In this document: positions 1 through 64,000 of the stretch, one piece after another
Numbering within the stretch: position 1 is the stretch's first letter
How the letters are laid out: each line of letters begins with the position of its first letter
Source: Cyanidioschyzon merolae
Lineage: Eukaryota
Assembly (NCBI GenBank): GCA_000091205.1
Contig: AP006493.2
Direction: 5' to 3' (one strand)
DNA: 64,000 bases
Notes under the pieces: model-generated
What the model was told of the DNA's origin: nothing
The model's database searches: none
What the model saw: only the letters and a program-made list of their open reading frames with translations
Program-made: the position numbers and the translations under genes

Positions 1-2
1 TT

Positions 3-1004
3 GAGGAAGATGAATCTGCGGAAGCTGAGCCAAACACAGGTGAGCGGAAGGATGATACGATTCGTTCGTATCTGTATGAAATCGGGCGCTACCAACTTCT
101 TCAACCTGGGGAGGAGGTCGAACTCTCCAGACAGGTTTGTGTCCTCATGGATTTGGAGCGATTTCAGAAGTCGTTTCGGGAGCAGCATGGCAAGTCACCG
201 ACCGAGCTGGAGTGGGCTCGAGGATGCGGCTACGGCGAAGATGTCGAGGCGCTCCGCAAGCATATCCGAGATGGAAGAAGTGCGAAGGAAAGAATGGTAA
301 CCGCCAATCTGCGGCTGGTGGTCTCCATCGCAAAACGCTATTCTAACCGTGGCGTAGCTCTGCAGGATCTGATCCAAGAGGGCTCCATTGGACTCATACG
401 AGGAGTTGAAAAATTTGATGCTGGGCGAGGATTCCGGTTCTCCACGTACGCAACTTGGTGGATACGGCAATCCATTACACGAGCAATATCGGATTCCTCA
501 CGTTCCATAAGACTGCCTGTTCACGTCCATGACACGATTTCCATGATTCGAAAGCACACCAAGGCCCTGCATACACAGCTGGGGCGTCCACCTCGCGAGG
601 ACGAAATCTGCGAAAGTGTTGGAATAGATATTGCAAAGTATCGTTTAATCATGGAATGTTCTCAGAATATTGTGAGCCTCGAAACACCCATGCACGGTAC
701 AGATGACATACACAACCTCGGCGAGTCCCTGATATCCCCAGAGGAGCGCTCTGAGGATACTGTCTCGCGAGATACCTTGCGGGATAGCATTGAAAAGGTG
801 CTGCGGTGTCTGACTGCGCGTGAACGGGAGGTTATTCGCATGCGCTTCGGCCTAGCAGACGGCCGACCGCGAACTTTGGAGGAAGTGGGAGTCAAATTTA
901 ATGTTACCAGAGAGCGCATTCGGCAGATCGAATCCAAGGCTCTGAAAAAGCTCCGAATTCCTGCAGAGAACAATTTCCTCGACGAGTATCTCACGGAGCT
1001 CTAG
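3..1004 (+). CDS. RNA polymerase sigma-70 family factor (plastid-type, nuclear-encoded), 5'-truncated at window edge
   Basis: Frame 3 is open from nt 3. The translation contains sigma-70 regions 1.2-4: YLYEIGRYQLL, ERMVTANLRLVVSIAKRY, GLIRGVEKFD, FSTYATWWIRQSITRAI, and a helix-turn-helix TLEEVGVKFNVTRERIRQIESKALKKLR. The stop is at 1002..1004. Confidence 0.85.
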   Translation, partial: EEDESAEAEPNTGERKDDTIRSYLYEIGRYQLLQPGEEVELSRQVCVLMDLERFQKSFREQHGKSPTELEWARGCGYGEDVEALRKHIRDGRSAKERMVTANLRLVVSIAKRYSNRGVALQDLIQEGSIGLIRGVEKFDAGRGFRFSTYATWWIRQSITRAISDSSRSIRLPVHVHDTISMIRKHTKALHTQLGRPPREDEICESVGIDIAKYRLIMECSQNIVSLETPMHGTDDIHNLGESLISPEERSEDTVSRDTLRDSIEKVLRCLTAREREVIRMRFGLADGRPRTLEEVGVKFNVTRERIRQIESKALKKLRIPAENNFLDEYLTEL

Positions 1005-1049
1005 GGTAGCCAGTCACTGCACCAAACACTTTCGGAGAGATTTTATAAA

Positions 1050-2575
1050 ACTGGTGATTTTACCGAGCTGTACTGAATGCGCACTGTCAGAGAAGCGAAA
1101 CGTTTGCTGTTCTTTGTGGGATAAACAAATACCTTCCCATAGACGCCTCCTAGTCTTTTTTGACCGGTCGCCTGCTACTAGTCTCAGTTTCGCCCTGTGC
1201 ATTTCGATCCTGAGAGGCTGCCCCTTAAAGTTTGCTCGTCTTCAGCACCGCAAATCTCCTGTTATTGATAGCAGCATGGGAGTCCCGGTTCACGAACTCC
1301 GCGTATGCAGCGCTGCTGGTGGACCTCACCAAAACAAGGATTCCTCGAACTCGCGCGTTCTGTGCCACTAAAGTCTCACCATCGCCCCGTTGGCAAACAT
1401 CACTTTCCTTCTGTCTACTTTCTTTTTCGTCTTCTTCTTGCTCACTTGCTCTTCATCGCTCGATGGTTTGCGAGAGGCAAATTTATTTCGTTTTTCCGAC
1501 AGAAGGCGACATCGGGGCTCCAGGATTTTCGACTCCCATGTTCATAACTTTCCCTTGGATTTCCTATTTCTTCAAATCACCACACCAGTTTATGCCCGCC
1601 AGGTGAGGACCTTCACAGAGCAAGAAGGACTTGTGAAAGAGATAATGTGCCCACTGGGACACCATGTGCTTAACGCTTCAGCGATTCGCCCGGTGGAACG
1701 ATCATTACATTTCAGGATACAAAACACTCTTTCGGTTAAGTTGAACCATGGAGCGTACGGAGTAATGAAAGGCGGCTCTACGGCGAGAGACCTGGCAAAG
1801 GCTCGAACGGAAGGGCAATTCTCAAATGCACGGTGTCCAATAGGAGGAGGTCTCCAGATTTCAGGGGAAAAGTCTTCAATGATCCGACGAAGTGGTCGAA
1901 GCTGCTGTTTGAGCCTTCTTTAGACGCCAGAACCGAGGCCACCAATAGTATCTACTGCAGCTAGAACATATGGTGATGTTCTCTTTCGCCTCGAGATCGA
2001 TTGTATATACAACGGGCTCCATGCTCCGCGAATACTCACACATGCTCCGATCGTTTCATTCGAATGACATCTCATCGACTGAAAGAATAAACCGACGTAC
2101 CTGTGCTTCATACGGCTAGTGGCGTTCCGGAAAAGCTATTGCTGCGATTTCGGTGGAGGATGGCCGTGCGTGATCTAGGGCGCTGTTTTTGCGACTACAT
2201 CGCAATGTCTGCAGGACCACGCGAGCTCCCCGCTCAGACACAGAGACGCTTGCGGTGGCTACTATTACGCCTTTTTTCTTCCCGTATGAGGGTCAACGGA
2301 TCGTATTCCATCATTGACTGGAAGCAGTCTTGGAGAATAACGGTTTTGTCGCGGAACGCATGTACTTGTTTCTTTCTTTCATTGTTCCTCAACGATCTGA
2401 GTACTGTTGTATGACTGAACTGAGGGGCGAACGCAGTCCTCCTTGCATTGTTAAGCAAAAAATATTCTCTACAAGCAATTTGTGTACAATCTATATGGTA
2501 CGCTGCGTAGAGATTTGCATGTCCTGCTCTACAGTGCGAAGAAGCATTCTATTTTACGCAGCGGGAGTAAAGCAA
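1050..2575 (-). mobile_element. TnpB/Fanzor-like element, family B copy B0 (degenerate: stops and frameshifts)
   Basis: Minus-strand pieces: a K/R-rich N-terminal ORF (2234..2458), a RuvC-I-like YVLAAVDTIGG (1920..2111), and a C-terminal RuvC-III-like fragment EFVNRDSHAAINNRRFAVLKTSKL* ending about 1228. The 3' noncoding block ggtcaaaaaagactaggaggcgtct is homologous to the 3' ends of A1/A2/B1/B3. The 5' 941 bp are identical to B1. Confidence 0.6.
1635..2575. repeat. 941-bp direct repeat, copy 1 (100% identical to 5415..6355)
   Basis: All ORF translations in 1920..2596 are duplicated exactly at +3780 nt. The two copies diverge at both ends. Confidence 0.9.
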
Positions 2576-3370
2576 GACTTGGTTTCAATAGTATAATACA
2601 AGGCGTCGATTAACGCGGTTCCTGTTACAGCAGTAGGCCATCATAGCGGGTAGACGCCCAAATACGCCTAGATTTCGTCATGGGCTCCAATTCCCAGCAC
2701 TTGCCCGTTTGAAAAGCGACGCGATCATTGTATAACTCGGACGCTGACGACCGAATGAAACGATCTCGTTCGGAAAGCGGCCTGACACAGCATCCAAATA
2801 AGCTCATCTGCCGAATTTCACCAGCGCCATCTGATCCGGTCTGTTTACACTTGCGTATAGATGCCCGGTGCGGCCTGGCGCCGAACTTGACTGCGGCTCT
2901 TCGTCGAACTTGCGACTTCCAGCGGCAGAATTTGGATAGAAGCATCAATGCTATCGAGGTTCGTTTTTTCAGCGTATTAGGATCTGTTAATATACATGCA
3001 ATAATCAGCAATCTAAAAACTGTAGTGACCCCGTACGCGCAGCTTGGATTATGTTATTTCTCTCTCTTTCGATGACATGGATGAAAGGCGGCGAATGCAT
3101 GTCTCCATGTGCTTGTAATGTGAAACGGTTCATACCTGGATAACCGCCGGCATATGATCATGAAATTCTCAAGACTTTACGGCGCGTTGAAGTCAAATTC
3201 TCATGCCGGAAGTCTGTCGAATCGACGCCTTCTACAATTTAACCATTTATGAAGCAAGTACCCATCGTTAAATTCCGATTCGTGACCGGATTCCGCAATA
3301 TTCCATGGAAACCGATGGTCGCCGCAGATGAACTCGGAGAGGGAGCATGGTGGCCTTCCAGGACGCTCTA

Positions 3371-4774
3371 TCACTGACGGTCGAGGAGCCTCCGAACTTT
3401 CTGTATGCGTTGCTCCGCGTTCAGTCCGCTGCTACTTCGTTTTTCGATTGGAACGTGCACATCGGCGTCCACCATGTGAGTAAACATCAGTGGTGCCAAG
3501 CCCGCGCACGGCTCGTTTGCAGCTTCGGAGCCCTCATCCTTGCAAAATGGAGATCCGTGCGTGGTCCGACGCAACAGTGCTCCATTGAAGATAACTTTTG
3601 TAAGATCTGCATACCATTGGAGAAGAATTGGACGCAAAATGCCTACAACGGTTGAATTTCTTGAGCATTTTCCCCATGGAGAGTCTCTCTCTAAAGCGTA
3701 ACGCCATGGAGGTTCATTCTCTCCGTAATGAATATTCCAGAGCACCAGCGGGTGCTCTGGAGCTTGGACATACTGGGGTCGTGGATCTATTCTTGGTGAA
3801 CCGTCAAGCCCAAGAAGGCTGTCCACTAGAGAAATGTTCTCTGTGCCCCGACCGATTTCCAAGAGAAGAGCAATCATGAACCTAACTTGATGGTAAAGAA
3901 ATGCCTGGCCTTCGATGGTGAACTCTAAAATGCCACGAGGGAAAAGCGCGCGATAGAACTCATCTTTTGCGAGTTCGACTGTGCATTGCAGAATAACCCG
4001 TTCTGTGTTGCCTTTCGTTGTCTCCGCATCGAACTTGCAGAAATTGGCAAAATCATGTCTTCCGACCATCTTTTTGGCTGCAGCAACCATGCTACAGATG
4101 CCTTCATCGCTAAACACATTCGGCACGAAATATTTGTATGTTCGTGAATAGGCACTGAAACGAGCCGAGAAATCATCCGCCACGGGGGCCCAGGCGTACA
4201 CTCGCACTGATGCAGGCAACTCCCGATTCAGTAAATGTATATAGTCATAAAAGTTAGTCCCCGTGCCAGGTGGAGGGCACCTTACCAAAAGCGATACGAC
4301 TTGGCCAATTGCACTGACACCCTTATCGGTGCGCCCACCACGAGCGTACTGCCAACCTTTTACAGCCCAGGTCTCACCGAACTTCTCTCGGCTGAGAGGC
4401 CTGTTCGGGGACACCCCTGTGGCGCACGTGCCGTCACTGCCAACGAACCAGTGCAAATTGGGTACCAGATTTACCTTCTCTAGCGCATAAAATAGAGCAC
4501 TCTCTACAGATTTGAATGCGATTCCACTAAGCTTCCCCGCCGAAGACGTGCTGAAGTCAGCCGGCTGAGCAGCAAAACCAGAAGGAAACGACCAACCTTG
4601 GTATGCAAGCTTCAACGCTATTTTTCGAACGCCGTACTCTTTGAAGTTGATTTCGCGAGCAGAATTCTTATTACGGGAGCTGCTCCGCTTCAGTCCTAGC
4701 AGTTGCTCCAAACGTGCAGCGTAAGCCTCCAGTTCTGCTCGGCTTAGTTTCGAAAGGTTCTGTACAGCGCTCAT
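3371..4774 (-). CDS. tRNA pseudouridine synthase, TruA/Pus3 family
   Basis: 467-aa ORF starting with ATG. It carries the TruA catalytic motif GGRTDKGVSAIGQVVSL and the Pus3-like motifs HDFANFCK, YHQVRFMIALLLEIG. Confidence 0.85.
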   Translation of the reverse strand: MSAVQNLSKLSRAELEAYAARLEQLLGLKRSSSRNKNSAREINFKEYGVRKIALKLAYQGWSFPSGFAAQPADFSTSSAGKLSGIAFKSVESALFYALEKVNLVPNLHWFVGSDGTCATGVSPNRPLSREKFGETWAVKGWQYARGGRTDKGVSAIGQVVSLLVRCPPPGTGTNFYDYIHLLNRELPASVRVYAWAPVADDFSARFSAYSRTYKYFVPNVFSDEGICSMVAAAKKMVGRHDFANFCKFDAETTKGNTERVILQCTVELAKDEFYRALFPRGILEFTIEGQAFLYHQVRFMIALLLEIGRGTENISLVDSLLGLDGSPRIDPRPQYVQAPEHPLVLWNIHYGENEPPWRYALERDSPWGKCSRNSTVVGILRPILLQWYADLTKVIFNGALLRRTTHGSPFCKDEGSEAANEPCAGLAPLMFTHMVDADVHVPIEKRSSSGLNAEQRIQKVRRLLDRQ

Positions 4775-4889
4775 CTCGAAGAAGTATACTTGGCTTCAAG
4801 AAAAGAGGATCTTTTGCCGTGATGCCGAAAAATAAGTGTCCCGCAACTTCTATAACCAAGTTGTGGAACAAACTGGTCCAAACACGAAA

Positions 4890-6355
4890 TGGTTTCCCTC
4901 CATCCAACGAAAATAAGAAAACAAAGTTGGCTCAGCGAATCGAAAGCCCCTTTCGCAAACACGGAGTAGATTTATATTCACGCGCAGACGCCTCGCAGCC
5001 TTTATCGACCAGCCACGTGCTGTCGGCCTCAGAGTCTCCTTCTGGACTTCCACCCGGAGAGGCTGCCCCATAAAGTTCGCTCGCGTCAGCGCAGCGGGTC
5101 TCGCCTTCTGCACCGCACATCTGCTGATATTGATGGCAGCATTAAAGTCTTGGTACGCGAACTCCATGCATTTATTACTTCTGGATGAACTCACCAATGC
5201 AAGCAGCTCTCGAACTAGTGCCCTCAGTGCCACTTGCTGCTGTGTCAGTTCTTCATGTTTTTCAATCGCGGATGCGCCCCGCTCGCTCTTCTCCACCTCG
5301 ACTATCTGCATTGTGCATCCCGGCACATCCCTAAGATGTTTTATTTTTGAACATGTACGCATTTCTTCTTGCCTTTAGATGACAACTTTCCCGGAGGCAG
5401 AAGAGCTCGTGGAAGAAAGAGATAATGTGCCCACTGGGACACCATGTGCTTAACGCTTCAGCGATTCGCCCGGTGGAACGATCATTACATTTCAGGATAC
5501 AAAACACTCTTTCGGTTAAGTTGAACCATGGAGCGTACGGAGTAATGAAAGGCGGCTCTACGGCGAGAGACCTGGCAAAGGCTCGAACGGAAGGGCAATT
5601 CTCAAATGCACGGTGTCCAATAGGAGGAGGTCTCCAGATTTCAGGGGAAAAGTCTTCAATGATCCGACGAAGTGGTCGAAGCTGCTGTTTGAGCCTTCTT
5701 TAGACGCCAGAACCGAGGCCACCAATAGTATCTACTGCAGCTAGAACATATGGTGATGTTCTCTTTCGCCTCGAGATCGATTGTATATACAACGGGCTCC
5801 ATGCTCCGCGAATACTCACACATGCTCCGATCGTTTCATTCGAATGACATCTCATCGACTGAAAGAATAAACCGACGTACCTGTGCTTCATACGGCTAGT
5901 GGCGTTCCGGAAAAGCTATTGCTGCGATTTCGGTGGAGGATGGCCGTGCGTGATCTAGGGCGCTGTTTTTGCGACTACATCGCAATGTCTGCAGGACCAC
6001 GCGAGCTCCCCGCTCAGACACAGAGACGCTTGCGGTGGCTACTATTACGCCTTTTTTCTTCCCGTATGAGGGTCAACGGATCGTATTCCATCATTGACTG
6101 GAAGCAGTCTTGGAGAATAACGGTTTTGTCGCGGAACGCATGTACTTGTTTCTTTCTTTCATTGTTCCTCAACGATCTGAGTACTGTTGTATGACTGAAC
6201 TGAGGGGCGAACGCAGTCCTCCTTGCATTGTTAAGCAAAAAATATTCTCTACAAGCAATTTGTGTACAATCTATATGGTACGCTGCGTAGAGATTTGCAT
6301 GTCCTGCTCTACAGTGCGAAGAAGCATTCTATTTTACGCAGCGGGAGTAAAGCAA
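4890..6355 (-). mobile_element. TnpB/Fanzor-like element, family B copy B1 (chimeric: 5' part identical to B0, 3' part divergent)
   Basis: ORF 4850..5362 (minus strand) has the zinc-finger/RuvC-III-like C-terminus ...CSKIKHL...YQDFNAAINISRCAVQKARPAALTRANFMGQPLRVEV. Upstream, the same RuvC-I-like YVLAAVDTIGG and N-terminal ORFs occur as in B0. The conserved 3' block ...ggctgcgaggcgtctgcg lies about 4985..5060. The 3' boundary at about 4890 is approximate. Confidence 0.6.
5415..6355. repeat. 941-bp direct repeat, copy 2
   Basis: Identical to 1635..2575. Confidence 0.9.
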
Positions 6356-7093
6356 AATCGAGTTGAACGACTATCTGACGCCTACGCAAAGCGATTCCGC
6401 GTACCGTGTATCTGCAAAGTAGCACTTCTTAATGGTAGAGCCGCAATTGAGAACGTTCGGAGTGTTTTCCTGGTTCTGCTGGATGGATTTTTGGTAAACT
6501 ATATTTAATCTTCTAGTGGGAGGATGATTGCGCGGGCAAAACCATATTTTCCAGGATGAGTCGTACTGAAAGAAGCACAGTATTCACTATGCCGGGCGAG
6601 GTAGGTGCTAGTTTGGGTTTGACCTCACGCGATGCGCACAACGGCTGCGGAATACGCACAACTCGATACTGATCGTCGAGTCGGCAAGACTGCAACATGC
6701 TCATGGCTCAGGTCATCCGAAGAGAAACCTCACCATAAATACCGTGTTCATACTTCACATCGTACATAAGAAAAATTACTTTTCAGGCCCTCTACAATAA
6801 ATAAAATTGGATTCCACTTATCGCGTTTATTGAGAGATTTACCGGACGCTTCCGTCGCAAAAAAAAGAAGAGACATAAGAAACTTGACCCACTGTGTAGA
6901 AGGAGAGCAAACACCGCAAAGCCCTGCGAAAACCTCATGCGGTGATGTCGCGCCCTGCTGCGATCGTAACGAAGGCCATTCGTCGCCACGCGCAACGCAG
7001 GGCAAGAGACGGCTTGCGTACGGTGCAGAACACCGAACTGGCTGTGAAGAGGATCTCTTCTTTGTCAGTACTAAAAGGCGTCGCTTTCTGGGA

Positions 7094-8485
7094 ATGGAGC
7101 AGCTTGCCAAGGATCTTTTTGAGATAGGTGCGGTCAAGTTTGGCACGTTCAAACTCAAGTCTGGGATAGCGTCTCCATTCTATGTCGATCTGCGCGTTGC
7201 TGTCTCGTATCCTCGAGTTCTGAGAAGCATTGCGGCTCTGTACCTAGAGTGCTTGCAGGACTTTTCTGGCGCTTTCGACGTTATTTGCGGGGTTCCATAC
7301 ACTGCGCTCCCTTTTGCGACAGCAATGGCTGTGCAGGGAGACTTACCTATGGTTATGTGTCGAAAGGAGGTCAAAGACCATGGAACACGGCGAGTTGTTG
7401 AAGGTGCTTTCACACAAGGCTCTCGTTGCTTAATAATCGAGGACGTTGTTACAAGTGGTTCAAGTATTCTGGAAGTTGTGGGCGCATTGCGCGCAGAGGG
7501 TCTCAAAGTGGATCACGCGATCGTCTTGCTTGATAGGGAGCAAGGCGGGTGTGAGGCGCTTCTCGGCCAGGGAATAGGGCTCCGATCTGTTTTCCGCATC
7601 AGCGACCTCGTTGGGACGCTGCGGAATTTGAACTTGCTTGAGCCGGGGAAGGTGGATATGATTCTAGATTTTATTCGCACGGCCCGCGCAGCATCAGATG
7701 TTAAGCGCCCCGAAACAAACGTTCCATCCGCATTGCCAGTCGCCGCATCAAGTTCTTCCCCGGTGCGAGATCAACTTTACTCAATCGCAGAAAAAAAGAG
7801 AAGCATATTATGCGTTGCGGCAGACGTACAATCGACTAAGGAGCTTCTTGGAATTGCAGATGCAGTAGGCCCCCACATCTGTGTTCTGAAGTTGCACGCC
7901 GATATTATCCAGGACTGGACGACGGACACATCAAGACGCCTTCGAGAGCTCGCGGACAAACACAGTTTCATGCTTTTTGAGGATCGAAAATTCGCTGACA
8001 TAGGAAACACGGTTGTTGCACAGTTCAGCGCAGGCGTACATCGGATCTCTTCCTGGGCGGACATTGTCAATGCACACGCCATCCCGGGCCCTGGACTGAT
8101 TGAGGGCCTGCGCCACGCTTGCGCAATTTCCGGCAGAATGATTGGCCTCCTGTTAGTCGCACAAATGTCCAGCAAAGGGAACTTGATTGACGAGAGATAC
8201 ACTGCTACATGCCTGCGGATGGCCCGCGAAGCGTTTCCGTTCTGTATCGGCTTCATTGCCCAGGAGCGTCTGGACCCGACAGGGAAGCTCTTTGTGATGG
8301 CGCCTGGTGTGCAACTGGATTCAAAGGGCGATCAATTAGGCCAACAGTACAATTCACCACAGTATCTGCTGAAGCGCAAGGGTGTCGACTTCCTTATCGT
8401 TGGCCGCGGTATCTACGGGAGTGAAGAGCCAGCAAAGGCGGCCCAGATGTACAAAGAGTTGTCGTGGAGCGTCCTTCACGGCTAA
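7094..8485 (+). CDS. UMPS: UMP synthase, bifunctional orotate phosphoribosyltransferase / orotidine-5'-phosphate decarboxylase
   Basis: The N-terminal half has the OPRT PRPP-binding motif CLIIEDVVTSGSS and FGTFKLKSGIASPFYVD. The C-terminal half has the OMP decarboxylase motifs ICVLKLHADII, LFEDRKFADIGNTV, GRGIY. The first ATG is at 7094; the tracked ORF 6830..8485 starts on TTG and its first 88 codons are an unlikely extension. Confidence 0.9.
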   Translation: MEQLAKDLFEIGAVKFGTFKLKSGIASPFYVDLRVAVSYPRVLRSIAALYLECLQDFSGAFDVICGVPYTALPFATAMAVQGDLPMVMCRKEVKDHGTRRVVEGAFTQGSRCLIIEDVVTSGSSILEVVGALRAEGLKVDHAIVLLDREQGGCEALLGQGIGLRSVFRISDLVGTLRNLNLLEPGKVDMILDFIRTARAASDVKRPETNVPSALPVAASSSSPVRDQLYSIAEKKRSILCVAADVQSTKELLGIADAVGPHICVLKLHADIIQDWTTDTSRRLRELADKHSFMLFEDRKFADIGNTVVAQFSAGVHRISSWADIVNAHAIPGPGLIEGLRHACAISGRMIGLLLVAQMSSKGNLIDERYTATCLRMAREAFPFCIGFIAQERLDPTGKLFVMAPGVQLDSKGDQLGQQYNSPQYLLKRKGVDFLIVGRGIYGSEEPAKAAQMYKELSWSVLHG

Positions 8486-8940
8486 TTCCTAATGGGCAGA
8501 AGCAAGCGTCGGCTCCCACAAAGTTCAGTAGAACGGCGGGGGTCAGTTGCCACGAACGCTTTACGTGCGGCATCAAGATGATATTTCATTGCGAATGGAG
8601 TTCGTCGACGTCAGTTGCATCCGCAGAATGCTTCTTTGTTTCGGATATGTCCGCGGCCTGTGCCCGCAACGAATGTTCCTAGAAGTACATTTCACGGCGC
8701 CTTGAACATGTAGTTAAGATAAGCGCTCGAAATCGTCCCTGATTCGGCAGTGACTGTCCCTAGAGCTGGATCCTATGGTTTCTTGACCCTGTGGCTACAA
8801 TATGCGCTCGACACCGTCGAAGATCAGGGAATCGCTCTAGTGTCGGCCTGATTTCCACCAAGTGCACTCTGCACTTTTTGAAATTTTTGGAGGACCCATT
8901 AAAAAAATAAATGCAAGGATTCCTAAGAATAGAGATACAG

Positions 8941-10443
8941 TCAGCTGCTAGGGATTGTGGCGCGACTTTCGCTGACGCGCACTCGTATGATCGAATCGGG
9001 GTACAGCCTTATTGTGTCCCCAGTGTGTAGCGCAGAATTCGGACCGGTCTTTGTGGCCTTCCCCTGCAGTTCTTCCATTACTAAATCCTTGCCATGCCAT
9101 GATTCCACCGTCCCAAACGCTGTCGGATCCGCAGCATACACGTCCACAGGCGTTCGTTGGTAATTTCTGTACACAATCGAGGAGTTCCATATTTCCGCCG
9201 ACCAGCCTCGAACTCGAATCTGGTGCAATTCCGATTCTGTAACGATCGCAAGTCCCGGAAGCATAGCGCGGACTTTTCCGATAAGACGCTCAAAGCACGA
9301 CAGATGTTTTTCGTATTCCTCCAGAGAATACGTAGATCTCATCGCGTTCTGCGCATGCCACATAATGTTGGCAAACTTTGTCGAATTCAGAGTCTTGATA
9401 ATTTCGTTCACAGACTTTTCGCAGTCAAACCCTGGGTAAAATGCATCAAACCGAGGCCGATTCGTGATTACAAGGCCACCATCCATGCGATATACCTTCT
9501 GAACATCTCCGAGGCTGGTGCCGATGAAACCTGCGTACCGCGCGGCATCGGCCAGCCACGGTGTCCACGTATTGTGTGGTGACGAAAGCACCCGAGGCCG
9601 ATACCCCCAAAATGCCCGAAACGAATGCAAACCGCCCTGAATCCACTCGAGAAGATGCTGATGCTCATCGAACCAATCAAATTCAGACCGAAGAGCTATC
9701 TCACTAGAACCGCATACAAGAGAGTGGTTGAAACAAGCCTCCGCTTTGGATCCTGCAATATTTAACTCTCTTAGCCAACGGGACACAGAAAAGTGCGAAC
9801 GACCGTGGTACTCAGGATGCCACAATTCGTTCATATATAGCTTCCTGTAGAGGTCCCGTAGATCGCCTCTGCTGTATGGCGGCCTCGACAGGCCGCCCGC
9901 TGAATCATGCAGCAGGAGCTCGATGTAGCCGCAACGGTCCTGGCGTCCGCTATCCCTGCCGTGGCACGCTACCGCCAGCGGCCGCGAAAGCTTCCTCATC
10001 GCCTCAAAGTCGGGCCCGCCAACGATCCAGTGAGGCGTCAGCACGACTCTCTTTTCGTATGTAACGTCGGCATTTAACCGTTCAAGCAGACTCCCTAGAT
10101 TCTCGAGATCTTCACGGGTCTCGGAAGTCGCCAGTCGGTACCAAAAACCAGCGGGCGCAGTTTGAAGCTCCTCGTGACTAGAAGCGAACGCAATGTCCGG
10201 AAAGATTGGCACAGCGTCCGCCCAGCGTCCCCAGTCATCAGAGGATATTGACAGAAAACAACGCTCTGGCTTGTTCAGAAGCGGCGCTCGCCCGGGACGT
10301 GGCAGATCGAGGGGGTATGGAGGCTTCCCCCGGAAGCGCCAATCCACTCCAAACCGAAAAACTACTTTCAGCAGAGCAAAGACGGCGAGAGCAGCAACAA
10401 GGCGCAGAAAATAAAGATGCACCACCCTGGTGAAAGCAGACAT
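8941..10443 (-). CDS. hypothetical type-II membrane-anchored protein (N-terminal TM helix, about 470-aa lumenal/extracellular domain), function unknown
   Basis: 500-aa uninterrupted ORF with an ATG start and an N-terminal hydrophobic stretch LYFLRLVAALAVFALLKVVF. I recognise no confident family. Confidence 0.55.
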   Translation of the reverse strand: MSAFTRVVHLYFLRLVAALAVFALLKVVFRFGVDWRFRGKPPYPLDLPRPGRAPLLNKPERCFLSISSDDWGRWADAVPIFPDIAFASSHEELQTAPAGFWYRLATSETREDLENLGSLLERLNADVTYEKRVVLTPHWIVGGPDFEAMRKLSRPLAVACHGRDSGRQDRCGYIELLLHDSAGGLSRPPYSRGDLRDLYRKLYMNELWHPEYHGRSHFSVSRWLRELNIAGSKAEACFNHSLVCGSSEIALRSEFDWFDEHQHLLEWIQGGLHSFRAFWGYRPRVLSSPHNTWTPWLADAARYAGFIGTSLGDVQKVYRMDGGLVITNRPRFDAFYPGFDCEKSVNEIIKTLNSTKFANIMWHAQNAMRSTYSLEEYEKHLSCFERLIGKVRAMLPGLAIVTESELHQIRVRGWSAEIWNSSIVYRNYQRTPVDVYAADPTAFGTVESWHGKDLVMEELQGKATKTGPNSALHTGDTIRLYPDSIIRVRVSESRATIPSS

Positions 10444-10552
10444 AGGTGCCCAACTCTAGAGAGCGTGCTCTCACCCAGGATTCGGGGTTCCAAATGTTTT
10501 CGATTAAAGAACTGAGCGCGTATACGACTGAAATTTAAGAACCGGCCACTCC

Positions 10553-10821
10553 TGGAAACAAACGCCTTTCGAAAGTCGAACGACGCCAACCGTGTTCAGT
10601 TGTGGCGATCTACCTGCCCCAGACAAGATGTTTCCAATTGACGTGCAGACGCCTCCCCGTCTTTTTGGATCGGCCACGCACTACTACTTCCAACTGTTTC
10701 TCATATAGTTCCACTTTGACAGGTTGTCCCATAAAATTCTCTCTTGTCGACTCTGGAGGCCTTCTTTCCATCACCGCACATTTCCTTATATTGATAGCGG
10801 CGTTAAAGTCTCGTTCACAAA
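10553..10821 (-). ncRNA. candidate omega-RNA-like conserved 3' noncoding module of A1 (includes terminal hairpin cgtcgttcga-ctt-tcgaaaggcg)
   Basis: Runs from the nuclease stop codon to the element boundary. About 80-85% nucleotide identity to A2 38951..39140, although the proteins are only about 75% identical. The core ...aaaagacggggaggcgtctgcac... is shared with family B 3' ends. Confidence 0.35.
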
Positions 10822-13600
10822 CTAAATACGTTTCTTGCCATCATTGGCTGTACTTACTAGTGCAAGTGGCCCACGAACTTTCTCCATCCTTTCCATTTGC
10901 TCTTCCGTCAGTGCACCGTTCTTTGCTATTTCCTCAGGGCTCCGCTGACACTTTCCCATCTCAACCCTCTGAAGTGTACAACCCAGCTCGTGGCGTATAT
11001 ACGTTGTTTGAAATTCATCTACAGGTACTGTAACAAAACGCCGTGCACGCTCCTTGTTCACTCTCGTCTTTGGAGCTGGAGTAGTCCCTTTATGGGTCTT
11101 CCAGCGCCCTGCTCCGTATGCTAATACGAGCCTCTGACTTTCATCCTCTTTGAGAGCACTCAACTCATCGAAAAAATTCGCGAACGCCCGCTGCTTCCCA
11201 TTGTATAGATTCATTCGCAAACGAGCCCACCGGCGCTCGGTATACTCCTCCCACAGCGCATCCCAATGCGCAATGCGAACTTCCATGAATTTCCGAAAAG
11301 CGTCAAAGTCCGCTCCTCGGCTCGTCACCTCGCTCAAAGCTTCTAGGTGATCCTTCATTCCTGAATTCCAGCTCTCGATTTTCTTCCTCGCATTCATTAT
11401 ACCCGATTCTCGATAGTATCTCGCTATCGAGAACCTCAGTAGACGCATGTCTTCCCGACGTAAACTACCGTCAGTACCATCTTCCGCACACTTCGGTGCT
11501 GCGATGGTGATGATATTTGTGTTCCCAGCGTCCGCGCCAACGACAAAGTAGTTATGCTGCACTTTCTGTGTCGCTGGATCCGCCTCCTTCTTTTCTTCAT
11601 CCTTCACCGCGTCAAAGACAAGGTCGTTATCCTGCACCTTTTGCATCGCAGGATCCGCTTTTTTTTTTTCTTTTCTTCATGTTTCTTCACGGGCGCAGCC
11701 GAGGGCGGAACTGGACGATCTTTCTTCAACCGCTGATAGTGTACATTCAAGGCTACTCCATCGGTTTCGATCAACCCAGTGAATACCTTTTGTTTGCTGA
11801 CTTTGAGACGTTTGAAAGCGAAGATATTCTTCCAGTACGTCTCACGGGCTTCACCGGAGAACTCCTCCCTGCTAACATTGAACTCTGGACTGATCTCCCT
11901 AATGATGCCATGAAGGATTCTGGAGTCGATACTCACGAAATGTGACTTGAGGTTGCACAACAGAACGCCATTGAAGCGCTACCCCATTAGGACAGCCTCC
12001 CGTCTCTCCCACTCTTCATTTGTCTCTACACTCAGCTTCATTTCCGCCTTGCGTTCGAGCTCTCGGTCCAGAAACACGACATAGCGCAGAATGAGGCGAT
12101 AGTATCTTTCCTTATCTTTTTTCAACTCTGATATCTTTTCTGTTGGATTCGCCAGCCCCAAGACTGTACGGTGCTCTTGTCTAGCCGCACGGATTATAGA
12201 AGCTTCATTCGTGCTCCTGTGTCACTTTTTCTTGTCGACAAATTCGATCTCATCTTCATACTTTCGATCGTTCTTGATGCCACTGATAATCGCCCATTTT
12301 CCTTTGCGAGAGATGCCCGAGTAGAGTGCTAGCACGGCGTGTATCATGAAAAGTTCGAGGTTCACGATCGGTTGGTTCTTCAGATTCGTGAGGTACTTAA
12401 TCGCCCCATAGTCGTAAACATCCGAGTCACCCCTGTATCGGGTACCCTCGAAGCTATAAAAGGCATGTTTTCGTGCAGGGCGTGCACCAGCTCATTTTCC
12501 CTTCGCGCTTCCTCTGTGCCAAGCATCAGGTGACGAATAAAGGTCTTATCGAAAAACTCGTCCGGAATCTCGACCGTTTCCATGTGCGTCACTTCGCGAT
12601 ACACCTCACTCGCCAAATGCATCAGTCCTGACGACGCCTTGACAATACTCTTGGAGTATGACGCAACACGTCTTTCGATAGCGTCTCGCAACTTGTCCCT
12701 GTAGGGATCCTTGATATGTCCAAGAAGAAAGGTTTTCACCACCATCTCGTCGCACAGTTGTCATTCTTGCCGCTTACGACGTAGGGCCTCTCCATTTCGG
12801 TTCTACTTCTCTTCCTTTTCTTCTGGACCTGGTACTGTTTTTTGTTTTCTTCTGGCAGCCAGCGACACTGAGCCTCTAGGATCGTGGACTTGCTCTTCCA
12901 TAACTTTTCTTTTTTTAATTTTTTGAAAAAGAACGCTCTTTTACAGCTTGCGTCACACACCGCGAAAATTCACTTGAATGAACTTGCTTGAGGGCTGAAA
13001 CACAATTGAAATGAAAAAGTATTCTTTGCTACAACTTCAATGCAAATGCAACTTGTGTGTTGGAACAACAAGAAAAAGACTGGTTAGGATCGAGTTTCCC
13101 TTCAACGACACCGTGCATGTCGCGTCTCGTGACTGCCTTCTCCCCCAGATGCGCGTATCGAGCGCACCGTATAGGAAGAAAGGCAGAGACTCACGGTTCA
13201 CTATCAACGTTGTAACAGTATCTTCCTCCTCTATGATAAACGTTAAAAGGAGGGCAAATGTTTCCTTATTTTGGAAAGTTTACCATATAGGCGAAAGTTC
13301 CCGCGAGCTGTACGAGTCTGCTGGTGAATGCGGTGTGCGCCGCGCAGTGTACAAAATTCCATGCGCTTCCATGCGCTCAGCTGTGCTAGTAAGTAGAAAA
13401 GTCGTCAGTTACAGAGCACGTGTGTATGCCACTTGCAGATCCTGAAAAGGACAACTTCTTCACATTTTACGTGGGAGATGCAGGTTTAGATCTACTCCAA
13501 GTTATAGATTCTTCAAACCACAGGGTGACGCACCCATTCAATCACAGTCGTGGCTGCGAAAATGCAGCTTAATTGGATGCGATTTCATTGTTGTTCTAGA
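10553..13600 (-). mobile_element. Fanzor1-like (eukaryotic TnpB-like RuvC nuclease) element, family A copy A1; coding region about 10822..12960 is disrupted
   Basis: Minus-strand ORF pieces are homologous to A2 piece by piece: a K/R-rich region (12736..12960, ...QKKRKRSR...), MVVKTFLLGHIKDP..., ...GPANPTEKISELKKDKERYYRLILRY..., ...[15 protein letters not shown].... They include Ruv[17 protein letters not shown], the zinc-finger-like VPVDEFQTTYIRHELGC...KCQRSPEE, and RuvC-III FVNE-TLTPLSI, which is broken by a TAG and a 1-nt deletion relative to A2's FVNRDSNAAINI. There is also a tandem ~55-bp duplication plus a T11 tract at about 11600..11670. The about 190-nt 3' noncoding tail and about 900-bp 5' noncoding region are conserved with A2. 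Confidence 0.7.
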
Positions 13601-13618
13601 GGACTGTAGGCGCGGTGC

Positions 13619-14956
13619 TTATTGTACAGCATCAGGAGCGCGTGATCGGACCCAAGTGGATCGATTGCGTGACGTTCCATTCGCAGTCTCAGATCGAAGA
13701 GCGTCGTGGAATCGAAAACGATTCGATTTCAACAGTTCGTGGAAAGAACCAAACCTTAGATTCCCTTTGGTGCCTGCATACTCGTCCAGCGCACATGATG
13801 GTTCGCGATGTAAGATATTATACAGCGTATCCCGCTGAATAAGATATCGCTCGGGGCCAGCGGCAGTGGCGATGCGACGCATCTCACGCGGTGTCATAAC
13901 TTGTCCGTGTTTAGCACCAGCCGCACTCGAGATAGATTCATTCATCAGCGTGCCCCCAAGATCGTTGCAACCAGCCTGGAGAAGCCGAATAGTGCCTTCG
14001 GGTGATTCTTTCGGCCATGAACATTGAATATTGCGTATGCAATCACCCAGAACGATCCTTGATACAGCGTGCACCAAAAGGCGCTGTGCAGGTGATGGTC
14101 CATCTCTGCACTCTGCAAGGTATCGCGGATCATGTTCCCGACACATCGGTGCCTCCCAGTGAACAAACCCAAGCGGAACAAACTCTGTAAAGACTCCTAC
14201 CTCATGTTGGAGAGCTCGTATGGTGAGCAAATGCCGCGCGATATGTGCCGGAGTCTCTACGTGCCCAAACATAACAGTCGCAGTCATGCGCAAACCTGCG
14301 CTCAAGCGAGCTTCCTTTGCTATTCGAATCCACTGGGAAACAGTTATCCGCCCGGGAGATATCTTATCACGGATCTCTTGTACAAGAATTTCTGCAGCAG
14401 TTCCTGGAAGCGAATCCACACCGGCATCACGCAGTAGTTTCAAATATTCGTTTGTCGTCACGCCCCGAAGCTGAGCTCCGTAAAGCACCTCCTCTGGAGA
14501 GAAAGCATGCAAGTGAATGTTTGGAACCGCTTCCTTAATGCACGAAGCGACTCGCGTGTACAAGTCCGCACTTGCGCCGGGCGGCAGACCAGCTTGGACG
14601 CAAACTTCGGTCGCGCCCAAGTCCCGTGCCTCGCGTGCTCTCCTCGCGATTTCTTCAAGTGGCAAGTAATAAGTTTCAGACTTATGCATGCCCCTTGGGG
14701 TCCTGCTGAAAGCGCAAAATCCGCAACGCTTTATACAAGCGTTCGTGAAGTTAATATTCCTGTTTATTACAAAGCTCACCGCATCCCCAGTTTGCTCTCG
14801 GCGCAGCGCATCTGCTCTTTGAATAACTTCAGCAACATCATTTGGATCCTCCACGGAAAGCAGCGTAGTAACATGTTCTACTTCAAGCCTCTTTGGAGCC
14901 CTCCTCAGGAGCTCACGAACAGATGGCAAGCTCGTCCTCAGTACCCTACAGGGCAT
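13619..14956 (-). CDS. radical SAM enzyme, CofH-like (FO synthase subunit 2 family; MqnC/MqnE-related)
   Basis: 445-aa ORF starting with ATG. Radical SAM motif NINFTNACIKRCGFCAF. CofH-like motifs SLPGTAAEIL, GHVETPAHIARHLLTIRALQHEVGVFTEFVPLGFV. Confidence 0.65.
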   Translation of the reverse strand: MPCRVLRTSLPSVRELLRRAPKRLEVEHVTTLLSVEDPNDVAEVIQRADALRREQTGDAVSFVINRNINFTNACIKRCGFCAFSRTPRGMHKSETYYLPLEEIARRAREARDLGATEVCVQAGLPPGASADLYTRVASCIKEAVPNIHLHAFSPEEVLYGAQLRGVTTNEYLKLLRDAGVDSLPGTAAEILVQEIRDKISPGRITVSQWIRIAKEARLSAGLRMTATVMFGHVETPAHIARHLLTIRALQHEVGVFTEFVPLGFVHWEAPMCREHDPRYLAECRDGPSPAQRLLVHAVSRIVLGDCIRNIQCSWPKESPEGTIRLLQAGCNDLGGTLMNESISSAAGAKHGQVMTPREMRRIATAAGPERYLIQRDTLYNILHREPSCALDEYAGTKGNLRFGSFHELLKSNRFRFHDALRSETANGTSRNRSTWVRSRAPDAVQ

Positions 14957-15061
14957 CTTTTGTAAGGTTAATATCGTCGATTCAGTGATACGATCGCCTC
15001 GCCCGTCGCTCCCATCTGCAAACCTTGCGCGGTTCTACCTTCCACCGCGTTACGGTTACGG
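14957..15061. promoter_or_regulatory. 105-bp divergent intergenic region between the CofH-like gene (minus) and lycopene cyclase (plus); probable bidirectional promoter
   Basis: The start codons at 14956 (minus) and 15062 (plus) face away from each other with only 105 bp between them. Confidence 0.4.
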
Positions 15062-16576
15062 ATGTTTGTGGCTAACTTGCCAGAAACTGTGTATTCGAGA
15101 CGAGGCGTTTTGAAGTCACCCCAAAAGAGTGGCGTATGCTGGAAGCTCCCAAAAACTGCAAATGCGGCCCCGGTGAAATATTTGGAGAGGGACCGCCGGT
15201 TTCGAAAGCCGCAAGTAGCTGTTTGTTTGGAGGCTGGTCAAAGACTTTCCCAACAGGAAAACCCTCCAAAAGATACCTCGTCACTGTATTTCGATATTGC
15301 CATTGTAGGTGCGGGTCCCGCTGGCCTCGCACTGGCCGCAGAACTATCGGAGCTGAATCTCAGTTCTGAGTTGTCACCCGTCGGGAAAGTAGTGTCTATT
15401 GTTGTTGTAGAAAAGGATTTTTCTCGACGTTGGCTTCCAAATTATGGCGTATGGGTAGACGAGGTTGAGCATCTAGACATTAAAGACTGTTTCGCTGCTG
15501 TTTGGCCGAAGGTCGCTGTCTACCTGCCGCATAAAATCATCAAAAAAAGAGAATATGCCAGGATTGACAGGCAAAAATTGAAGCAGAAGCTGACTGCGAA
15601 GTGTCTTCGAAACGGGTCTGGCATCGTTCTCCAAGAAGGCGAGGTAAAAGGTTCCGACTTAGAGAAAGGCATCCTGAGACTTCGATGCACTAGTGCAAAC
15701 GGACAATTCTCGGAGCTCGAAATTCGAGCTCGAAGAATAGTTGATACAACAGGGCATAGCACCGTCCTGGTGAAATTTACGGAACCGCATCATCCAAGCT
15801 ATCAGGCAGCCTACGGAATAGAGGCACTCGTTGAATCGCATCCATTTCCGCTGGATGAAATGATTCTTATGGACTATCGTGAGCCATCATCGATTCAGAG
15901 ATTGCCCAAGGGACCGGATTCCTCGTACTATTCTGTACCCACATTCTTATACGCGATGCCCATGGCATCGGATAGAATATTCGTAGAGGAGACTTCTTTA
16001 ACTGCCAGACCAGCCGTCCCTTTCGAAGAGCTTCGCGATAGACTCTACAAGCGACTCAAAGATCTCGGAATAACTGTCAATTGTGCGCTCGAGGAAGAAT
16101 TTTGTTTGATTCCTATGGGCGGTTCGTTGCCGGACTTGGACCAGCCACTACTAGGATTTGGAGGAACGGCAGGTCTTGTTCACCCGGCAACGGGTTACAT
16201 GATGGCTAGAACTTTGAATCTGGCTCGACCGCTTGCACGTGCCATTTTTCTGCGGGAAGCTCGAAATTTGGAAACTAATCCTTGGAAAGAAGTACTTTGG
16301 ACCAGAACCAACGTAATTCAGCGTGATTTCTACACATTCGGTGGCGAGGTTCTACTTGATATGAATTTGAACGAAATTCAAGAATTTTTTGCAGCATTCT
16401 TCAAGCTCCGCGAAGAAGCCTGGAAGAATTTTTTGAGTTTCCGGCAACTTTCAGGGCAGGAACGCTTGGCGTTCGGATTAGGTGTCTTTTTGAAAACAAC
16501 GAACAAGGTTCGTTTCAAGCTGATTAGGAAGGCACTGCAGAACTGGCGTCCTCTTATAAGAAGCATTCTTAGCTAA
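15062..16576 (+). CDS. lycopene cyclase (CrtL / LCYB family), probably plastid-targeted
   Basis: 504-aa ORF. FAD/dinucleotide-binding motif DIAIVGAGPAGLALA. Lycopene-cyclase signatures NYGVWVDE and PTFLYAMPMASDRIFVEETSL. About 75 aa of N-terminal extension precede the Rossmann fold. Confidence 0.85.
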   Translation: MFVANLPETVYSRRGVLKSPQKSGVCWKLPKTANAAPVKYLERDRRFRKPQVAVCLEAGQRLSQQENPPKDTSSLYFDIAIVGAGPAGLALAAELSELNLSSELSPVGKVVSIVVVEKDFSRRWLPNYGVWVDEVEHLDIKDCFAAVWPKVAVYLPHKIIKKREYARIDRQKLKQKLTAKCLRNGSGIVLQEGEVKGSDLEKGILRLRCTSANGQFSELEIRARRIVDTTGHSTVLVKFTEPHHPSYQAAYGIEALVESHPFPLDEMILMDYREPSSIQRLPKGPDSSYYSVPTFLYAMPMASDRIFVEETSLTARPAVPFEELRDRLYKRLKDLGITVNCALEEEFCLIPMGGSLPDLDQPLLGFGGTAGLVHPATGYMMARTLNLARPLARAIFLREARNLETNPWKEVLWTRTNVIQRDFYTFGGEVLLDMNLNEIQEFFAAFFKLREEAWKNFLSFRQLSGQERLAFGLGVFLKTTNKVRFKLIRKALQNWRPLIRSILS

Positions 16577-17013
16577 AGTGAGAGATCGACATTCGCGTTT
16601 TGTTTATATCGTACGTGATATTCGTGTAACGAGCAGCAATCCAACCAGGCCCACTACACATAAGTGAGATTTAAGTGGAATTCTGAATTGCTCGCTTTTG
16701 TCCTGTCTATCGATTTTTCCTAACTTTTCTGAGGCCTTCGGCGTCGACATTAGAAGTACAGCAAGAAAAGCATAAGAATACATTTGGAGTTTTTTCGGAT
16801 TCTCGGCTGTCTTTCCAGAGGGGCTCATCCGACTCTTCGCAGCCGGATTCCAGTACGACAGCGGAACGAAGAAGAATCTCGACGCCCTCGAACAATATTT
16901 GGAATAATAAGAGATACACCATCTAACTTACTCATAGAAGCCTCCAGTCTTCTAATTTTCGTACCTGACGCATGCTCAAATGACGCATTCTTCAAGCATT
17001 CAATTTTTCTGTT

Positions 17014-17456
17014 TCAAGATAACTTGAGAGCGCAGTACATCACGCAACTGGATTGACGAGGAAAAACTCGACATCGTGCGTTGACGGCTTGCTCACAATC
17101 TGATGCCGAAATTTCAATGAACTCGTCACTCCAAATATAGATTTCGCCAAAAAGACAAATCCTGATCCATTTGTGGCCATTTATGAAACGGCATTCCACT
17201 GCAGGATGATACCTGTCACGAGTTACGCTCCCAGCCGCTTCCATATCGCTTCCATTTGCATGCAAAAGTGTACCGGACTTGAATTTTCTTCGTCGTGGTG
17301 ATCGCTTTCGGTGAAGAACGCGCCATCAGTTTGCTCGACGAGAACGATGAGACGTAAACCTTGCGACGTGAGCCCCAGTCTGGACTTTTCTCCGGGTCCT
17401 TGTTTCATCATGTACAAAATCGCATTTCTTAAATTCTTTTTGCTCAGAAATTTCAA
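17014..17456 (-). CDS. possible longin/sedlin (TRAPPC2)-like protein split across two overlapping ORFs (frameshift or short intron)
   Basis: 17223..17456 encodes ...LRLIVLVEQTDGAFFTESDHHDEEN...; 17014..17265 encodes ...FINGHKWIRICLFGEIYIWSDEFIEIS.... They sit in sedlin-like order but the similarity is weak. Confidence 0.2.
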
Positions 17457-18128
17457 GGTCTGGCGCGTATTGCGGACAGCATCTTCGCCGAAGATCGCTA
17501 AGCAGAAGCCTGTGATCGTAGGGAACGGCGCAGAGCATAGAAAAGGAAGAAAATATTGACGCGAGCCTCATATACCTTTCAAGTGCATGTACCGGGCGGT
17601 GCAGCAAGCGCCACACGCCACAGAGCATCGCTCCGAGGAGGTGTTGTTGTGGGCTTCTGCGAGCACCGGACCAAAACCCAAGTCTCGCAGCGGCGCAGGG
17701 CGCACCAGGGCTTTACAATGAGAGGGTAATAATGGCAAGCAAAGCGCAGATCGCAACTGTTGTCTTTAAATGGAATACGTCCACAAACGTGGAAAGCCGC
17801 GAACGAGAGGAAGCCATACTGAGATCAACATCCTTCGACCGCTACAGTGGAACTGAAGGGACTGAGGAGTCTACCGTATCGAAAGCCAAAAATAACCGAA
17901 AGAAAATGGAAGCAGCTGCAGTGAGTGCTCGGAAGAATTCTGTTGCCGGCAACGGGAGTAGACTTCAACGTTACAGTGCACGCTCGTGTCAGATAAATGA
18001 ACGCGTCCCATTGAATCCTGATATGATTGAAATTAAAAATTGATCACGGAATTGTTACCGCAGAAGAGCGAGGAATCGCCGCGCAATATTTCAATTTGAG
18101 ATCGAACACATTGCAGTTCTCCGCTAGG

Positions 18129-18581
18129 ATGCTACTGAAAGCCGCTCGACTGTGGCATTGCGTCGTTTTTGGAGCCAGCGTCCAGCGTTCGTCACGAAGA
18201 GTAGGTCCAATAGCGGAATACTCACCTCGTCCTCGCTGTCCTGAGGACTGGCCTATAGCCCAGTTCAGCAGGGAAGCGGAGGAACTTTTGCAGCAGCTTG
18301 GAGATCAAGTCTATGACACCTTTCAGGGTAGGACGGACGTCGACGTTGAGTTTTCTCAAGGCGTTCTGACACTTAGGTTTCCGAACGGAACTTTTGTCTT
18401 GAATACGCAGACTCCGAATCGACAAATATGGCTATCGTCTCCTCTAAGCGGACCAGCTAGGTACTATTATGATCTTGATACAGGAAAGTGGCGCAACTCT
18501 AGAGACGATCATATGCTTGTGGATCGCCTTCAGAAAGATCTCGCCGTGTTTACGGGCTGCAACATTCAGTTAAATCTTTAA
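18129..18581 (+). CDS. frataxin (CyaY family), mitochondrial
   Basis: The C-terminal domain matches the frataxin fold: GVLTLRFPNGTFVLNTQTPNRQIWLSSPLSGPARYYYD. The first in-frame ATG is at 18129; the tracked ORF starts on TTG at 18027. The N-terminal region resembles a mitochondrial targeting peptide. Confidence 0.8.
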   Translation: MLLKAARLWHCVVFGASVQRSSRRVGPIAEYSPRPRCPEDWPIAQFSREAEELLQQLGDQVYDTFQGRTDVDVEFSQGVLTLRFPNGTFVLNTQTPNRQIWLSSPLSGPARYYYDLDTGKWRNSRDDHMLVDRLQKDLAVFTGCNIQLNL

Positions 18582-19329
18582 GCAGCGTAGCAAAAAAAGA
18601 GCATCAAGTTGCACAGTGGTTTAGAGCGTCAGCGCTCCTACAAGGCGTGTGCAGTCGCCGGTCACATTACTCTGTCTTGAATTTTTTTCAGTCTCTGGTT
18701 CGTGCACTGTATCAACAGGAGTTTTACTGAAGCAAGTGAACAGCGGTAAATATATTTGGAAAGAGCTTCTCTCTGCTTGGCGATCAGTTAAGTTTTTCTG
18801 TACAGCACGCACCTAATCCAGAGACCGTTTCCCCGTAGAGCAATGGGGTGCAGGACATCTGCCCTTACGAGCGGGCAAGGGTATGGCGCAAGTGCTTCCA
18901 TAACGTTGTTGTTAAAGCATCCATTTTGCAGAGCGCATTGTCTGAAATAGATCCGATTTTTTTCCTTCTTGTAGCTATGCGCAGAGCAGGTAATTCTGGA
19001 ACACCTGTGCCAGCGCTCTTCTCCCGTATTTGTTTGTTATTATCACAGGCATTCAACCAACTTTAAGTATCCCTTGGATCGAAGAACCGTCGCAGAAAGA
19101 TCTACTGCTGTCAATGCTCGCATGCGAGAAGCGACTTTACTTTTACATGTCAGTTCCTCTGCGATCAGATGATAGATGAACCATCTAGATCGTAGTCCCT
19201 TTGCTTAACTTCATAAATTCGAAAGGAACTAGTCGGCCTCTGTCTTCATGGATGTCACCCTCCCCAATTAGTTTATTCATCTTCAGACATTGCCTAGGTA
19301 ATACAAGCAAAGAAGTCACAGGATGCGAT

Positions 19330-21175
19330 TTTCCGTACCGTTGTTGCGAACGGTGATGAACAGACAGGGGTGGAGAATGAAAAATGTATGCTTCTATGGA
19401 AGAGCGTCACGCGTTGTTCTATGCAATATCCACTTCGTTCCGAAACGCGAGCGCTTATCCATTTGCGTGATCGCCTACACATTGCGACGCGCCCAAGTCC
19501 GTGATCCACTTTATCCTGCGCGTGATCACTTCGTGACTTCTACTTTCCAAATTCGAATATCCAGCTCATTGTCAATGTTGGATCGCGTCAATCAACGGCG
19601 GTCAAAGTGTACGCAGCTGAGAATGGAGTTCTGCTGTTACTTGTGCCAGCATGTGCTCCCCCGCTCGATGCAGTTGAAGGCATCTTCTCTGTTGCCGAAC
19701 GCAGATTTGCGCTCACAGTTAAGCAGAGGAGTCGTTCGCGTCTGCGACAACTTTTGTCGACAAATCACTCTCTACATTTAGCCGCCTTGAACTGCTGTAC
19801 TAGTTGTCTACTCAAGGGAGACAGGTACCGGAAAGCGTGTCCGTCCATAGATACTTTGCGACGGAGATTGCGACGGATATGTGCTTGAGGAAGTTCAAAT
19901 ATATACCTTGAAAAAAGAGGAGGGTTTCAATCGAAATTTGCACACAAAGCATCTTAATCCCAAGTACGGATATGGAGACGGAATACATTGCCCAAATCCA
20001 GGCTATGCCGCCAACAAGAAGAGAAGCCGATGAAGGAAACGTTCTTATTGCGCGAATATGAAGCACGCAAGCGACTTCGTGAAGAGCATATGCCGAGCGC
20101 GTTCATGAATTCTCTTTTACTAGGAGCAAATTGAGAAAAGTTCACAGGCACCATCCCTCCGATGAAAAACAAATCTGCATATATTCTGTGGGAACCAGGT
20201 ATGAGTCGCGAAACGATACACATTAGCATGCATTCAAATTATATGAACAGAGAGATTCTATGGTGCACGTGATTCTAGAGTTGAACCCCGCCATGCCCCT
20301 TGCAATACCCAGGAAATCAAGATGACAGGCTCAAAGACCGTACAGGAACGCAGATGAAGCTGATCAACTTTGCTGGACTCGGTATTATCGTGAATTGAGC
20401 ACTGCGAAGACCAAGAGACCTACCAGCAATAAAAATGACGGCTTCAGGATCCATTTCGACGATCTGAGCAACTCATGGAGGAGAGCGGATTGCCTCGACC
20501 GTTTCATTCAGAAAGTTAGTGAGCGAGCAAATGGCTTCTGCGGACGATCTTGCACAGGCGTTTGAAACACCGCGCTATCTTCGCCCGCGGTGTCAGCATT
20601 ACGAAGGCCAGAAGCGCGCTTACGCCAACTTCTTCGATATTTTGAAAGTAAATGATCACGATGTCGCTTGGTATCATGTTAGCCGATGGCGCTGAGCATG
20701 CGCGAACACTCCAATGCTGCTGTCCTGCTCCTTCGACTGGAGCTTACAACTAGTGCGAGAACTGATTCTTCATCATGACCATCGATTTGCTCAGGACGAT
20801 GCACACGCATCCTGAGCACAGGTGCACGCTGAAACAGGCAGAGAAAAAACGCGTGAGATGGAGGCGGATGCATGAGCTTGTGCAGGGTAAGCTTTCCGAG
20901 CATCAGATGTCGATGCAGTCGAGGTTTCGAGGCTCGCTACAGTGTGCTTTCACCACCAACCAAGCGTGCAAGCAGTTTCCGCGTCGAGACTTGAACGCCA
21001 CGATAAACATCTGTAGATTCCTAGAAGTGCGAGCGCGTCCAGCAGATTTGTGTCGAGTGAATGTGTGATGTAGTTGTGTTGTACTCAATGAGCGCATTAC
21101 ATGGAAAGCGGAAGACTTTGGATAATATAGTTTGGTGACTAGGAGAGATTCATTGCATGCACGCCTGAAGCAACC
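19330..21175 (+). mobile_element. family C Fanzor-like element, degenerate/internally deleted copy C1 (the 3' fragment 20683..21175 is clear; the 5' part is weaker)
   Basis: 20683..21175 is the reverse complement of C2 24815..25310 and contains the ORF ...RRDLNATINICRFLEVRARPADLCRVNV* (RuvC-III-like). 19430..19560 encodes LSICVIAYTLRRAQVRDPLYPARDHF, homologous to C2's LFICMIAYISRNGQVRSSLHPAREDF. Confidence 0.5.
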
Positions 21176-21556
21176 CAATATTCTTCGTTGCGCTGATCAG
21201 ATTAGCAAGGCCGGAGCAATGTGTACGTATATCAGGAAAGATTTTGCGAGGCGATTGTTGAACGATAACTGCGTTCAATTATTCGACATTACTGAGTGTA
21301 GGGCTAACCCACCGAGCATTTTTCTTTCCATGCGCTACTCTGGTTACTGAACCCTGTCCTTTGCTGCTCAAGCAAAGCTCTTTGCTCTATGGTGTAGCAG
21401 ATAACTTCCGAGTACGCTCCTCCAATCTCTAAATTTTCGGGTAACGATCCTACCGTCTTGAGCTTTTTGTTCACTTAGCGCCAAATTCTTTGAAAAAACG
21501 ACTCTATCCGCGGATTCTTCAAGGTTTCTCTTTAATGTGGCCAATAGAGTTTTCCA

Positions 21557-23080
21557 ACTCAAGTTTGTTTCACTCTCGCTGCAGTGGATGCCAGGAGATG
21601 CAACTCTCTATGCAGCGCAACGTATAGATTGTAGACGAATTGCTTCTAGGGTACATTTTTTACTGAACGGCGGAAGGAAGACAGCGTACATCCATCAGTT
21701 CAGTCACACCGCAGTACTCAGATTACAGATGATTAATGAAAGAAGGAAAAATACAGGTATATGCCATCCGCACCAAAAACCGATATTCTCACAGATTGCT
21801 TGTGGCCAACGGTAGGAAACGACCCGTTGATCACCTTAATGAGAGCAAAAGCGACACCAGAAGCCGCGACACCCGTCTCTGTTTCTGAACAGCTTGTTTA
21901 CGTGGTCCTGAAAGCACTGGGATACAGCCGCACAAGAATGTTCAGTTTCACGCATTTTCATCTCCCACCGAAATCGCAATGACAGCGTTCCTAGAACGTC
22001 GTGATCGGTATGAAGCACAGGGAGGTCGGTTGCTTTTTTCGATAGATGAGAATTCCATCGGACGAACCGGTCGGAGCGAACATGCGTATTAACAGAGCAT
22101 GGAGCCCGTTGTATATACAATCGATCTCAAAGAGAACGACGATATAATTTGTTCTAGGCGCAGTGGATACATTTGGTGGCTCTAGTTTTAACTCCCCGAG
22201 AAGGCGCATAAAATCCCTCCCACTTTTTTAAATTATTGAAGACTTTTCCTCGACGCTAGGCGACGTCCTTCTGTTGGCCAACGTAGCGTTTCACCGGTTT
22301 CCTTGTGTTCGAGTTTTGCTGATTCTGTCGGGGTAGAGATGCTTCTAATTCCTCCCTACTCTCAGTAGCAGAACCTCATTGAAGAAATGTTTTTTATCAT
22401 GAAATGTAATGATCGCTCCATTGGACGAATCGCTAGACCATTCAGCACCGTAGCGCCGGGGCATACTTCGTCCTTGTTCCGCAAGTGATTCTCGCTCCAG
22501 GAAGAGATTTAGCTGAGGTCATGAACAAGTGCGTTCATTTTCAAGAAATTGCACCTAAGGAATGAGCTGCGGAGCTCATTTCAAAAGGTCGAGAGGGGGA
22601 GAAGCCAGCAGGGCGCTTCGGAGATAGGAAAGCACAGGGAGCTGACAGGGCAGCAAATGGCAATGAGGGCAAGGGATATAGGAATATTTGCATTGTCGCG
22701 TTCCAGCAACGGCACTGCAAGCATTGAGTTCGTGAACTTAGGCTCCAAAGCCGCCATCAATATCAGACAGTGTGAGGTATTGAAAACGAGACCCGCGGAG
22801 CTGAGGCGAACTTACTTTGTGGGGCGGCCTCTCAGAGAAGAAGTGTACAAGTTGAAGCTCCAGCCGATAGCATTCGGCCGGGCAAAACACTGGAACGCGT
22901 CCGTGCGTGGGTAATATTGAACCCCTACGGGTTGTGGCGCATTACTCATTTAACCTACAGCAAACTGAGCCCGTGGATAGACGTTTACTCACGGCCCGTT
23001 TGGGGTTTCAACAGCCGCAACTGGCTACGTCTCTGGTTTGTAGATGTTCATCGTCGCGATTCCTCAAAGGGGACGTTTGT
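21557..23080 (+). mobile_element. TnpB/Fanzor-like element, family B copy B2 (degenerate)
   Basis: The 5' 250 nt align to the reverse complement of the B0 5' end. ORF 21761..21982 (...SVSEQLVYVVLKALGYSR...) is homologous to the B3 N-terminal ORF. A RuvC-I remnant sits at about 22100..22200 (nucleotide match to 1920..2020, reverse complement). The C-terminal ORF 22549..22914 has IEFVNLGSKAAINIRQCEVLKTRPAELRRTYFVGRPLREEV. Confidence 0.55.
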
Positions 23081-24734
23081 TCGGGAAGCGTTTTAATCCT
23101 GCGTACGCGATTGGCTCTAGCAAACTGCACAAATCACAAGGAGCAGGCTGCTGCGTAGCGGCTCGCAAAATGCTTGGAGTGACCAACCGCACGCCGCTGC
23201 TGGCGCTGGAAACGAGCGAGGACACCCTCCCGGGGAAAGCCTTCCAAGCACCGGAAAGAGAGGCTCATGAACCTGTAAATTCGAACGCTGTGGCAGACGA
23301 AGTTCCCATAACTAGCTCTGAGCTCGAGCTACCAGCAGATTCGGACGCTTTAGAAGAGAAGCAGCTACTTCTTCTGCTCAAGAAACAGCTCGGGGCAGAT
23401 TTCGAACGAATTTTTGACTCAAAAAATCCATTCATAGGGGAGGTTTTCTGAGCGAGCCTGCTCAACCTGTCAGGACGGGATTTATGTCAACAATTGCATC
23501 CCAGCGGTGCTCGAGTACGTTCAAAGCCAGGTAATCCGTGCACGTTGTGGAGCTGGTGCGCATTTTTTGGGTATCATGTTGGTCTTTCTACCCAGGGAGA
23601 CAGCATTAATCTACCAATCAACAAATTCTTACTAGCACATGGATCCAATGCGTGTGACTCGTGATTCAGCACTGACCGAGGCGTTTCAAACGGATCGACA
23701 TGCTCAAAACCGGCGCGAAGAATCGTGAGAGCTTCTATTTGGACCGTCGACCGTAGCTGAAGAGTATGCGTGGAGTCAAGCTTCTGCTGAGGCTACATAT
23801 CCCTGCGGCGCGTTAGGCCGTCGGGTAGAAGTACTCTACGAGCTAATTGCCTCGTGGAGTACGCGTTTCGCACGCGTCCCTAGCGCACAGTCTTGCCTTC
23901 AGACACGAGTGTCGGGACGGAGTCGGGCTGTACACTGGAAACCTGATGACGTTCACAGCACGCCCACGCGTTGTTGCAGCCTCGGCAACGTGCCCCGATA
24001 CCGGCTATTGTCGCTAATTTCGAATCCGAGCACTTGGGCACGTCGGACACCAGGGATCCGGTTCAAATTGGCGGCTACATTTTTACCAGCGAGCTTTTTT
24101 GGGTATTTCCAATATGTCCAGCAATTCTGATTACATGGCATTCACCATCTGTGTCTAGGCATCGAAGTGGTACTGCATATATATGTCCTTCGAAAATGCG
24201 CATCTCTGTAAACTCTAGCGTTAAGCAGTTCAATGTTTTGTGGTGGGTACATGCTTATTGCCATTCCAGTGCCCACGACTGCTTTTGATCGCATGTTTCA
24301 CGCATGTATGAGTACTAAAAGCGAACTCATTGGGTTCGCGTCTGTCTGGATGCCCGACGAAAAAGCCTGGCTCTTAAGGCGAGTACTGTGAAAAGGAGGG
24401 GATAGAATGGCTCATATTTCCTGAGCTGCTCACCATGTCTAAAACGATCCTATAGACTGCATCCTCAGGTCTATGCATGAGCGTTGATGATCTGAATTCT
24501 TTCGGCATCTGTTCGAAATGGGCATCGCACTGAATATATCCGCAGGGGAACAATCTGAAATAATTCGCGATCTCGTTGGCAACGGTCCACGATCTAGAAG
24601 ATATCCCTCTCGCGCGCTTCCCCAAATGACGCTTCCAGACGGCGCAAGTTCCTGGAGGCGACAGACAAACGCATCATCACCAGGAGACAGGTAACGAAAC
24701 CCCTCTTGATATGCATAGAAATTGCGAAAACTTT

Positions 24735-27696
24735 AACGCCATTACCGTTCATCAGCTGCAAATGAAAATCGTTCCCTGTGTCTATCTAGGGCGCTCTAAT
24801 ATTTCTGGATGAGTAATCCGTACCGCACCAGTGCGTTGCTTCAGGCGTGCATGCAATGAATCTCTCCTAGTCACCAAACTATATTATCCAAAGTCTTCCG
24901 CTTTCCATGTAATGCGCTCATTGAGTACAACACAACTACATCACACATTCACTCGACACAAATCTGCTGGACGCGCTCGCACTTCTAGGAATCTACAGAT
25001 GTTTATCGTGGCGTTCAAGTCTCGACGCGGAAACTGCTTGCACGCTTGGTTGGTGGTGAAAGCACACTGTAGCGAGCCTCGAAACCACGACTGCATCGAC
25101 ATCTGATGCTCGGAAAGCTTACCCTGCACAAGCTCATGCATCCGCCTCCATCTCACGCGTTTTTTCTCTGCCTGTTTCAGCGTGCACCTGTGCTCAGGAT
25201 GCGTGTGCATCGTCCTGAGCAAATCGATGGTCATGATGAAGAATCAGTTCTCGCACTAGTTGTAAGCTCCAGTCGAAGGAGCAGGACAGCAGCATTGGAG
25301 TGTTCGCGCATGCTCAGCGCCATCGGCTGCTGCTGTAGGATGCGACTTATCTGTCAGTCGCTTTCCGACTCATGAGATAGACTGGCGAACGCATGCGTCC
25401 CGCCTCCGTACAGCCTGGCCCGCAGGCGGTCCTAACGCGGTCTCGAGTGTTCGTACCGTACTTCGCCCGCATGAGTGATCTAGATACCAATGTACGCGCG
25501 TCATGAGGCGTCGAGGGGTGCTCCCTCTGTTCGATACGGTACTCAGGGCGTCTAGAAGGATCCTCACGCCGCATGCCGCTCGTCAATATGCCTCCTGCGG
25601 TCCATCATGCCCAACTCTCGATGACGCCCAGCCCCCGAACTGCTGAGCAGCCCGATCCGCTTTCCGCTCGGTTCTTTTGGTCGTTTCTTCTCATTCTCAG
25701 GTGCGGCGACCGCGAGGAGGCCCTTCAACGCGGGATCCACACGCATCCCAAAGTGCGCCTCCTGTTCCACTCTATACGAGGGACAATGAGTCTCGCGTGC
25801 CCGACTCAGGCGTAGCCATCGGAAAATCTATGCAGATTGATATTCTGTCGGCCCCCATGGTTCCTCTAAGTTTCTCTCCATTTGCTCCGTGTGGATGAGA
25901 ATTCTTGGACGCGCTCGCCAGACGCTCTTCACAAAGTTGCCTGTGTGCTTCCTATTTGTGCGCAGACACCAGCAGCAGCTCACTGAAAACGCCATACACT
26001 ACCGAGCTGGTTTGCGGTGATATGGTGGCCATGATCTGACTGTTGGGTACCGCATCGAACAGACGCTCAAGGTAACTGGTGCGCTCGGACTCGCGACGGG
26101 ATTCGGCGCTGCTCTGGCGCGCTTCGTTCAGGGACAGGTGCTGGCGTAAGGTACACGGAACGAAGGCATCGCGCTTCCACCATTATTCGGACGCAATGTC
26201 CGTGGGTGCGAATCTGAGAGCTACGCAGTGAGCTCGGACGATCTAGACTCACTATCGCTCTGTTCATGACGTCTCCTACGAACTTGCAGCCAACTCGATG
26301 TCCTCCGACATTGGCGCCCCGTTGGCCTCCATCAACACCCCAAGAAAGCCTGCCACCAATCGTCACTTTTGCGGTCCAGCGAGCGGCTGCCAGATCGCCC
26401 CCGGGATGCGTCTCTTGAAGCGCTCGACGTTGGCCGGCAAGCTGGTTCCGTTTTTGCTTCGCGGTTCGTTTGATGCTTTTCTGTACCAGCGCTGCAGATG
26501 TCCCGATCTTCCACGTCGTGCAGCTACTCGTCAAGGTATTCTGCGAAGCGGGTGAGCAAATCTCTGCTCCTGCAATCAGGCCGCATTCCAGCTCCGGTCC
26601 CGATTATCAGTTGCTTTGCCGTGCATAGGTTCGATCGGAATTTCCAGAGGAATCAGGACAGACGGGAGCCCCGCGACCGAAAGTCGTGCGAGTAGTTGTC
26701 TGAGGGGCTGCGTCAAGCCAAGGCACGCAAGATGAGTCTTGCCCGAAACAAGCTTCGCTTTCCGAATGCCGTCCAGCATCTCGCTTATTGGGGAATACTC
26801 TCCGTTGACGTGTTTCAGTAGGGTGGCCTCGACAATGATTTCAGAGTTTGCTGTCCGCTCGCGAAGATTTTTGGCCGTGTACCTACCCGTTCTTGTTGTG
26901 GAAGGATGTTCCTCTTCTTCGTCGGATGCGCGTTCCGCCTTCTCCATTTCCTGGCGGCGTGGTATCGATGCGGTGGCCAGTATTCATACCCGTTGTACTC
27001 TTTGAGGTTCATACGCTCCGTGTAATTGGTGGCACTGAAGCGTCCCTCTCATAAGTGTTTATCTACCACTCGCCAAATACCTCTTCATCACCGTCTCCAT
27101 CGTGAGCACGCCCGCGCAGCCGAGAGAGCTTCTCCGATCCCGCACACACACACACACTCGCACGAAAGGTGAATCCATGAAGTCCTCACGAGCAGGGTGA
27201 AGTGATGAACGAACTTGTCCGTTTCGCGATATGTAGGCGATCATGCAAATGAAGAGCCGCTTGGGGGATGCTACTCTCACCCTCACGTATATCTTCTACA
27301 CGAACAGCGGTTTGCCGGCCTTCGAGTATCCATACACGGGTAGGCCAGCTTTCTAGAATGGCGTCTCATCGAGAGAGACGAAACCCCGTCGCTCTTGTAG
27401 CACGCGTTGGAGTTTCAATACGAAAGTGATAGTTTGTCGTTCATCACGCGATGCTCTCACACACACGCGTGCTTTTTCTCTGCGGCAATCAAAAACTCTT
27501 CATCACCGTTCGTATCAACAGTACGGAAGCTTCAAATCCTCTGGCTTTTTTGGTAGTCTTTCTCAGAGAAGATATGGACTGGAATGGATTGGCGGAAGAC
27601 AGACTCTCGTATAGATAGACTTTAATAAGATCTGTTTTTAATATATGGCGTTCACGATACGGACAATGAGAGAAATCAATCATCCACCTGCTGACC
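24735..27696 (-). mobile_element. family C Fanzor1-like element, full-length copy C2 (2962 bp; about 99% identical to C3)
   Basis: Minus-strand ORF pieces: an acidic/K/R-rich region (MEKAERASDEEEEH..., ARKWRRRNAHPTKKRN); ...EATLLKHVNGEYSPISEMLDGIRKAKL, homologous to the A-family N-terminus; a candidate RuvC-I LSWGVDGGQRGANVGG; and the C-terminal ...FPRRDLNATINICRF... ending at 24941. The frames differ between pieces. Confidence 0.75.
27133..27147. repeat. (CA)n microsatellite inside C2 (also inside C3 at 50089..50103)
   Basis: cacacacacacacac. Confidence 0.8.
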
Positions 27697-27921
27697 AGCA
27701 TGGTGAATGAGTTGTACAAGCCAAGCCAAGTCGTTTTTCGCAAGCGAGCAGTGATTGCATATAACGCTTTTCACGACGTTCCTCTGATCTCCACGATACA
27801 TTCCTTTTGTCGAGTACCCATGAGAGAAACAAGCGAAAACAAAAAGGACGTGCAGATAAATGCGTTCCAGAACTCGCAGTTCTGATTGTAATTATGGACC
27901 GAATGTGGACCTATCCGTGTG

Positions 27922-30084
27922 CTATGCCTCGCAGAGGCATGCGCAGCTCCCATATACGGCTCGTAATCTGTGCAGAACGTGGTGGACAGATCCGACGGGC
28001 GCGTTCCCCGTCGGTTTCAGGACATCGGTAAGCAGGCTTTGAACAGCGGCTTTGAAACTTTCTAGTGCGGCCAGATCTGCATCATGTCGAGCCTCCCGCA
28101 GCAGCGTGTAACGTCCTCTTAGCATTGAGTTGACATGTCCGGGCGAGATTGGCACGAAATCAAAAAGCGATCGGAATCGAAGGGCAAACGCAGCTTGTTC
28201 CGATTCTGATAGCTCCTCTTTCGGCGGCAGCTCGTTCTCCGAGCATGCCCCGTGGATTAACGCAGATTTGTGAGTCGCACCATCCACGTTTTCTTGAATG
28301 GAACATCTAGGGCAAGAGTTCTCGCTGACATTGCGTGCGCTGTCCTGCACCTCGACATCGCGAACATATTCTCTTCTACTTAATACTAGCCTCGCTCTCA
28401 GCAGGTGCAGGGAAACATGCTCCTCATTTGGATCATACCAAAAAGACAAGATGGAATCAATACTGCGTAGCAGAAGGAGCTCGAGCGCCTGCAGGTACCT
28501 CAACTCAATTGCGCTGTACAATTCCAGGTCGAAACCCAAATCTATGATGCGCAACACAATCCAGAGCGCCAAAGCTGCGCGTCCCATATCGATGCCGCGG
28601 AGCGTCTCCACAGCTTTGGAAAGTGCTCTGCAGCGCAAGCCCCGTCCCGTTGCCGAATTCAGCGCAGCAAGCACAGCCTGCCGTGTCCCGTTATCTCGGC
28701 CTATCTTTCGTAAAACTCTTAAGAGTCGACGCCTTTGTCTGCCACTGTTCATGCATAATACATGAATTAGGACCTCGATTATCGGCAGCAACTGCTCGGC
28801 CTCAATACTGGCGTCAGCAATAGCTGTGCTACGTTCGGCATCGAACGTTCGATGTGGCCCTTCAGTTTTCTGGTCATAAGCATGAACAAAACTCCTTGCG
28901 ACGCTGATCATCTCTTTGCAGAGGCAAGCCCTTGAAACTCCAGCCAATCTTTCGCGTCCATGTAGCTCGACGCAGATGCATGCGAGGTCGAAGCAAGCCA
29001 CGGTGCAGCGCTCCAAACTTGGAAAAGGCGGTGGTGCGAGTTTCCCGCGGAGAAACCTCGATGCTCGATCTAGACGAATACAAAAGGCAGCAAAATCATC
29101 AATGGAAGCGAGTGCATCCTTGTGTTTCATCCGCGGCATCCGCATCGGCGGCGATGGCGGCAGCAGGTGTCGCACCACAGCAGCGTCGAATCCCAGCGTG
29201 CTCTCATCCTGCTCCTCGTGAAACGCAACGACGGAAAGATCTGATAAAAGACGCTGCAGAATATGGGCCTGGCTGTTCAGATCTGACAGAGTTTGCCCTG
29301 TGGAGGAAGCCAAGATGCATAGGTGCCACCATATATCGATATGCCCGATAAGCTGTGCCTGCAGGCGCGGGTCCAGACCTACGGAGCCAGCCGCTTCAGC
29401 GACTTCACGGACGGCCTGATCGCGCAAAAAAGGGCATACGTTTTGGCCAATCGCTTTTGATGTAGATTCCGAATCGAAGACTGGGACGTTTCCAGATATT
29501 TTCCGTACAAGCTTGAAAGGCAGTTGCATCTTCACAGATATATCTTCCTCGAAATGCACATTTGTATGTAAGATTAGCGCCCGAATATGACGTACAAAGA
29601 AAATGCAGCACTCATTCAGAAAAGATGTAAAAGCAGTACCAGGATGTTCTTCTCGAAAAAGGGCTTTGAAGATGTAGAGATTTGGCAGCATAAGTTCCGG
29701 AAGCGAACACCGGCCATCAGCCCAGTTGATTGCAGTTGACAGTGAGGTCTTTATGAGAGACAGTGCTGGTGTGTCTTTCCAGACCTCCGTACAGAAGAGC
29801 TCATCAATTGAGTCTGGTACTATACCTTCCTGAACACTGTCTAGGTAGGTTTTCCCGAGGGGAAGGCTTGCGCCGCTGTCTAGATTCGGAGAGGTCAGCT
29901 CCACTGCAGAGATACAGCTTGCCCAGCGGAAGCTCTTGCCAGTGAATACCATTTCATCTGGAGCAAGACACTGGGTCGCGGCGAAAAACGCCTCCGTAAC
30001 TTCCGCCCATTCGGCTCCGGGCTCCGGTGGACGGGACCGGCCTGAGCCGGTACGCAACGCTTCCGATGATCCAAGCGTGGCCAT
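27922..30084 (-). CDS. NAA35/MAK10-like protein (NatC N-alpha-acetyltransferase auxiliary subunit), tentative
   Basis: The tracked ORF 27922..30288 starts on GTG; the first ATG (MATLGSS...) gives 720 aa. The N-terminal block AEWAEVTEAFFAATQCLAPDEMVFTGKSFRWASCISAVELTSPNLDSG resembles the MAK10 N-terminal signature (…EEFF.A…GELV…F.L.EAMSA.E.MDPKMDSG), and the length fits. Confidence 0.5.
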   Translation of the reverse strand: MATLGSSEALRTGSGRSRPPEPGAEWAEVTEAFFAATQCLAPDEMVFTGKSFRWASCISAVELTSPNLDSGASLPLGKTYLDSVQEGIVPDSIDELFCTEVWKDTPALSLIKTSLSTAINWADGRCSLPELMLPNLYIFKALFREEHPGTAFTSFLNECCIFFVRHIRALILHTNVHFEEDISVKMQLPFKLVRKISGNVPVFDSESTSKAIGQNVCPFLRDQAVREVAEAAGSVGLDPRLQAQLIGHIDIWWHLCILASSTGQTLSDLNSQAHILQRLLSDLSVVAFHEEQDESTLGFDAAVVRHLLPPSPPMRMPRMKHKDALASIDDFAAFCIRLDRASRFLRGKLAPPPFPSLERCTVACFDLACICVELHGRERLAGVSRACLCKEMISVARSFVHAYDQKTEGPHRTFDAERSTAIADASIEAEQLLPIIEVLIHVLCMNSGRQRRRLLRVLRKIGRDNGTRQAVLAALNSATGRGLRCRALSKAVETLRGIDMGRAALALWIVLRIIDLGFDLELYSAIELRYLQALELLLLRSIDSILSFWYDPNEEHVSLHLLRARLVLSRREYVRDVEVQDSARNVSENSCPRCSIQENVDGATHKSALIHGACSENELPPKEELSESEQAAFALRFRSLFDFVPISPGHVNSMLRGRYTLLREARHDADLAALESFKAAVQSLLTDVLKPTGNAPVGSVHHVLHRLRAVYGSCACLCEA

Positions 30085-30759
30085 CGGCTCCTCCAGAAAG
30101 CAGTAATTAGCCAATAGTTTCCTTTTCAAGCACGCGTACGATCCAGCTCCGAAGGTCTTCCGTTTTCCGGGCTCCGTGGTGCAGTTCGCGCAGCATAGAG
30201 GGCACAGCTCCGAACGTGCAGCCAGCTCTTGCACATTCAGCGAAAAACAAGTATTAGGTGGGATGCTCAGACTAGGACGCTTTCGCACCTACACGTCGCG
30301 CACTAATCTCTATAGAATCCCTCAACGAACGTACAAGAACGGTGGACGAGGTTCCATATGAAAACGTGATGAAATTTTAGATTGAAGATCTTGAGGATCG
30401 CACGAGGTTCCGGCGAAAGTCGTGCTCCTCGGGCTGCGCTCATGCAGCGCCCATTCGTGCAACGGAAAAGAGTTGGAAAAATTTCGGAATATCGGAGGAG
30501 CTAAATTTCACGGTTGCGTGAGCGAAGTTTACGCTGCGCTATTGTTTAGCATAGTCGACCTTTTGTTGAAGGCGAGCACCACCTGTCTCGAAATTAGCAG
30601 ACATGCTGGATACATCAAAAACCGCCACGAATGTGGCGCATTTCTATGTCGTAGCAGTAATTGAAAAAGGCACTGCCTGACTATGATTTGGAGATTGGCT
30701 GTTTCGGCTACTATGGGAGCGCTCGTGCTGCAGTGACATTCAATTCCAGTAACATGTAC

Positions 30760-32052
30760 TTATGACTCTCCGTGATCGCCAACGTCGGTGTCACTCTCGG
30801 CCCCATACTCCGCCGTATAGTCCTCCAAGTTGTCCATCAGATGCATTGCGGCCAATTCCGTATTCCGATCACAACTAAGCCAAACTTGGAGACAAGTATC
30901 TCGCGAAACGCCCATCGGTTCCATCATCTGCTCCAACTGCCGCAACTGCTCCGCCTCTTCCTGCGATACCTCTATACGTATAGCATTCGTTGGCTCCATT
31001 GATGGTGCATCTGCACCCGCATACATGTTTCCACGACCCTGTTGGGCAACGAGTTCTCTTAGCTGACGCATCTCGCGCCCTGCCTCCTCGTCTGTAACAG
31101 GTTCATTCAGCATATTGATAAAATCGGCTTGATTCCTTTGGATAATGTCCAAGAGACGGGGGTTCATTCGCCGTAGCTCTGCCAGAAGGGATTGGATCTG
31201 CGAGGGATCCTGCTGAATTGCCCGTCGGAGCAGAGCGAAATGCGGCAAGCGGCGAATGATGTCCAGCTCGCTCCGACTCTGCTGCAACTCAGGATGCACA
31301 GCTTCAGCAGGACGACTTGTCTGATCCATTCCAGCCTGTGCAGGTAAAGTTTGGTGTTCGGGTCTCCTCGCTTCATCGTTCAAGGGTTCTGTCAGGGACT
31401 CTGTGTTTGCCGGGAAACCGTTACAAAGGTACTCTATGGCACGCTCCGGGTTGTAGTGCGCTGCTCGCATTGCTCTCTCGATGCTTCCGTCATCGAAACC
31501 CATATCACGCATTCGATTCATGTAAAGAGAATACTCATCGCCAACCGCAAGCCCTGAGGAGGCGATGCCACTTGTAGTGGTCCCTTCTACTTGAGGAGTT
31601 TGACTGAGAGCACCGCTTTCTGCAGGTGTGGCACCACTTGACTTCGCAGAAACGGACGCTGGCGGTGAATCTGCGGGAATGCCCCGGCTCGCCTCCGAGG
31701 CGATTGTTGCCGAATCGGTCGCCTCGGAGGCTAGTCCGGCCTGGAGAGGCGTCTTTAACTGTGCATCAGCGCTCGAAACAGAAGCCGTTTTCCGCGAGCG
31801 CTGGGTTGCCACTCTCGGCGGCATTACCACTAAGAAGTCGTCATCTTGCATGCCACAGTCCGCGAGTTTTTGTGTTGGGTCTGAAAGGACTCGCCCAGCG
31901 AAAATCAGACGAGCTTCCTGAGTGCGTGCGGGATCCCAGCGAAACTCCTCCCTGCCTCCAAGTTCACGCTTCAGCTCTTCGACCGTCGTATCCGGGCTGA
32001 TTCCATCCAGGGAAAGGTTTTTGTTATCAAGAGTTTTGAAAGTGAGACGCAT
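30760..32052 (-). CDS. RAD23: RAD23 (UV excision repair / proteasome shuttle)
   Basis: 430-aa ORF. N-terminal ubiquitin-like domain (MRLTFKTLDNKNLSLDGISPDTTVEELK...), UBA1 (YSLYMNRMRDMGFDDGSIERAMRAAHYNPERAIEYL), an XPC-binding/STI1 region (LLRRAIQQDPSQIQSLLAELRRMNPRLLDIIQRNQADFINML), and a C-terminal UBA2. Confidence 0.85.
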   Translation of the reverse strand: MRLTFKTLDNKNLSLDGISPDTTVEELKRELGGREEFRWDPARTQEARLIFAGRVLSDPTQKLADCGMQDDDFLVVMPPRVATQRSRKTASVSSADAQLKTPLQAGLASEATDSATIASEASRGIPADSPPASVSAKSSGATPAESGALSQTPQVEGTTTSGIASSGLAVGDEYSLYMNRMRDMGFDDGSIERAMRAAHYNPERAIEYLCNGFPANTESLTEPLNDEARRPEHQTLPAQAGMDQTSRPAEAVHPELQQSRSELDIIRRLPHFALLRRAIQQDPSQIQSLLAELRRMNPRLLDIIQRNQADFINMLNEPVTDEEAGREMRQLRELVAQQGRGNMYAGADAPSMEPTNAIRIEVSQEEAEQLRQLEQMMEPMGVSRDTCLQVWLSCDRNTELAAMHLMDNLEDYTAEYGAESDTDVGDHGES

Positions 32053-32592
32053 CAGTCACGAAAACTCTTTGCGGAAACCACAGTCTATATTCCGGTCTCG
32101 ACGTCCCAGTGCGACTCCAGGACCTGTCTGGGAATGCGGTCGTCAAGATTCTGCTGCTCAAACCAGTGCTCGGCGCAACTTTGTCGCTTTGACTCACCGT
32201 CAGATTTCTCTGAACTGAGTGTCAAGTCAGGTTTACGTGCCTGTGAGATAGTGCGTTCAGCATCTGCAAGGTGTCAAGAAACGTTTTGGAGAGCTTTGGA
32301 GTATACAATAGAAGAATTTGGCTTTCTTCATACACACAAAGTCACACTCCGGTCGTTCTCAACTGGAGCTGGTGGAGACTCCATTCTACGTTCTTTCTGA
32401 AGGTAGCGGTCCGCGTTGTGCTTTTTGAAGGCTCACACGAGAGCTTTCAGATCTACAAAACTTTGCATTGCATGGCCTGTATGTTTTGATGCTCGAGACG
32501 GCTGTTTTCAACGACACATGAGCTGTAACCTTGATACGCGTGCTCGCTGTGAGAGACCTAGCGTGGTGCAACCAGGCAGTACCACAAAGTGT

Positions 32593-33468
32593 ATGGCGAA
32601 CTCGCTGCTCTTCCTGTACAGAGTTTTATCGGTCTTTGTTTTGCTCGGTGCAGTAACGTACCTCCGCGTGTTTCAGCACGATCTTTCTTTAATAACTTTC
32701 TCATCGCAGACTTTAGTTCTCCTCGCTGTTTCATTGACAACGCTTCATTTGGTAGCGCTGCTTAACTGCCGACGATCGAGGTCGCAGCCCATCATGATAG
32801 CCTTATCAAGAGACGTTCATGCAGAGCATCATTTTCCAGAACTCGAGGCGGACGTATCGCCACAGTTCGTGTTGGACGATGTGGAAGAAGGTAGCTCTGG
32901 TACGGCGGACACGTCAATTTCGCGGGAAATGGAGCGCTCGAAGACAGTGCATTCGGTGTCGATGCATAATCGGGAAGACTCGGTTTCGATGTGGCAGCAA
33001 TATCCCGCCCATACCCGGTCCGAAGCGCCTTGCTCCAAGTTACCAGCTTTCGTCGAGAGCGTGTTTCTCCTGGCATTGGCAAATTCAATTTTTCTGGATG
33101 CCGTCTGGTGGCTCATATTACGCCCGCGGGGGGAGCCTTCTGCGCCTCGACGGTTTTCGACGTATTTGCTACATGGACCGATTAACGTTATCATGGGTTC
33201 GATGGAAGTGTTGATCGGCACGATCAGAGCTCGTAGAGCAGCTCTGGTTATGGGCTCACTATATCTAGCGCTGTACTTTTTGTTCGCATTCATGTATCAC
33301 CAGGCACGAGGCGAATGGTTATATTTTTTCCTGAACCCTCGCTCACGGAGGAATTGGTTCATTCTAATCGGCCTAGTGAGCTGGTACTACGCCTGCTATG
33401 CGCTGATCTTCCTCGTGGTCGCTGCACGTGACTGGATGAAGGTCCGACTCGCATTGCGCGCAAAATAG
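32593..33468 (+). CDS. hypothetical multi-pass membrane protein
   Basis: ORF 32416..33468 with several hydrophobic segments (LLFLYRVLSVFVLLGAVTYL, LVLLAVSLTTLHLVALL, LYLALYFLFAFMY, WFILIGLVSWYYACYALIFLVV). The tracked start is TTG; the in-frame ATGs at 32518 and 32593 are both plausible. Confidence 0.4.
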   Translation: MANSLLFLYRVLSVFVLLGAVTYLRVFQHDLSLITFSSQTLVLLAVSLTTLHLVALLNCRRSRSQPIMIALSRDVHAEHHFPELEADVSPQFVLDDVEEGSSGTADTSISREMERSKTVHSVSMHNREDSVSMWQQYPAHTRSEAPCSKLPAFVESVFLLALANSIFLDAVWWLILRPRGEPSAPRRFSTYLLHGPINVIMGSMEVLIGTIRARRAALVMGSLYLALYFLFAFMYHQARGEWLYFFLNPRSRRNWFILIGLVSWYYACYALIFLVVAARDWMKVRLALRAK

Positions 33469-33885
33469 CACATCGCAAACGCCACTTGTCCAGGATGCGA
33501 CTTCTGTTCACGTTGCATCGCAGCTGAAGTTTCGGAAAACGCACAACTCCGTCACGAGCGGGTTGAGCCTAACGATCGCTTTTCTGCTCAAGGAAGGAAA
33601 CCGATGCGCAGAGTCCAGCAGCAAGCAGTATACCTAAAGAGCGCTCGCGTGCAAGGAAGGTGACCTTGGCACCTAAAGTAGCGCGCTCTTGAGTTGGCAT
33701 CTTCCGTTACACATCGAATTTATTGTGTGTTGGTTGCTAGCTGGATCGTGCACAGCAGCGAGTCGCTGTTCCAGCACAAAATTTCCGCGGGCAATGAGTA
33801 TTATAACTAGAAATCACAAAACGGGTTCTGAGTACCCGCTCATGCAAAAAGAGAGACTATTGCTTTGGTGATTCCTCTGCAGTTC

Positions 33886-35754
33886 TCAGGAATACTGACC
33901 AAAAGATTGATATGCCTCTCTGGCTAACCGCGCTTGTTTGTCCTGACAATATTCCCTCCAGAGCAGGAAAAGAATGATTCCCCCGAGTAGGATCATCGCT
34001 GAAGCGAGCACAATAATGACACCGATTACGCTGCGAAGATTCCGCTGGGTGTAAAACTCCAGGCGCCACGTATTCGGATTTGAAGGGTCCTGGGGATAGA
34101 TAATAGCAAAAGAGTTCGGCAGCAGATTTGTCCACGAGCGCTGACTACTACCGGCACCGATCGCAATTTCCTGGACATAATTCAGCATCGTGTTCAAACC
34201 AGTGAAACACTGGCATGCCGAAATGAACTGCCGAGAACCCGACTGGGGACACTGCGTGCATGCATAGAGTTGCAACCCGTTGGTCGCTTGGAATGCAACG
34301 ATCGATGTCGAACCGATGGATTCGGTGAAAGGCCGCGGATTATCGTACGGGGATACCGCCGTTTGGACTGCTGTTTCAAGGAAGTTTCGTGTCTGCGAGA
34401 TCGTATTCAACCAGAGTTCAATCCCATCTGATGCACTAATCAACAGATCCTGGCGACCATCCTGATCTGTGTCGTATGCTGCGGCAACAACCGGCTCAGA
34501 CACGTTGTACAAGGCACTGAAGGATTCTTGTGTTTGTAGCTGAAAAGCGAGACTGTTTTTCTGGGCAGTATTCTTGAGAATCACACCAGTGCTGCCGTTC
34601 ATCACGTACAAATCTGGGAATGCATCGTAGTTGTAATCTACAAGCACCATTTGTGCGCTGGGACGGAGAGGCACATTCGAAGCACCAGACGAACTTGATA
34701 TAGCAACAGCCACAGAATTCAGAAGATTCGCAGAGCCATGGAAGTTGCAACGTTGACCATAGCCACCATTACCGTGGTTGTTACTCACGAACGACAGCCC
34801 CCCATTGCTTGTCAGAGCTAGTATGCTGATCGTGCCTGATCCCGTAAAATCCGCGAACAACAGCTGCTCTACCTGAAGTGAACCTCCAAATGGCGTCCAA
34901 ACCTTGCTCGGTGTCGTTGACGAGAGAATATCCCCCGTCCCCGGACTGTACCAGACTGCGATTTGTGGGCCTGATCCTGTGGCGGAGGGAGGCCCTTGTG
35001 GCGGTCCTTCACGAGAGCGCGGTGGCATCGGATTCGGCTGCAACCGGCTGCTGCCGTTGCCATCACTGCACAAAAGAACAAGATCTGGTAGACAGTCGCC
35101 ATTCATGTCAACGAAAGCAGTAATGTTTTTCTCGATGGAACACAGAGCCGGAGTCCACTGCGATAATTGGAAGGTCCCTTTGGCTTTGCGTCTGTTCGTC
35201 AACACAAGGAAGCTCCCATTCCCCTCAGGAACAAGCACATCAGGAAGAAGGTCTCCGTAGCGGGAAAACAGCATTGCAGTGGAAACATTTGCGTTCACAG
35301 CAATGCTCGCGCCGGATGAAAAGTTGCTAGAGTGACTACCGAGCAATAGTGCCGCTGTACCTGCGTTTGTGAAAGCCATGACATCGCTAACGCCATCACC
35401 GTTGAAGTCTGCTGTAATGGCATGTGTCACATTCTCTGTCAATAAAACAGGACTCCCGAAACGATATAGATTGTGGTTCCAGAAAGATACGTATAGCCTG
35501 CCGGTGGTTGGCTCTATGGCGAGAACGTCGATGTACTCATCCGCGTTCAGATCAGCGAGCTTCAGAGGTTGAAGACGGCCAAGTACGTCTAAGCTCACAT
35601 AAGCAGTTGCGTTTGAAAATGCAGCACCATTAGGAAAGCTCGGCGGGCCACGGCTGCCACTCGGACCAAGCAGTGAAGCAGTAGTACCCGAAGAAACCCA
35701 AAGGAAGCAGACTACCAAGAGCGCACTTGCCAACAAATAGTGTGCCGTCAGCAT
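33886..35754 (-). CDS. ITFG1/TIP-like protein with FG-GAP (integrin-alpha-type) repeats, signal peptide and C-terminal TM anchor
   Basis: 622-aa ORF starting with ATG. N-terminal signal-like LLASALLVVCFLWVSSG. Repeated Ca-binding-type loops DFNGDGVSD, DMNGDCLPD, DYNYDAFPD, DTDQDGRQD. C-terminal TM VIGVIIVLASAMILLGGIILFLLW. Confidence 0.7.
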   Translation of the reverse strand: MLTAHYLLASALLVVCFLWVSSGTTASLLGPSGSRGPPSFPNGAAFSNATAYVSLDVLGRLQPLKLADLNADEYIDVLAIEPTTGRLYVSFWNHNLYRFGSPVLLTENVTHAITADFNGDGVSDVMAFTNAGTAALLLGSHSSNFSSGASIAVNANVSTAMLFSRYGDLLPDVLVPEGNGSFLVLTNRRKAKGTFQLSQWTPALCSIEKNITAFVDMNGDCLPDLVLLCSDGNGSSRLQPNPMPPRSREGPPQGPPSATGSGPQIAVWYSPGTGDILSSTTPSKVWTPFGGSLQVEQLLFADFTGSGTISILALTSNGGLSFVSNNHGNGGYGQRCNFHGSANLLNSVAVAISSSSGASNVPLRPSAQMVLVDYNYDAFPDLYVMNGSTGVILKNTAQKNSLAFQLQTQESFSALYNVSEPVVAAAYDTDQDGRQDLLISASDGIELWLNTISQTRNFLETAVQTAVSPYDNPRPFTESIGSTSIVAFQATNGLQLYACTQCPQSGSRQFISACQCFTGLNTMLNYVQEIAIGAGSSQRSWTNLLPNSFAIIYPQDPSNPNTWRLEFYTQRNLRSVIGVIIVLASAMILLGGIILFLLWREYCQDKQARLAREAYQSFGQYS

Positions 35755-35999
35755 CCAACTGCGCTCACGTATTTTGGCGCTATGCGGGAGTTCAACACAC
35801 TAGTGTGTCCCTAGGAGCTCTATGTATTCCTGATATGACGGGCGTCGATTCTCTGCGTGTCTGAACGCGCCCTCACGAACTTTTAAGATGGCCTTCCTCT
35901 GCGTGCTGAACGTCGTCGCTCGCAGACAGCCGCGGAATTTTTTGATTGACAAAACGTTTTCATGGGCCAGCTTTCGCCAGTTGTGCGCTTTTTCTTTTC

Positions 36000-38900
36000 T
36001 TTCTTTTTTTGTTTTCTTCTGTGCGCAGTGAAGTATCCATCGATCTGTGCCATAATTCCAAGTTACGTTACCCATCCTTCTTCTCCGATATACTGGTCTT
36101 TTCATACGTTCTATCGTGTACCGAGTGCCTGCCATGAGCTCCAGCAATAGCGCATACAGCACCGGTGCTGCCGCTGCACGGAGGCAGAACGGCGTTGCCG
36201 TACCACGGGGAGTATCAACTCGAGGCGTGATTCATTCAACGTGGAATCCGGATTCATAATCATTCTGGGAGCCTGCAAGCTCTGCAGACAGAACTACTGC
36301 CTGCGGCAGCGCGAAGCGATATGTTAGGAGAGAACTACGACCAGGGTGACGCCCAAACGCAGCATACCCGCTCCTAATCCCAGGATAAAGTGGGTTTCGG
36401 ACGAGCTGCTCAGACCTCTTGACAGCAACGGGCACTGGGGAGCATGAAGCACGAGTCTTGTAGACTCTTCCGACTCGCGGGACCTTCCGTCTATAAGGTA
36501 AACTTTCAACAATATTGAAACCTCTTCCCCCTTTCAACGTTCACCTTAGAGGAGGGAAAGAAATTATTATATCGCTGCTAGTTAGTCTAGAGTCTCTGTT
36601 CTTTGTTCTAAGTAGCGCGCTCGGTACGCGCTGCTCCATATCTGAAAGGCATGAGATACAACGAGCTTTTCGCCGTTGAAGGGAAACACGATCCTGACTA
36701 TTCGTTTACTTGTTGTTCTAACATAAAACTTGTATTTGCATTAAAGTCGTAGCAAACTATAGTTTCCAGTTCAATCGTGTTTCAAAGCTCGAGTTAGTGC
36801 ATTCAAGTGATTTTTCGCAGATTCTACCAGAAGCGCTCAAAGTGCGTACGTTTTCAAAAAGATAAAAAAGGAAAGTTATTGAAAAGGAATTGGAGGATCC
36901 CGGAGACCCAGTATCGCCAGCTGGCGGAAATAAACGACAAACGATGCCGAGCCCGGAAGAAGAGGAGAAGATAAAGAAGGAAAAGGGGAGGCCCGACGCC
37001 AAGGGCCGCAAGAAAGACGACAGTACGATGAGACGGTGGTGGAAGCCTGTCTTCTTAAACATGTAAGGGATCCGCACAAGGAAAATTTGCAAGATGCCAT
37101 AAGAATTCGTGTCCAGTTGTACCCCAGGAGTGTTCGTAAGGTTTCTCTAGGACTGATGCATTTGGTGAACGAGATGTATGGCGACGTGACGGACATCAAA
37201 ACAGTCGAGGTTCTGGGAGACTTATTCGACAAGCCCTTTATTCGTCACCTGATGGCTGGCACCGGGGAAGCGTCGAGGAGAAATGAACTAGTGCATGCCC
37301 TCCAGGAAAACTAAGCCAAACTCCGATTCGACGGTACTCGCACTAGGGTTACTCGGATATTTACATCTACAGAGCGATGAAGTACCTCATGGGCCTGAAG
37401 AACCATATGATCGTGAGCCTCAGTCGTTTCGTGATACGCGACGCCTTTGCGCTGTACCCGGGCCTGTCTCGCAAAGGAATATGGGCAATTATCAATGGCA
37501 TCACTAACGATGGTCAGAACGAAGACGAGATCGAATTTGTCGACAAGAAGACATCAAGCAGGAGAAAGAATGAGGATCCTGCAATCCGTGCGGTTATTCA
37601 AGGGCATCGTGCGGTATTGGGGCCGGCGAATCCAGCAGAAAAGATATCAGAGTTGATAAAAGACGAAGAAAGATACCATCGCCTCATCCTTCGGTATTTC
37701 GCGTTTTTGGACCGAGAACTCGAACGCAAGGCAGAGATGAAGCTGAGTAGGGGAAAAATGAAGAGTCGGAGAGACGGAAGGCTGCCCTAATCGTTAAGCG
37801 CTTCACCGTCGTTTCGCTGTGCAACATCAAGTCATAATTTGTGACTATCGACTCCGGACTCCTCTACGGTATCATGAAGGAGATCAGTCCCGAGTTCAAT
37901 GTTAGCAGGGAGGAGTTTACCGGTGAAAACAGGGAGACGCACTGGAAGAACATCTTCAGTTTCAAACGTCTGAACGTGAGCAAGCAGAAGTTCTTCACTG
38001 GGATGATCGAAACCGATGGAGTAGCCATGTGTGTAAACTATCGGCGCTAGAGGACAGATCATCCATTTCCGCCCCCGGTTTCGCCCGTGACGAAGGAAGA
38101 AGAAAAGAAGGAGGCGGATCCTGCGATGCAGAAAGTGCAGGATAACGACTTTTTGGTTGGCGCTCACCCCGGAAACACAAATATCATAACCATCGCTGTA
38201 CCCAGGCGTGCGGAGGATGGTACTGACGGTAACTTGCTTCAGAAAGACATGCGTTTTTTGAGGTTCTCGAGAGCAAGATTCTATCGAGAATCGGGAATCA
38301 TGAATGCAACGAAGAAAATTGAGACATGGAATGCAGGAATGAAGGATCACGTAGAAGCTTTGAGCGAGGTGACGAGCCGCGGAGCGGACTTTACAGCTTT
38401 TCTGAAATTCATGGAAGTTCGTGTTGCCCATTGGGATGCGCTGCCGGAGAAGTATACCAAGCCCCGGTGGGCTCGTCTGCGAATGAATCTGTATTGTGGT
38501 AAGCAGCGGGCGTTCGCGAATTTTTTCAATCAGCTGAGTGCCCTGAAGGAGGACGAGAGCCAAAGGCTCGTAGTGGCGTATGGAGCAGTGCGATGGAAGA
38601 CCCAAAGAGGGTGTACACCAGTTCCAACGACAAGATCGTACAAGGAGTGCGCAAGGCGTTTCGTCACGATACCTATAGATGAGTTCCGAACATCGTACAC
38701 ACACCATGAACTGGGGTGCACACTTCAGAGGGTCGAGATGGAAAAGTGCCAGAGGAGTCCTGAAGATATAAAAAAGTACGGACCGCTGACGGAGGAGCTA
38801 ATGGAAAGGAGAGCGAAAGTTCGAGGATTGCTTGCATTAGTAAGTACAACCATTAATGGCAAGAATCGTTTCGAGTTTGTGAATCGAGACTCTAACGCCG

Positions 38901-39140
38901 CTATCAATATATGGAAATGTGCTGTGATGGATCCAAAACCTACGGAGTAGACAAGAGGGGACTTTATTAGACAACCTCTCAAAGTGGATATATATGAAAC
39001 AAAGTTGGAATCAGTAGTGGATGGCCGATCGAAAAGGACGGGAGGCATCTGCACCTCGGTTGCACACGTCTTGTCTAGGGCGGGTTTCTCGCCACTGCTG
39101 TGCACCGCTGGCGTCGTTCGACTTTCGAACGGCGTTGTTG
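36000..39140 (+). mobile_element. Fanzor1-like (eukaryotic TnpB-like RuvC nuclease) element, family A copy A2; coding region about 36944..38950 is disrupted
   Basis: ORF pieces: a K/R/E-rich region (36944.., MPSPEEEEKIKKEKGRPDAKGRKKDD), 37036..37314, 37377..37790, 37841..38050, and 38087..38950. The last carries Ruv[18 protein letters not shown] (the catalytic Asp of A1's GADAG is His here), the zinc-finger-like [17 protein letters not shown]...KCQRSPED, and RuvC-III RFEFVNRDSNAAINIWKCAV. There is an in-frame TAG at 38048..38050. The ATG is lost (ACG/GTG at 37033..37038). About 900 bp of 5' noncoding region are conserved with A1. Confidence 0.7.
38951..39140 (+). ncRNA. candidate omega-RNA-like conserved 3' noncoding module of A2, ending in hairpin gcgtcgttcga-ctt-tcgaacggcg (39111..39134) at the element boundary
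   Basis: The 190 nt after the stop are about 80-85% identical to the A1 tail. They contain a core (gatcgaaaaggacgggaggcatctgcac) that is also present at the 3' ends of B0, B1, B3. Homology with A1 stops abruptly right after the hairpin. Confidence 0.35.
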
Positions 39141-39217
39141 GTGTGCGGTTTTATAAAGTTAACGTAACTGCTATCACTACAGGGAGTTGAACTGCCCGGG
39201 AACCTTAACTTGTTGCA

Positions 39218-40384
39218 ATGACTCCGCCGTTCTTCTGCCACACCTTCTGTTCAGCGGGGGCGTTTGTCCCGGTGAACGTAAGCCACTTTCGTGCTCAGTT
39301 GAGAAAGCAGGAGACTTGTGAGGAACTTGCTTCGAGGGACGCTTGGGGTCGCTCCAGAAGCAGGGGGAACTGTTTGCATGGTAAGAACTTGCCGAGCAGG
39401 CACCGGCAAGCGTTGCTTTTACTTGGAACGGCGACTGCAGGCTCCAGTGCAGAGGTTCGACACGGCTCGCCAAAGTCGCGAACCACCGAGGCAGTTGAGT
39501 TCCTTCTCGCTAAGAGGGCCTCCATAGACGCCGCTCTTAATGACGCCGTGCAAGCAACCTCCGTTATGAATGCCCGCCTAGCGGAGGCGATGCGTTACTC
39601 TTTGCTCGCCGGAGGGAAACGTGTACGGCCGGCACTCGTCTTAGCTGCGTGCAGAATGTTTGGAGGTGTCGATGAACAGGCGATGCCCACGGCCGTCGCA
39701 GTGGAGATGGTTCATACAATGAGCCTCATTCATGACGATCTCCCGGCGATGGATAATGATGATTTCCGGCGCGGACGTCCAACAAACCACAAGGTTTACG
39801 GTGAGGAAGTAGCCATCCTTGCTGGGGACGCGTTACTTAGCGAGGCGTTCTCGCAGATCGCAGAGAAAACTCCAGCAACCCTTGTACCACCGAGTCGCAC
39901 GCTTGAGGTCATTAGACGCCTCGGAAACTGTGTCGGCTTACATGGCTTGGCAGCCGGACAAGCGCTTGATCTTGAGGCGGAGGGAAAACCAGCAGATGAG
40001 ATCAGCCTACGCATGCTGGAAACGATCCATCTGTACAAAACCGCCGCATTGTTGCGCTTTTCCATCACCGCGGGAGCGATTCTAGCAGGTGCCTCAGTAG
40101 ATGACATTGATTGTATGGAAAGCTTTGCGAACAAAATTGGTCTTGCTTTTCAAGTTGCGGATGATGTCCTGGATGTGACCGCGACGACCGAGACACTTGG
40201 CAAGACTGCCGGAAAAGATGTTGCGGCCGAGAAGGCGACGTTTCCGCGCATACTTGGTCTTGAAGAAAGCCGAAAGTATGCTGAAGACTTGGTCAAGGAG
40301 GCGAAGGGAGAACTCGCCAAGTACGGCGACCGGGCATCATTGCTCTTGGGTTTTGCGGATTTCATCATTCAGCGCGCGAGCTAG
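39218..40384 (+). CDS. GGPS: geranylgeranyl diphosphate synthase (polyprenyl synthetase family), plastid-type with N-terminal extension
   Basis: 388-aa ORF starting with ATG. First Asp-rich motif LIHDDLPAMDNDDFRRGRP, second Asp-rich motif FQVADDVLDVT, and GKRVRPALVLAACRMFGG. Confidence 0.9.
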   Translation: MTPPFFCHTFCSAGAFVPVNVSHFRAQLRKQETCEELASRDAWGRSRSRGNCLHGKNLPSRHRQALLLLGTATAGSSAEVRHGSPKSRTTEAVEFLLAKRASIDAALNDAVQATSVMNARLAEAMRYSLLAGGKRVRPALVLAACRMFGGVDEQAMPTAVAVEMVHTMSLIHDDLPAMDNDDFRRGRPTNHKVYGEEVAILAGDALLSEAFSQIAEKTPATLVPPSRTLEVIRRLGNCVGLHGLAAGQALDLEAEGKPADEISLRMLETIHLYKTAALLRFSITAGAILAGASVDDIDCMESFANKIGLAFQVADDVLDVTATTETLGKTAGKDVAAEKATFPRILGLEESRKYAEDLVKEAKGELAKYGDRASLLLGFADFIIQRAS

Positions 40385-41591
40385 GTTTGTCTGCTACATG
40401 TTTCATGCAGACAAGACAGACAGTTTAGTGCTCAAAGGGAGCTGTGGAGGATAGCTTTCGTCAACACACAGGCGGGAGCGCAGGTAACCGTCGTAAAGAC
40501 AACTTTCTTGTGAAAAGCACCTGTTTGGGCCGTGTGTAACATGTACGTTTCCAGTTGTTGCATAGGGAGTCGCTGTGAACTGCCCCTTGCGCCGACGAAC
40601 GTCCAGGTGAGGCAAACCCGTCATGTAACTGGACGTCGACCGCCGCGGCAGCGCATCCAACATCGCGATGAAAGTCTGGGACAGACTCGGCAAACGTAGA
40701 CTTCCAGGATCTGCCTACAATCATGCATTAAAACTGGCCTAGAGCAGAAGGCATGTAGCGAAGCCCGGAGAAGAGTCGTGTTTCCTTGGATGGCTACAGA
40801 AAGCGCCAACATATTCGAGCGATTCAAGTTCCGGAAATCAATCTTCCAGCATTCCGGGCCGCGCGCACAGTCGGCATAACGCTTTTTGGGGTTTAGGGCC
40901 GTTTACATGAACCAGGATTGCTCGACTGCGTGATTAACATTGGCGCATAAGGAGGCACACATTATATCTCACGAAGAGCGGTTAAAAATTATTTTCTTGT
41001 GAGGAAATTTAAAAAAGTCTACAGGATCCAGGACACCGGCTTGCGTGATACTTATCGGCATCTGGATCAGCATCCATCTTTCCGCTCACGGCATGGCTTT
41101 TAGCGCATCGAATGCGTCGGTAGGAATATGGAGCAGGAACGAGTCTAAGACTGTATAGAATTAAAAGGAACGAGTCATCTTAGCTTACTCGGGCGTGCAC
41201 ACTACACCAGTGTCAGCATAAAATGGAGCAGTGCCTAGAATGTGGGCGTAGACCGCTAAACTTTGGATCTCTTTCAATTATAATCAACAACGGCCTTGGC
41301 GGGCTATTTCTGCGGCTTATTTCAGTTTCTTTTGTTTATCCTCGGCCTTCAAAATGCTGGTCTCTCTTGATACTCGTTCTCCGTTGTCTGCAGTTATGGT
41401 CCATGGACTGGAGCTGTCGAGTTCGGATTACGCTGTTTTCGGTTGTTGTCGACGCATTCCATGTACAGGAGGAAGTCGCGATCCAACTTTTCCTTCGCAT
41501 TATCATCTTCTTCATGTACAGCCTCTGTGCGCCGTTTGCAACGGTATCACTTGAATCTGGTATCGTGTTCCTCTGGGTCCTTCACACCTAC

Positions 41592-41605
41592 CCCCCCCCC
41601 CCCCC
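41592..41605. repeat. C14 homopolymer tract followed by a T-run
   Basis: acccccccccccccc atttttt; lies in a 2.2-kb ORF-poor intergenic region. Confidence 0.8.
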
Positions 41606-42563
41606 ATTTTTTATCCAAAGGCCTGCGGAGCGTGAATGCTTGCATCATCGCTTATCACAATGCCATTGGCTACAACAGTGGGTACCTCACGATATCCTCA
41701 GTTTCCGCACTCGGTGCGGTACTCCTGGATCAAGGGCGTCTTCTGGGCGACTCCCTCAGCGAGTATTTTGTCCATCTTACATAAAAGTGCACACTGCCCC
41801 ATTCAATGACAAATTGCGGTATATAATGTTGACCATGATCGAACAAGTGCTCAAACGTAAATCCAGGCTGGAGATCAAGCCGAGAACTTTTGATCCGTGT
41901 ACGCTCGCTTGGTGCGAAGCGGTGACCACTGTTCATGAGAAGCGATCTCTGGTATCGCAATATTCCAAATTTGAGACCTTTCTCTATGTAAACAGAAGGG
42001 AAGAATGCCTCTGAGAGCATATCATATGCGAGGCATAACGTGAGAAATTCAGTGAACCTTCGGCATGTGCGTGTGTAAAAACTTTCAAAGGACAAGCCGA
42101 CTTATTTTTCTCATGAATCTAGCTGCGGGAATCTCTGCGCGTATGAGCTGCCTTGAAATAGCTAGCTCGAAAACGAAAATAAAACTCATGATTTGAGCAT
42201 GATATGCTTAAGTGAAGGAGAAGATTATATGCGTTTTGATATGAAATGAATGATGGTATCGGTTATTTTACGAACCCTTGTGCGAGGGCGTCGCGAAATA
42301 TCTTGATTCCACAGACGTAGAGCATTCCAGCCGCAGAGGCTTAAAGAAGTCACTACGAAGTAACATCCCGGAATCCTCAAATTACTTATACATCGGTAAG
42401 CCCTTATTGCTGCAGTTCGAATGTGGAGAACGCACATCTAAGAGAATTATTAAGAATAAATAAGCAGGGGCAGAGCGCAGTACAGCGTTTTACGTGAATC
42501 TGACTTGCTGCTCACGCGTAGCGTTCAAGGCTCAGCGAGCAGCAACGTCCGAGCTTGAGCTTC

Positions 42564-43715
42564 ATGAGAGAACCTCCGGTGGTTGCTCGCGATGGCAGTC
42601 TGTTCGATCCCAACAAAGAGCAAGAACGGGTGCGCATTCGGAAAACTTTGCACAGGATCGACGAAGTCTCGTTTGAAGTTTCAGGAGTGGACGCTCCGTT
42701 CTTAAACGCCTTGCGGCGCGTTCTACTTGCGGAGGTGCCGACAATGGCTATAGAATACGTTACAGTTAACGAAAACTCTACTGTCATGAACGACGAGTTC
42801 CTAGCCCACAGATTAGGCCTTGTTCCTGTGCTCGCTGACCCGCGGCGCTTCGAGTTTCGACGGGAGTCAGACGAACCAAGCGCGCAAAATACGATTTGCT
42901 TTCGCCTTCGAGTACCACCAGTGAATCGAAAGGCCCATCCAGAGTGGAACTTGAGTGACGGGGCAGTTTTCGCGGGGGACGATGCAGTTCCCTCTATTCC
43001 AGTCTACAGCGATGACATCATCTGGGAGCAGCTGCAAACTAGAGTTGGAGAGTCGTGTCTTTCATCGACAGAAGGCGCCTCGCCTCATCGTTCTTCGAGT
43101 GACGCTCAGCAGCAAGCGGAAGCAACCGATGGGCTTGCTTCAGCTGCAGACAGCACAGCAGCTGTTGAGCCCGTTCAGGTACAACGAGGAATTCTGCTCA
43201 CCAAAATGCTCAGGGGGCAACGGCTCGACATAAGAATGGAGGCTGTGAAAGGTCTGGGGCATGACCACGCGAAGTGGTCACCTGTCGCTACTGCATATTA
43301 TAAAATGGTCCCTCGAGTACACCTTAAGGGTGAATTGAAAGGCGAACTTGCCGAAACAATTCGTGGCGCATGCGCAGTACACGTTTTTGACATCGAGGAA
43401 TCTGCGGGTACCCTCAAAGTTGAGGACGAATCACGATGCACTCTCTGCGGGGAATGTGTACGCATTCTTGAAGACAAACCTCAGCTCTTGGACTCAGAAC
43501 GTCCAGACAATTACTCGAAGTTTATGCAACCGATGGAAACGGACCTGCGAAAGGTTTACGAAAACGATTTCGTTAGTGTGTGCCAACAGACGGATCGCTT
43601 CGTATTCTTTATCGAGTCTGTTGGGCAGTATCGGGCGGACGTACTTTTCGGTGAAGCGCTTGCAATATTTCACTCCAAATGCACCAAGATTTTGGAAGCT
43701 TTACAGAACGAGTGA
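42564..43715 (+). CDS. DNA-directed RNA polymerases I and III subunit RPAC1 (AC40, RPB3/RpoA-like)
   Basis: The N-terminal dimerisation domain matches the AC40 pattern: FEVSGVDAPFLNALRRVLLAEVPTMAIEYVTVNENSTVMNDEFLAHRLGLVPV. There is an internal Cys cluster CTLCGEC. The first ATG is at 42564; the tracked ORF starts on TTG at 42555. Confidence 0.85.
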   Translation: MREPPVVARDGSLFDPNKEQERVRIRKTLHRIDEVSFEVSGVDAPFLNALRRVLLAEVPTMAIEYVTVNENSTVMNDEFLAHRLGLVPVLADPRRFEFRRESDEPSAQNTICFRLRVPPVNRKAHPEWNLSDGAVFAGDDAVPSIPVYSDDIIWEQLQTRVGESCLSSTEGASPHRSSSDAQQQAEATDGLASAADSTAAVEPVQVQRGILLTKMLRGQRLDIRMEAVKGLGHDHAKWSPVATAYYKMVPRVHLKGELKGELAETIRGACAVHVFDIEESAGTLKVEDESRCTLCGECVRILEDKPQLLDSERPDNYSKFMQPMETDLRKVYENDFVSVCQQTDRFVFFIESVGQYRADVLFGEALAIFHSKCTKILEALQNE

Positions 43716-44559
43716 GGGTCCGGTATATGCTGATTGTTTGAGGCGATTTTTGGAGTAACGAAACCAGCCTTGTCGGAACGGATCGTATCCGAGAGGAGCT
43801 GCTGCGCGAGGGCTCAAACGATGCATACAGGTTCCTGTAGATGGTACATTTGCGCAGTGAACACCGTTTTCCTGGGGCGCATGTACGCCTGCAGAAGATC
43901 CACTTGAAAAATCAGAAGTTATGTACGCGAAGAGCTAACATGCGGAAGAGCAGTTCCGTTGTTTCTCAACCTCTGTGCGTCTGGGACATGCGAACGTTAA
44001 ACTTACTGAGCTTGCGTAAAGTGCCGCATGAAGAGCTGCGAAAATGACAAGACCATGCATACTGTCGTGAGCGCGGTGGACGCGATTGGCCACCTCTGGA
44101 CAATCTGTAGCGGAGTTGGGTGCGCTATCCTGCACTTGTATGGATTAGCACAGCGAACTTGGTGAAAAGGTGTTGTTCTTCAGTGGAAAGGCAGCCGCTT
44201 TACGCTCGCGCAGGGAATTCATCGACGAATCGTGGATGCGGTTCATGTGGTGAAAAGTTCCCGCCGAGAGTGGGAAATGATGATACTTTATGTTTTCGCG
44301 GAAGCTCCATCGAAGGAGAGAGGATTCATGCAGCAGTCGATCATCGATCGAGATCACACAACAGGCATTTGGAGATCGCTTAAAACTACTCAATATGGTT
44401 AACGGCACCAGAGTTTTCCAAAAATGTGCGAGCAAGAAGCAGCGTGATCCTGAAAGGGATAAGAGTAAAAGCCTTTGTGCCGAGCTTCAGGGTGCACTGG
44501 AAGCGATCCACATCGGTTGCATGGCATGTTGTTTAGGAGTTCAGCATCGAGCTCACTGC

Positions 44560-46125
44560 TACCGGCGACAACTCAGGCTGGATTTGTACTCAAGAGCCGT
44601 CCATAATGTAAACGCTCAATGGAGCGAAACTGTCTCACAACCATAGTGTAAATTAATACCTACCCACAGACGCCACGCAGCCTTTTTGACCAGCCGTATG
44701 CTATCTGTTACAGCTGCTGCTTGTACATCTCCAGCCTGAGAGGCTGCCCCACAAAGTTCGATAGTGTCTGATCCTTGGATCTCGTCTTCAGCAATCCACA
44801 TCGTCTGATGTTGACGGCGGTGTTGAAGTCTCGGTTTTACGGACTACATGCGTTTATTGCATCTGGTTGAGCTCATCAATGCAAGGATTCCCAGAACTCG
44901 CACCCTCTGGCCCACAGCAGCCTCTTCGTCGTCCCGTCGGGCATACACCTTTTTTTCTATGTCCCTTCTTTTTCGCATTCTTCTTTTTCACTTGCTTTTC
45001 GTCGTTAACTGGTCGGCAAGCTGCGGATGTTTTCACATTTTCCGGCAGCCGGCAATGGCGGAGCTCTAGGATGCCTCACTTCAATGCCAGTACCTTTCCC
45101 CTGGATTTTTTATTTCCTCAAATGAAAGCAGTTCTTTACGACCTTAAACGAGAGAGTTTCCAGAGGGAGACGGAATTGCAGAAGAAAGACGAAATGTGTT
45201 CCAGTCTGCCACCGTATACTGACCGCTTCAGCGATTCGCTCTGGAAAGCGACTGTTAAGTTTTGCGACAAAAGACCCTTCTTCGATATGGTCAAATCGTC
45301 GAGTCCACGCAGGAATGAAAAGCAGTTCTCCCCCAGTAGAATCCGCAAATGCTCAAACGCAAGAGGAACCGTGAAATGCAGCGTTGTCCGATAGACGGAC
45401 GTCGCCAGACGGCAGCGGAAAGTGTTTAGTTATTCGAAGATGTGGTTGGTACTGCTGGATGAGCCTTCTCTATGAGTGAAACTGATGCCACCAAATGAAT
45501 CCACTGCAGCGAGAACCGATGATGGCGCCCTTTTCTTAGAGTTCAGTCGAACATTCAACGGGCTACCGCTCCGCGAATTCCCATACATGCTCCGAAATTT
45601 TCGTCCGAAACACTCCTCATAGACTGAAAAAAAACCAACGTGCCGCTGCTTCATATCGATAGAACCTTTCCTGGAACTTTGTTGTAGTAGCGATTTCGGT
45701 AGACGCTGGCCGTGGATGAACTAGGACTCCTGTTTTGCGACTGAATCCCAGTGTTTTCAGCACAATATGAACAAGTTGTTGAGAGACAGAGACGCTCTTG
45801 GTGGCTAATATAGTTTCTTTCAGCTCCCGTAAGGTGATCAACAGCTCGTTTTCTATCTTTGACAGCAAGCAGTTCTCAGTAATATCGGTACTGGGCGCGG
45901 GTTGCATATACGTGTTTCTTTCTGTGCTCCTCAAGCACCTGCGTATTGTTATATCACTGAATTTAAGAAGGAAAACAGTCCTCGTCGCTCTGTTGAGCAA
46001 AGCATATGTCCTGCGAACAATTCGTGTATGGTATATAGAGTGCATTGCATCGTGATTTCGATTTCCTGATATACACTGCGAAATAATATTCTGTCACACT
46101 CAGCGGGGGCGGAATAAAACTCAGC
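44560..46125 (-). mobile_element. TnpB/Fanzor-like element, family B copy B3 (degenerate)
   Basis: Minus-strand N-terminal ORF 45617..46045 (...SVSVSQQLVHIVLKTLGFSRK...). RuvC-I-like SVLAAVDSFGGISF (45430..45654). C-terminal remnant NRDFNTAVNIRRCGLLKTRSKDQTLSNFVGQPLRLE at about 44700..44830. The 3' block ggtcaaaaaggctgcgtggcgtctgtggg and the 5'-end nucleotide homology to B0 define the limits. Confidence 0.55.
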
Positions 46126-46287
46126 AGAACGTTTATAAGGCTTGCAGATTCAGAAATGGGTTTTATGAAGCACTCTTGACGATGTCACAGACAGTCACTT
46201 TGTTCTCCAGGTTCGCACGGTTGAGCACTCGACATGCACCACAGAGATAATGAGCTAACTAGATACGTCACGAGGTTGCGGTTTGCC

Positions 46288-46866
46288 CTATTCATAAACC
46301 CAACGAGCAACCGCAGGATCCCAGTCCACGAGCTCGTGCTCAGTGAACCAAAGTTGGATTTCGCGCTCAGCAGTCGTCACGGCGTCAGAGCTGTGAACAA
46401 CATTGCGACCTATATCAATTCCATATCTTCCCCGTATCGTACCTGGTTCACTTTCGAGCGGATTCGTGGCTCCAAGGAGTTTCCGAGCAGTACGAACGAC
46501 ATCTTTGCCTTCCCAGCACATGGCCACAACAGGGCCAGAAGAAATGAAATCAACAAGGTCGGGAAAGAATGGCTTATCACGCAGTTCGGAGTAGTGATTC
46601 TCCGCAAGCTTCCTATCGGGGAGTACCAACTTCAAACCAACAAGCTTATAACCCTTTCGTTCGAAAATGCTGATAATTTCGCCGACCAGGCCCCTGTGAA
46701 CAGCGTCCGGCTTTATCGCTGTGAAAGTCCGTTCTCGACGGTTCATCACGAGGAACTTCCCTAGCCTTAGTTGAGACGGTTGCACCGATATTTGGTTTCG
46801 TTTGCAACATACTGTCGAGGTTACGCTGTTTTCGCGAAGAGAGAAACCTAAAGAAGGAACGAACAT
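46288..46866 (-). CDS. NDK: nucleoside diphosphate kinase
   Basis: [55 protein letters not shown]. There is an N-terminal extension of about 40 aa, a possible targeting peptide. Confidence 0.9.
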
Positions 46867-47680
46867 TGCTGCTAAAGAGACCCGAGCGCAAGCTGAAAAG
46901 TGTGTGCCGTCGCATTTATGGCTGCACCGATTGACGTGCGTCGTTACAGAGCGCGTCGCTGGGATCTGCGACTCCTGCCAGCGCTAGGGCATAGATGGCG
47001 TACTATGCCAAGCCATCATCCTACATTCAGTACGCGCAGGGCACCATGAGAAGCTAAAAAACTGCGTATAGAATAAAGGCCTAATATGCGGCCCTATAAT
47101 CCAGCGTGCAGTACGAATAGGGCAGCACGGGAGGCTATCATCCTGTGTAAGTTTGCATGGATTAGCATTTGAAGCGACCGTCCAGCGTGACCAGAGAGCG
47201 CGTTCCGCCGCCAGTACTATACGTAAGCGCATCAAAAGCGCTGCGTGCAGGGCCACCACCCGACTCCATAACGAGGACACTGCCTGTGGCATGGAGTTGT
47301 CGGGAAAAAATGTCTGTCGCTGCGAGGCTGCATTCGCTGCACAGAGCCGGGACAGTCGGGAATGTTGCTCACGTGATTGGCATTTGCGAAACTCGTGTCA
47401 CTGGAACTGGCCTTAACTTCGATTCTATGAAGACAACCTGGGAATGGCGTCGGTGAAGATGTGATCCTCTGGTACGGAATGGAAGCTACTCCAGGTCGCA
47501 TTCTCGGCTTGATGGGCGCCTCAGCCAATAGCGGGAGCCAATGTCGTTCAGAGTCCACTATGCGAGACTGGAGGTGGAGGCTCGAAATCCCATTTTGTGG
47601 GCGTGTGTGCGTTGCAGAAGTACGTTCCTCGAAATTTTCCGGGAAGTATATATACATATATCGAAAAAATGGATGAACAG

Positions 47681-50642
47681 AACGCCATTACCGTTCATCA
47701 GCTGCAAATGAAAATCGTTCCCTGTGTCTATCTAGGGCGCTCTAATATTTCTGGATGAGTAATCCGTACCGCACCAGTGCGTTGCTTCAGGCGTGCATGC
47801 AATGAATCTCTCCTAGTCACCAAACTATATTATCCAAAGTCTTCCGCTTTCCATGTAATGCGCTCATTGAGTACAACACAACTACATCACACATTCACTC
47901 GACACAAATCTGCTGGACGCGCTCGCACTTCTAGGAATCTACAGATGTTTATCGTGGCGTTCAAGTCTCGACGCGGAAACTGCTTGCACGCTTGGTTGGT
48001 GGTGAAAGCACACTGTAACGAGCCTCGAAACCTCGACTGCATCGACATCTGATGCTCGGAAAGCTTACCCTGCACAAGCTCGTGCATCCGCCTCCATCTC
48101 ACGCGTTTTTTCTCTGCCTGTTTCAGCGTGCACCTGTGCTCAGGATGCGTGTGCATCGTCCTGAGCAAATCGATGGTCATGATGAAGAATCAGTTCTCGC
48201 ACTAGTTGTAAGCTCCAGTCGAAGGAGCAGGACATCAGCATTGGAGTGTTCGCGCATGCTCAGCGCCATCGGCTGCTGCTGTAGGATGCGACTTATCTGT
48301 CAGTCGCTTTCCGACTCATGAGATAGACTGGCGAACGCATGCGTCCCGCCTCCGTACAGCCTGGCCCGCAGGCGGTCCTAACGCGGTCTCGAGTGTTCGT
48401 ACCGTACTTCGCCCGCATGAGTGATCTAGATACCAATGTACGCGCGTCATGAGGCGTCGAGGGGTGCTCCCTCTGTTCGATACGGTACTCAGGGCGTCTA
48501 GAAGGATCCTCACGCCGCATGCCGCTCGTCAATATGCCTCCTGCGGTCCATCATGCCCAACTCTCGATGACGCCCAGCCCCCGAACTGCTGAGCAGCCCG
48601 ATCCGCTTTCCGTTCGGTTCTTTTGGTCGTTTCTTCTCATTCTCAGGTGCGGCGACCGCGAGGAGGCCCTTCAACGCGGGATCCACACGCATCCCAAAGT
48701 GCGCCTCCTGTTCGACTCTATACGAGGGACAATGAGTCTCGCGTGCCCGACTCAGGCGTAGCCATCGGAAAATCTATGCAGATTGATATTCTGTCGGCCC
48801 CCATGGTTCCTCTAAGTTTCTCTCCATTTGCTCCGTGTGGATGAGAATTCTTGGACGCGCTCGCCAGACGCTCTTCACAAAGTTGCCTGTGTGCTTCCTA
48901 TTTGTGCGCAGACACCAGCAGCAGCTCACTGAAAACGCCATACACTACCGAGCTGGTTTGCGGTGATATGGTGGCCATGATCTGACTGTTGGGTACCGCA
49001 TCGAACAGACGCTCAAGGTAACTGGTGCGCTCGGACTCGCGACGGGATTCGGCGCTGCTCTGGCGCGCTTCGTTCAGGGACAGGTGCTGGCGTAAGGTAC
49101 ACGGAACGAAGGCATCGCGCTTCCACCATTATTCGGACGCAATGTCCGTGGGTGCGAATCTGAGAGCTACGCAGTGAGCTCGGACGATCTAGACTCACTA
49201 TCGCTCTGTTCATGACGTCTCCTACGAACTTGCAGCCAACTCGATGTCCTCCGACATTGGCGCCCCGTTGGCCTCCATCAACACCCCAAGAAAGCCTGCC
49301 ACCAATCGTCACTTTTGCGGTCCAGCGAGCAGCTGCCAGATCGCCCCCGGGATGCGTCTCTTGAAGCGCTCGACGTTGGCCGGCAAGCTGGTTCCGTTTT
49401 CGCTTCGCGGTTCGTTTGATGCTTTTCTGTACCAGCGCTGCAGATGTCCCGATCTTCCACGTCGTGCAGCTACTCGTCAAGGTATTCTGCGAAGCGGGTG
49501 AGCAAATCTCTGCTCCTGCAATCAGGCCGCATTCCAGCTCCGGTCCCGATTATCAGTTGCTTTGCCGTGCATAGGTTCGATCGGAATTTCCAGAGGAATC
49601 AGGACAGACGGGAGCCCCGCGACCGAAAGTCGTGCGAGTAGTTGTCTGAGGGGCTGCGTCAAGCCAAGGCACGCAAGATGAGTCTTGCCCGAAACAAGCT
49701 TCGCTTTCCGAATGCCGTCCAGCATCTCGCTTATTGGGGAATACTCTCCGTTGACGTGTTTCAGTAGGGTGGCCTCGACAATGATTTCAGAGTTTGCTGT
49801 CCGCTCGCGAAGATTTTTGGCCGTGTACCTACCCGTTCTTGTTGTGGAAGGATGTTCCTCTTCTTCGTCGGATGCGCGTTCCGCCTTCTCCATTTCCTGG
49901 CGGCGTGGTATCGATGCGGTGGCCAGTATTCATACCCGTTGTACTCTTTGAGGTTCATACGCTCCGTGTAATTGGTGGCACTGAAGCGTCCCTCTCATAA
50001 GTGTTTATCTACCACTCGCCAAATACCTCTTCATCACCGTCTCCATCGTGAGCACGCCCGCGCAGCCGAGAGAGCTTCTCCGATCCCGCACACACACACA
50101 CACTCGCACGAAAGGTGAATCCATGAAGTGCTCACGAGCAGGGTGAAGTGATGAACGAACTTGTCCGTTTCGCGATATGTAGGCGATCATGCAAATGAAG
50201 AGCCGCTTGGGGGATGCTACTCTCACCCTCACGTATATCTTCTACACGAACAGCGGTTTGCCGGCCTTCGAGTATCCATACACGGGTAGGCCAGCTTTCT
50301 AGAATGGCGTCTCATCGAGAGAGACGAAACCCCGTCGCTCTTGTAGCACGCGTTGGAGTTTCAATACGAAAGTGATAGTTTGTCGTTCATCACGCGATGC
50401 TCTCGCACACACGCGTGCTTTTTCTCTGCGGCAATCAAAAACTCTTCATCACCGTTCGTATCAACAGTACGGAAGCTTCAAATCCTCTGGCTTTTTTGGT
50501 AGTCTTTCTCAGAGAAGATATGGACTGGAATGGATTGGCGGAAGACAGACTCTCGTATAGATAGACTTTAATAAGATCTGTTTTAAATATATGGCGTTCA
50601 CGATACGGACAATGAGAGGGATCGATCATCCACCTGTTGACC
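47681..50642 (-). mobile_element. family C Fanzor1-like element, full-length copy C3 (2962 bp; direct repeat of C2)
   Basis: Same ORF pieces as C2, with only a few amino-acid differences (for example NLDCIDI vs NHDCIDI, NGKRIG vs SGKRIG). It includes the RuvC-III-like RRDLNATINICRF ORF at 47887..48180 and the (CA)n run at 50089..50103. Confidence 0.75.
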
Positions 50643-50992
50643 TTATGTCATTGCCTGTTACAAAAAAAGGCCGATTTCGCAACCTAGGGATGACAGCATA
50701 AAAATATTCACGCCCTTTCTCGATTCGACAGGACTCGTTCTTTTTCTCGAATATCCTCGATACAAACAAACAATCAAGAAGAGAGTGCGCGCACAGATGT
50801 GTAGAATCCACTACTGTGCAGAAAACAGTAGTTCAGCGCAAATCGGTGAACTAAAGTGAATCTCTCGGCGACTGCGCTGTTCCGAGCAGTCTTCGTCGCA
50901 AATCAACCAGGATGATAGCGTGATATTTTCCTCAGGAGCACGTCGAATCGTTTCAGAAACGAGCAATGAACATAGGCGAAGGTGACACTTGT

Positions 50993-52258
50993 TTATATCT
51001 CAAGCATGGACTCCTCCGGTGGAGCCAAATCCTCGGCAACGAAGACGTCATCGTCGAATTCACGAGGCAGTGGAATTTTGGACATTCCTTCTCGAACAAG
51101 AACCTCCAACTGATTCGCAAGCTCGGTGTTATCCCTGAGACGCTGCTCTGCAGCACTGCGACCGTGGGCAAACTGCTCGCCATTAAGGGCATACCATGTG
51201 CCTTTCCGCACAATAATTCCAACATGCTCAGCCGCCTCAAGAAGGCTCCCTATCCTGTCAATGCCCTTGCCGAAAAGAATTTTGACGGACGCCACTCTAA
51301 ACGGCGGAGCAACTTTGTTCTTCGCGACTTTCACTTTGCAAATGATGCCAGAATTATCTTTCAGAGTTTCCTTGCGCCGAATATCGATACGAACCGTGGA
51401 GTAGTATTTGAGTGCGTTTCCTCCCGAGGTGACCTCCGGACTGCCGTAAAATACGCCGACTTTGACCCGCAGCTGATTGAGGAAGATAACTGTGCACTGC
51501 GATTTCGACATCGAGCCTGCAATTTTCCGCAGAGCCTTGGACATCAGTCGTGCTTGCAAGCCCATCTGGTTATCGTACATGTCGCCTTCTATCTCGGCCT
51601 TCGGCACCAATGCAGCCACTGAGTCAACAACAACCAGGTCAACTGCAGCGGATCGCACCAGCTGATCGACTATTTCCAAGGCCATCTCTCCGGTGTCCGG
51701 TTGGGAAACGAGCAAGTCGTCTGTGCAGCAGCCAAGCGCGGCCGCGTACTGCGGATCCAGCGCATGCTCCGCGTCGACGAAAGCCGCGACCCCGCCGCTT
51801 CTTTGAACCTCCGCAATTGCGTGCAGCGCCAGGGTTGTTTTCCCAGAAGACTCAGGTCCGTAGATTTCGACCAGACGACCTTTCGGGTAGCCGCCTCCCA
51901 GCGCAACATCGAGAGTTAACGAGCCAGAAGGTGTCGTTTCCACGCGCATCCGATCGACTTCGCCCAGACGCATGATAGACCCCCGGCCGTGAGTCTTTTC
52001 AATCTGGTCAAGAACCTGCTTCAGTGAATGCAGCTTTGCTGCAGCATCCTCCGAAATGCCGTTCCTGTTTGCAGGAGTGGCCAGTTCGTCCGAACTCGGC
52101 GTGAGTTCTGGTGAGCGACCATCGACTGCCTTTAGCGCAAGCGCTAAAAAGCCGGTGCTCTTGCGCGCAGTGACGCGCCCTCTAGAAACTGGCCCGGTGG
52201 CTCTTTTAAGTGCTTTTCCTCGCACGAAACACGGGTCGCCGGCGAGAGAGATAAACAT
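50993..52258 (-). CDS. recA: RecA recombinase (bacterial-type, organelle-targeted)
   Basis: 421-aa ORF starting with ATG. Walker [14 protein letters not shown]. RecA core [39 protein letters not shown], and the [15 protein letters not shown] loop. An N-terminal extension of about 100 aa precedes the RecA core. Confidence 0.9.
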
Positions 52259-52444
52259 GTTGAGCGACTTAACGATAAGAGTCTGAGCTCAAACCTACTG
52301 CGACTAAACGAATCGATCCACCTCCCGGCAGTTCGGCGACCGAAGCGCAGCAGAGGCGCTTGGAGATGCAATGTCCCGATGATCAAAGAGTTTCCATTTG
52401 TAGGCATAAATGTCAACTAGTCCAGGCGTTGCGGAACGCCCGCC

Positions 52445-53200
52445 GGGTTTTTTTTTGCCGATGCCGAAACGCTTTTATAAACCATCGATCCCAGATTGCC
52501 GGATGGATGGATTTTAGCTTTCGGGAAAGCGTCCATCATGCTGCCACACCAAGATCCATGACCTGTTCTCGGATGTAATGGTCTTTTTGTTCGTTCTATC
52601 GTGCACCCAGTACCTGGTTTGCCGCACCCGGCTTAACTCTTATATCTCGCTGGTGCCGATGCATCATGGAGACAGAGCGACTTTGCTGTGCCAGAGAGGG
52701 CATCGGCTAGAGGCGTGTTGCACTCGACACAGGATCGGAGAACACAAGCACTCTGGAAACCTGCAAGCTGTACATATAGCCCTGCTGTCTGTAGCAGCGC
52801 GAAGCTGTATGGTAGGAGTCTACTACGACTAGTGCAACGCCCAGGAAACGCTTTACGACTCCTAGTCCGAGAATAAACTGCGTTTCGAACGAGCTTCTCA
52901 GGTCTCTTCACAGCACTAGGCACTGGGAAACGTATGTATCACTGGCCCGGAAGAGTCGTCCGGCTGCCTGGAGCTTTCCCCAAGAGCATAAACTATCGAG
53001 AATACGGAAACACTTTCACGTTTTTAACGTTTCCTGTAGTGGAGAAGTGAACTATTTTCGATCTGCCCTATGTGTAGGCCTCTGCCCGGAACATCGAATG
53101 CAGTGCACCGCGTGTATAGCCCTGTTTTAAAGGACACTGAGGAGACAAAAGCGAATGGCAAGTATGGTGTATTGAGCGCTGTCGACCGGCCGGAATGAAA
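52445..53200 (+). repeat. solo copy (A3) of the family A element 5' noncoding region, with no nuclease ORF attached
   Basis: Collinear nucleotide homology to A2 36000..36660, for example ggtctttttgttcgttctatcgtgcacc vs ggtcttttcatacgttctatcgtgtacc, and ...gcgaagctgtatggtaggag... vs ...gcgaagcgatatgttaggag.... This is also reflected in the similar spurious ORFs 36232..36537 and 52633..52923. Confidence 0.45.
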
Positions 53201-54247
53201 TTTGAGGTCGAGTGTGGGAGCTATGGAGGGGATTCCTATCGCCAGCTGTTGCAAACTGGCAGCCGTAAGCGTTTCTAGTCAAGCACAGGGGCTCGTTTAT
53301 CGGTCGCTACCACCATAGCGTGAAAGCCTGCTGCAGATTCAAGTAGATACGGATTGAGGACTTGTCACTGGCGTGCGTCTCCACACCCGCTTTTCCAGGA
53401 GATCAGACTTCGTAAAAGAGGGCATTGTTTGGGCATACGAGTGCCGAGTGACTGAATGCGGGACCGCACGCCGTGCTCTCCTGGAGAGACCCTGAGTCTC
53501 AATGGTATCCATTTCGAAAGAACGTTCTGTTCTGGTCTGGAGCGCCCCGAGCGGCGCCCGTTTAGCTGTTGCTTCCGCGTTGGTCGAGACGCGTTTGCGG
53601 TAGTGCGGTCTACTGCTACAGCATCAATGGTATGGTGCTGTCACGCATGCAACTTGGAATCGTTTTAGCGATATTCACCTGAGCGGAAACTTGTCCCACG
53701 CAGAGTGGCCTGGCCATGGATATCGAGCGCAAAAACGCGATACGTCTAGCATGTTGGGCTGCCTTGCGAATTACCAATATTTTCTTGCCGTTTCGTGCCT
53801 CGGCGCTCTCATATAAGCAAATAGCACCCAATGCCTATGTGCGCCCACGCACAGTACGTAGTGATGCGTCCAGCCACACAAGTTGTGGCGACGTGCTGGT
53901 TCCATTTTGGGTAAAGGATCCTCATTGCTTTCCTTGTCTTGAAACATAGGACGTAATATGCGTGGTGCCGTGTCTCCAGAAGCACTCCAGTTCCTGTCAG
54001 CCGAGTATCGCGGTTTTCCTCATCTCAGAACATACGACGCGTGACGCGCTACACCTAGTCCGCTTCAAAGAAGCTTCGTCTTCCATCGTAACGAACGCAT
54101 GATTTTCTCATTCGTTTTGAAATCAATGCTCATGTGGAGATCTTCCACCTAGCCCATACAAAAGCGTTCTCGCTTTTAACAACGGCGAGCAAAAGCATAA
54201 CTGTATCTGTCTAGTCGCCAGAGAAATGGTGGACAGCAGCGAAGGCC

Positions 54248-57055
54248 TCAGCTACCAGAGTCCCGTTTCGTAAGGTCCGCTTTTTCAGATTCTGATTGAT
54301 CCAGTCCACAAGTTTCCATTAGTGAGCCGTCATCGTGTTGCTTCAGAGCGGGACTATGCGAAGATGCGTCATGGAACGGCCGGACTCGCCTGCAAATCAC
54401 TTTCTGGAAAGCTGCCCATATATTCGTATTGTGCGTTTCATGTTCTCTTGGACATGGTCTCTTCTCGGAAAGTTTTTCATGAGCACTGTGCTTGGGGCTT
54501 GTTACTTTTGTCGGAGTCTGTGACGAGGGCGCCGGTGTCATCGAGGCGCCCGGCACTTCGATGCTCAAATCCGTGGGCGCCGCCGAGCTGAGAATCACTT
54601 TGAAGCGTTGGAGAACCTTGTCGGGATCCGCAGAAAGATGAACGACTCTGCTGCGCCGTTCGAAAGGTTTCCGCAGTTTCCTGAGTTCAGCTGTTCTTGC
54701 ATCAGACTCTTGATGACTGAAAGAGGGGTTTCCGGAATCCATTTCTGTCTGCGATACGACATTGCTTGAACCTCGACGGGATACGCTCGAATGACAACTT
54801 TCAGAATCTGATGACGCATCGTCATCAGCAATGAAATCTGTGTCTGTATCGCATTCCAGGGAACTTCCAGAGCAGCTCGAGCTCCCATGTGCAGACTCTT
54901 CATCTGAGGTTGACAGCAAGTCTTCTCCAGAGTCGTCATCTTCCCATTCCATGTCGCTGTCGCAATCATAGTCGATCAGGTCGTCGTCGAGAATCGCAAA
55001 GGGAGCACGGGGGCGAATCTTATGCACTTGTTCCATCAGCGGCCAAGGTCCATGATACGGAGGCCGACTATTCTCATAGAAATGTAAGTAACGATATCCT
55101 GGTCTTACGAACCGCCCGGAGATACATGAGTATGCAGTGATTTGTTTGCGATGCAGTGCTACCCATACTTGATTCAGCAGTGCTTTGGATAGCACCCCAC
55201 CGTCGCCATCCGCTCTTATATGTTGAATTCCCCGTTCGACAAGCTCGACGTCCTCGGAGTTCGAAAATCGGGTTATCGCCTCCTTGCAGATGACTCCACG
55301 CGACCAGCGTTGCAAAAAAACTTGTACAAAATAGCTTTTTCGCGCAAGGCGCAGCTCACGCACGAGTACAGCAATATCCGGCTGTTGATGTGCAGGGGTT
55401 ACAGTTCGGTCCTGCTGCCTAGCACGCGAGGCGGCCACCAAAACATCCATGGCTAAGCTCAGTCGTCGACGAGGGGCGCGCGCGCAGTCAGGGCCCCAGA
55501 TTGTATCCTCCTCGGCAGTACTAGGCACGTTGCGAGCATCCAAAGGCGCTTTTTCCCTCAGAGGAGAGTCGAATTGAAGAGCCAGGGGGCCACAAAAAGT
55601 CACTGTTTTCATCGGCGCTATACTCATAGTGTTTTCCATTTCAGATCTGCGGCGCATGAACCGGAATAAAGTCTTCGCTGATTGTTTTCCATCTTCATTA
55701 CCGATTTGTGATTCAGCGCGATGCGAACGATTTTTACCACGTCGTTTCGCGGATCGCAAGCATGGAGACACCTCCTTGATGCCGTTCTCGGACTCCGCCT
55801 CGTCAGCCTTCATTTCATTGCAACTGCTCTGGTCTGGACCAACGCCTACGTCCTGTTGGAGCTGAGGCGAGAGCGGCTCAGACTCCGGTTTTCGCTTCCT
55901 TGATTTTTCATTACGATCCCGTCTCTGTTCGAGACGCTTTTTCAAACGATCTGCGCGTGAAATGATTGAATCAACGACGGATGACTTTCGCACCAGTGAT
56001 GATGCTTTCGTGTCAAGTGCATGCATAATCAAATCCAAGCAGATATCTATTCGTCTTTGAATATCGATGAACAGAGCCTTGGCCTCCTTCCACGAACCAA
56101 ATGCCACCATACGCGACGAGTTCGTCTCTCTCGGGTTCGATTGCGTTTCCGAGACCAGTGCCGGATCCAGGACATCGAAAAGGAAGACCTGATGGCTGGG
56201 ATTCTGTAGCGCGCTACAGAGTACCTCGAAACATCTGCACTCTTCTGCTGCAAGCTCCACTCCTGGCGATAAATGCGAAAGCTCGGAATGCAGTACGTCA
56301 CCAATCATTCTTTTCATCTTGATATTTCGTTCGAGCACGATACCGCCCGGAAGACATATCATACACTGCTCCATGAGAGTTTTCACATGTCCCACGTCCG
56401 CGCAACGAGCTTCTGCGGCAAATGCCTGTGCTAGTGTCCAGAAAGCGGTTTCCTGGCTGCTCGCACCGGCGACGACACATCCGGAGCCGAATCTCGCAAG
56501 CTCACCGGGAATAGAGCTGATTGATTCCTGATCAACCGGGAACGAAGCCAAAATGGGCGTGCCTTCGGCTTCTATGACACGCCGCGAGCAACTCTTGAGT
56601 TCCTCGACATGCTGAAGCACCTCGGCGCTGTACTTAATAGCAAGTCGCAACATAGCCGGCGGTACCGACTGCCTCAGCGACCGTGAACTCTGTTGATAGT
56701 CGCGAACCTTACGCTCCTCCTCCAAAAGAAGGCGCTCCAGCGGCATGGTGGACGAAGTCGTACTTGCTTCCGTTGTTGAACTGCCCCCGTCGAGCGCGGC
56801 AGAGGCGTCAGAACTGCAGACGACACCCTTCGCGTAAACTTCGCCACTGCTGCTCAGGGTCCCCGTTGTCAACGCCTCCGGATCAGGGGCGCAAGTGCGC
56901 TTCGTGTGGACTGTATGGCACACACTCGGTACCGCTCCCAGCAGTTCATCCTCCATAGCCTTGTCTGGTTCCGAAAAAGTGCGCTTCGGGCGACTACCGC
57001 AATTGGCGCCAGAAAGGTCAGTGCACGCGCGCCCAGGCTCGCTTCCGATCCACAT
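54248..57055 (-). CDS. CHAF1A: chromatin assembly factor 1 subunit A (CAF-1 p150 / FAS1-like)
   Basis: 935-aa ORF starting with ATG. The conserved CAF1A block FYENSRPPYHGPWPLMEQVHKIRPRAPFAILDDDLIDYDCDSDMEWEDDDSGEDL matches the known FCENHRPAYWGTW...LLDYEVDSDEEWEEEEPGE signature. There is also a basic KER-like region (RKRKPESEP, KRRGKNRSHR). Confidence 0.7.
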   Translation of the reverse strand: MWIGSEPGRACTDLSGANCGSRPKRTFSEPDKAMEDELLGAVPSVCHTVHTKRTCAPDPEALTTGTLSSSGEVYAKGVVCSSDASAALDGGSSTTEASTTSSTMPLERLLLEEERKVRDYQQSSRSLRQSVPPAMLRLAIKYSAEVLQHVEELKSCSRRVIEAEGTPILASFPVDQESISSIPGELARFGSGCVVAGASSQETAFWTLAQAFAAEARCADVGHVKTLMEQCMICLPGGIVLERNIKMKRMIGDVLHSELSHLSPGVELAAEECRCFEVLCSALQNPSHQVFLFDVLDPALVSETQSNPRETNSSRMVAFGSWKEAKALFIDIQRRIDICLDLIMHALDTKASSLVRKSSVVDSIISRADRLKKRLEQRRDRNEKSRKRKPESEPLSPQLQQDVGVGPDQSSCNEMKADEAESENGIKEVSPCLRSAKRRGKNRSHRAESQIGNEDGKQSAKTLFRFMRRRSEMENTMSIAPMKTVTFCGPLALQFDSPLREKAPLDARNVPSTAEEDTIWGPDCARAPRRRLSLAMDVLVAASRARQQDRTVTPAHQQPDIAVLVRELRLARKSYFVQVFLQRWSRGVICKEAITRFSNSEDVELVERGIQHIRADGDGGVLSKALLNQVWVALHRKQITAYSCISGRFVRPGYRYLHFYENSRPPYHGPWPLMEQVHKIRPRAPFAILDDDLIDYDCDSDMEWEDDDSGEDLLSTSDEESAHGSSSCSGSSLECDTDTDFIADDDASSDSESCHSSVSRRGSSNVVSQTEMDSGNPSFSHQESDARTAELRKLRKPFERRSRVVHLSADPDKVLQRFKVILSSAAPTDLSIEVPGASMTPAPSSQTPTKVTSPKHSAHEKLSEKRPCPREHETHNTNIWAAFQKVICRRVRPFHDASSHSPALKQHDDGSLMETCGLDQSESEKADLTKRDSGS

Positions 57056-58411
57056 GTGAAAGATGGACCTATAGGCATAAAGATATCATAGTCGCGAATC
57101 AGCCTCGACGCCGGGAGAGGTTGCTACGATAACTCGAGTCCAACACTTTTTTCCATTTATGCGGAAGAGCCGGGGGCCACTCCGAGCATAATCGGTGAGG
57201 CGCATCATGCTGCTGATGAATGTCCTCTCGTCGATTGTCATAAACTAAGAAGCACTCGTCTATCGAATGGAATTGCGTATTGGACGTGAGATGTATAGAA
57301 GACTTGCAGCGTGAGCCTGTGAACAATTCGTTAGAGCGCGCCATCGATTTGTTTTCCCTGTCAATCCTACGGCGCCAATTGGTGCGCCTCCGACATGCTT
57401 TGAAACAGAAAGATCGAAAATTTGAAGAAAGCTTTTTTCGAGTACGCTACGCGTAAGGAATGGAGAAGATTGGAGGTTTGTGCGCATGAATTGGATAGTG
57501 GTGTCAGTTATTTTACGATTCCTTGTTCGATAGGTTCACTAGTCATGCTGATTCCGATGACATACCGAATCTCAGCCCAAAAAGAGTCGATTGCACGACT
57601 CGGAAGGGACCACAGAGAATCCTAAAATTATGTATGGAACCGTAAAACCGCTTCCCCAACTGCCGCACTCCGAATGTCGAGGTTGTACATCAAAAGAAAT
57701 TTGGGGGAAATGGGTACGCAAGTGCAGAACGAGCAGCTATGTGTTTAACTTAATCTGAAATAAAAAAAAAGAACGGGTGTGTCATCTGAGCTGAGAGCGA
57801 CGGATGCGCCCGTTCGAGCATGCGCGTTATCGAAGGCTGCTCGTTCTGTATCACGACTAGCGGCAGAGCTGCTTCTCGCCGACTGTCATGGCTTCAAGAA
57901 AAGAGCCGAATTGCATCCAAAATTGAGACAAGAATGGTTCACCCAGCGGAAACGAGGAGGCTGCGGTATTTGACGCCGGTGTGCAACAGGGTCCCAAGCT
58001 ATGTGTTCAAAAGCTTTGTAATCAACCAGAGCTCTAAGTTTTACGTAGATTCAATACGACTTTGAAGTGCATAAAGTCGACGGAAATAGATATCGCGACG
58101 ACTGATACTCGTGTACATCCTATTCGGCTCTACCTTCCGGAGAGGCACGGTGGCGTTCGCTCTCAAATACATTTTCCTCAACGATACCGCTCCGTATGAG
58201 AGATACTACCGCTCCGATTCCGATCCTTTTTCTAGTGATACTCACCGCATGTGTAATCGATACGTTCCAGCGCGATTTAAGATTCTCCTACTGCCTTGGA
58301 ACGAGGCCTGCATGCAGCGAGAATCCGTTTCAGTGGATAATGAGCTGCACTGCCTGAATGGCGAGAAATATGTTCGCAAAGCATGCGCATAGGGTCGTCC
58401 TTGATCCGCCC

Positions 58412-59563
58412 TCATTCCGCCTGCTCTGACATTCGAGGTGATCCGCGGCGTGCAGTCACAATACTTCGAATACCCATTGCAACAAAAAGCACCGCACTAA
58501 CTTGCAGTAATCGAGTATACGGGAGGCGGAGCGCGACTCCGCTGCCGATCCAGGAACCGAACAAAACGCCACCAAGAAGTCCGAACAGGAGCTCGTTCTT
58601 CACATGACCCAGTCTGGAGTGTGTAACCGCACCGCTAAAGGAGGGCAGAACCATCGCTGCAAGAGCTGTACCCTGGGCTTCCCTCTGCCCAAAGCCTGCG
58701 ATATAAGATAGAAATGGGATCACGATGGTGCCTCCGCCTACCCCCATCAGACCAGAAAAGAAACCTGCGATGCAGCCTGCCGCACCAATGGTTAGGGCTA
58801 TTCTCATTGTACGCGGCAAATCTCCAGAGTTGTCCCCCAGAGACAATGCCGCCGAGGAAGATGTGCCAGTGTTCTGAACATACATGAGCCCGAGACTTCT
58901 CAAAAAATTCAGTACGCCGATGATAAGAACGAATACCCCAAAGTATTTCCGAAGAAGTGCGCTTTTCACACGACTAGAGTATGCTGCTCCAGCGCTCGCC
59001 GTTAACACAGCACCGAGAGCTACAATGAGTGCTGCTGTCAGATGTACGGCACGGCCCCGCGCGTAGGCGAGCGCTCCAACGCATGAGCTGAAAGAGACGG
59101 CCACTAGAGATGTTCCATGAGCCTCGTGCTGCGAGAGGCCGGCGACGCTAGTCAACAGTGGAGTCATAATGATGCCGCCTCCGACACCAATCAGGGATCC
59201 GAGAAAACCCGCCGTGAGCCCGATCAGGCCGGAGAGCACGATTCTCGCGGCGAGTGCTGACTTGCTCGCAGTCATGCGAATGCATCCGGCGTTCCGACGT
59301 GGCAAGATTTTCGAGTCATTTCTGATGCGCGTACAGGTTGCATGAAATCCAAAGCCCAGCGTCTTGGTGTGCCGCGTATCGACCTGCAGCCTGCCGCAGT
59401 TTCCAAAGCGTCCCGGTGGTGCACTGGTCCGAACTCGATAGGCAGCGCAGTGAGCCCCTCTGAGGTACAAAGCCGCTATCTTTCTCGACCAGAGCGCTGA
59501 ATTGGCAAACCCAAGCGAAGATTGCTGGACATTCGCAAGTTTCGTAGGTACGCGATTCTTCAT
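58412..59563 (-). CDS. TauE/SafE (TSUP, DUF81) family anion/sulfite exporter, probably organelle-targeted
   Basis: Duplicated 4-TM halves, each with LGSLIGVGGGIIMTPLL and FFSGLMGVGGGTIVIPFLS, plus GTSLVAV. The tracked ORF (to 59719) starts on GTG; the first ATG is at 59563. The N-terminal extension is long. Confidence 0.7.
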   Translation of the reverse strand: MKNRVPTKLANVQQSSLGFANSALWSRKIAALYLRGAHCAAYRVRTSAPPGRFGNCGRLQVDTRHTKTLGFGFHATCTRIRNDSKILPRRNAGCIRMTASKSALAARIVLSGLIGLTAGFLGSLIGVGGGIIMTPLLTSVAGLSQHEAHGTSLVAVSFSSCVGALAYARGRAVHLTAALIVALGAVLTASAGAAYSSRVKSALLRKYFGVFVLIIGVLNFLRSLGLMYVQNTGTSSSAALSLGDNSGDLPRTMRIALTIGAAGCIAGFFSGLMGVGGGTIVIPFLSYIAGFGQREAQGTALAAMVLPSFSGAVTHSRLGHVKNELLFGLLGGVLFGSWIGSGVALRLPYTRLLQVSAVLFVAMGIRSIVTARRGSPRMSEQAE

Positions 59564-60012
59564 GAATTCACGTTGCAGAGCGAAGCGAGACGTCTCGGTG
59601 TTCAAGCGGTCCAGTGCGCTGCCGCTATTCACTGCTCTCCAGAGACGCTCTGTCCAGGAGTTCAGTTCCAGCCGAGGCAGCTGCGAGTTGAAGGCCTTAA
59701 ATAGGACGCACTCGCTCACACTCTAGGTGGTATGGAAAGTCAACTATCTGGAACTTGCTAACTGACTAGCTAGTGAGCTTCTACGATCATGTCTTATTCT
59801 TCGGCAAGGCGACAGTGCCCGAACGCAATGTTTCCCGATGAAGATGCAGCTGAACAATATTGTACTACATGGTCATCAGTCAGGATCGAGCCTCCGCCCA
59901 TCCCGCCTGACTCACAAAAGATAGTCTTCTGGAAAGCGAGCAGCACTGTATAGCCTACCATACGGTACTAGCGCGCCTGCGGGAAGGTTGCTGCCTGAAC
60001 GACAAGCAGGTC

Positions 60013-60729
60013 ATGGAGGAGGCCTGGCTTCGAGTTTGCGAAGAGAGTCTGAGTGTGGCTTTTCAGAACACCGCTCCGGAGAATACGCTTGCCTATGATA
60101 GTTTCGGTGGAGCGCAGCGGTGCGCGCTGCGGGCCTTTGGACGCGTTCAGAGCGTCGTTGCGCCCACACAAAGACAGGTTCACACACAGAGCACCGAACT
60201 GAGCATAAAGAAGGAAGTGGCTCTGCGAGACGGAGAACACTGCGGCCGCCTGGGTCCAGCTCCGTCAAAGAGACCCCGCTCCGCCTTGCGTGGCGCTGAG
60301 GCTACTTCCACGCCTAGCGTGGACGTGGAAATCTATCAGCGGGAACTCTGCGACATAGCTTGTAGGCTGCTCTGTTTTAGGATAGCACCATGCTCAACGA
60401 GTAGCCATAAGCGTCAGAAAGTCTGTACAGAGGCTCTCAGTGAACGACGAGTGGAGCGATCAGGCACAAGTTTGCAAGGAGCATCCGCGGACGTGACCGG
60501 TTCAGCTCATAACCTCAGTGAGTTTGATGCTCCCGAGGATTGTGGAAAATATGACGCCGAAGGGATACAGCTGGTTCATGTCAATGAATCGGGAGAAGAG
60601 CCGGTTGGGCCGCCCCCATCGGATCTGTTTGAGTTGCATTGGGAGACGCCACCCGGAGGCTCCGCCTATCATCAAGGACGGAGCAGAACCATTACCGACC
60701 ATGATTTTCGGAATTTTTACTGTGCATGA
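60013..60729 (+). CDS. hypothetical protein
   Basis: 238-aa ORF with an ATG start and no recognisable motifs. It lies in the gap between the TSUP and eIF2B genes. Confidence 0.3.
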   Translation: MEEAWLRVCEESLSVAFQNTAPENTLAYDSFGGAQRCALRAFGRVQSVVAPTQRQVHTQSTELSIKKEVALRDGEHCGRLGPAPSKRPRSALRGAEATSTPSVDVEIYQRELCDIACRLLCFRIAPCSTSSHKRQKVCTEALSERRVERSGTSLQGASADVTGSAHNLSEFDAPEDCGKYDAEGIQLVHVNESGEEPVGPPPSDLFELHWETPPGGSAYHQGRSRTITDHDFRNFYCA

Positions 60730-61033
60730 GCACCATTTGTGTCTTTAAAAGAAGTGTAGTCACCGAGAATGCCACGCCATGGTGCTGCATCGTTTGGATA
60801 CGGGGAGTCTGCGATGGAGCATCGAATAGCGCGGGAAGTCCTATGCCGCAAAACGACGACGATCCTCTGTATATCGCAGGCACTATGCATTTCCATGGTG
60901 CGTTATCCGCGCAAAGACTTGTTCTGAAGGTATCGATGGTATCTCACGGGCATAAGTTGCCGTGCAAATGCAGAGACAACACACCGCTCTGAATTGCGGA
61001 CTGCAACGATTCCTCGGTCCTCCAGACCACATC

Positions 61034-61047
61034 GGGGGGGGGGGGGG
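61034..61047. repeat. G14 homopolymer tract
   Basis: atcgggggggggggggggcgg. Confidence 0.8.
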
Positions 61048-61221
61048 CGGACTTCACGCAGGCCATGTCCACCGTACAAACGCACATCGCAAATCCTATC
61101 CGCCACGACTTGAATGTTACTGCCGTATTCAAAACACCAAAAAATCCGGAGAAGCGGTTTTCCATGCAAGCTTTCCGCTCACAGAGATGTACGCTATAAC
61201 TGGGTACGAGCGTGTGCACCA

Positions 61222-62739
61222 TTAATGATACATTTTCATCAGCGCCTCGGAGACGGCTGCAGGCGTAAGCACCCCAAGATCCGTGATTAAAAGATGTATG
61301 TACGACCCCGGAGTCAAGTCACTGGGTGGGCACTCGAACTGCAACTGTTTGGGAATCTCCTCGTGGCGCGTCATTTGTCTGTAGGATCGTGGCGCGTGGT
61401 CCGAATCAGTCTTACTAATGTCGCGTTGCGTCAGTGGGTAAATGCGCACGAACTTGTATGATTCTGCAGCGATGAAAACCTGAACATTGAAAGTCTTTGC
61501 CGCGAGGGCGATGCCCAGGCTACCGACCTGATTGATGACGGCGCCGCTCTCGGCGATCGCTTCAGCGCCCAAAAGCACGATATCAATGACTTCCATTGCA
61601 GCAGGAACCGCACTGTCAGGAATGATGGTGACCTGAATACCGAGACGCATGACGTCGCAACAGAAACGCAACGTTTTGGCCGTCATCCCCGAAGAAAGCG
61701 CAGCATCATGGCGACCGCGGCCTTCTACGACCACAACACGAAACTGCTTTCGTTTCATGCGAGCCGCGCGCTCGATAATGCTGAATACCACACGTGATCC
61801 ACCATGAGTAAGGATATTGCTTCCCTGGAGAATGAAGGGCTCACCGAAAACAGCAATACGTTCCCGACACGTGTCCGTCATTGCGCGAAAGTGCTCGCCG
61901 CGTTGAATTAGCCGCATCTTGCACTCCGCAAAGTCCGGGAAGTCGAAGGAGGTCCTTGTTATGAACTTCACAAAAAGCTCGCACGCAGCCCTCACGGAGA
62001 GTTCACTCGAACGAGCGTACGAGATCATCTTGTCGCAGGCGCGTCTGACTTCTAGCTCAAGGCCATAAATGGTTTCCGAGCGAGAACATCGTATCAGATC
62101 GGTGAGCACGTGGACAGCCGCCGGAGCTGCCGGCGTCTCTCGCGCGAGCTCCGAGCGAAACCGCGTAAGAACATCGAACTCAGGCTCTGGGACGCCGGCA
62201 ACTTCGTGGGGCTGCCCGGGTTTCGCCTGTGCGGCCAAAAGATAGGTCACATCAAGCTGCGATTGCTTACGTTGTGTAAAAATCGAGCTACCGTCGGTTC
62301 CAGTGGGAGCGGCACACGCACCCTCACTGCTCGGAACACTCGTCCAAGGGGCAGCGCGCCCCGCGTTCGTGGCTGTCGATGTGCTCACGAGCGAGCCAGA
62401 GTCAGGTTGAACGTCTTTCGAGACCCGTTCCCGTATTGACGGCTCATGCATCAGATGGTCACTCTGTGTCCACAGAGTACAGCAACAAAACAAAGACAGC
62501 GAGTTTCTCTGGTGCAGTGCACCGGAAGCGTAGCAAGCTATCCGAAGATTGATAATACGAGGGCGCGTCCGCTGGCATAGCGTCGAGAAATTGAACATAT
62601 CGTGCAGGGCGTGTGCGCGCTCGCCAGAGTCCTTTTTCTGCGGAATCGTTTGCATCTTCCATGGATCCCACAGGCGTATGCGCTGGTTATCGGGATCCCG
62701 AGAACGTCCATCATGCCGAACCTGACGAACAAGTCCCAT
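61222..62739 (-). CDS. translation initiation factor eIF-2B subunit (IF-2B family; delta-like by length)
   Basis: 505-aa ORF starting with ATG. IF-2B family core: ILTHGGSRVV, FRVVVVEGRGRHDA, GIQVTIIPDSAVPAAMEVIDIVLLGAEAIAESGAVINQVGS, AAESYKFVRIYPLTQ. A low-complexity N-terminal extension fits the delta subunit. Confidence 0.75.
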   Translation of the reverse strand: MGLVRQVRHDGRSRDPDNQRIRLWDPWKMQTIPQKKDSGERAHALHDMFNFSTLCQRTRPRIINLRIACYASGALHQRNSLSLFCCCTLWTQSDHLMHEPSIRERVSKDVQPDSGSLVSTSTATNAGRAAPWTSVPSSEGACAAPTGTDGSSIFTQRKQSQLDVTYLLAAQAKPGQPHEVAGVPEPEFDVLTRFRSELARETPAAPAAVHVLTDLIRCSRSETIYGLELEVRRACDKMISYARSSELSVRAACELFVKFITRTSFDFPDFAECKMRLIQRGEHFRAMTDTCRERIAVFGEPFILQGSNILTHGGSRVVFSIIERAARMKRKQFRVVVVEGRGRHDAALSSGMTAKTLRFCCDVMRLGIQVTIIPDSAVPAAMEVIDIVLLGAEAIAESGAVINQVGSLGIALAAKTFNVQVFIAAESYKFVRIYPLTQRDISKTDSDHAPRSYRQMTRHEEIPKQLQFECPPSDLTPGSYIHLLITDLGVLTPAAVSEALMKMYH

Positions 62740-64000
62740 TAAATGCGACCATCACCAGCACCCATACTTCGTTTCGGAGAGCAAAATTCGTTCATAGCCC
62801 CTGCTCCGGGTGCCGAGCCAACCCGAAGTGCCCACAGTAGCGTTTGGGGCGTAGGTGCGGTTGCCGCACCTAGAAGGAGCTGCCTCGCTTTGCAACTGAG
62901 TACCTCAGCTCGCGGCGATAGCACAATGTCGCTGCAGTTATCGGGAGCACGCTGGCATCCAGAGGGAGCCGAGTTAGGCACGACGATCGCACACCAAGAA
63001 GAAGAGCGATTTGCTGCAGTGGCAGCGGATTCTTCCTTCGCCCTCAACCACGAGTCGTATGTTTCGCCCGTGATCTTCAGTGGAGTGAGATCTTGGACGA
63101 GCTCTGCATCATGATTACCAGCTCTGACGGAAAATATAAGCCAAGGCAGGGGTTTGTCGGTCCCAGTTTGAAGCCGCAGGGACAGCTTCACACAATGCTC
63201 GTTTCAATGCTACAGTACAACGCTGGAGGCCGTCAACCGCTCAGATTCGGTTTCCAGGGACCTATCTAGTGGCGTGGAGTCCCATACCGCGCAGCACGGT
63301 CCCACCATGATGCGTTTCAGTTCTCATTTTTGAAGGAGAACCGAAAGCATCGTTGCTCGCTACATCTGCCGGTCACTTCGGGCTGGATCAGTCATCCATG
63401 GCACACATGTAACTCGGTGTCGGTCGTCAGGACGCCAAAATTCTTAAAGAATGCAGCGCTGGCTTGTGCAAGTTGCGATAAATGGAACGCATCAGGCTCG
63501 TTACAAGTACAGGTCGCTTCTACGGAATAATCAGAGTCGTGCGCATGCGTCATGATGACAGGACGCCCAATGTCGTCTTGCAGCAAACAATGCACCTAGA
63601 CCGCGGAAGACGGGTGCATGGGGTCAGCATACAACACACGGACGACAAGCGGGAGCTTTGCGGACGCCGCAGGAACGGTATTGCTTCGACATCTCTTTGA
63701 CTGCAAAGCGAAGAGAGTTTATCCCGCGTCACGCTCCGATATTCAGCAGCATTGAAGTTCTTGACGAAATCTCAAGGGAAGCACCGGTCATTCACCAACA
63801 GGAGCGAAGCTAACCCGACCTGATGGGGAGACTGCGGCAGGGCCGCAAATCCATGACGCTCAATTCCCGCGTTAAGCGTCTTCCATCACCGACCAAGCCG
63901 TTACGGACGCACAGGCTGCAGGTTGCAAAAATATAGCCCGGGGGATACCGCACTCGCCACTCTGGTTATGAGCTCGGCGATGCTCGAGAAAGTTCCAGAG

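Follow-up and report, generated by a model that had tools for sequence, protein, structure and literature searches.

Transposase-Fanzor1 transposon relics flanking PUS3 in Cyanidioschyzon merolae and a 941-bp identical tract probably shared through ectopic gene conversion

Two members of a repeat family, here B0 and B1, flank a pseudouridine synthase gene in the nuclear genome of Cyanidioschyzon merolae 10D. They raise the question of how two repeats can be identical over 941 bp at one end and belong to different subfamilies at the other. The initial annotation of the window (the stretch of 64 kb [64,000 nucleotides] of the 10D genome analyzed here; counts of further copies rest on metagenome contigs) took family B to be a compact TnpB- or Fanzor2-like gene for a protein of about 450 amino acids and B1 to be a chimera of two of its subfamilies. 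We conclude instead that the copies are very probably dead relics of Tc1/mariner-IS630-type elements with deletions in an accompanying Fanzor1 gene, and that B0 and B1 probably came to share their block by ectopic gene conversion.

The identity of the two blocks is complete (941/941, in direct orientation, by blastn and a repeat search of the window), as had been claimed. It is far beyond chance (0.69^941) in a family whose other pairs are 67 to 70% identical. The label 5' applies to the block when it is read in gene orientation, along the minus strand, and not otherwise. B0 and B1 lie 3.8 kb apart, and the gene between them was identified as PUS3 by Pfam PF01416 (PseudoU_synth_1) and BAM80441.1. 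Outside the block the two copies are 61.8% identical, with large indels. Their 3' parts are nevertheless not unrelated, being homologous at family-level divergence. In the alignment, the indels of B0 are shared with B3, in keeping with the collinearity that had been noted, and those of B1 with B2. The peptides EFVNRDSHAAINN of B0 and YQDFNAAINISRCAV of B1 were confirmed on the minus strand.

Table 1. Coordinates of repeats, pseudogenes, and PUS3 in the window
Feature	Positions	Strand	Details
B0, whole element, type I	1076..2591	-	14-copy alignment; every frame interrupted by stops and frameshifts
B0, type I Fanzor1 remnant	1141..1545	-	CMe-1A 895-967 joined to 2849-3082; 2 stops and a frameshift
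B0, DDE_3 pseudogene	1563..2503	-	Start codon lost (GCG); family stop TAG 1565-1563; multiple stops and frameshifts
Identical block, B0 copy	1635..2575	-	100% identical to 5415-6355; lies where the stitched consensus matches DDE_3
PUS3 (tRNA pseudouridine 38-40 synthase)	3371..4774	-	467 aa, intact, between B0 and B1
B1, 170-aa ORF, type II Fanzor1 remnant	4850..5362	-	Matches CMe-1A 2737-3088
B1, whole element, type II	4922..6371	-	Transposase pseudogene and type II Fanzor1 remnant; family alignment
B1, DDE_3 pseudogene	5341..6283	-	Stop TAA 5343-5341
Identical block, B1 copy	5415..6355	-	100% identical to 1635-2575
Second CMe-1A copy	10563..13321	-	Consensus positions 494-3169
B2, type II, decayed	21549..22966	+	Family alignment, CMe-1A match
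Family A, near full-length CMe-1A Fanzor1	36057..39134	+	85% identical to published consensus
B3, type I, decayed	44609..46133	-	Family alignment, CMe-1A match

It is highly improbable that this arrangement is an assembly artefact, with copies that are not identical, or not both present, in 10D. Collapse is a classic problem with exact repeats, and metagenome assemblers pass a collapsed repeat node twice, so that identity inside metagenome contigs is not independent proof. However, the B0-PUS3-B1 layout and all four repeat-to-unique junctions recur in eight metagenome contigs (99.4 to 99.7% identical to the window), each from a separate sample, and stand in the finished 10D chromosome. In four short contigs from other assemblies, the sequence breaks off 119 to 141 nt inside the repeat on either side of the PUS3 spacer, just as a true exact repeat should cause; the repeat must therefore exist at both positions. 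The 10D sequence is reported to have been finished clone by clone (Nozaki et al. 2007).

The 5' kilobase of the family B copies (the head), with the whole block inside it, is a pseudogene of an IS630/Tc1-mariner-type DDE_3 transposase and not the N-terminal half of a TnpB gene, as the block had been read. The block comprises a 72-nt 5' leader and approximately the first 289 codons of this pseudogene. Individual copies are too broken for recognition: the B0 single-copy frame scores 13.6 bits against DDE_3, and Pfam searches of single ORF fragments or stop-masked raw frames returned nothing or hints at E = 0.035 to 0.064. Only frame-stitched consensuses were informative, with E = 5.4e-13 (49.5 bits) for DDE_3 from three copies and E = 6e-24 (85 bits, profile positions 4 to 137 of 146, Pfam gathering cut-off 28.6) from 13 copies, beside weak matches to HTH_Tnp_Tc3_2 and HTH_33. 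The head consensus carries the motifs FSVDETSFGRN, VLLLDNVAFHHS, and PPYAPWFNPIEG, and alignment with intact homologues identifies the catalytic D, D, (34-35) E triad (SVDE, LLLDNVAFH, and PPYAPWFNPIE). Intact DDE_3 proteins of 292 to 319 aa match the head at E values of 1e-31 to 1e-23 over 89 to 94% of the query. The consensus thus has the HTH, the DDE fold, and the D...D...(35)E motifs of IS630/Tc1-mariner DDE_3 (PF13358) transposases, but none of the window copies is intact and their termini cannot be recognized.

The block spans almost exactly the transposase module, and other copies carry insertions of elements named TE-N2_CMe at similar head/tail positions. These observations could fit two landings of a mobile or duplicated unit that was active recently, one beside each Fanzor remnant, which we consider only slightly conceivable. 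Both ends of the block lie within family homology, where B2, B3, and 10 further copies align with it in register, and diverged paralogous sequence continues on either side of it. In B0, family homology extends some 16 nt beyond the 5' edge of the block, and these 16 nt differ between B0 and B1; at the 3' edge, a 4-nt indel is followed by sequence of approximately 62% identity. Such a unit would also have landed without target-site duplications and with a broken transposase. Finally, among 29 Cyanidioschyzon-like loci, a scan that required intact LLDNVAFH or DE[TK]SFGRN motifs, and is thus not exhaustive, found no further copy that differs from the window block by 5% or less.

The 3' 350 to 500 bp of each copy (the tail) represents what internal deletion has left of the known 734-aa Fanzor1 gene of CMe-1 (Bao & Jurka 2013). 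Family A, which the initial annotation rightly called Fanzor1-like, is the published CMe-1A and the source family of the tails. By blastn and alignment, the tails match the CMe-1A consensus with two different pairs of breakpoints, at 70 to 77% DNA identity over approximately positions 2737 to 3088 and, in type I only, also over 888 to 967. Type I copies (B0 and B3) retain CMe-1 residues ~1 to 50 and ~643 to 729 (about 90 C-terminal codons), and type II copies (B1 and B2) retain residues ~612 to 729 (about 125 C-terminal codons). Relative to CMe-1A, the internal deletions measure ~1.75 to 1.83 kb (~1.75 kb of ORF in B0, which keeps about the first 50 codons). They remove RuvC-I (GADPG) and RuvC-II (DEFRTS), and in place of the RD motif of RuvC-III, B1 has QD and B2 has LG. 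Both deletion types keep the last ~350 nt of the Fanzor locus, the end at which an omega-RNA would be expected; no Rfam family matched. A phmmer search of the CMe-1 Fanzor against PDB sequences gave no match. The 170-aa ORF of B1 covers about the last 125 Fanzor1 codons, without RuvC-I and RuvC-II; selection on it is discounted, given that most other copies have this frame interrupted.

Each copy is therefore a decayed composite, with a DDE_3 transposase pseudogene 5' and a deleted Fanzor1 remnant 3'. This order, on one strand, is kept in all B copies, with approximately 17 nt between the transposase stop and the Fanzor ATG in B0. ORF listings and frame translations revealed no intact ORF in B0, B1, B2, or B3. 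Stops occur in every frame (24 in the single frame counted), the longest minus-strand ORF in B0 and B1 is 170 aa, and no ORF on either strand exceeds 177 aa. The element ends are fuzzy in the 14-copy alignment, with a TA before the 5' end in some copies only; no clear TA duplications were detectable on B copies, and a search for terminal inverted repeats (TIRs) found none that were consistent on the four window copies. Family B is assigned to Tc1/IS630 from its transposase and by comparison with intact relatives.

These observations leave next to no room for a compact TnpB/Fanzor2-like nuclease gene, or for B1 as a chimera of two TnpB subfamilies. The RuvC-III-like motif (NRDxNAAINI) near the 3' end of each copy and a weak Pfam match to Cas12f1-like_TNB (E = 0.14) are what speaks for such a gene. 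In contrast, the transposase in the 5' kilobase refutes it, no frame is open, and only the last 90 to 125 Fanzor codons are present, derived from the 734-aa Fanzor1 of CMe-1 and not from a small TnpB. Family B shares with prokaryotic TnpB and Fanzor2 only the RuvC-III-proximal motif, inherited from Fanzor1, and lacks a single ORF, RuvC-I, RuvC-II, and the WED and REC domains. Its size of 1.5 kb is due to deletion, not compactness.

Intact units, with a TIR, a DDE_3 transposase, a full Fanzor1, and a second TIR, are common in other metagenomes. At 41 of 52 non-Cyanidioschyzon loci, a Fanzor1 homologue lies downstream of the homologous transposase on the same strand and is full length wherever the contig extends far enough. 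One such Fanzor1 (locus L030) is 42% identical to CMe-1 over residues 14 to 702 (E = 6e-172), and TIRs of 28 to 33 nt surround both genes in four of six loci examined. Cyanidioschyzon-like contigs yielded at least 10 more decayed B copies with the same two tail types (except at one locus, where a TE-N2_CMe element stands in place of the tail) and no unit with an intact transposase and a full Fanzor1. Similarly, in PUl-1, PUl-2, and PGv-1, a mariner-like DDE transposase lies upstream of Fanzor1 on the same strand (Bao & Jurka 2013, PMC3627910). The PUl-1 transposase is 29% identical to the B head consensus (E = 1e-6). In contrast to these Fanzor1-bearing Tc/mariner elements, the C. merolae B copies have an internally deleted Fanzor, both genes are pseudogenes, and TIRs and TA duplications are not recognizable.

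We infer that the block was homogenized by gene conversion, in a single or a recurrent event. In a neighbor-joining tree of 13 heads, no bootstrap value exceeds 50% and the topology is a star: all pairs are 30 to 33% apart save B0 and B1, which at 0% are an outlier. The initial annotation had anticipated discordance between head and tail trees; the tails do pair, B0 with B3 and B1 with B2, by their deletions, but the star tree of the heads does not resolve into types. Given that B0 and B1 share the block and differ in 3' subfamily, one of the two is recombinant, for which conversion is the best explanation. That it should be B1 in particular does not follow, as the block is equidistant (30 to 33%) from type I and type II heads, and its identities to B2 and B3 (70.0% versus 68.5%) do not resolve the donor. 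Neither B nor Fanzor sequence is present within ±10 kb of the orthologous PUS3 locus in Cyanidiococcus yangmingshanensis (62% protein identity), which therefore gives no donor information. As in other cases of ectopic (interlocus) conversion, an identical in-register tract lies inside otherwise diverged paralogues a few kilobases apart, both copies are kept, and neither the unique flanks nor the PUS3 spacer has been altered. What differs from the usual case is that the substrates are neutral transposon relics of two structurally different subfamilies. Within CMe-1A copies, SNPs between strains are bunched in patches, a pattern suggestive of frequent ectopic conversion among repeats in the C. 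merolae genome. The event itself is routine repeat biology.

It is scarcely credible that the blocks owe their identity to selection on a function, such as that of an RNA or plus-strand ORF, and not to conversion, although plus-strand ORFs of 177 aa (1390-1923) and 92 aa (5425-5703) overlap them: the block is as far (30 to 33%) from every family member as these are from each other and hence is not slowly evolving, Rfam and tRNA scans of the window gave no match, a 103-aa ORF inside the block has no record as a called gene by exact look-up, and selection alone cannot keep two paralogues from diverging when each of them is drifting away from the family.

Under conversion, the following history is proposed. 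In the ancestral unit, a CMe-1-type Fanzor1 gene would have stood downstream of a DDE_3 transposase gene on one strand. Two independent internal deletions in the C. merolae lineage would have removed most of the Fanzor gene, and the resulting type I and type II forms reached several sites and afterwards decayed, each copy on its own, to approximately 31% pairwise divergence. Non-reciprocal homologous repair (ectopic gene conversion/SDSA), once or repeatedly, would then have overwritten 941 bp of one transposase pseudogene. The tract would extend from ~16 nt inside the element end to the 4-nt indel ~70 nt before the transposase stop, just ahead of the point where collinearity between tail types is lost. 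Homologous repair is normally very inefficient at ~30% divergence; thus, either the B0 and B1 heads have been homogenized repeatedly since insertion or the event was a rare one. In one metagenome contig, both block copies carry the same six differences from 10D. This pattern is the one hint of ongoing concerted evolution, but no proof of it, because the SNPs fall within one assembler bubble and the sample is possibly mixed-strain; a de Bruijn assembler collapsing the repeat in such a sample could generate it.

The main value of these results is a correction, as scans that flag NAAxNI motifs would miscount such relics as compact TnpB/Fanzor genes. In addition, CMe-1, left unclassified in 2013 (Bao & Jurka 2013, PMC3627910), gains a superfamily context through its Tc1/IS630-type DDE_3 partner, and the two-gene DDE_3-Fanzor1 unit proves to be widespread in environmental sequence. 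Derivatives without an intact Fanzor gene still multiplied, which is relevant to the question of whether the host transposon requires Fanzor in order to spread.

A broader scenario, which we regard as tentative and rather less probable than its converse, would join these elements: CMe-1 would stem from a Tc1/IS630-type transposon with transposase and Fanzor1 that split into the B and CMe-1A lineages, with conversion between B0 and B1 ongoing. CMe-1A combines a TE-N2_CMe-like 635-bp 5' module with the full 734-aa Fanzor, whereas B combines the DDE_3 module with Fanzor stubs. The B lineage may have kept the transposase and deleted Fanzor twice independently. The CMe-1A lineage may have kept Fanzor while TE-N2_CMe replaced the transposase, the last 29 nt of whose ORF may survive: CMe-1A 869-897 matches that stretch of the B transposase ORF at 25 of 29 positions, a score reached by 0 of 500 shuffles. 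Ongoing short-range conversion in a recombination-proficient haploid alga may uphold the B0/B1 identity. If this scenario is true, the shared 3' ~350 nt (a putative omega-RNA and right end) would be the part required in cis, Fanzor loss would not have prevented amplification, and PUS3, bracketed by a 941-bp direct repeat, would be prone to deletion.

We conclude that family B consists of relics of a dead composite transposon, each a DDE_3 transposase pseudogene followed by a stub of a known Fanzor1, and the evidence indicates that two of these relics, B0 and B1 on either side of PUS3, were homogenized over 941 bp by gene conversion. The initial annotation had taken family B for a compact TnpB-like gene, a reading that does not hold: none of the four copies in the window (B0 to B3) contains an intact ORF, with stops throughout all three minus-strand frames. 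The 5' kilobase (the head) carries, in fragments, motifs typical of IS630/Tc1 transposases. A frame-stitched consensus of three heads matches Pfam DDE_3 (E=5.4e-13); a 13-copy consensus, which restores a near-whole ORF with two frameshifts and one stop left, does so at 85 bits (E=6e-24, profile positions 4-137 of 146) and also weakly matches the Tc3 and IS630 HTH. Among 5.8 billion proteins searched, intact DDE_3 proteins of 292-319 aa, one of them also with HTH_33, match the head over 89-94% of the query (E 1e-31 to 1e-23) and share the motifs SLDETSFGRN, VLLLDNVAFHHS, and PPYSPWFNPIE; that search returned no intact transposase more than 40% identical to B. By these profile and protein matches, the 941-bp block is a 72-nt leader plus ~289 codons of a transposase pseudogene. 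The DDE_3 homology along the head rules out a TnpB N terminus. The B0 pseudogene has lost its start codon; its family stop codon occupies 1565-1563.

The 3' 350-500 bp (the tail) shares homology with the end of family A (44% amino acid identity, E 4e-22), which was correctly described as Fanzor1-like and is CMe-1A, a Fanzor1 element published by Bao & Jurka (2013, PMC3627910). Type I tails (B0 and B3) match the CMe-1A consensus at ~888-967, a segment made up of the initial Fanzor codons and the sequence just 5' of the ATG, and at ~2840-3083, and type II tails (B1 and B2) match at ~2737-3088 only. The two types are the products of two independent internal deletions, ~1.75 kb and ~1.83 kb long, in a Fanzor1 gene of 734 codons, which in B0 began ~17 nt 3' of the transposase stop codon. 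RuvC-I and RuvC-II are missing from the B tails, B1 and B2 have a mutated RuvC-III "RD", and stops or frameshifts interrupt most tails; the clean 170-aa frame of the B1 tail is a chance survivor. Elsewhere in the window, a solo CMe-1A 5' module corresponds to TE-N2_CMe of Bao & Jurka. Family C has a far more diverged Fanzor1-like remnant (CMe-1 ~416-696, 28-36% identity, minus strand), and its two long copies, 99.5% identical and 22.9 kb apart, are a further case of old relics that were recently duplicated or converted.

Coordinates of the repeat features (window positions unless a contig is named)
Feature	Coordinates	Strand	Remarks
Block in B0	1635-2575		941 bp
Block in B1	5415-6355		941 bp
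CMe-1A copy	36057-39134	+	84-86% identical to 3169-bp consensus
CMe-1A copy	13321-10563	-	84-86% identical to 3169-bp consensus
Solo CMe-1A 5' module	52459-53032		consensus positions 1-575, 75% identity
Family C copy	24735-27696		2962 bp
Family C copy	47681-50642		2962 bp
Family C partial copy	20681-21177		inverted, 497 bp, 99%; directly upstream of B2
TE-N2_CMe next to B	L021:4810-5444
TE-N2_CMe next to B	L021:7711-8344
TE-N2_CMe next to B	L026:5401-6034		inverted

The full-length ancestral type of B occurs elsewhere. An intact transposase homologue (P0021) has, 50 nt 3', a Fanzor1 ORF that aligns with 566 residues of CMe-1 at 32% identity (E 2e-78). When the transposase alignment was used to scan metagenomes, 80 loci came up; a CMe-1-like Fanzor1 lies directly downstream on the same strand in 41 of the 52 that are non-Cyanidioschyzon-like, and for most of the other 11 the contig ends before the downstream gene. 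Terminal inverted repeats of 28-33 nt flank both genes in four of six loci inspected. The CMe-1A consensus itself keeps, at 869-905 (~window 36830-36870), the 3'-terminal 29 nt of a B-type transposase ORF, stop included, adjoining the Fanzor ATG on its 5' side (25/29 identical; score 36 versus 16.6 ± 2.0 for shuffled sequences, reached by 0/500). This remnant suggests that CMe-1A descends from a transposase-Fanzor composite as the complementary derivative, with Fanzor kept and the transposase lost. The architecture of Fanzor1 in Tc/mariner elements has already been described for PUl-1 and PGv-1 (Bao & Jurka 2013, PMC3627910), and the B consensus aligns with the PUl-1 transposase (E 1e-6). What is new is the family-level annotation inside this known kind; a by-product is the evolutionary tie of CMe-1A to a Tc1/IS630-type partner, together with evidence that amplification continued in Fanzor-deleted derivatives. 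Cyanidioschyzon-like hot-spring contigs hold at least 10 further B copies; in nine of ten the tail is just a stub of type I or type II, and the remaining one, on contig L021, has a TE-N2_CMe element where the tail should be.

TE-N2_CMe lies directly after the head on L021, at most ~30 nt from the point equivalent to the B0/B1 block end, and touches the tail 3' end on L026; this adjacency may reflect an insertion preference or a recombination hotspot. On a contig with AT-rich coding sequence (L013:1-8568; Logan SRR13287422), an intact DDE_3 and Fanzor1 pair neighbors Peptidase_M11, protein kinase, 2OG-Fe oxygenase, and helicase genes and could come from a giant virus or protist with an active element. 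Fanzor residues ~512-606 come immediately after the transposase in a non-Cyanidioschyzon relative (L076:2183-3290); thus, internal Fanzor deletions 3' of this transposase arise in other lineages too.

The claim that B0 and B1 share an identical, identically oriented 941-bp segment was borne out by blastn and a repeat search (941/941), "5'" being meant in the minus-strand sense, as the peptides first reported sit on that strand. The remaining pairwise matches among the four copies are 67-70% identical. The block occupies columns 86-1035 of the four-way alignment, in register with the family. On its 5' side, family homology continues for ~16 nt in which B0 (CTATTGAAACCAAGTC) and B1 (GTCGTTCAACTCGATT, near the family consensus) differ; its 3' end is a 4-nt indel, where identity falls directly to ~62%. 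Past the block, B0 and B1 are 61.8% identical, with indels of 47, 20, 10, and 5 nt whose states are common to B0 and B3 and to B1 and B2. The 3' parts thus differ strongly, as initially stated, and B0 is collinear with B3; they are still homologous to each other and fall into two structural subfamilies.

Mis-assembly does not account for the block. By exact look-up, the arrangement was also retrieved on eight long metagenome contigs (L001-L007 and L009), each from a different JGI sample; they are 99.4-99.7% identical to the window and include the two block copies and the four junctions, although identity within such a contig is no independent proof, as a collapsed repeat node can be traversed twice. 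Three short contigs from other assemblies (3085, 3085, and 3121 bp) comprise the spacer plus 119-141 nt of repeat at each end, and a fourth (2899 bp) enters the repeat by ~30 nt. Breaks just inside a repeat are how de Bruijn assemblers behave at a true exact repeat, and the presence of the repeat at both positions is secure.

All pairs among 13 heads are 30-33% apart and their neighbor-joining tree is a star (no bootstrap >50%), so the copies derive from one old burst followed by independent decay; B0 and B1, 0% apart, are a gross outlier. Because the block is in register, has diverged paralogous edges, and leaves the PUS3 spacer and unique flanks untouched, the pattern points to non-reciprocal homologous repair (gene conversion or SDSA) between neighboring paralogues, itself an ordinary event. 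Neither insertion of a fresh element, with ends of its own, nor unequal crossing-over, with gain or loss of the spacer, matches the pattern. Template switching, also proposed initially, is excluded in its transposition-coupled form on timing, as the family has been dead for ~30% divergence. With a type I tail on B0 and a type II tail on B1, one copy of the pair is a head/tail recombinant; naming B1 as the chimera went further than a star-shaped tree, which leaves the donor undecidable, allows.

In metagenome contig L005, the same six block positions differ from C. merolae 10D in both copies, five with the B2 state, and hardly any SNPs occur in the surrounding 6.8 kb of any strain. This is only suggestive of homogenization after strain divergence, because a mixed-strain assembly could look alike: all six sites lie inside a 266-bp stretch and would make up a single assembler bubble. 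Recombination between 30%-diverged sequences is very inefficient, a difficulty that long-term recurrent conversion would remove. In a CMe-1A copy, 9-10 SNPs cluster within 45 nt (11139-11182) in L005 and L007, resembling a short tract converted ectopically from another CMe-1A copy; such patches hint at frequent ectopic conversion between repeats in the C. merolae genome.

The PUS3 and lycopene cyclase proteins of the window exactly match C. merolae 10D BAM80441.1 and BAM80445.1 (852,849-bp chromosome); the window thus comes from the compact nuclear genome of a red alga, in which long unbroken ORFs (PUS3, UMPS, and sigma factor) adjoin repeat islands without ORFs. Differences from L001-L009 are uneven, with 2-6 across 1-6800 (14 in L005, owing to the block SNPs) and 40-75 over the next 8 kb (6800-14800), including 15-20 in UMPS in most strains; the step near 6.8 kb resembles the edge of a recombination block or the trace of a recent sweep. 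In the orthologous PUS3-sigma factor region of Cyanidiococcus yangmingshanensis (L097; VWRR01000010.1, 501153-522559), where PUS3 is 62% identical, no B or Fanzor sequence occurs within ±10 kb, and the stretch is free of transposon relics; the insertions therefore either occurred in the C. merolae lineage alone or have since been lost from the other, and this locus did not yield the unconverted B0/B1 state. The PUS3-sigma spacer measures 930 bp there versus 2366 bp in C. merolae. The order of PUS3, sigma factor, and Myb is the same in both, whereas rearrangement has affected UMPS, a 499/500-aa ORF, CofH, and lycopene cyclase, and in L097 PUS3 has Coq4 upstream of it.

Follow-up and report, generated by a model that had tools for sequence, protein, structure and literature searches.

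Two divergent, inverted sequences of the red alga Cyanidioschyzon merolae, A1 and A2, raise the question of which element they derive from, whether either can still make its protein, and how such an element would have moved. Both lie in the 64-kb stretch of DNA analysed here (the window), which corresponds to chromosome 11 of strain 10D, genes CMK047C to CMK057C; four proteins flanking A1 and A2 match C. merolae 10D entries exactly, on a record of 852,849 bp (Table 1). The host is a thermoacidophilic red alga whose growth conditions are ~45 °C and pH 2. The inverted pair is real and far above chance: BLAST of the window against itself aligned 10561..11605 with 39136..38092 (82.2%, E = 0) and 11609..13319 with 38163..36462 (76.0%, E = 0), for an overall identity of 76–82%.

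Two copies of the CMe-1A family

CMe-1A was described by Bao and Jurka (2013, Mobile DNA 4:12; PMC3627910, Additional file 2) as a C. merolae Fanzor1 family with a 3169-bp consensus and ~150 copies of ~3 kb, ~80% identical to the consensus and devoid of TIRs; its table entry reads 'N' for TIR and 'n.a.' for TSD, and its 5' 635 bp match TE-N2_CMe (PMC3627910). Judged by sequence, A1 and A2 are members of this family and do not differ from it in any essential respect. They share with CMe-1A the host organism, a single-exon protein (734 aa as published), the lack of TIRs, and a 5' module that is a separate TE-N2_CMe element by the published description. The differences from the published element are small. 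A1 is called 5'-truncated because its alignment begins at consensus position 494 (positions 1–493 are missing), and it has two units of a 25-aa repeat; A2 has an additional variant 5' extension (35938..36056), common to other copies and beginning sharply at 35938, ahead of the stretch that matches published positions 90–3169 (36057..39134). Since A1 and A2 are a re-discovery of a repeat family known since 2013, the novelty implied for them by the original prediction was not borne out, and the finding by itself changes nothing.

The boundaries of the copies required several corrections. Family homology of A1 ends sharply at 10559–10561 and at ~13321; the end had been placed at 13600, but both the shared and the family homology stop at ~13321, and the sequence from 13322 to 13600, which follows the FO-synthase gene downstream, is unique. 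The edges of A2 are sharp at 35938 and 39136–39140. Of its predicted span (36000..39140), the copy itself and its 3' end (~39136) stand, whereas the start lies at 36057 by the consensus, or at 35938 with the 5' extension. The 5' leader common to A1 and A2 measures ~420 bp (13321..12902 versus 36462..36877) rather than the ~900 bp of common 5' noncoding sequence first proposed; the full family leader is 905 bp long, and of the two copies A2 alone retains most of it.

Table 1. Features of A1 and A2 and the host proteins that flank them.
Feature	Position	Strand	Basis
A1, 5'-truncated decayed CMe-1A element, consensus 494–3169	10561..13321	-	BLASTN to published consensus, 83.6–86.2%
A1 5'-leader remnant, with part of TE-N2-like module and GC-rich subterminal palindrome near 13150–13175	12902..13321	-	Alignment with A2 36462..36877; 5' junction alignment
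A1 degraded Fanzor1 ORF	10619..12901	-	Codon-wise comparison with 784-codon consensus, 626/758 codons identical
A1 75-nt (25-codon) coding tandem repeat, 1.9 units	11532..11672	-	Tandem Repeats Finder, period 75, 78% matches
A1 3'-terminal 135 nt, decayed candidate omega-RNA scaffold	10561..10695	-	Fold z-score 0.04; junction alignment
A2, essentially full-length decayed CMe-1A element	35938..39136	+	BLASTN 84.9% over 3089 columns, published consensus 90–3169 from 36057
A2 5' module, TE-N2_CMe-like	35938..36640	+	Solo/inverted copies at other loci
A2 degraded Fanzor1 ORF	36878..39078	+	Codon-wise comparison with family consensus, 551/729 codons identical
Longest surviving A2 ORF, 287 aa: one repeat unit, RuvC lobe, Zn-ribbon-like insert	38087..38950	+	ORF list
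A2 3'-terminal 135 nt, candidate omega-RNA scaffold overlapping ORF end	39002..39136	+	MFE -53.2 kcal/mol, z -2.1; junction alignments
Flanking host proteins			Exact matches: CYME_CMK047C, CYME_CMK056C (by name), BAM80444.1 FO synthase, BAM80451.1 GGPP synthase

A consensus built here from 50 copies contains a single intact ORF of 784 codons, and the two window copies are 85.8% and 88.9% identical to it. Compared with the CMe-1 protein as published (734 aa), the consensus protein shows 84% identity and a difference of two repeat units (three 25-aa units versus one); the 3' end of the consensus is longer than the published one by 2 nt (...GGCG+TT). Related stretches in metagenomes number 417, and the copy number of the 25-codon repeat ranges from 1 to 6 across the family. 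With a probability of about 0.93, A1 and A2 are two long-dead copies of CMe-1A, a Fanzor1 transposable element, that were inserted independently.

Termini and possible modes of movement

In Fanzor systems, the transposon end gives the omega-RNA, the 3' flank is the guide, and cleavage is TAM-dependent (PMC10432273). The 3'-terminal 135 nt of the CMe-1A consensus fold with -61.9 kcal/mol and a z-score of -4.2 in the sense orientation (0 of 200 shuffles), versus -1.6 in the antisense orientation. Two subfamilies differ in sequence, and both have a 10–11-bp terminal hairpin; it is retained in A1 at 10562..10586 and lies at 39111..39135 in A2, and the two copies terminate in ...GGCGTT at 10561 and 39136. 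The 3' flank of the copies is G/T-rich for ~10 nt, and no conserved motif was seen in their 5' flanks. By analogy with known Fanzors, the structured 3' end of CMe-1A may be an omega-RNA. RNAalifold on 37 copies gave essentially no consensus structure (-0.45 kcal/mol), a result that counts against the candidate although we attribute it to neutral decay of the copies; the 3'-terminal region has no match in Rfam.

Terminal inverted repeats were not found in A1, A2 or the core, for which the alignment scores are within the shuffle distribution. The TE-N2-like 5' module occurs solo or inverted at other loci (L007, L015, L018, L043, L044 and L064) and at 52459..53032 in the window, and it is also present in an internally deleted derivative.

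The window also holds a second Fanzor lineage, represented by two 2962-bp copies that are 99.5% identical and have neither TIR nor TSD. This lineage and CMe-1A have a common ...GGCGTT 3' terminus and lack TIRs and TSDs; the sense-strand-specific structured region before the terminus was noted for CMe-1A.

Where one Fanzor1 family was tabulated in 2013, C. merolae may have at least three lineages, nested in the 64-kb window, of which the second, to judge from its near-identical copies, would have been duplicated or moved very recently. This reading, under which the lineages would constitute an unclassified and perhaps still mobile class of Fanzor transposon, is a tentative proposal that we hold at well below even odds. 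Were it true, an omega-RNA and a (thermotolerant) nuclease could be resurrected from an intact consensus. The build without TIRs and TSDs, together with the young sister lineage, bears on how Fanzor1 elements move without a recognisable transposase.

One explanation is that CMe-1A moves as a strand-specific unit without TIRs or TSDs, either by a single-strand mechanism like that of IS200/IS605, Helitrons or Replitrons or by Fanzor-assisted homing; its subterminal hairpins would then be DNA signals acting with or instead of RNA structure. The lack of TIRs is in keeping with this, as are the sharp ...GGCGTT 3' end after a hairpin whose sequence differs between the two subfamilies, a GC-rich palindrome at the 5' end of the core, and the variable or truncated 5' ends of A1, L016 and L044. 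The second lineage, with its clean junctions and ...GGCGTT terminus, fits as well, although the near-identical pair may be a segmental duplication. However, neither a HUH/Rep nor a helicase gene was seen in the window, red algae yielded no Replitrons (PMC10288648), and a strand-specific structure with G-U pairs favours RNA; we consider this explanation unlikely.

Somewhat less likely again is that CMe-1A is a non-autonomous Tc1/mariner derivative (IS630-like, DDE_3) that carried Fanzor1 as a passenger and was moved in trans. Its nearest intact relatives, P0283 and P0308, are located directly downstream of, and on the same strand as, genes with PF13358 DDE_3 and HTH_Tnp_Tc3_2; DDE_3 remnants adjoin other Fanzor1-like remnants in the window (e.g. 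21624..22312, 27215..27764 and 45224..46045); in L043 and L044 a DDE_3 remnant comes after a solo 5' module of CMe-1A type; and Mariner-borne Fanzor1 has been reported from further taxa, one case being PUl-1, which has 24-bp TIRs and a TA TSD (PMC3627910). Against this origin stand the lack of TIRs in A1, A2 and the core, the published table entry for CMe-1A cited above, the absence of DDE_3 similarity within A1 and A2, and the lack of transposase linkage for the type I 5' module found in other copies.

Decay of the copies and selection on the family

A1 retains its start codon (ATG at 12901) and all three RuvC codons, Asp (11532), Glu (11016) and Asp (10810). Compared with the family consensus codons, it contains five in-register stops (12805, 12763, 12224, 11981 and 10824) and three frameshifts (12471, the repeat/A-run region and 10813). 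In A2, the start codon is changed from ATG to ATT (36878) and the catalytic Asp of RuvC-I to His (CAC at 38165), while Glu (38681) and Asp (38888) are retained; five in-register stops (37312, 37344, 37835, 38048 and 38948) and four frameshifts (36979, 37341, 37749 and 39040) interrupt the frame. The lesions listed in the original prediction, namely a TAG (10824) and a 1-nt deletion (10813) before RuvC-III in A1, and the TAG at 38048, the Asp to His change and the lost ATG in A2, were all confirmed, and both of its lists undercounted. Its '55-bp tandem duplication' in A1 is actually a 75-nt (25-codon) in-frame coding minisatellite, the first unit of which contains an A11 run (T11 on the plus strand, 11659..11669) that breaks the frame; A2 has one unit. 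The longest surviving ORF of A2 has 272 metagenome homologues at 65–99% identity.

Orthologues of both copies were identified in independent metagenome assemblies, three for A1 (L077, L081 and L082, 99% identical) and one for A2 (L055, 99.3% identical). All ten stop codons of A1 and A2 recur in these environmental orthologues, as do the Asp to His and ATG to ATT changes of A2, and they are therefore not sequencing errors. The sole difference noted is the homopolymer, which is A11 in strain 10D and A9, in frame, in the three environmental orthologues of A1. The polymorphism of this one lesion is what could be said for A1 and A2 as functional or domesticated host genes whose lesions are sequencing errors, introns or programmed frameshifts, an explanation refuted by ten in-register stops and seven frameshifts across the two copies, the recurrence of the stops and point changes, 11–14% divergence from an intact consensus, and similarly broken paralogues that number in the hundreds. 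Both A1 and A2 are pseudogenes, neither of them able to produce the protein; the most that either could yield is a 3'-end transcript.

The protein was under purifying selection while the family diversified. Divergence from the consensus at codon positions 1, 2 and 3 is 0.105, 0.089 and 0.151, and in the RuvC half of the ORF divergence at position 3 is 3–4 times that at position 2. None of 80 metagenomic loci yielded a fully intact copy; L004 comes closest, with an open frame of 778 codons that stops short of the last 35.

The Fanzor1 protein and its known relatives

The original prediction of decayed Fanzor1-like nucleases of the TnpB superfamily is borne out by the alignment to CMe-1A, by profile and structure comparisons, and by the RuvC D/E/D triad. 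Its motifs are present. In A1, RuvC-I reads as it was quoted and is followed by VDEFQTTYIRHELGC...KC and, past a frameshift, by NRDFNAAINI; in A2, the RuvC-I and ...KC motifs, also as quoted, are followed by FVNRDSNAAINI. The TNB insert of the consensus shows no zinc-ribbon CxxC...CxxC and reads HH..C...C (...KC...LLALVST).

The proposed Pfam OrfB check formally gives a negative answer: direct Pfam and NCBIfam scans of ORF pieces, family proteins and the consensus yielded nothing significant (best PF07282, E = 0.81). This is a problem of sensitivity, since 14 of 70 relatives, at 30–40% identity, do match PF07282 (Cas12f1-like_TNB, formerly OrfB_Zn_ribbon; best E = 2.1e-8). An exhaustive HMM search identified 1167 relatives. 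A shallow within-family profile found no relative in the PDB. A deeper one, built from 70 full-length relatives together with the family consensus, matched PpFz1 (9cf0, 2.9e-19), SpuFz1 (8gkh, 4e-11) and GtFz1 (9cer, 1.7e-6); the DPG, DEFRTS and NRD motifs line up, and there was no significant match other than Fanzor1.

The structural comparison suggested in the original prediction was made with a proxy rather than with the repaired family protein; the proxy, P0283, is a full-length relative with 39% identity to the CMe-1A consensus over its whole length. Its AlphaFold2 model (pLDDT 88.8) has the Fanzor1 fold, with WED, REC and a split RuvC carrying a TNB insert. The top seven Foldseek matches are all Fanzor1 (E 1e-16 to 1e-15, target TM 0.54–0.73), and Cas12, TnpB and Fanzor2 trail at 1e-4 to 1e-3. 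The C-terminal 500 aa of a family member, P0017, were modelled at pLDDT 78.9, with a disordered repeat linker.

The RuvC triad of the consensus is D481, E653 and D722 (D383/E541/D606 in SpuFz1, PMC10432273). D481 and E653 do not vary among the 70 relatives, and conservation of D722 is at least 90%; A2 itself lacks the complete triad, its first position being changed from Asp to His. Most of the 70 relatives retain just 'LLWC' of the zinc ribbon. The TNB Cys ligands, CxxC...C(x)4C in SpuFz and PpFz, are largely replaced in CMe-1A, whose TNB domain may therefore be without zinc binding. The N-terminus of the consensus has basic clusters of putative NLS type (RKKQK, KKNRK and RRRRQERR), and the equivalent region of the P0283 model, residues 1–27, is disordered. 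The CMe-1A protein is a Fanzor1.

An origin of A1 and A2 as an artefact of assembly or segmental duplication, or as a bacterial or organellar TnpB (IS605) or viral Fanzor2 element, has nothing in its favour beyond generic TnpB-like motifs and is refuted: the copies, which the original prediction had allowed might be assembly duplicates, have different flanks and host-gene neighbours, are merely 76–82% identical, have separate 99%-identical orthologues in other assemblies and sit between nuclear host genes, and the protein has 734–784 aa, a basic N-terminal extension and a Foldseek E of 1e-16 to Fanzor1, versus 1.4e-3 to Fanzor2 (9b0l) and 1.7e-3 to TnpB (8h1j).

An intact CMe-1A would be a TIR-less element of ~3.2 kb encoding one intron-less Fanzor1 protein of 734–784 aa. 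From the N-terminus, the protein would consist of a basic, disordered, NLS-like segment, WED and REC, a disordered acidic linker with one to six of the 25-aa repeats, and a split RuvC (Asp481, Glu653 and Asp722) with a degenerate Zn-ribbon insert. Judging from its homology to characterised Fanzor1 enzymes, it would bind an omega-RNA transcribed from the element's 3' end. The scaffold would be the last ~135 nt, overlapping the end of the ORF and closing with the hairpin and ...GGCGTT; the downstream flank would serve as guide, and matching TAM-adjacent DNA would be cut, which is thought to aid the persistence or spread of the element. In practical terms, which is where a modest value lies, the 50-copy consensus supplies an intact 784-aa Fanzor1, a candidate omega-RNA scaffold of 135 nt and a precisely defined 3' terminus, the components with which an RNA-guided nuclease of eukaryotic origin that may be thermotolerant could be assayed.

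CMe-1A resembles ISDra2-type TnpB (IS200/IS605, PDB 8h1j) in belonging to the superfamily of RuvC-fold RNA-guided nucleases, in its subterminal hairpins and lack of TIRs and TSDs, and in a guide RNA that would be expected to combine 3' end and flank. In contrast, TnpB has ~400 aa and no NLS-like extension, and its Foldseek match covers the RuvC lobe alone. We know of no Y1 TnpA partner in C. merolae. The closer likeness is to SpuFz1, GtFz1 and PpFz1 (PDB 8gkh, 9ceu–9cez, 9cer and 9cf0; Saito et al. 2023, PMC10432273; Xu et al. 2024, PMC11423790), with which CMe-1A shares the fold and WED-REC-RuvC order with TNB insert, aligned D/E/D motifs (DPG, DEF/YxTS and NRD), the basic N-terminal extension, and a structured 3' terminal region overlapping the ORF end, where an omega-RNA would be expected. 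Identity to the characterised Fanzor1 proteins is 12–16% in structural alignment, and CMe-1A is set apart from them by the disordered acidic 25-aa tandem repeat before RuvC-I and by its TIR-less carrier.

Two decayed copies of CMe-1A

On self-comparison of the window, 10561..13319 (minus strand, copy A1) pairs with 36462..39136 (plus strand, copy A2) at 76–82% identity (E=0), and the motif strings quoted in the original prediction were found in ORF fragments of both copies. A single Fanzor1 family of C. merolae, CMe-1A, was reported by Bao and Jurka (2013), with ~150 copies of ~3 kb that are ~80% identical to their consensus and have no TIRs (TSDs, n.a.); the first 635 bp (5') are equal to a separate element, TE-N2_CMe (PMC3627910). 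The published 3169-bp consensus and 734-aa protein, taken from the supplementary files of that study (PMC3627910), were used for direct alignment. A2 covers consensus positions 90–3169 with 84.9% identity, and A1 covers positions 494–3169 with 83.6–86.2% identity; A1 is therefore 5'-truncated. This direct consensus alignment assigns A1 and A2 to CMe-1A, a family known since 2013. Both are now pseudogenes.

A1 had been proposed to end at 13600; homology with A2 or any other family member ceases at ~13321, and 13322..13600 is unique. Assembly duplication is excluded, as different host genes flank each copy and each has its own orthologue, 99% identical, in independent hot-spring metagenome assemblies (A1 in L077, L081 and L082; A2 in L055). 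Four long flanking ORFs are exact matches to C. merolae 10D proteins (CMK047C, CMK056C, an FO synthase subunit 2 homologue, BAM80444.1, and the plastid GGPP synthase, BAM80451.1), and other long ORFs are ordinary nuclear genes, including those for a plastid sigma factor, UMP synthase, RAD23, organellar RecA and CAF-1. The window therefore represents a nuclear chromosome arm of an intron-poor red alga. Rfam and tRNA scans of the window returned no match.

Coordinates of the two copies, their lesions, related features and the regions of the consensus protein
Feature	Strand	Position	Remark
A1 element	minus	10561..13321
A1 in-register stops	minus	12805, 12763, 12224, 11981, 10824
A1 frameshifts	minus	12471; repeat/A-run region; 10813
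A1 retained	minus		ATG and D/E/D codons
A2 element	plus	35938/36057..39136
A2 in-register stops	plus	37312, 37344, 37835, 38048, 38948
A2 frameshifts	plus	36979, 37341, 37749, 39040
A2 other changes	plus	36878; 38165	ATG>ATT; Asp>His
Solo 5' module	plus	52459..53032	consensus 1-575
Head-to-head module/core junctions		L004:1..4483, L007:3495..3808, L079:960..1275	metagenomic loci
Second Fanzor1-like lineage	minus	24735..27696, 47681..50642	inverted fragment 20681..21177
Third repeat family		1122..2565, 5018..6306, 21592..22872, 44649..46107	1635..2575 = 5415..6355 at 100%
P0283 and P0308 loci		L085:541-3706, L086:2156-4893	related proteins
Basic N-terminus		consensus residues 1-52	probably disordered
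WED and REC		consensus residues 53-395
Linker		consensus residues 396-474
RuvC		consensus residues 475-735	contains TNB-like insert 655-715
Basic tail		consensus residues 736-784

The lesions originally listed, namely the TAG and 1-nt deletion before RuvC-III in A1 (10824 and 10813) and the TAG at 38048, the Asp-to-His change and the loss of the ATG in A2, are all present, but the list was incomplete. The supposed 55-bp duplication is instead a tandem repeat with a 75-nt (25-codon) unit, roughly K[D/H]..., that forms the linker of the protein; A2 has one unit, A1 has 1.9, and other copies have up to six. The repeat is predicted to be disordered. All of the A1 and A2 stops, and the His and ATT codons of A2, also occur in the environmental orthologues. 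The sole difference noted is the length of the homopolymer at 11659..11669, within A1's first repeat unit: A11 in 10D and A9, in frame, in the three A1 orthologues; with A9 the ORF caller predicts a 370-aa product versus 274 aa. Either the site is truly polymorphic or one of the sources contains a homopolymer error; A1 counts as a pseudogene in both cases.

Element ends, neighbouring lineages and mobilisation

More than 50 copies have a sharp 3' boundary (...GAAC/AGGCGTT), which falls at 10561 in A1 and 39136 in A2. A TIR search on CMe-1A copies was negative, and no conserved, TAM-like 5'-flank motif was evident. Every related strain has the A1 insertion and no empty-site allele was found, so the TSD and exact target are not readable. 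In about 33 copies (e.g. 39137..39150 and 10547..10560), the first ~10 nt past ...GGCGTT are 72% G+T, with motifs such as GTTGGTG and TGTTTCCAGG, and the composition is at background by +20; this bias could stem from target preference, from a variable tail or from a relation to the guide.

The 5' side is modular. Many copies begin with the core, near A2 36611–36647, after a GC-rich palindrome. Alternative modules occur upstream of the core, among them a TE-N2-like module, as in A2, and a different 470-bp "type I" module. Elsewhere, the TE-N2-like module occurs alone, in inverted orientation or within a derivative that has an internal deletion; the solo module in the window (74.9% identity), flanked by the RecA and CAF-1 genes, presumably represents TE-N2_CMe. 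At head-to-head junctions in several loci the 5' terminus of this module (TTTTTTCATGGAC...) abuts the 5' end of a CMe-1A core without a spacer, and the arrangement has itself been propagated; such junctions suggest that 5' modules have recombined or that insertion favours a particular point.

In a family consensus built here, the terminal 135 nt form a stable structure on the sense strand alone (−61.9 kcal/mol, z −4.2, 0/200 shuffles; antisense z −1.6). Two subfamilies with different sequences each contain a 10–11-bp terminal hairpin with G-U pairs (GCGUCGUUCGA-CUU-UCGAACGGCGU and AACGUUUUUC-UUUU-GAAAGACGUU). By analogy, this structured 3' end would look like the Fanzor omega-RNA scaffold expected to overlap the end of the ORF (PMC10432273). 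RNAalifold gave essentially no consensus structure on full or trimmed 3'-end alignments of decayed copies, and the CMe-1A 3' end has no Rfam match, so the omega-RNA stays putative; covariation tests were judged unreliable for relic copies in neutral decay.

Several observations around A1 and A2, like those on modules and flanks, are offered as leads rather than findings. A second, distinct Fanzor1-like lineage has two 2962-bp copies, 99.5% identical. In each, the remnant of a DDE_3 transposase precedes a Fanzor1-like frame that is nearly full-length yet frameshifted and is 24–38% identical to P0283, a related protein. The junctions of this lineage are clean, without TIR or TSD, and its 3' terminus is ...GGCGTT, as in CMe-1A; in the table of Bao and Jurka, C. 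merolae has a single Fanzor1 family (PMC3627910). In a third repeat family (copies 67–70% identical), Tc1/mariner-type DDE_3 remnants lie directly upstream of Fanzor1 C-terminal remnants with 42–48% aa identity to CMe-1, the CMe-1A protein, and the 3' coding end has a 'GGCCGGTC-AAAAAGAC-GGGAGGCGTCT' stretch in common with CMe-1A. The genes for the closest intact relatives of CMe-1, P0283 (699 aa, from a brine metagenome) and P0308 (630 aa), each directly follow a DDE_3/HTH_Tnp_Tc3_2 transposase gene in the same orientation, and thus reside in Tc1/mariner-type carriers.

Mobilisation in trans by a Tc1/mariner DDE_3 transposase is a candidate route for CMe-1A, given the DDE_3 genes adjoining its closest intact relatives and the DDE_3 remnants in the window, but the absence of TIRs from CMe-1A argues against it. 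No transposase was found within CMe-1A, nor is there a link between the type I 5' module carried by other copies and the DDE_3 remnant at metagenomic locus L067. The other candidate is a strand-specific mechanism that requires neither TIRs nor TSDs, which fits the hairpins, the sharp 3' end, the 5' truncations and the clean junctions of the young sister lineage, although no Rep/HUH gene was seen in the window. Carriage by a Replitron or Helitron was rejected, as the window has no Rep gene and Replitrons are unreported in red algae.

The reconstructed protein and its Fanzor1 membership

With the longest A2 ORF as query, 272 protein fragments were retrieved at 65–99% identity, none longer than 500 aa; a search with the N-terminal ORF gave only fragments of up to 212 aa and no full-length family protein. 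A metagenome scan identified 417 related stretches, and 80 loci were fetched. The consensus, made from 50 non-redundant copies and covering 2638 nt of the core, contains one uninterrupted 784-codon ORF, with its stop ~50 nt upstream of the element end, that is 84% identical to the published CMe-1 protein, the main difference being two extra 25-aa repeat units. No fully intact copy is present among the 80 loci; the best, L004, has a 778-codon open frame with an intact triad and is without the last 35 codons. According to Bao and Jurka, some intact ORFs do occur in the family (PMC3627910). Relative to the consensus, codon positions 1, 2 and 3 have diverged by 0.105, 0.089 and 0.151, with a three- to four-fold excess at position 3 in the RuvC half. 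The family therefore diversified with its protein under purifying selection, as Bao and Jurka likewise argued (PMC3627910).

The Pfam families suggested for verification, searched together with NCBIfam using ORF pieces, family proteins and the consensus, gave nothing significant, and a shallow within-family profile gave only chance matches and no solved relative in the PDB. The PDB comparison succeeded only once an exhaustive HMM search had added diverse relatives (1167, many of 580–740 aa, matching in the C-terminal half). P0283 aligns end to end with the consensus at 39% identity, which bears out the frame-corrected translation, its N-terminal third included. A profile of 70 relatives matched only Fanzor1 in the PDB (PpFz, 2.9e-19; SpuFz, 4e-11; GtFz, 1.7e-6), and 14 of the 70 reach PF07282 (Cas12f1-like_TNB; best E 2e-8). 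The DPG, DEFRTS and NRD motifs line up with D383, E541 and D606 of the SpuFz1 active site (PMC10432273); in the relatives D481 and E653 (consensus numbering) are invariant, and D722 is nearly so.

Structures were modelled for two stand-ins rather than the consensus protein, one a relative of full length and the other a family member of 500 aa. The AlphaFold2 model of P0283, a 39% identical proxy, has a pLDDT of 88.8 and a pTM of 0.87; its best seven Foldseek matches are Fanzor1 structures (E 1e-16 to 1e-15), with Cas12, TnpB and Fanzor2 appearing only at 1e-4 to 1e-3. CMe-1A belongs to Fanzor1, and the Fanzor1-like reading of A1 and A2 is upheld with corrected coordinates and lesions.

Extrapolating from characterised Fanzor1 enzymes, CMe-1 and its 3'-end omega-RNA would form an RNP, which would cut TAM-adjacent DNA matching a flank-derived guide. 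CMe-1 and its clade deviate in one defining feature of Fanzor1, as the zinc-ribbon cysteines are mostly replaced. Within this clade, which includes most of the 70 relatives, the CxxC...CxxC ligands of the TNB insert are gone and usually only 'LLWC' is left; the clade may represent a zinc-less subclade of Fanzor1.

Follow-up and report, generated by a model that had tools for sequence, protein, structure and literature searches.

We modestly favour an explanation in which the interval 38951-39140 of the 64,000-nt stretch of Cyanidioschyzon merolae DNA analysed here (the window) forms the 3' terminus of A2, itself a defunct copy of a TIR-less transposon of ~3 kb that encodes a Fanzor1 nuclease, and in which the last part of the interval includes a candidate omega RNA. 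A preliminary description had taken the entire interval for a noncoding module lying beyond the nuclease stop codon and preserved as an RNA by two nuclease families, A and B. An RNA module common to both families does not hold; the part that they share is the C-terminus of the protein, seen through the lesions of pseudogenes. Left standing are a region of ~60 nt with defined boundaries, which is a candidate omega RNA, and the loss of a zinc finger in this lineage of nucleases. The lesson for work on decayed repeats is that the end of an ORF should not be taken for the end of a gene.

Two decayed copies of a Fanzor1 element

The repeat of which A1 and A2 are decayed copies very probably both encodes a Fanzor1 protein and corresponds to CMe-1A, the C. 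merolae Fanzor1 element (nuclear DNA), a match judged against the published description rather than the Repbase consensus itself. CMe-1A was described as ~150 copies of ~3 kb, ~80% identical to their consensus, Fanzor1-encoding and TIR-less, with TSDs that were not determinable (Bao and Jurka 2013, Mob DNA 4:12; PMC3627910), and among the Fanzor papers searched this description alone links the family to C. merolae. Copy A2 (plus strand, 35938-39145) has two approximate ends, the 5' end being modular and the 3' end lying somewhere in 39136-39145, and its translation shows ORFs split across several frames. Copy A1 (minus strand, 10554-13319) is a pseudogene that is either 5'-truncated or diverged; from its 3' end inwards it carries the terminal hairpin (10563-10585), the stem-loop P2 (10604-10618), the coding tail (~10619-10748) and the RuvC-III motif (10787-10812). 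Neither copy encodes a functional nuclease. There is no second ORF in the A1/A2 element, nor any transposase or HUH/Rep gene, and its ~3 kb fits the Fanzor ORF only.

A self-blastn of the window pairs A1 10561-13319 with A2 36462-39136, and metagenome loci carry the 5' homology of A2 back to 35938. The homology of A1 and A2 does run through the interval, as had been claimed, at 79-82% identity: the arms 10656-10813 and 38885-39042 are 82% alike, and 10561-10665 and 39032-39136 are 79% alike. It was also claimed that this tail is more conserved than the coding region, but at the nucleotide level the 792-nt ORF is 83% identical, against 79% for the tail and 80% for the noncoding end in a separate alignment of A1 with A2.

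The nuclease

The assignment of the nuclease to Fanzor is well founded. A profile (A4) of 48 distant relatives and the family-A proteins P0009 and P0010 matches three solved Fanzor1 structures, those of PpFz1 (9cf0, E 6.7e-20), SpuFz1 (8gkh, 1.6e-12) and GtFz1 (9cer, 4.1e-6). A profile of family A only found no Fanzor in the PDB; Pfam gave nothing for the ORFs of the window, nor for P0009, P0012 and P0032, and PF07282 was matched only weakly (E 0.002-0.15). An AlphaFold2 model from a 26-sequence alignment with P0009 first failed (pLDDT 34.7, pTM 0.26), and at such a pLDDT fold matches would be meaningless.

The catalytic motifs are those of the Fanzor1 clade. An aspartate within a DPG motif at RuvC-I is expected of a Fanzor1 protein (Yoon et al. 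2023, PMC10711439); it is present in the family consensus, GADPGNTN, and the motif is mutated in both copies of the window (AHPGNTN in A2, ADAGNTN in A1). The glutamate of VDEFRTSY at RuvC-II is invariant and aligns with dEFRTSSFCPKC of PpFz1, so that family A has the relocated glutamate just 5' of the [TS][TS]/zinc-finger position. RuvC-III, NRDFNAAINI in family A and NRDSNAAINI in the translation of A2 (38882-38911, plus strand), aligns with NRD..NAA.N of the solved Fanzor1 proteins. Between RuvC-II and RuvC-III no CxxC pairs of a C4 zinc finger (CxxC...CxxC, a motif from Bao and Jurka) were found, the aligned positions reading THHE... and GLLALVSTT, and the consensus of the wider relatives likewise has no zinc-finger CxxC pairs. 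These alignments make family A a branch of the Fanzor1 clade that lacks the zinc finger, and not a textbook member.

The tail beyond the A2 stop codon is coding

The interval was said to follow the nuclease stop, but the TAG that ends the annotated A2 ORF (38948-38950, plus strand) is a nonsense codon that is TCG in A1. It occupies a hypervariable codon, T[N]G, whose second base is T in 15, G in 14, A in 8 and C in 7 of 44 non-redundant copies and is the most variable of 1100 sites. That the TAG is a mutation private to A2 can be ruled out, the allele being present in 7 of the 44 copies and scattered over the tree. The frame of the RuvC-III motif NRDxNAAINI continues beyond it through 38951-39075 (...RPPELTRENFIGQPLKVELYEKKLEAVVGGRSKKTGRRLHVSWRRFV*), and homologues read through in this frame. 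This plus-strand segment is almost certainly, to judge from its reading frame and its homologues, what is left of the nuclease's final 42 codons (TRENFxGQPLKVELYEKKLEAVVGGRSKKTGRRLHVSWRRFV). One nucleotide is missing from the G run of GACGGG (39037-39042) in A2, and from there on the segment is out of frame. The normal stop of the family is a TAG at 39076-39078 (plus strand), the consensus of the 44 copies and the place where 9 of 14 database proteins end; database homologues align with 97-99% of a query extended over the tail, and have that stop in common. Hence 38951-39075 appears noncoding only because A2 has both the TAG allele and the deletion. A1 repeats the same illusion: the segment 10553-10821, which had been read as post-stop, includes the RuvC-III motif, which a lesion at ~10822, combining a nonsense change with a frameshift, had separated from the rest of the ORF. 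The preliminary description had itself foreseen that the module might turn out to be a protein-coding exon, and this is what is found for ~125 of the 190 nt.

The tail is open in half of the non-redundant copies (22/44) and bears the marks of selection on a protein. Read in frame 0, it gives an omega-like ratio of 0.51, where the other two frames give 1.01 and 1.56, and 42% of its common variants are synonymous when 24% are expected; singletons are neutral throughout. Averaged over the 44 copies, variability is lowest in the RuvC-III region (0.111), slightly higher in the tail (0.119) and highest in the noncoding end (0.190); fourfold-degenerate sites stand at 0.170 in the tail and 0.171 upstream. 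Distant relatives bear a C-terminal peptide at the position of the tail, and the closest of them (P0161, P0162) retain xF[IV]GQ[PR]L.

The core block that was reported in three copies of family B is real: a stretch of 98 nt (repeat family D3) recurs at 63-73% identity in B0 (1141-1238), B1 (4986-5083) and B3 (44667-44764). All three are coding C-terminal tails on the minus strand; that of B0 reads RANFKGQPLRIEMHRAKLRLVAGDRSKKTRRRL, that of B1 is in frame with DFNAAINI within an open frame of 174 codons, and that of B3 reads SNFVGQPLRLEMYKQQL*.... B2 has a RuvC-III motif with its coding tail on the plus strand (22735-22916, RTYFVGRPLREEVYKLKLQPIAFGRAK). The amino acids of the tail are kept in family B and in P0157, the protein in which the in-frame tail was seen among the three that the family-B search returned, and the differences between A and B are synonymous or conservative. 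The similarity ends where the ORF tail ends, and the B copies have another noncoding end, without the A type. The block shared by A and B is thus the coding C-terminus of the nuclease, and the conservation of 38951-39075, including this block, is due to selection acting on the protein. As a signature of an omega RNA the conservation across families accordingly fails.

The boundary of the element and its flanks

The homology of A1 with A2 stops at 39136 and 10561, directly 3' of a 10-bp hairpin, and to this extent the claim that it ends exactly at the hairpin stood; the conservation of TT and a G/T-rich bias beyond it place the end of the element anywhere from 39136 to ~39145. In this stretch (39135-39145, plus strand, GTTGGTGTG) the TT is followed by ~9 G/T-rich nucleotides, among which roughly half of the copies show TGGTG; the information content, 0.8-1.5 bits at positions +1 and +2, has fallen to background by ~+12, from where the flanks are unrelated. 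These bases may either close the element or represent a target sequence that it prefers. With the end so placed, a guide would not start at 39141, as had been proposed.

The 5' region is modular, homology beginning at 35938, ~36056, 36237 or 36374, and the 3' ends do not vary. No conserved flank and no TSD appeared at the nine left junctions that lie at 35938, and the few left ends examined showed no TAM-like motif and no matching hairpin. The GGPPS ORF of the window is identical to BAM80451.1. One locus, L084, in which a GGPPS variant (P0122) is joined to a different upstream gene exactly at CGAACGGCG (window 39126), was considered as a pre-insertion allele and rejected: that gene matches at 99% identity an AMP-dependent ligase of 489 aa (P0308), a protein with named relatives in euglenids only, and since P0308 continues past the junction, the L084 contig is most likely a chimeric assembly that is uninformative on insertion.

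The noncoding right end

The truly noncoding sequence amounts to ~58-67 nt, from 39079 to 39136-39145, with 58 nt separating the consensus stop from the point where homology ends. Its order is P2, a conserved linker of 12 nt (ACUACUGUACAC) and the terminal hairpin P3, all on the plus strand. P2 (39079-39093), the first helix, is a stem-loop of 5 bp with one bulged base, GGCGG-GTTT-CT(C)GCC, paired in 91% of cells; one of its pairs switches between G-C and C-G in a ratio of 14:14. The linker (39094-39111) consists of a conserved part, ACTRCTGTRCAC (consensus ACTACTGTACAC), and after it a hypervariable CGCYGG. P3 (39112-39134), the boundary hairpin, was correctly recognised: CGTCGTTCGA-CTT-TCGAACGGCG forms a 10-bp stem with one U.G pair around the loop CTT, its A1 counterpart (10563-10585) has one mismatch, and the pattern occurs nowhere else in the window, where 0 chance matches are expected. 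P3 is paired in 84% of cells; two loci (L018/L079) have a compensatory change from G-C to T-A, and six copies have in its place a register-shifted, T-rich variant that is again a 10-bp hairpin. A solo copy of ~105 nt of this same 3' end was found without an ORF.

The evidence for a structured RNA in this noncoding end is weak. Among the checks proposed along with the original RNA reading were a covariation analysis with RNAalifold and a covariance-model search, and neither came out in its favour. The RNAalifold consensus was nearly empty (-3.99 kcal/mol), and the covariation score of 0.141 was not significant: of 500 shuffles, 54 attained it, and 110 attained the observed number of pairs with both sides changed. 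Pairing itself is held in 85% of cells, a value matched by only 2 of 500 shuffles, and falls to 33-50% when partners are slid; the lone strong covarying pair is confined to two linked haplotypes and may therefore represent one event. Inspection by eye for pairing of the CGCCGG segment with P2 did not find consistent covariation. Fold z-scores were ordinary (-1.0 to -2.5; antisense strand -1.4). Derived G.U pairs in the stems (23) are about as numerous as derived A.C pairs (21), so that derived substitutions look neutral. Rfam 15 gave no match at the gathering score in the window and none even at E ≤ 10 in 38700-39300, a result of little weight, since Rfam may contain no family of Fanzor omega RNAs.

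Constraint in the noncoding end resembles on average that of fourfold-degenerate sites (variability 0.190 vs 0.170; common-variant density 0.41 vs 0.41) and is unevenly distributed: the loops are hypervariable, and common-variant density is 0.83 in CGCCGG and 0.17 in the conserved part of the linker, a value like that of codon positions 1 and 2.

What the noncoding end may be

Characterised Fanzor1 elements have their omega-RNA sequence in the stretch that runs from the ORF end to the transposon's right end (PMC10432273, PMC10530073), that of GtFz1 overlapping the last 17 codons (PMC10432273); in Fanzor1 the stem adjoining the guide, SL2, is variable (PMC11423790). The noncoding end of element A lies just there, 3' of the nuclease ORF and abutting the right end. 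That it is an omega-RNA scaffold is our best guess, though the chances are about evenly poised. The original candidate survives in its last ~60 nt, which are noncoding, bear the boundary hairpin and are laid out like the RNA of SpuFz1; the ~125 protein-coding nt before them are lost to it. In intact copies, sense transcription across the right end into the flank would yield the RNA; its scaffold would consist of P2, linker and P3 and might reach a few tens of nt back into the ORF, and its guide would be the ~15-20 nt past the end of the element. By analogy with SpuFz1, the Fanzor1 protein would bind this RNA. Any RNA of A1 or A2, which have no functional nuclease, could act only with a protein from an intact copy.

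Two other accounts of the noncoding end are each unlikely and have to be weighed against the omega-RNA scaffold. Subterminal hairpins mark IS200/IS605 elements, and Helitrons end in a 3' hairpin. The noncoding end, and chiefly its terminal hairpin, might similarly be a cis signal for mobilisation at the level of single-stranded or cruciform DNA, which would be compatible with an overlapping omega RNA. Such a signal would suit a TIR-less element whose TSDs are not determinable (PMC3627910) and were not seen here, whose 3' ends are constant and 5' ends modular or truncated (A1 being shorter than A2), and of which a solo ~105-nt 3' end exists; two distinct hairpin sequences occur at the same terminal position, and the consensus wobble pairs (U.G, G.U) suit top-strand DNA as well as RNA. 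However, neither a transposase nor an HUH/Rep gene is present in the element, no hairpin to match was found at the left ends examined, the terminus differs from that of a Helitron (hairpin then CTRR), and the derived stem substitutions look neutral. In the other account the noncoding end is ordinary 3' UTR or terminal sequence without sequence-specific function, similar among copies through common descent and gene conversion: its mean variability and common-variant density equal those of fourfold-degenerate sites, its covariation is not significant, its fold z-scores are ordinary and its singletons neutral. Against it, the 12-nt linker is under constraint like that of codon positions 1 and 2 while the loops vary freely, pairing is retained in 84-91% of cells despite substitutions, and a variant of other sequence and register still has a hairpin; and every characterised Fanzor bears a functional RNA at this position (PMC10432273, PMC10530073).

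The original reading, in which all of the ~190 nt are a noncoding omega-RNA scaffold kept as RNA across families A and B, is largely refuted and now very improbable. It could appeal to SpuFz1 and PpFz1, which end at RPxxFSRxx, the position of the A2 TAG, so that by position the 190 nt would match their omega-RNA regions; to the TAG allele of 7/44 copies; and to the overlap of some omega RNAs with ORF ends (PMC10432273). Against this the region is coding and under purifying selection in the nuclease frame, the similarity of A and B is at the amino-acid level and ends with the ORF tail, conservation at synonymous sites is no higher in the tail than upstream of it, and the noncoding end of the B copies differs.

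Were the ~60-nt omega RNA real, a compact pair of Fanzor1 and omega RNA from a thermoacidophilic red alga might interest tool developers; even so, our understanding of Fanzor/omega systems would be unchanged.

Comparison with known systems

Element A resembles CMe-1A in its C. merolae host, in its size of ~3 kb, in its many copies ~80% identical to the consensus, in its lone Fanzor1 ORF, in lacking TIRs and clear TSDs and in having a modular 5' region in common with another repeat; the 2013 paper, unlike the present analysis, is silent on 3' hairpins, a C-terminal tail and any RNA.

In relation to the omega RNAs of SpuFz1, PpFz1 and GtFz1 (Saito et al. 2023, PMC10432273; Xu et al. 2024, PMC11423790), element A has no right inverted repeat, its candidate scaffold is shorter (58 nt noncoding vs 75 nt), and its protein has no CxxC zinc finger and a longer C-terminal tail. 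Theirs take the guide from the flank, as the candidate here would. The likeness is one of position, from the ORF end to the right end, and of architecture, a scaffold of stem, linker and stem in which the second stem, next to the guide, varies in evolution.

The remaining comparison is with the right end of IS200/IS605 elements that carry a TnpB omega RNA (ISDra2). Element A differs in that it lacks TnpA (Y1 transposase) and a defined target motif, that no hairpin was found at the left ends examined, and that its host is eukaryotic. Like them it is TIR-less and TSD-less, its nuclease ORF runs near the end, and it has a subterminal right-end hairpin, which there overlaps the guide-RNA region and here overlaps a candidate for one. 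A more speculative proposal, to which we give little credence, would make element A the eukaryotic counterpart of TnpB-only IS200/IS605 elements: its two right-end hairpins would be, on the sense strand, at once a mobilisation signal (as ssDNA or RNA) and a minimal ~60-nt omega-RNA scaffold for a zinc-finger-less Fanzor1, and the polymorphic TAG, placed where canonical Fanzor1 proteins end, would be a switch between a short and a tail-bearing nuclease. Such a kinship would explain the missing TIRs and TSDs, the constant 3' and variable 5' ends, and the solo 3' modules.

An Extended Coding End

The ~190 nt that follow the nuclease stop were taken, in the preliminary description, for a candidate noncoding omega-RNA scaffold (38951-39140 in A2; 10553-10821 in A1, minus strand); that observation was right in part, and its interpretation is supported in part only. 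The A2 open reading frame (ORF) of 287 codons is ended by a TAG (38948-38950); the corresponding codon is TCG in A1, and the frame of the RuvC-III motif NRDxNAAINI runs on past this site, giving STRENFMGQPVKVELYEKQLEVVVRGRSKKTGRRLHVNWKHLVWGR and a stop in A1, RANF[KM]GQPLR[IV]E... in the family-B copies and SNFVGQPLRLE... in B3. As for the A1 interval, its start is set by a nonsense and frameshift lesion lying upstream, and the RuvC-III motif itself (10787-10812) falls inside it.

A protein search with the A2 ORF joined to its read-through tail (38951-39075, the last 42 nuclease codons before the family stop) found 229 proteins, many of which cover 97-99% of the query. The consensus of 14 aligned homologues is ...NRDFNAAINIRRCAVLExRPPELTRENFxGQPLKVELYEKKLEAVVGGRSKKTGRRLHVSWRxxV, and nine of them stop together at the end of ...SWRxxV. 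Two more distant relatives (P0161 and P0162) keep R.xF[IV]GQ[PR]L in a coding tail, and the C-terminus of the wider family consists of RPxxLxR, ~15-20 residues and a short basic end.

The 3' ends of 80 related hot-spring-metagenome loci, taken with A1 and A2, yielded 44 copies less than 97% alike, in which the consensus stop falls at A2 39076-39078 and the hairpin end at 39136; the tail is open and in frame in 22 of the 44. Single-base differences to the consensus show an excess of synonymous changes in the nuclease frame, the omega-like ratio being 0.51 for the tail (versus 0.30 for the RuvC-III region) and 1.01 and 1.56 in the tail's other two frames. The picture sharpens when variants are divided by frequency. 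Singleton variants, the product of post-insertion decay, are neutral in the RuvC-III region and the tail alike. Among variants present in at least five copies, which reflect evolution in active lineages, the synonymous share is 71% for the RuvC-III region and 42% for the tail, with 22-24% expected (p = 6e-9 and 0.006, values that overstate independence given the kinship among copies; the two other frames and the singletons provide internal controls). Because distant relatives also have a coding tail, we conclude that the tail has been coding for a long time and is less strongly constrained than the catalytic core. In A2 the loss of one base from the G run of GACGGG (39037-39042) has also thrown it out of frame.

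The codon at 38948-38950, T[N]G, is the most variable among 1100 aligned sites: its second base is T in 15 of the 44 copies, G in 14, A in 8 and C in 7, and the seven copies with the TAG allele are scattered across the tree. It stands just ahead of the point where the canonical Fanzor1 proteins SpuFz1 and PpFz1 end, and may be a mutational hotspot, a site of relaxed linker constraint or the mark of a tolerated short isoform.

The core block reported as shared with the B copies is real (repeat finder family D3), but what the two families share there is a conserved peptide rather than an RNA: the similarity of A and B tails extends only as far as the ...RRL codons (GGCGTCTG, A2 ~39052), their differences are mostly synonymous or conservative (e.g., GGA/GGG, CAA/CAG, AAA/CGG, GTC/GTG), and in P0157, a family-B relative from the database, the frame likewise continues through the tail. 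Past ...RRL each B copy runs on into unrelated 3' sequence, and the A/B alignment reveals no A-type hairpin there. The claim that the tail is more conserved than the coding region did not hold, the A1/A2 nucleotide identity being 83% over 792 nt of ORF versus 79-80% over the tail and noncoding end. The 44 copies gave variabilities of 0.111 (RuvC-III region), 0.119 (tail) and 0.190 (noncoding end); fourfold-degenerate sites are equally variable in the tail (0.170) and upstream (0.171), and there is no sign of an RNA constraint overlaid on the coding tail.

The Element and Its Nuclease

Self-comparison and a repeat finder place A1 at 10561-13319 (minus strand) and A2 at 36462-39136 (plus strand), with 76-82% identity; the four copies of family B are more diverged, and their right ends lie near 1122, 4953, 22916 and 44635. 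The ORF at 39218-40384 (388 aa) is identical to the geranylgeranyl diphosphate synthase (GGPPS) BAM80451.1 of Cyanidioschyzon merolae 10D, which places the window in the nuclear genome of this red alga. The CMe-1A repeat of this alga (~150 copies of ~3 kb, ~80% identical to their consensus) encodes a Fanzor1 protein, has no terminal inverted repeats, was described with its target-site duplications undetermined, and has its 5' 635 bp in common with another repeat (Bao and Jurka 2013; PMC3627910). Judged by this published description, family A agrees with every checkable point and fits CMe-1A. Both A1 and A2 are pseudogenes: their frames are broken and their RuvC-I aspartate is mutated. These two copies cannot supply protein, whatever their right end does.

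The left end of the family-A element is modular and yielded no target motif. Modules of the A2 5' part (35938-36462) are found separately elsewhere (cf. 52566-53044), 36081-36439 being ~70% identical to 52566-52927, and the homology of other loci to A2 begins at 35938, ~36056, 36237 or 36374, in keeping with the connection of CMe-1A to the short repeat TE-N2_CMe that has been published. B0 and B1 have a 941-nt block with 100% identity (1635-2575 and 5415-6355, 3780 nt apart), although their 3' tails are just 73% alike, which suggests recent gene conversion or local duplication across the pseudouridine synthase gene (3371-4774). A third Fanzor-like family is represented by its end, which lies on a near-identical 2.96-kb duplication (24735-27696 and 47681-50642, 99.5%; partial inverted copy at 20681-21177), so the window holds at least nine Fanzor-derived remnants of three families; the ORF at 24941-25234 (minus strand) ends in ...CKQFPRRDLNATINICRFLEVRARPADLCRVNV and a stop, the short canonical type with no long tail.

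A Pfam search gave no match for the nuclease, a family-A profile matched no PDB sequence, and the AlphaFold2 model was too poor to be used (pLDDT 34.7). When 1.84 billion representative proteins were searched with a profile, 1412 relatives (50% clustering) were retrieved, many of 600-700 aa, and a second profile, made from 48 of these and two family-A proteins, matches three solved Fanzor1 structures: PpFz1 of Parasitella (E 6.7e-20), SpuFz1 of Spizellomyces (1.6e-12) and GtFz1 of Guillardia (4e-6). Of the Fanzor hallmarks, the family-A consensus has the RuvC-I DPG and the relocated glutamate (DEFRTS), both named by Yoon et al. (2023; PMC10711439), and likewise the RuvC-III RD..NAA.NI motif. 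The CxxC...CxxC zinc finger is absent from the alignments of this consensus and of the 48 distant relatives, and we therefore place the nuclease in a zinc-finger-less branch of the Fanzor1 clade; the loss is clade-wide although the finger is part of the original Fanzor/TnpB motif, the other three motifs being retained. SpuFz1 and PpFz1 end in RPxxFSRxx, near the A2 TAG position, whereas family A and its nearer relatives have a longer C-terminus. Acidic repeats of ~25 aa, one to ~6 in number among homologues, lie between the WED-like strands and RuvC-I of family-A proteins (P0002, P0004, P0012; A2 ~38087-38160, A1 ~11520-11650).

The Noncoding Right End

The similarity of A1 and A2 across the interval was confirmed (10656-10813/38885-39042, 82%; 10561-10665/39032-39136, 79%), as was the boundary hairpin CGTCGTTCGA-CTT-TCGAACGGCG, at 39112-39134 in A2 and, with one mismatch, at 10563-10585 in A1; it occurs nowhere else in the window, and the similarity ends two bases past it. 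From the family stop codon to the end of homology there are 58 nt: a 5-bp stem-loop, P2 (39079-39093, GGCGG/CT(C)GCC); a linker (39094-39111) of conserved ACTRCTGTRCAC (consensus ACTACTGTACAC) and hypervariable CGCYGG; the 10-bp terminal hairpin, P3 (39112-39134); and TT (39135-39136). Beyond the TT many copies have G[T/A]TGGTG in common, and the information content does not fall to background until ~12 nt past the hairpin, so the element ends between 39136 and ~39145.

Whether the structure is under selection is a question on which the evidence points both ways. In favour, pairing is kept in 91% of cells for P2 and in 84% for P3; for the named structure as a whole the figure is 85%, versus 33-50% with the partners slid. 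One P2 pair is divided evenly between G-C (14 copies) and C-G (14 copies), L018 and L079 carry a compensatory G-C to T-A change, and six copies have, in the place of P3, a T-rich hairpin that differs from it in sequence and register. The linker is constrained to the same degree as first and second codon positions, while the loops are hypervariable. Against a selected structure, the RNAalifold consensus is almost empty (-3.99 kcal/mol), the covariation score was matched or exceeded in 54 of 500 shuffles, and the strong covarying pair is confined to two linked haplotypes. Fold z-scores of the last 100 nt are -1.0 to -2.5 (antisense strand, -1.4), derived G.U and A.C stem mismatches are equally common (23 versus 21), and the noncoding end overall varies like fourfold-degenerate sites. 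Rfam covariance models gave no match even at E<=10.

A solo copy of precisely the family-A right end, ~105 nt long and without an ORF (P1, P2, linker and hairpin; start at GGAAGCGTCTGCAC, A2 ~39042), is found in four loci (L020:765-871, L029:374-458, L044:791-873 and L048:762-814), which are ~80% alike over >3 kb and thus represent one event. It lies ~2.2 kb upstream of a Fanzor match, with no ORF tail before it, and a long inverted repeat (AATAACGTAGAGGAGG...CCTCC.GCGCTACGTTATT) stands ahead of it.

A metagenome contig (L084:1-1226) resembling the GGPPS locus without the element was rejected. It joins a euglenid-like AMP-dependent ligase gene, 99% identical to P0308 (named relatives from Eutreptiella and Euglena), to the Cyanidioschyzon GGPPS upstream region at CGAACGGCG, on a short sequence common to both partners (CGAACGGCGTT); the ligase protein continues past the junction, and the contig is most likely an assembly chimera mimicking an empty insertion site.

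Function of the Right End

All Fanzors studied encode their guide RNA between the ORF end and the transposon right end, the guide being read from the flank (PMC10432273, PMC10530073). By analogy with these regions, in position, layout and the solo copy, the last ~60-100 nt of family A would best be explained, as a single hypothesis, as a candidate omega-RNA scaffold, a reading to which we give about equal belief and doubt. This reading is drawn from the analogy with known systems and not from evidence in the sequence itself; the rest of the proposed 190 nt is coding. The right end might instead be a DNA-level terminal signal, as the constant 3' and variable 5' ends and the lack of terminal inverted repeats and target-site duplications would suggest, or it might have no specific function. 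The Fanzor1 element and the principle are already known; the specific candidate RNA region would be new.

The GtFz1 omega RNA overlaps the last 17 codons (PMC10432273), and in Fanzor1 omega RNAs the stem adjoining the guide is variable (PMC11423790). Solo copies of the RNA region are known in S. punctatus (PMC10432273) and C. reinhardtii (PMC10530073), and the solo right end recalls the "ghost" omega-RNA loci of the former. In its position and in its stem-linker-stem layout, the family-A right end agrees with the characterised Fanzor omega RNAs.

Follow-up and report, generated by a model that had tools for sequence, protein, structure and literature searches.

Placement of the 3′ ends of CMe-1A-type elements upstream of gene start codons in Cyanidioschyzon merolae

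In Cyanidioschyzon merolae 10D the gene for geranylgeranyl diphosphate synthase (GGPPS) lies directly downstream of a degenerate transposable element, A2, whose 3′ end points at the start codon. The question raised by this locus is whether such an arrangement is an accident of one site or a property of the element family. Fanzor/TnpB elements are usually treated as nucleases that aid transposon persistence, and little work has so far dealt with their position in relation to host genes. The sequence considered here, referred to as the window, is a stretch of 64,000 nt of chromosome 11. A preliminary description had singled out three elements in it (A1, A2 and B1) with 3′ ends close to co-oriented genes, and had suggested that element transcripts could read into the host gene or that the element tail could supply promoter or 5′UTR sequence. 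Element coordinates were checked by direct sequence reading and self-BLAST (Table 1).

Table 1. Coordinates of elements, element parts and neighbouring genes in the window.
Feature	Position	Strand	Basis or description
Separately repeated 5′ modules, contiguous with A2	35938..36600	+	BLAST of 35500-36800 against all loci
A2, degenerate CMe-1A-type Fanzor1 element	36462..39144	+	Self-BLAST against A1, 76-82% identity; RuvC motifs in ORF fragments
A2 Fanzor1 C-terminal ORF fragment, 287 aa	38087..38950	+	Motifs GAHPGNTN, IDEFRTSYT, NRDSNAAINI
A2 terminal stem-loop, ggcgtcgttcga-ctt-tcgaacggcgtt	39111..39137	+	Stem of 12 bp, some of them G-U; loop of 3 nt
A2 subfamily-specific 3′ tail, gttggtg	39138..39144	+	Common to the non-allelic loci L051, L057 and L021, after which flanks diverge
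Unique host spacer between A2 and GGPPS, 73 nt	39145..39217	+	Sequence reading
GGPPS, geranylgeranyl diphosphate synthase, chloroplast precursor	39218..40384	+	Pfam PF00348; 388 aa
A1, second degenerate CMe-1A-type copy	10548..13319	-	Self-BLAST and sequence reading
CMK047C, hypothetical protein, 500 aa	8941..10443	-	Exact match to annotated 10D protein
B1, distantly related Fanzor-type copy	4932..6355	-	YQDFNAAINI motif; self-BLAST
PUS3, tRNA pseudouridine synthase, 467 aa	3371..4774	-	Exact match to annotated 10D protein

Fanzor-type copies in the window and their neighbours

Homology between A1 and A2 extends to position 39136 in self-BLAST. The end of A2 lies at about 39144, with the GGPPS ATG (39218) 73 nt downstream; counted from the end of the terminal hairpin the distance is 81 nt, in agreement with the ~80 bp first estimated. 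A TATA-like box (tataaa, 39153-39158) is located inside the spacer, and GGPPS may therefore keep its own core promoter just after the element. At the other end, many A2 paralogues have a core that begins at about 36606-36675. Through the modules that precede it, the A2 repeat block comes as close as 180 nt to the CMK056C ATG (35754). A BLAST search of all loci recovered copies of these modules both joined to and apart from Fanzor cores, in either orientation. The stretch 36057-36600 fits what the accessible part of the literature describes as TE-N2_CMe, and 35938-36250 constitutes a further repeat. The A2 reading frame is broken into at least four pieces and its RuvC-I Asp is replaced by His (GAHPGNTN), and A1 is frameshifted ahead of its NRD (RuvC-III) motif. 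Both copies are pseudogenes. As a side observation, a few Logan contigs break at the A2 edge.

The GGPPS sequence matches its C. merolae 10D counterpart at 100% identity, and 39218 is the start given in the annotation. In a syntenic sister species, of the lineage with contigs of the Ga0531430_00034 type, the intergenic region between the FG-GAP and GGPPS genes spans 848 bp and is element-free. Three Logan contigs start 103-104 nt upstream of the GGPPS ATG. They were rejected as transcript assemblies, since they begin at the repeat edge and continue far beyond the stop codon. Their starts probably reflect the 31-mer assembly graph breaking at the repeat edge (39144) rather than a transcription start.

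On the minus strand, A1 carries its hairpin at 10587-10561, followed by the tail tgtttccaggagt at 10560-10548. Its 3′ end (~10548) is separated from the ATG of the co-oriented CMK047C gene (10443) by a 104 nt spacer, close to the ~110 bp given previously. The distance had been underestimated for B1, whose end had been placed at ~4890, some 115 bp from the ATG of the pseudouridine synthase gene. Homology of B1 to other B copies stops at ~4932-4953, which sets its 3′ end roughly 160-180 nt from the PUS3 ATG (4774). B1 and PUS3 are nonetheless co-oriented, as are A1 and A2 with their downstream genes, and all three ATGs are annotated 10D starts.

These three cases had been taken from six Fanzor-type copies present in the window. 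The B0 3′ end (~1100) points at the stop codon of a sigma-factor gene, that of B3 (~44620) points at the 3′ end of an RNA-polymerase subunit gene 900 nt off, and that of B2 (~22900) has no annotated gene downstream. The B1 family belongs with the A1/A2 family as a distant sister. A promoter-side placement bias was looked for in family B, in the same genome, and was absent. The compact genome alone thus does not create the pattern described below for family A, and the closeness of B1 to PUS3 is probably a coincidence.

Identity of the A1/A2 family

PDB searches with single sequences or with a narrow profile, like searches of Pfam and NCBIfam, returned no match to the family A protein; a wide profile alone gave matches. 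This profile of 39 family members matches PpFz1 (9CF0, E=2.8e-18), SpuFz1 (8GKH, E=1.9e-12) and GtFz1 (9CER, E=2.8e-6). Residues D197 (DPGxxN), E369 (VDEFRT) and D438 (NRDxNAAxNI) are invariant in 39 diverse homologues. An AlphaFold model of the family protein reached a pLDDT of 39.6, too poor for a fold search. On the basis of profile homology and the D-E-D triad of a split RuvC domain, the A1/A2 family is assigned to Fanzor1.

The accessible passages of the original description of CMe-1A report an element of ~3 kb, present in ~150 copies of ~80% identity in a genome of 16.5 Mb, without TIRs or TSDs, and with a 5′ segment of ~635 bp common to TE-N2_CMe (Bao & Jurka 2013, Mob DNA 4:12). The same passages leave the ends, the TSDs and the classification of the element open and do not discuss its position relative to genes. 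In family A the repeat span is mostly 2.6-3.4 kb, paralogues share a median identity of 83%, solo copies of the 5′ module exist, and 420 related stretches are found in metagenome contigs. The likeness to CMe-1A, as far as the accessible description goes, comprises size, divergence, hundreds of matches, the TE-N2_CMe module, the lack of TIRs and scattered intact ORFs. A1 and A2 are CMe-1A copies as judged from this part of the published description.

Placement of family A copies relative to genes

Placement was analysed at 53 distinct family A insertion sites obtained from the best 80 tblastn matches. This sample represents about one third of the family and is drawn from metagenome contigs of C. 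merolae populations. A downstream gene was callable at 51 of the 53 sites. Gene calls were ORF-based and used the first ATG, as the 10D annotation largely does, and the 5′ boundaries of the elements, which are ragged, were set by repeat coverage. Distances were compared with a null of uniform insertion into element-free promoter-bearing intergenic regions, for which an unweighted variant was also computed.

Among the 51 sites, co-oriented and convergent downstream genes numbered 33 and 18, respectively (binomial p=0.049). Taken alone, this orientation bias is weak. The median distance from the element 3′ end to the ATG was 74 nt; the corresponding median for the 5′ side was 259 nt (MWU p=0.0006). 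The ATG lay less than 100 nt from the 3′ end at 21 of the 33 co-oriented sites, a proportion for which the null expects 14.5% (p=1.5e-10) and the unweighted null 37%. At 12 of these 33 sites the annotated ATG was no more than 40 nt from the element end, some spacers measuring 2-12 nt. The 3′ end was within 200 nt of the start codon at 27 of the 51 sites. Moreover, the relative position d3/(d3+d5) had a median of 0.12 (KS vs uniform p=2e-6).

Intergenic contexts were divergent in 15 cases, tandem in 10 and convergent in 2 (chi-square p=0.0008), although convergent regions form the longest intergenic class. Element-free intergenic medians were 341, 472 and 618 nt. Within strictly divergent contexts the 3′ end was nearer than the 5′ end in 11 of 15 (p=0.12), and within tandem contexts the orientation bias was 7 vs 3. 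When compared with the available intergenic DNA, family A copies of the sample are in excess just upstream of starts, as expected for a promoter-proximal insertion bias. The ORFs found downstream of family A are genuine housekeeping genes, such as FtsZ, ATP synthase beta, eIF5B, PGM and a ProA-type dehydrogenase, with lengths equal to those of the 10D annotation; spacers of 40 nt or less precede, among others, the genes for glutamate-5-semialdehyde dehydrogenase BAM81960, eIF5B and the anion transporter BAM83046. The TPT-like gene BAM79507 also counts among the genes with short spacers. No common motif was visible in family A spacers inspected by eye.

Family A placement is non-random, and copies concentrate in promoter-bearing intergenic regions. 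Distance and orientation statistics, the means proposed for judging the three initial cases, reveal a bias across the 53-site sample of family A and none in family B. The pattern that these cases were thought to share holds for A1 and A2, which are part of the family trend, and is probably coincidental in B1. The oriented abutment of the CMe-1A 3′ end on start codons appears to be unreported, the element itself being known: a literature search for the placement of Fanzor elements relative to host genes found no report. Similarly, no transcription-start-site map of C. merolae was found in the literature.

Origin of the placement and comparison with known systems

A total of 89 homologous 3′ ends was recovered among related family A loci. 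The terminal hairpin folds in nearly all family A copies (mean z = -2.5) and exists in two sequence versions. The conserved, hairpin-rich tail stops 7-25 nt before the unique flank. For the hand-drawn structure of the main subfamily, 89% of hairpin cells are paired, vs 33-47% in slid controls, and covariation in the same subfamily did not go beyond shuffles. For 42 tails, RNAalifold returned virtually no consensus structure, and an Rfam search of the family A tail gave no match. The RNA structure of the tail is therefore treated as putative. Synonymous sites toward the ORF 3′ end were scanned for raised conservation, which would be a sign of an overlapping RNA or promoter, and no signal emerged. 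Between strains, alleles diverge by 1.6-1.7% over the terminal 250 nt of the element, 1.1-1.4% in its remainder and 0.37% in the adjacent host coding sequence, and the tail is thus under no detectable constraint in place. Family A alleles have pN/pS values of 0.63-0.77, dN/dS among paralogues is 0.26, and 18 of the 53 sampled copies keep a C-terminal reading frame spanning 270 codons or more. Presence/absence polymorphism was sought and none was found; A2 is upstream of GGPPS in every contig reaching that far, and an element is upstream of a TPT-like gene in all contigs listed. Family A copies are old, fixed and mostly dead.

We favour, with moderate confidence, a two-step model. Insertions would be directed to gene 5′ regions, or be retained nowhere else, mainly in the orientation that points the outward-reading element 3′ end into the gene. 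With the upstream DNA displaced by the element, transcription of the host gene would then start within the element tail or at its border. Where the spacer measures 40 nt or less, no room is left for a promoter and a leader outside the element. Read-through or promoter supply, as first suggested for the window, fits the geometry and would be nearly forced for these shortest cases, from which we infer outward transcription of the tail and a start inside the element. Read-through of a Fanzor mRNA would produce a long bicistronic leader, which would be ill-suited to eukaryotic translation. The sample is devoid of young copies, and the excess may stem from insertion bias or from selective retention.

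A pure strand-specific insertion preference near transcription start sites, directed for example at exposed non-template single-stranded DNA or at a nucleosome-free edge, would leave the element inert and the host core promoter in the spacer. The enrichment of copies in divergent and tandem regions, their depletion in convergent ones, the family-specific nature of the bias, the neutral evolution of the tail between strains and the TATA-like box of the A2 spacer are all compatible with it. The 3′ subterminal hairpin and short tail also recall the ends of IS200/IS605 elements and Helitrons, which share this organization and use single-stranded intermediates. This explanation nevertheless seems doubtful to us: the shortest third of the spacers (12 of 33) could not accommodate a core promoter and a leader, the element neither carries a transposase gene nor is linked to one as far as the accessible description goes, and young insertions displaying the preference before selection are lacking. 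Chance is very unlikely. In a compact genome with intergenic regions of a few hundred bases, any insertion falls near a gene, and three fitting cases out of six window copies had been picked, one of them (B1) from a family without bias; the element-free medians and the marginal orientation p value point the same way. However, chance would account neither for 3′ ends nearer to the gene than under uniform insertion and nearer than the 5′ side, nor for the scarcity of copies in the convergent class.

Misassigned start codons, with true starts further downstream and the first-ATG rule pulling genes toward the element, are hardly probable, even if the present calls and the C. merolae annotation are largely longest-ORF based. 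GGPPS aligns across 97% of its length with a sister-species orthologue of the same size, and the ProA-type dehydrogenase appears to be collinear, from its first residues, with the start of bacterial (E. coli) ProA. Shifts of tens of nucleotides would in any case not erase a fourfold 3′/5′ asymmetry. The remaining explanation concerns the guides. In Fanzor systems the omega-RNA originates at the transposon end and takes its guide from the 3′ flank (Saito 2023). If this model applies, the first ~20 nt of the spacer at 39145..39217 would be a flank-derived guide, and family A guides would fall in host 5′ regions. Fanzor from intact copies, directed to the adjacent promoter or 5′UTR, might then regulate or protect the gene, as a eukaryotic counterpart of TldR. 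Such domestication would suit the long C-terminal frames kept by one third of the copies, the low paralogue dN/dS and the persistence of the old copies, ~150 according to the accessible description. We find it barely credible, given that the catalytic triad is conserved family-wide and not inactivated, that alleles are near neutral and the tail unconstrained, and that an occupied site lacks the TAM-target junction which the nuclease needs in TnpB homing. A wider proposal, itself quite unlikely, combines the two roles: CMe-1A tails would be promoters or 5′ leaders of dozens of housekeeping genes and also the source of omega-RNA guides matching their 5′ regions. Loss of a copy would then expose the start region of an essential gene to Fanzor cleavage (addiction or anchoring), or Fanzor would be recruited as a regulator.

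Among eukaryotic genomes, that of C. merolae ranks with the most compact and the most tractable genetically, and in it the presumed guide-producing end of a Fanzor1 family is found tens of bases from essential-gene starts at about half of the sampled sites. If this is true genome-wide, transcription of many host genes must begin within transposon sequence or next to it, the natural CMe-1A guides would be host promoter or 5′UTR sequence, and an unclassified element family would gain a concrete, testable signature of transposition or retention. As C. merolae permits precise deletion by homologous recombination, these consequences are directly testable.

Several known classes of elements were considered. 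An IS200/IS605 or IS607 type was rejected, as 36462-39144 and 10548-13319 contain only Fanzor-derived ORF fragments and are otherwise empty in Pfam; no TnpA transposase (Y1 HUH or serine recombinase) was found within A1 and A2. A Helitron or Helitron2 was also rejected. The tails do carry a 3′ hairpin, yet they terminate in ..GGTG, ..CCAGGGGT or ..GCTG-rich sequence instead of CTRR, and no Rep/helicase ORF was seen. CMe-1A resembles Fanzor1/TnpB OMEGA systems in its RuvC triad and in a putatively structured region that overlaps the ORF end and reaches the element 3′ end. It differs in that the window copies A1 and A2 are pseudogenes and that the omega-RNA, TAM and nuclease activity of the family are putative. 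With TldR it shares the relationship to TnpB and, if the omega-RNA model applies, a guide matching a host promoter region (Wiegand et al. 2023/2024, PMC10705468). TldR, however, is nuclease-dead, bacterial and located by design beside the gene that it regulates, whereas CMe-1A keeps its catalytic residues and its copies resemble decaying transposons. A TldR-like domesticated regulator was rejected on the intact family triad, the allelic pN/pS and a tail that diverges at least as much as the element interior.

The outward-reading promoters of the bacterial insertion sequences ISAba1, IS10 and IS1 and the solo-LTR promoters of eukaryotes drive or replace transcription of a co-oriented neighbour, and the same may apply to the short-spacer CMe-1A copies. 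Unlike these, the CMe-1A tail shows no sequence constraint between strains, and its promoter role is suggested by position. Tf1 of S. pombe, the P element, Ty1/Ty3, Dictyostelium TRE5-A and rice mPing accumulate upstream of genes and avoid coding and 3′ regions, and for some promoter-targeting elements both the orientation of the insertion and its distance from the target gene are fixed. They belong to the retrotransposons or the DDE transposons, and their tethering factors are known. In CMe-1A, by contrast, it is the 3′ end, the presumed source of the guide, that shows the bias, and it lies tens of bases away from the start codons of Pol II genes.

Repeat families of the window and their borders with host genes

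The long open reading frames of the window are ordinary eukaryotic housekeeping genes, almost intronless, and the GGPPS, CMK047C, PUS3, FO-synthase-like, FG-GAP (CMK056C) and NDK products are identical, residue for residue, to C. merolae 10D proteins. Judging from these encoded proteins, the window is C. merolae chromosome 11. The annotated 10D start codons are located at 39218 (GGPPS), 10443 (CMK047C) and 4774 (PUS3). Self-comparison of the window revealed three repeat families. Family B is more distantly related (45% amino-acid identity at the C-terminus).

Repeat copies of the window and ends of the family A elements (window positions)
Feature	Position	Strand	Remarks
A1 (family A)	10561-13319	minus	self-comparison; 76-82% identity with A2
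A1 terminal hairpin	10587-10561	minus	same as that of A2
A1 tail	10560-10548	minus	tgtttccaggagt; subfamily different from that of A2
A2 (family A)	36462-39136	plus	self-comparison; 76-82% identity with A1
A2 terminal hairpin	39111-39137	plus	ggcgtcgttcga ctt tcgaacggcgtt
A2 tail	39138-39144	plus	gttggtg; unique DNA starts after it
B0 (family B)	1122-2575	minus	self-comparison
B1 (family B)	4953-6355	minus	self-comparison
B2 (family B)	21592-22872	plus	self-comparison
B3 (family B)	44635-46107	minus	self-comparison
3 kb repeat pair	24735-27696 and 47681-50642		self-comparison; near-identical; unrelated to families A and B

As claimed in the preliminary description, the 3′ ends of A2 and A1 lie just upstream of the co-oriented start codons of GGPPS and CMK047C. 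The 7 nt that follow the A2 hairpin, which ends at 39137, are part of the element, since non-allelic copies carry them before their flanks diverge, and the spacer of host DNA up to the GGPPS ATG is 73 nt long. The corresponding distance between A1 and the CMK047C ATG is 104 nt. B1 had been placed next to PUS3 in the same manner; it is indeed co-oriented with that gene, but its homology to other B copies ends at ~4932-4953, roughly 160-180 nt before the ATG, and not at 4890. The description thus holds for A1 and A2 and approximately for B1, all three being oriented like their gene, but it leaves out that the other three B copies of the window do not fit this pattern. Three independent short-read Logan assemblies of the GGPPS locus (L107, L109 and L110) start at ~39114-39115, 103-104 nt 5′ of the GGPPS ATG; these starts presumably mark the 31-mer graph break at the repeat end (39144) and would provide an independent marker of the boundary.

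The two B copies flanking PUS3, B0 and B1, are 100% identical over 941 bp (1635-2575 vs 5415-6355), unlike their 3′ parts (1122-1634 vs 4953-5414), which are just ~71% alike. Recent gene conversion, segmental duplication or assembly collapse could account for the identical segment. The two copies of the 3 kb repeat (2,962 bp) are 99.5% identical, and an inverted 497 bp fragment of it is found at 20681-21177 (99-100% identity). No Pfam match was obtained for its ORFs (26067-26534 and 26576-26947, minus strand), and the syntenic contig of the sister species lacks it. It looks like a young element, unlike the Fanzor copies, which are old. The 11 kb region 16577-27921, with few annotated genes and far less compact than the remaining window, contains B2, the 3 kb repeat, its inverted fragment and small ORFs, among which Pfam recognized a frataxin-like gene (18027-18581).

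Assignment of family A to Fanzor1

The family A protein is split over several ORFs, with NRDFNAAINI among its C-terminal motifs. A family profile of 39 diverse relatives matched solved Fanzor1 structures from Parasitella (9CF0, E=2.8e-18), Spizellomyces (8GKH, E=1.9e-12) and Guillardia (9CER, E=2.8e-6), and all three RuvC acidic residues are invariant among these relatives. At the protein-sequence level, family A belongs to Fanzor1. The A2 ORF is split into four or more fragments, with His replacing the first catalytic Asp; A1 carries a frameshift ahead of the third RuvC motif. As read from their ORFs, both window copies are dead. Five relatives of the ORF at 38087-38950 (P0002, P0005, P0014, P0017 and P0095) contain 1 to ~6 tandem repeats of ~22 residues, of the form EEKKEAGPATQEVEDNDLVVGA, directly ahead of the first RuvC motif. 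These repeats duplicate the residues leading into the catalytic GADPG strand, and their number varies among paralogues.

Bao & Jurka 2013 (PMC3627910) describe a single C. merolae Fanzor1 family, CMe-1A, with ~150 copies of ~3 kb at ~80% identity to the consensus, a 5′ segment of 635 bp common to the separate element TE-N2_CMe, and no TIRs or TSDs found, the class being left unknown. Compared by description, family A agrees with each of these points.

The most recognisable part of family A is its last ~130 nt, reading ...GGCGTCTGCACGTCAGTTGGAGACG..GGGCG(n)CGCC ACTACTGTACACC.. and ending with the terminal hairpin. Nearly all copies form this hairpin on folding (mean z = -2.5), and its two sequence versions both pair: GGCGUCGUUCGA/UCGAACGGCGUU and ACAACGUUUUUC/GAAAGGCGUUGU. 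In the main subfamily it is hardly variable and covariation statistics were not better than those of shuffles; RNAalifold and Rfam returned nothing for the family A tail. The omega-RNA scaffold of other Fanzors ends at the element boundary (Saito 2023). By analogy, the family A tail is compatible with such a scaffold; a DNA hairpin with a role in transposition would fit it just as well.

Placement of family A 3′ ends

Placement was analysed on a sample of 80 related loci, those scoring best among metagenome contigs, rather than on the full 10D set. The contigs derive from natural C. merolae populations; at the A2 locus they match the window at 97-99% identity, and several host proteins are identical to those of 10D. 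With the conserved tail as anchor, 89 element ends were recovered, corresponding to 53 distinct insertion sites. Repeat-covered DNA was delimited by BLAST against non-allelic copies, and its extent defined the 5′ boundaries of the elements. Any non-repeat ORF with 150 codons or more from its first ATG was taken as a host gene. Of the 53 sites, 51 had a downstream gene by this definition. The downstream ORFs include FtsZ, mitochondrial ATP synthase beta, eIF5B, phosphoglucomutase, PI4-kinase, glutamate-5-semialdehyde dehydrogenase and transporters; wherever looked up, their lengths match the 10D annotation, and they are genuine genes.

The gap between family A 3′ ends and co-oriented start codons is far shorter than expected by chance, and far shorter than that on the 5′ side. 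Co-orientation with the nearest gene downstream was seen at 33 sites, a convergent arrangement at 18 (p=0.049); by itself, the orientation test is only marginally significant. At the 33 co-oriented sites the median distance from element end to ATG is 74 nt (<100 nt at 21 and <40 nt at 12), compared to 259 nt between the 5′ side and a divergent ATG (Mann-Whitney p=0.0006). An ATG lies within 100 nt in 64% of cases, against 37% under an unweighted null and 14.5% under uniform insertion into the element-free divergent and tandem intergenic regions of the same contigs (medians of 341 and 472 nt). Moreover, where the downstream gene is co-oriented and both neighbours are known, the median relative position of the 3′ end in the reconstructed intergenic space is 0.12 (KS vs uniform p=2e-6), and the 3′ end is nearer to its neighbouring gene than the 5′ end at 18 of 22 sites. 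Finally, the 27 fully resolved sites comprise 15 divergent, 10 tandem (7 co-oriented, 3 anti-oriented) and 2 convergent regions, which departs from 25/50/25 (chi-square p=0.0008) even though convergent regions are the longest class. Among the sampled sites, family A therefore favours promoter-bearing regions.

No such bias was observed for family B, where 2-3 of ~9 evaluable copies are co-oriented and just two of these are close. Compactness by itself therefore does not create the pattern, and the placement of B1 is best read as coincidence. A solo TE-N2-like piece at 52566-53044 matches 36081-36554 at 68% identity and shares its orientation. Its 5′ end faces the ATG of the Rad51-like gene (52258, minus strand) at a distance of 308 nt, so the TE-N2-like 5′ module alone may also favour promoter regions.

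Age of the copies and possible origin of the bias

The nearest non-allelic copies are ~87% identical (median), with one pair reaching 98.8%. This pair (L086:3700-4600 and L056:8400-9300) covers the last ~890 nt of the element and differs in terminal hairpins, tails and flanks despite its identity, which may reflect recent duplication or recombination between copies; all other non-allelic pairs are at most 89% identical. The elements upstream of GGPPS and of a TPT-like gene are present in every contig extending that far. A sister-species contig (GGPPS 74% identical) shows the same gene order without A2, B3, the 3 kb repeat and the TE-N2-like piece, and its FG-GAP/GGPPS intergenic region consists of 848 bp of unique DNA. 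The insertions thus postdate the split, yet are old and fixed. On the other side of GGPPS, the distance to the RNA-polymerase subunit gene is 2.2 kb in C. merolae (40385-42554) vs 266 bp in the sister species (L087 11165-11429); the former interval holds an unannotated 263-codon ORF (41223-42014) with no Pfam match, and the extra DNA is probably another insertion.

Paralogues with an open C-terminal frame (18/53) gave a dN/dS of ~0.26, so the protein was under selection during family diversification. Comparing alleles of one insertion gave a pooled pN/pS of 0.77, or 0.63 once a misaligned group was dropped. Alleles diverge by 1.1-1.4% in the element body and by 1.6-1.7% over its last 250 nt, compared with 1.2% for the spacer and 0.37% for adjacent host coding sequence. 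Drift in resident copies, including their tails, is close to the neutral rate; family A copies are old, fixed and drifting.

Insertion preference, selective retention or both could have produced the bias; there are no young copies by which to tell the two apart. The most likely reading is that, since Fanzor/TnpB elements would need outward transcription through their 3′ end to make the guide, an insertion pointing into a gene is in the orientation least apt to silence it, those in 3′ regions or facing away from the gene being lost. At sites with a spacer of at most 40 nt, a third of the co-oriented ones, transcription would have to start inside the tail, which probably holds the core promoter too. 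That the tail is unconstrained speaks against a finely tuned function, while a loose promoter role is still compatible with it. At the flagged site itself, a TATA-like box lies in the host spacer 60 nt before the GGPPS ATG, and a similar string, TAAAGTT..AAGTAA, is present upstream of the sister-species GGPPS, so GGPPS may just have retained its own core promoter right next to A2. The sequence right after A2, tataaagttaacgtaa (39151-39166), is similar to ttaaagtttaagtaa, which precedes GGPPS in the sister species lacking the element (L087 ~9818-9840), and may be a conserved host promoter element retained just outside A2. The preliminary description had also considered element transcripts reading into the host gene. 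Read-through of the whole Fanzor mRNA seems the less likely of the two options, since the host ORF would sit behind a 2-3 kb leader.

TE families that accumulate in the 5′ regions of genes in compact genomes are known, as are promoter-supplying IS elements and solo LTRs, and the CMe-1A element itself is already known. We found no report in the literature of a Fanzor-bearing element with an oriented placement, 3′ end first, against start codons. Owing to this placement, the natural guides of family A would, by analogy, fall in host promoter or 5′UTR DNA, and C. merolae allows the consequences to be tested directly.
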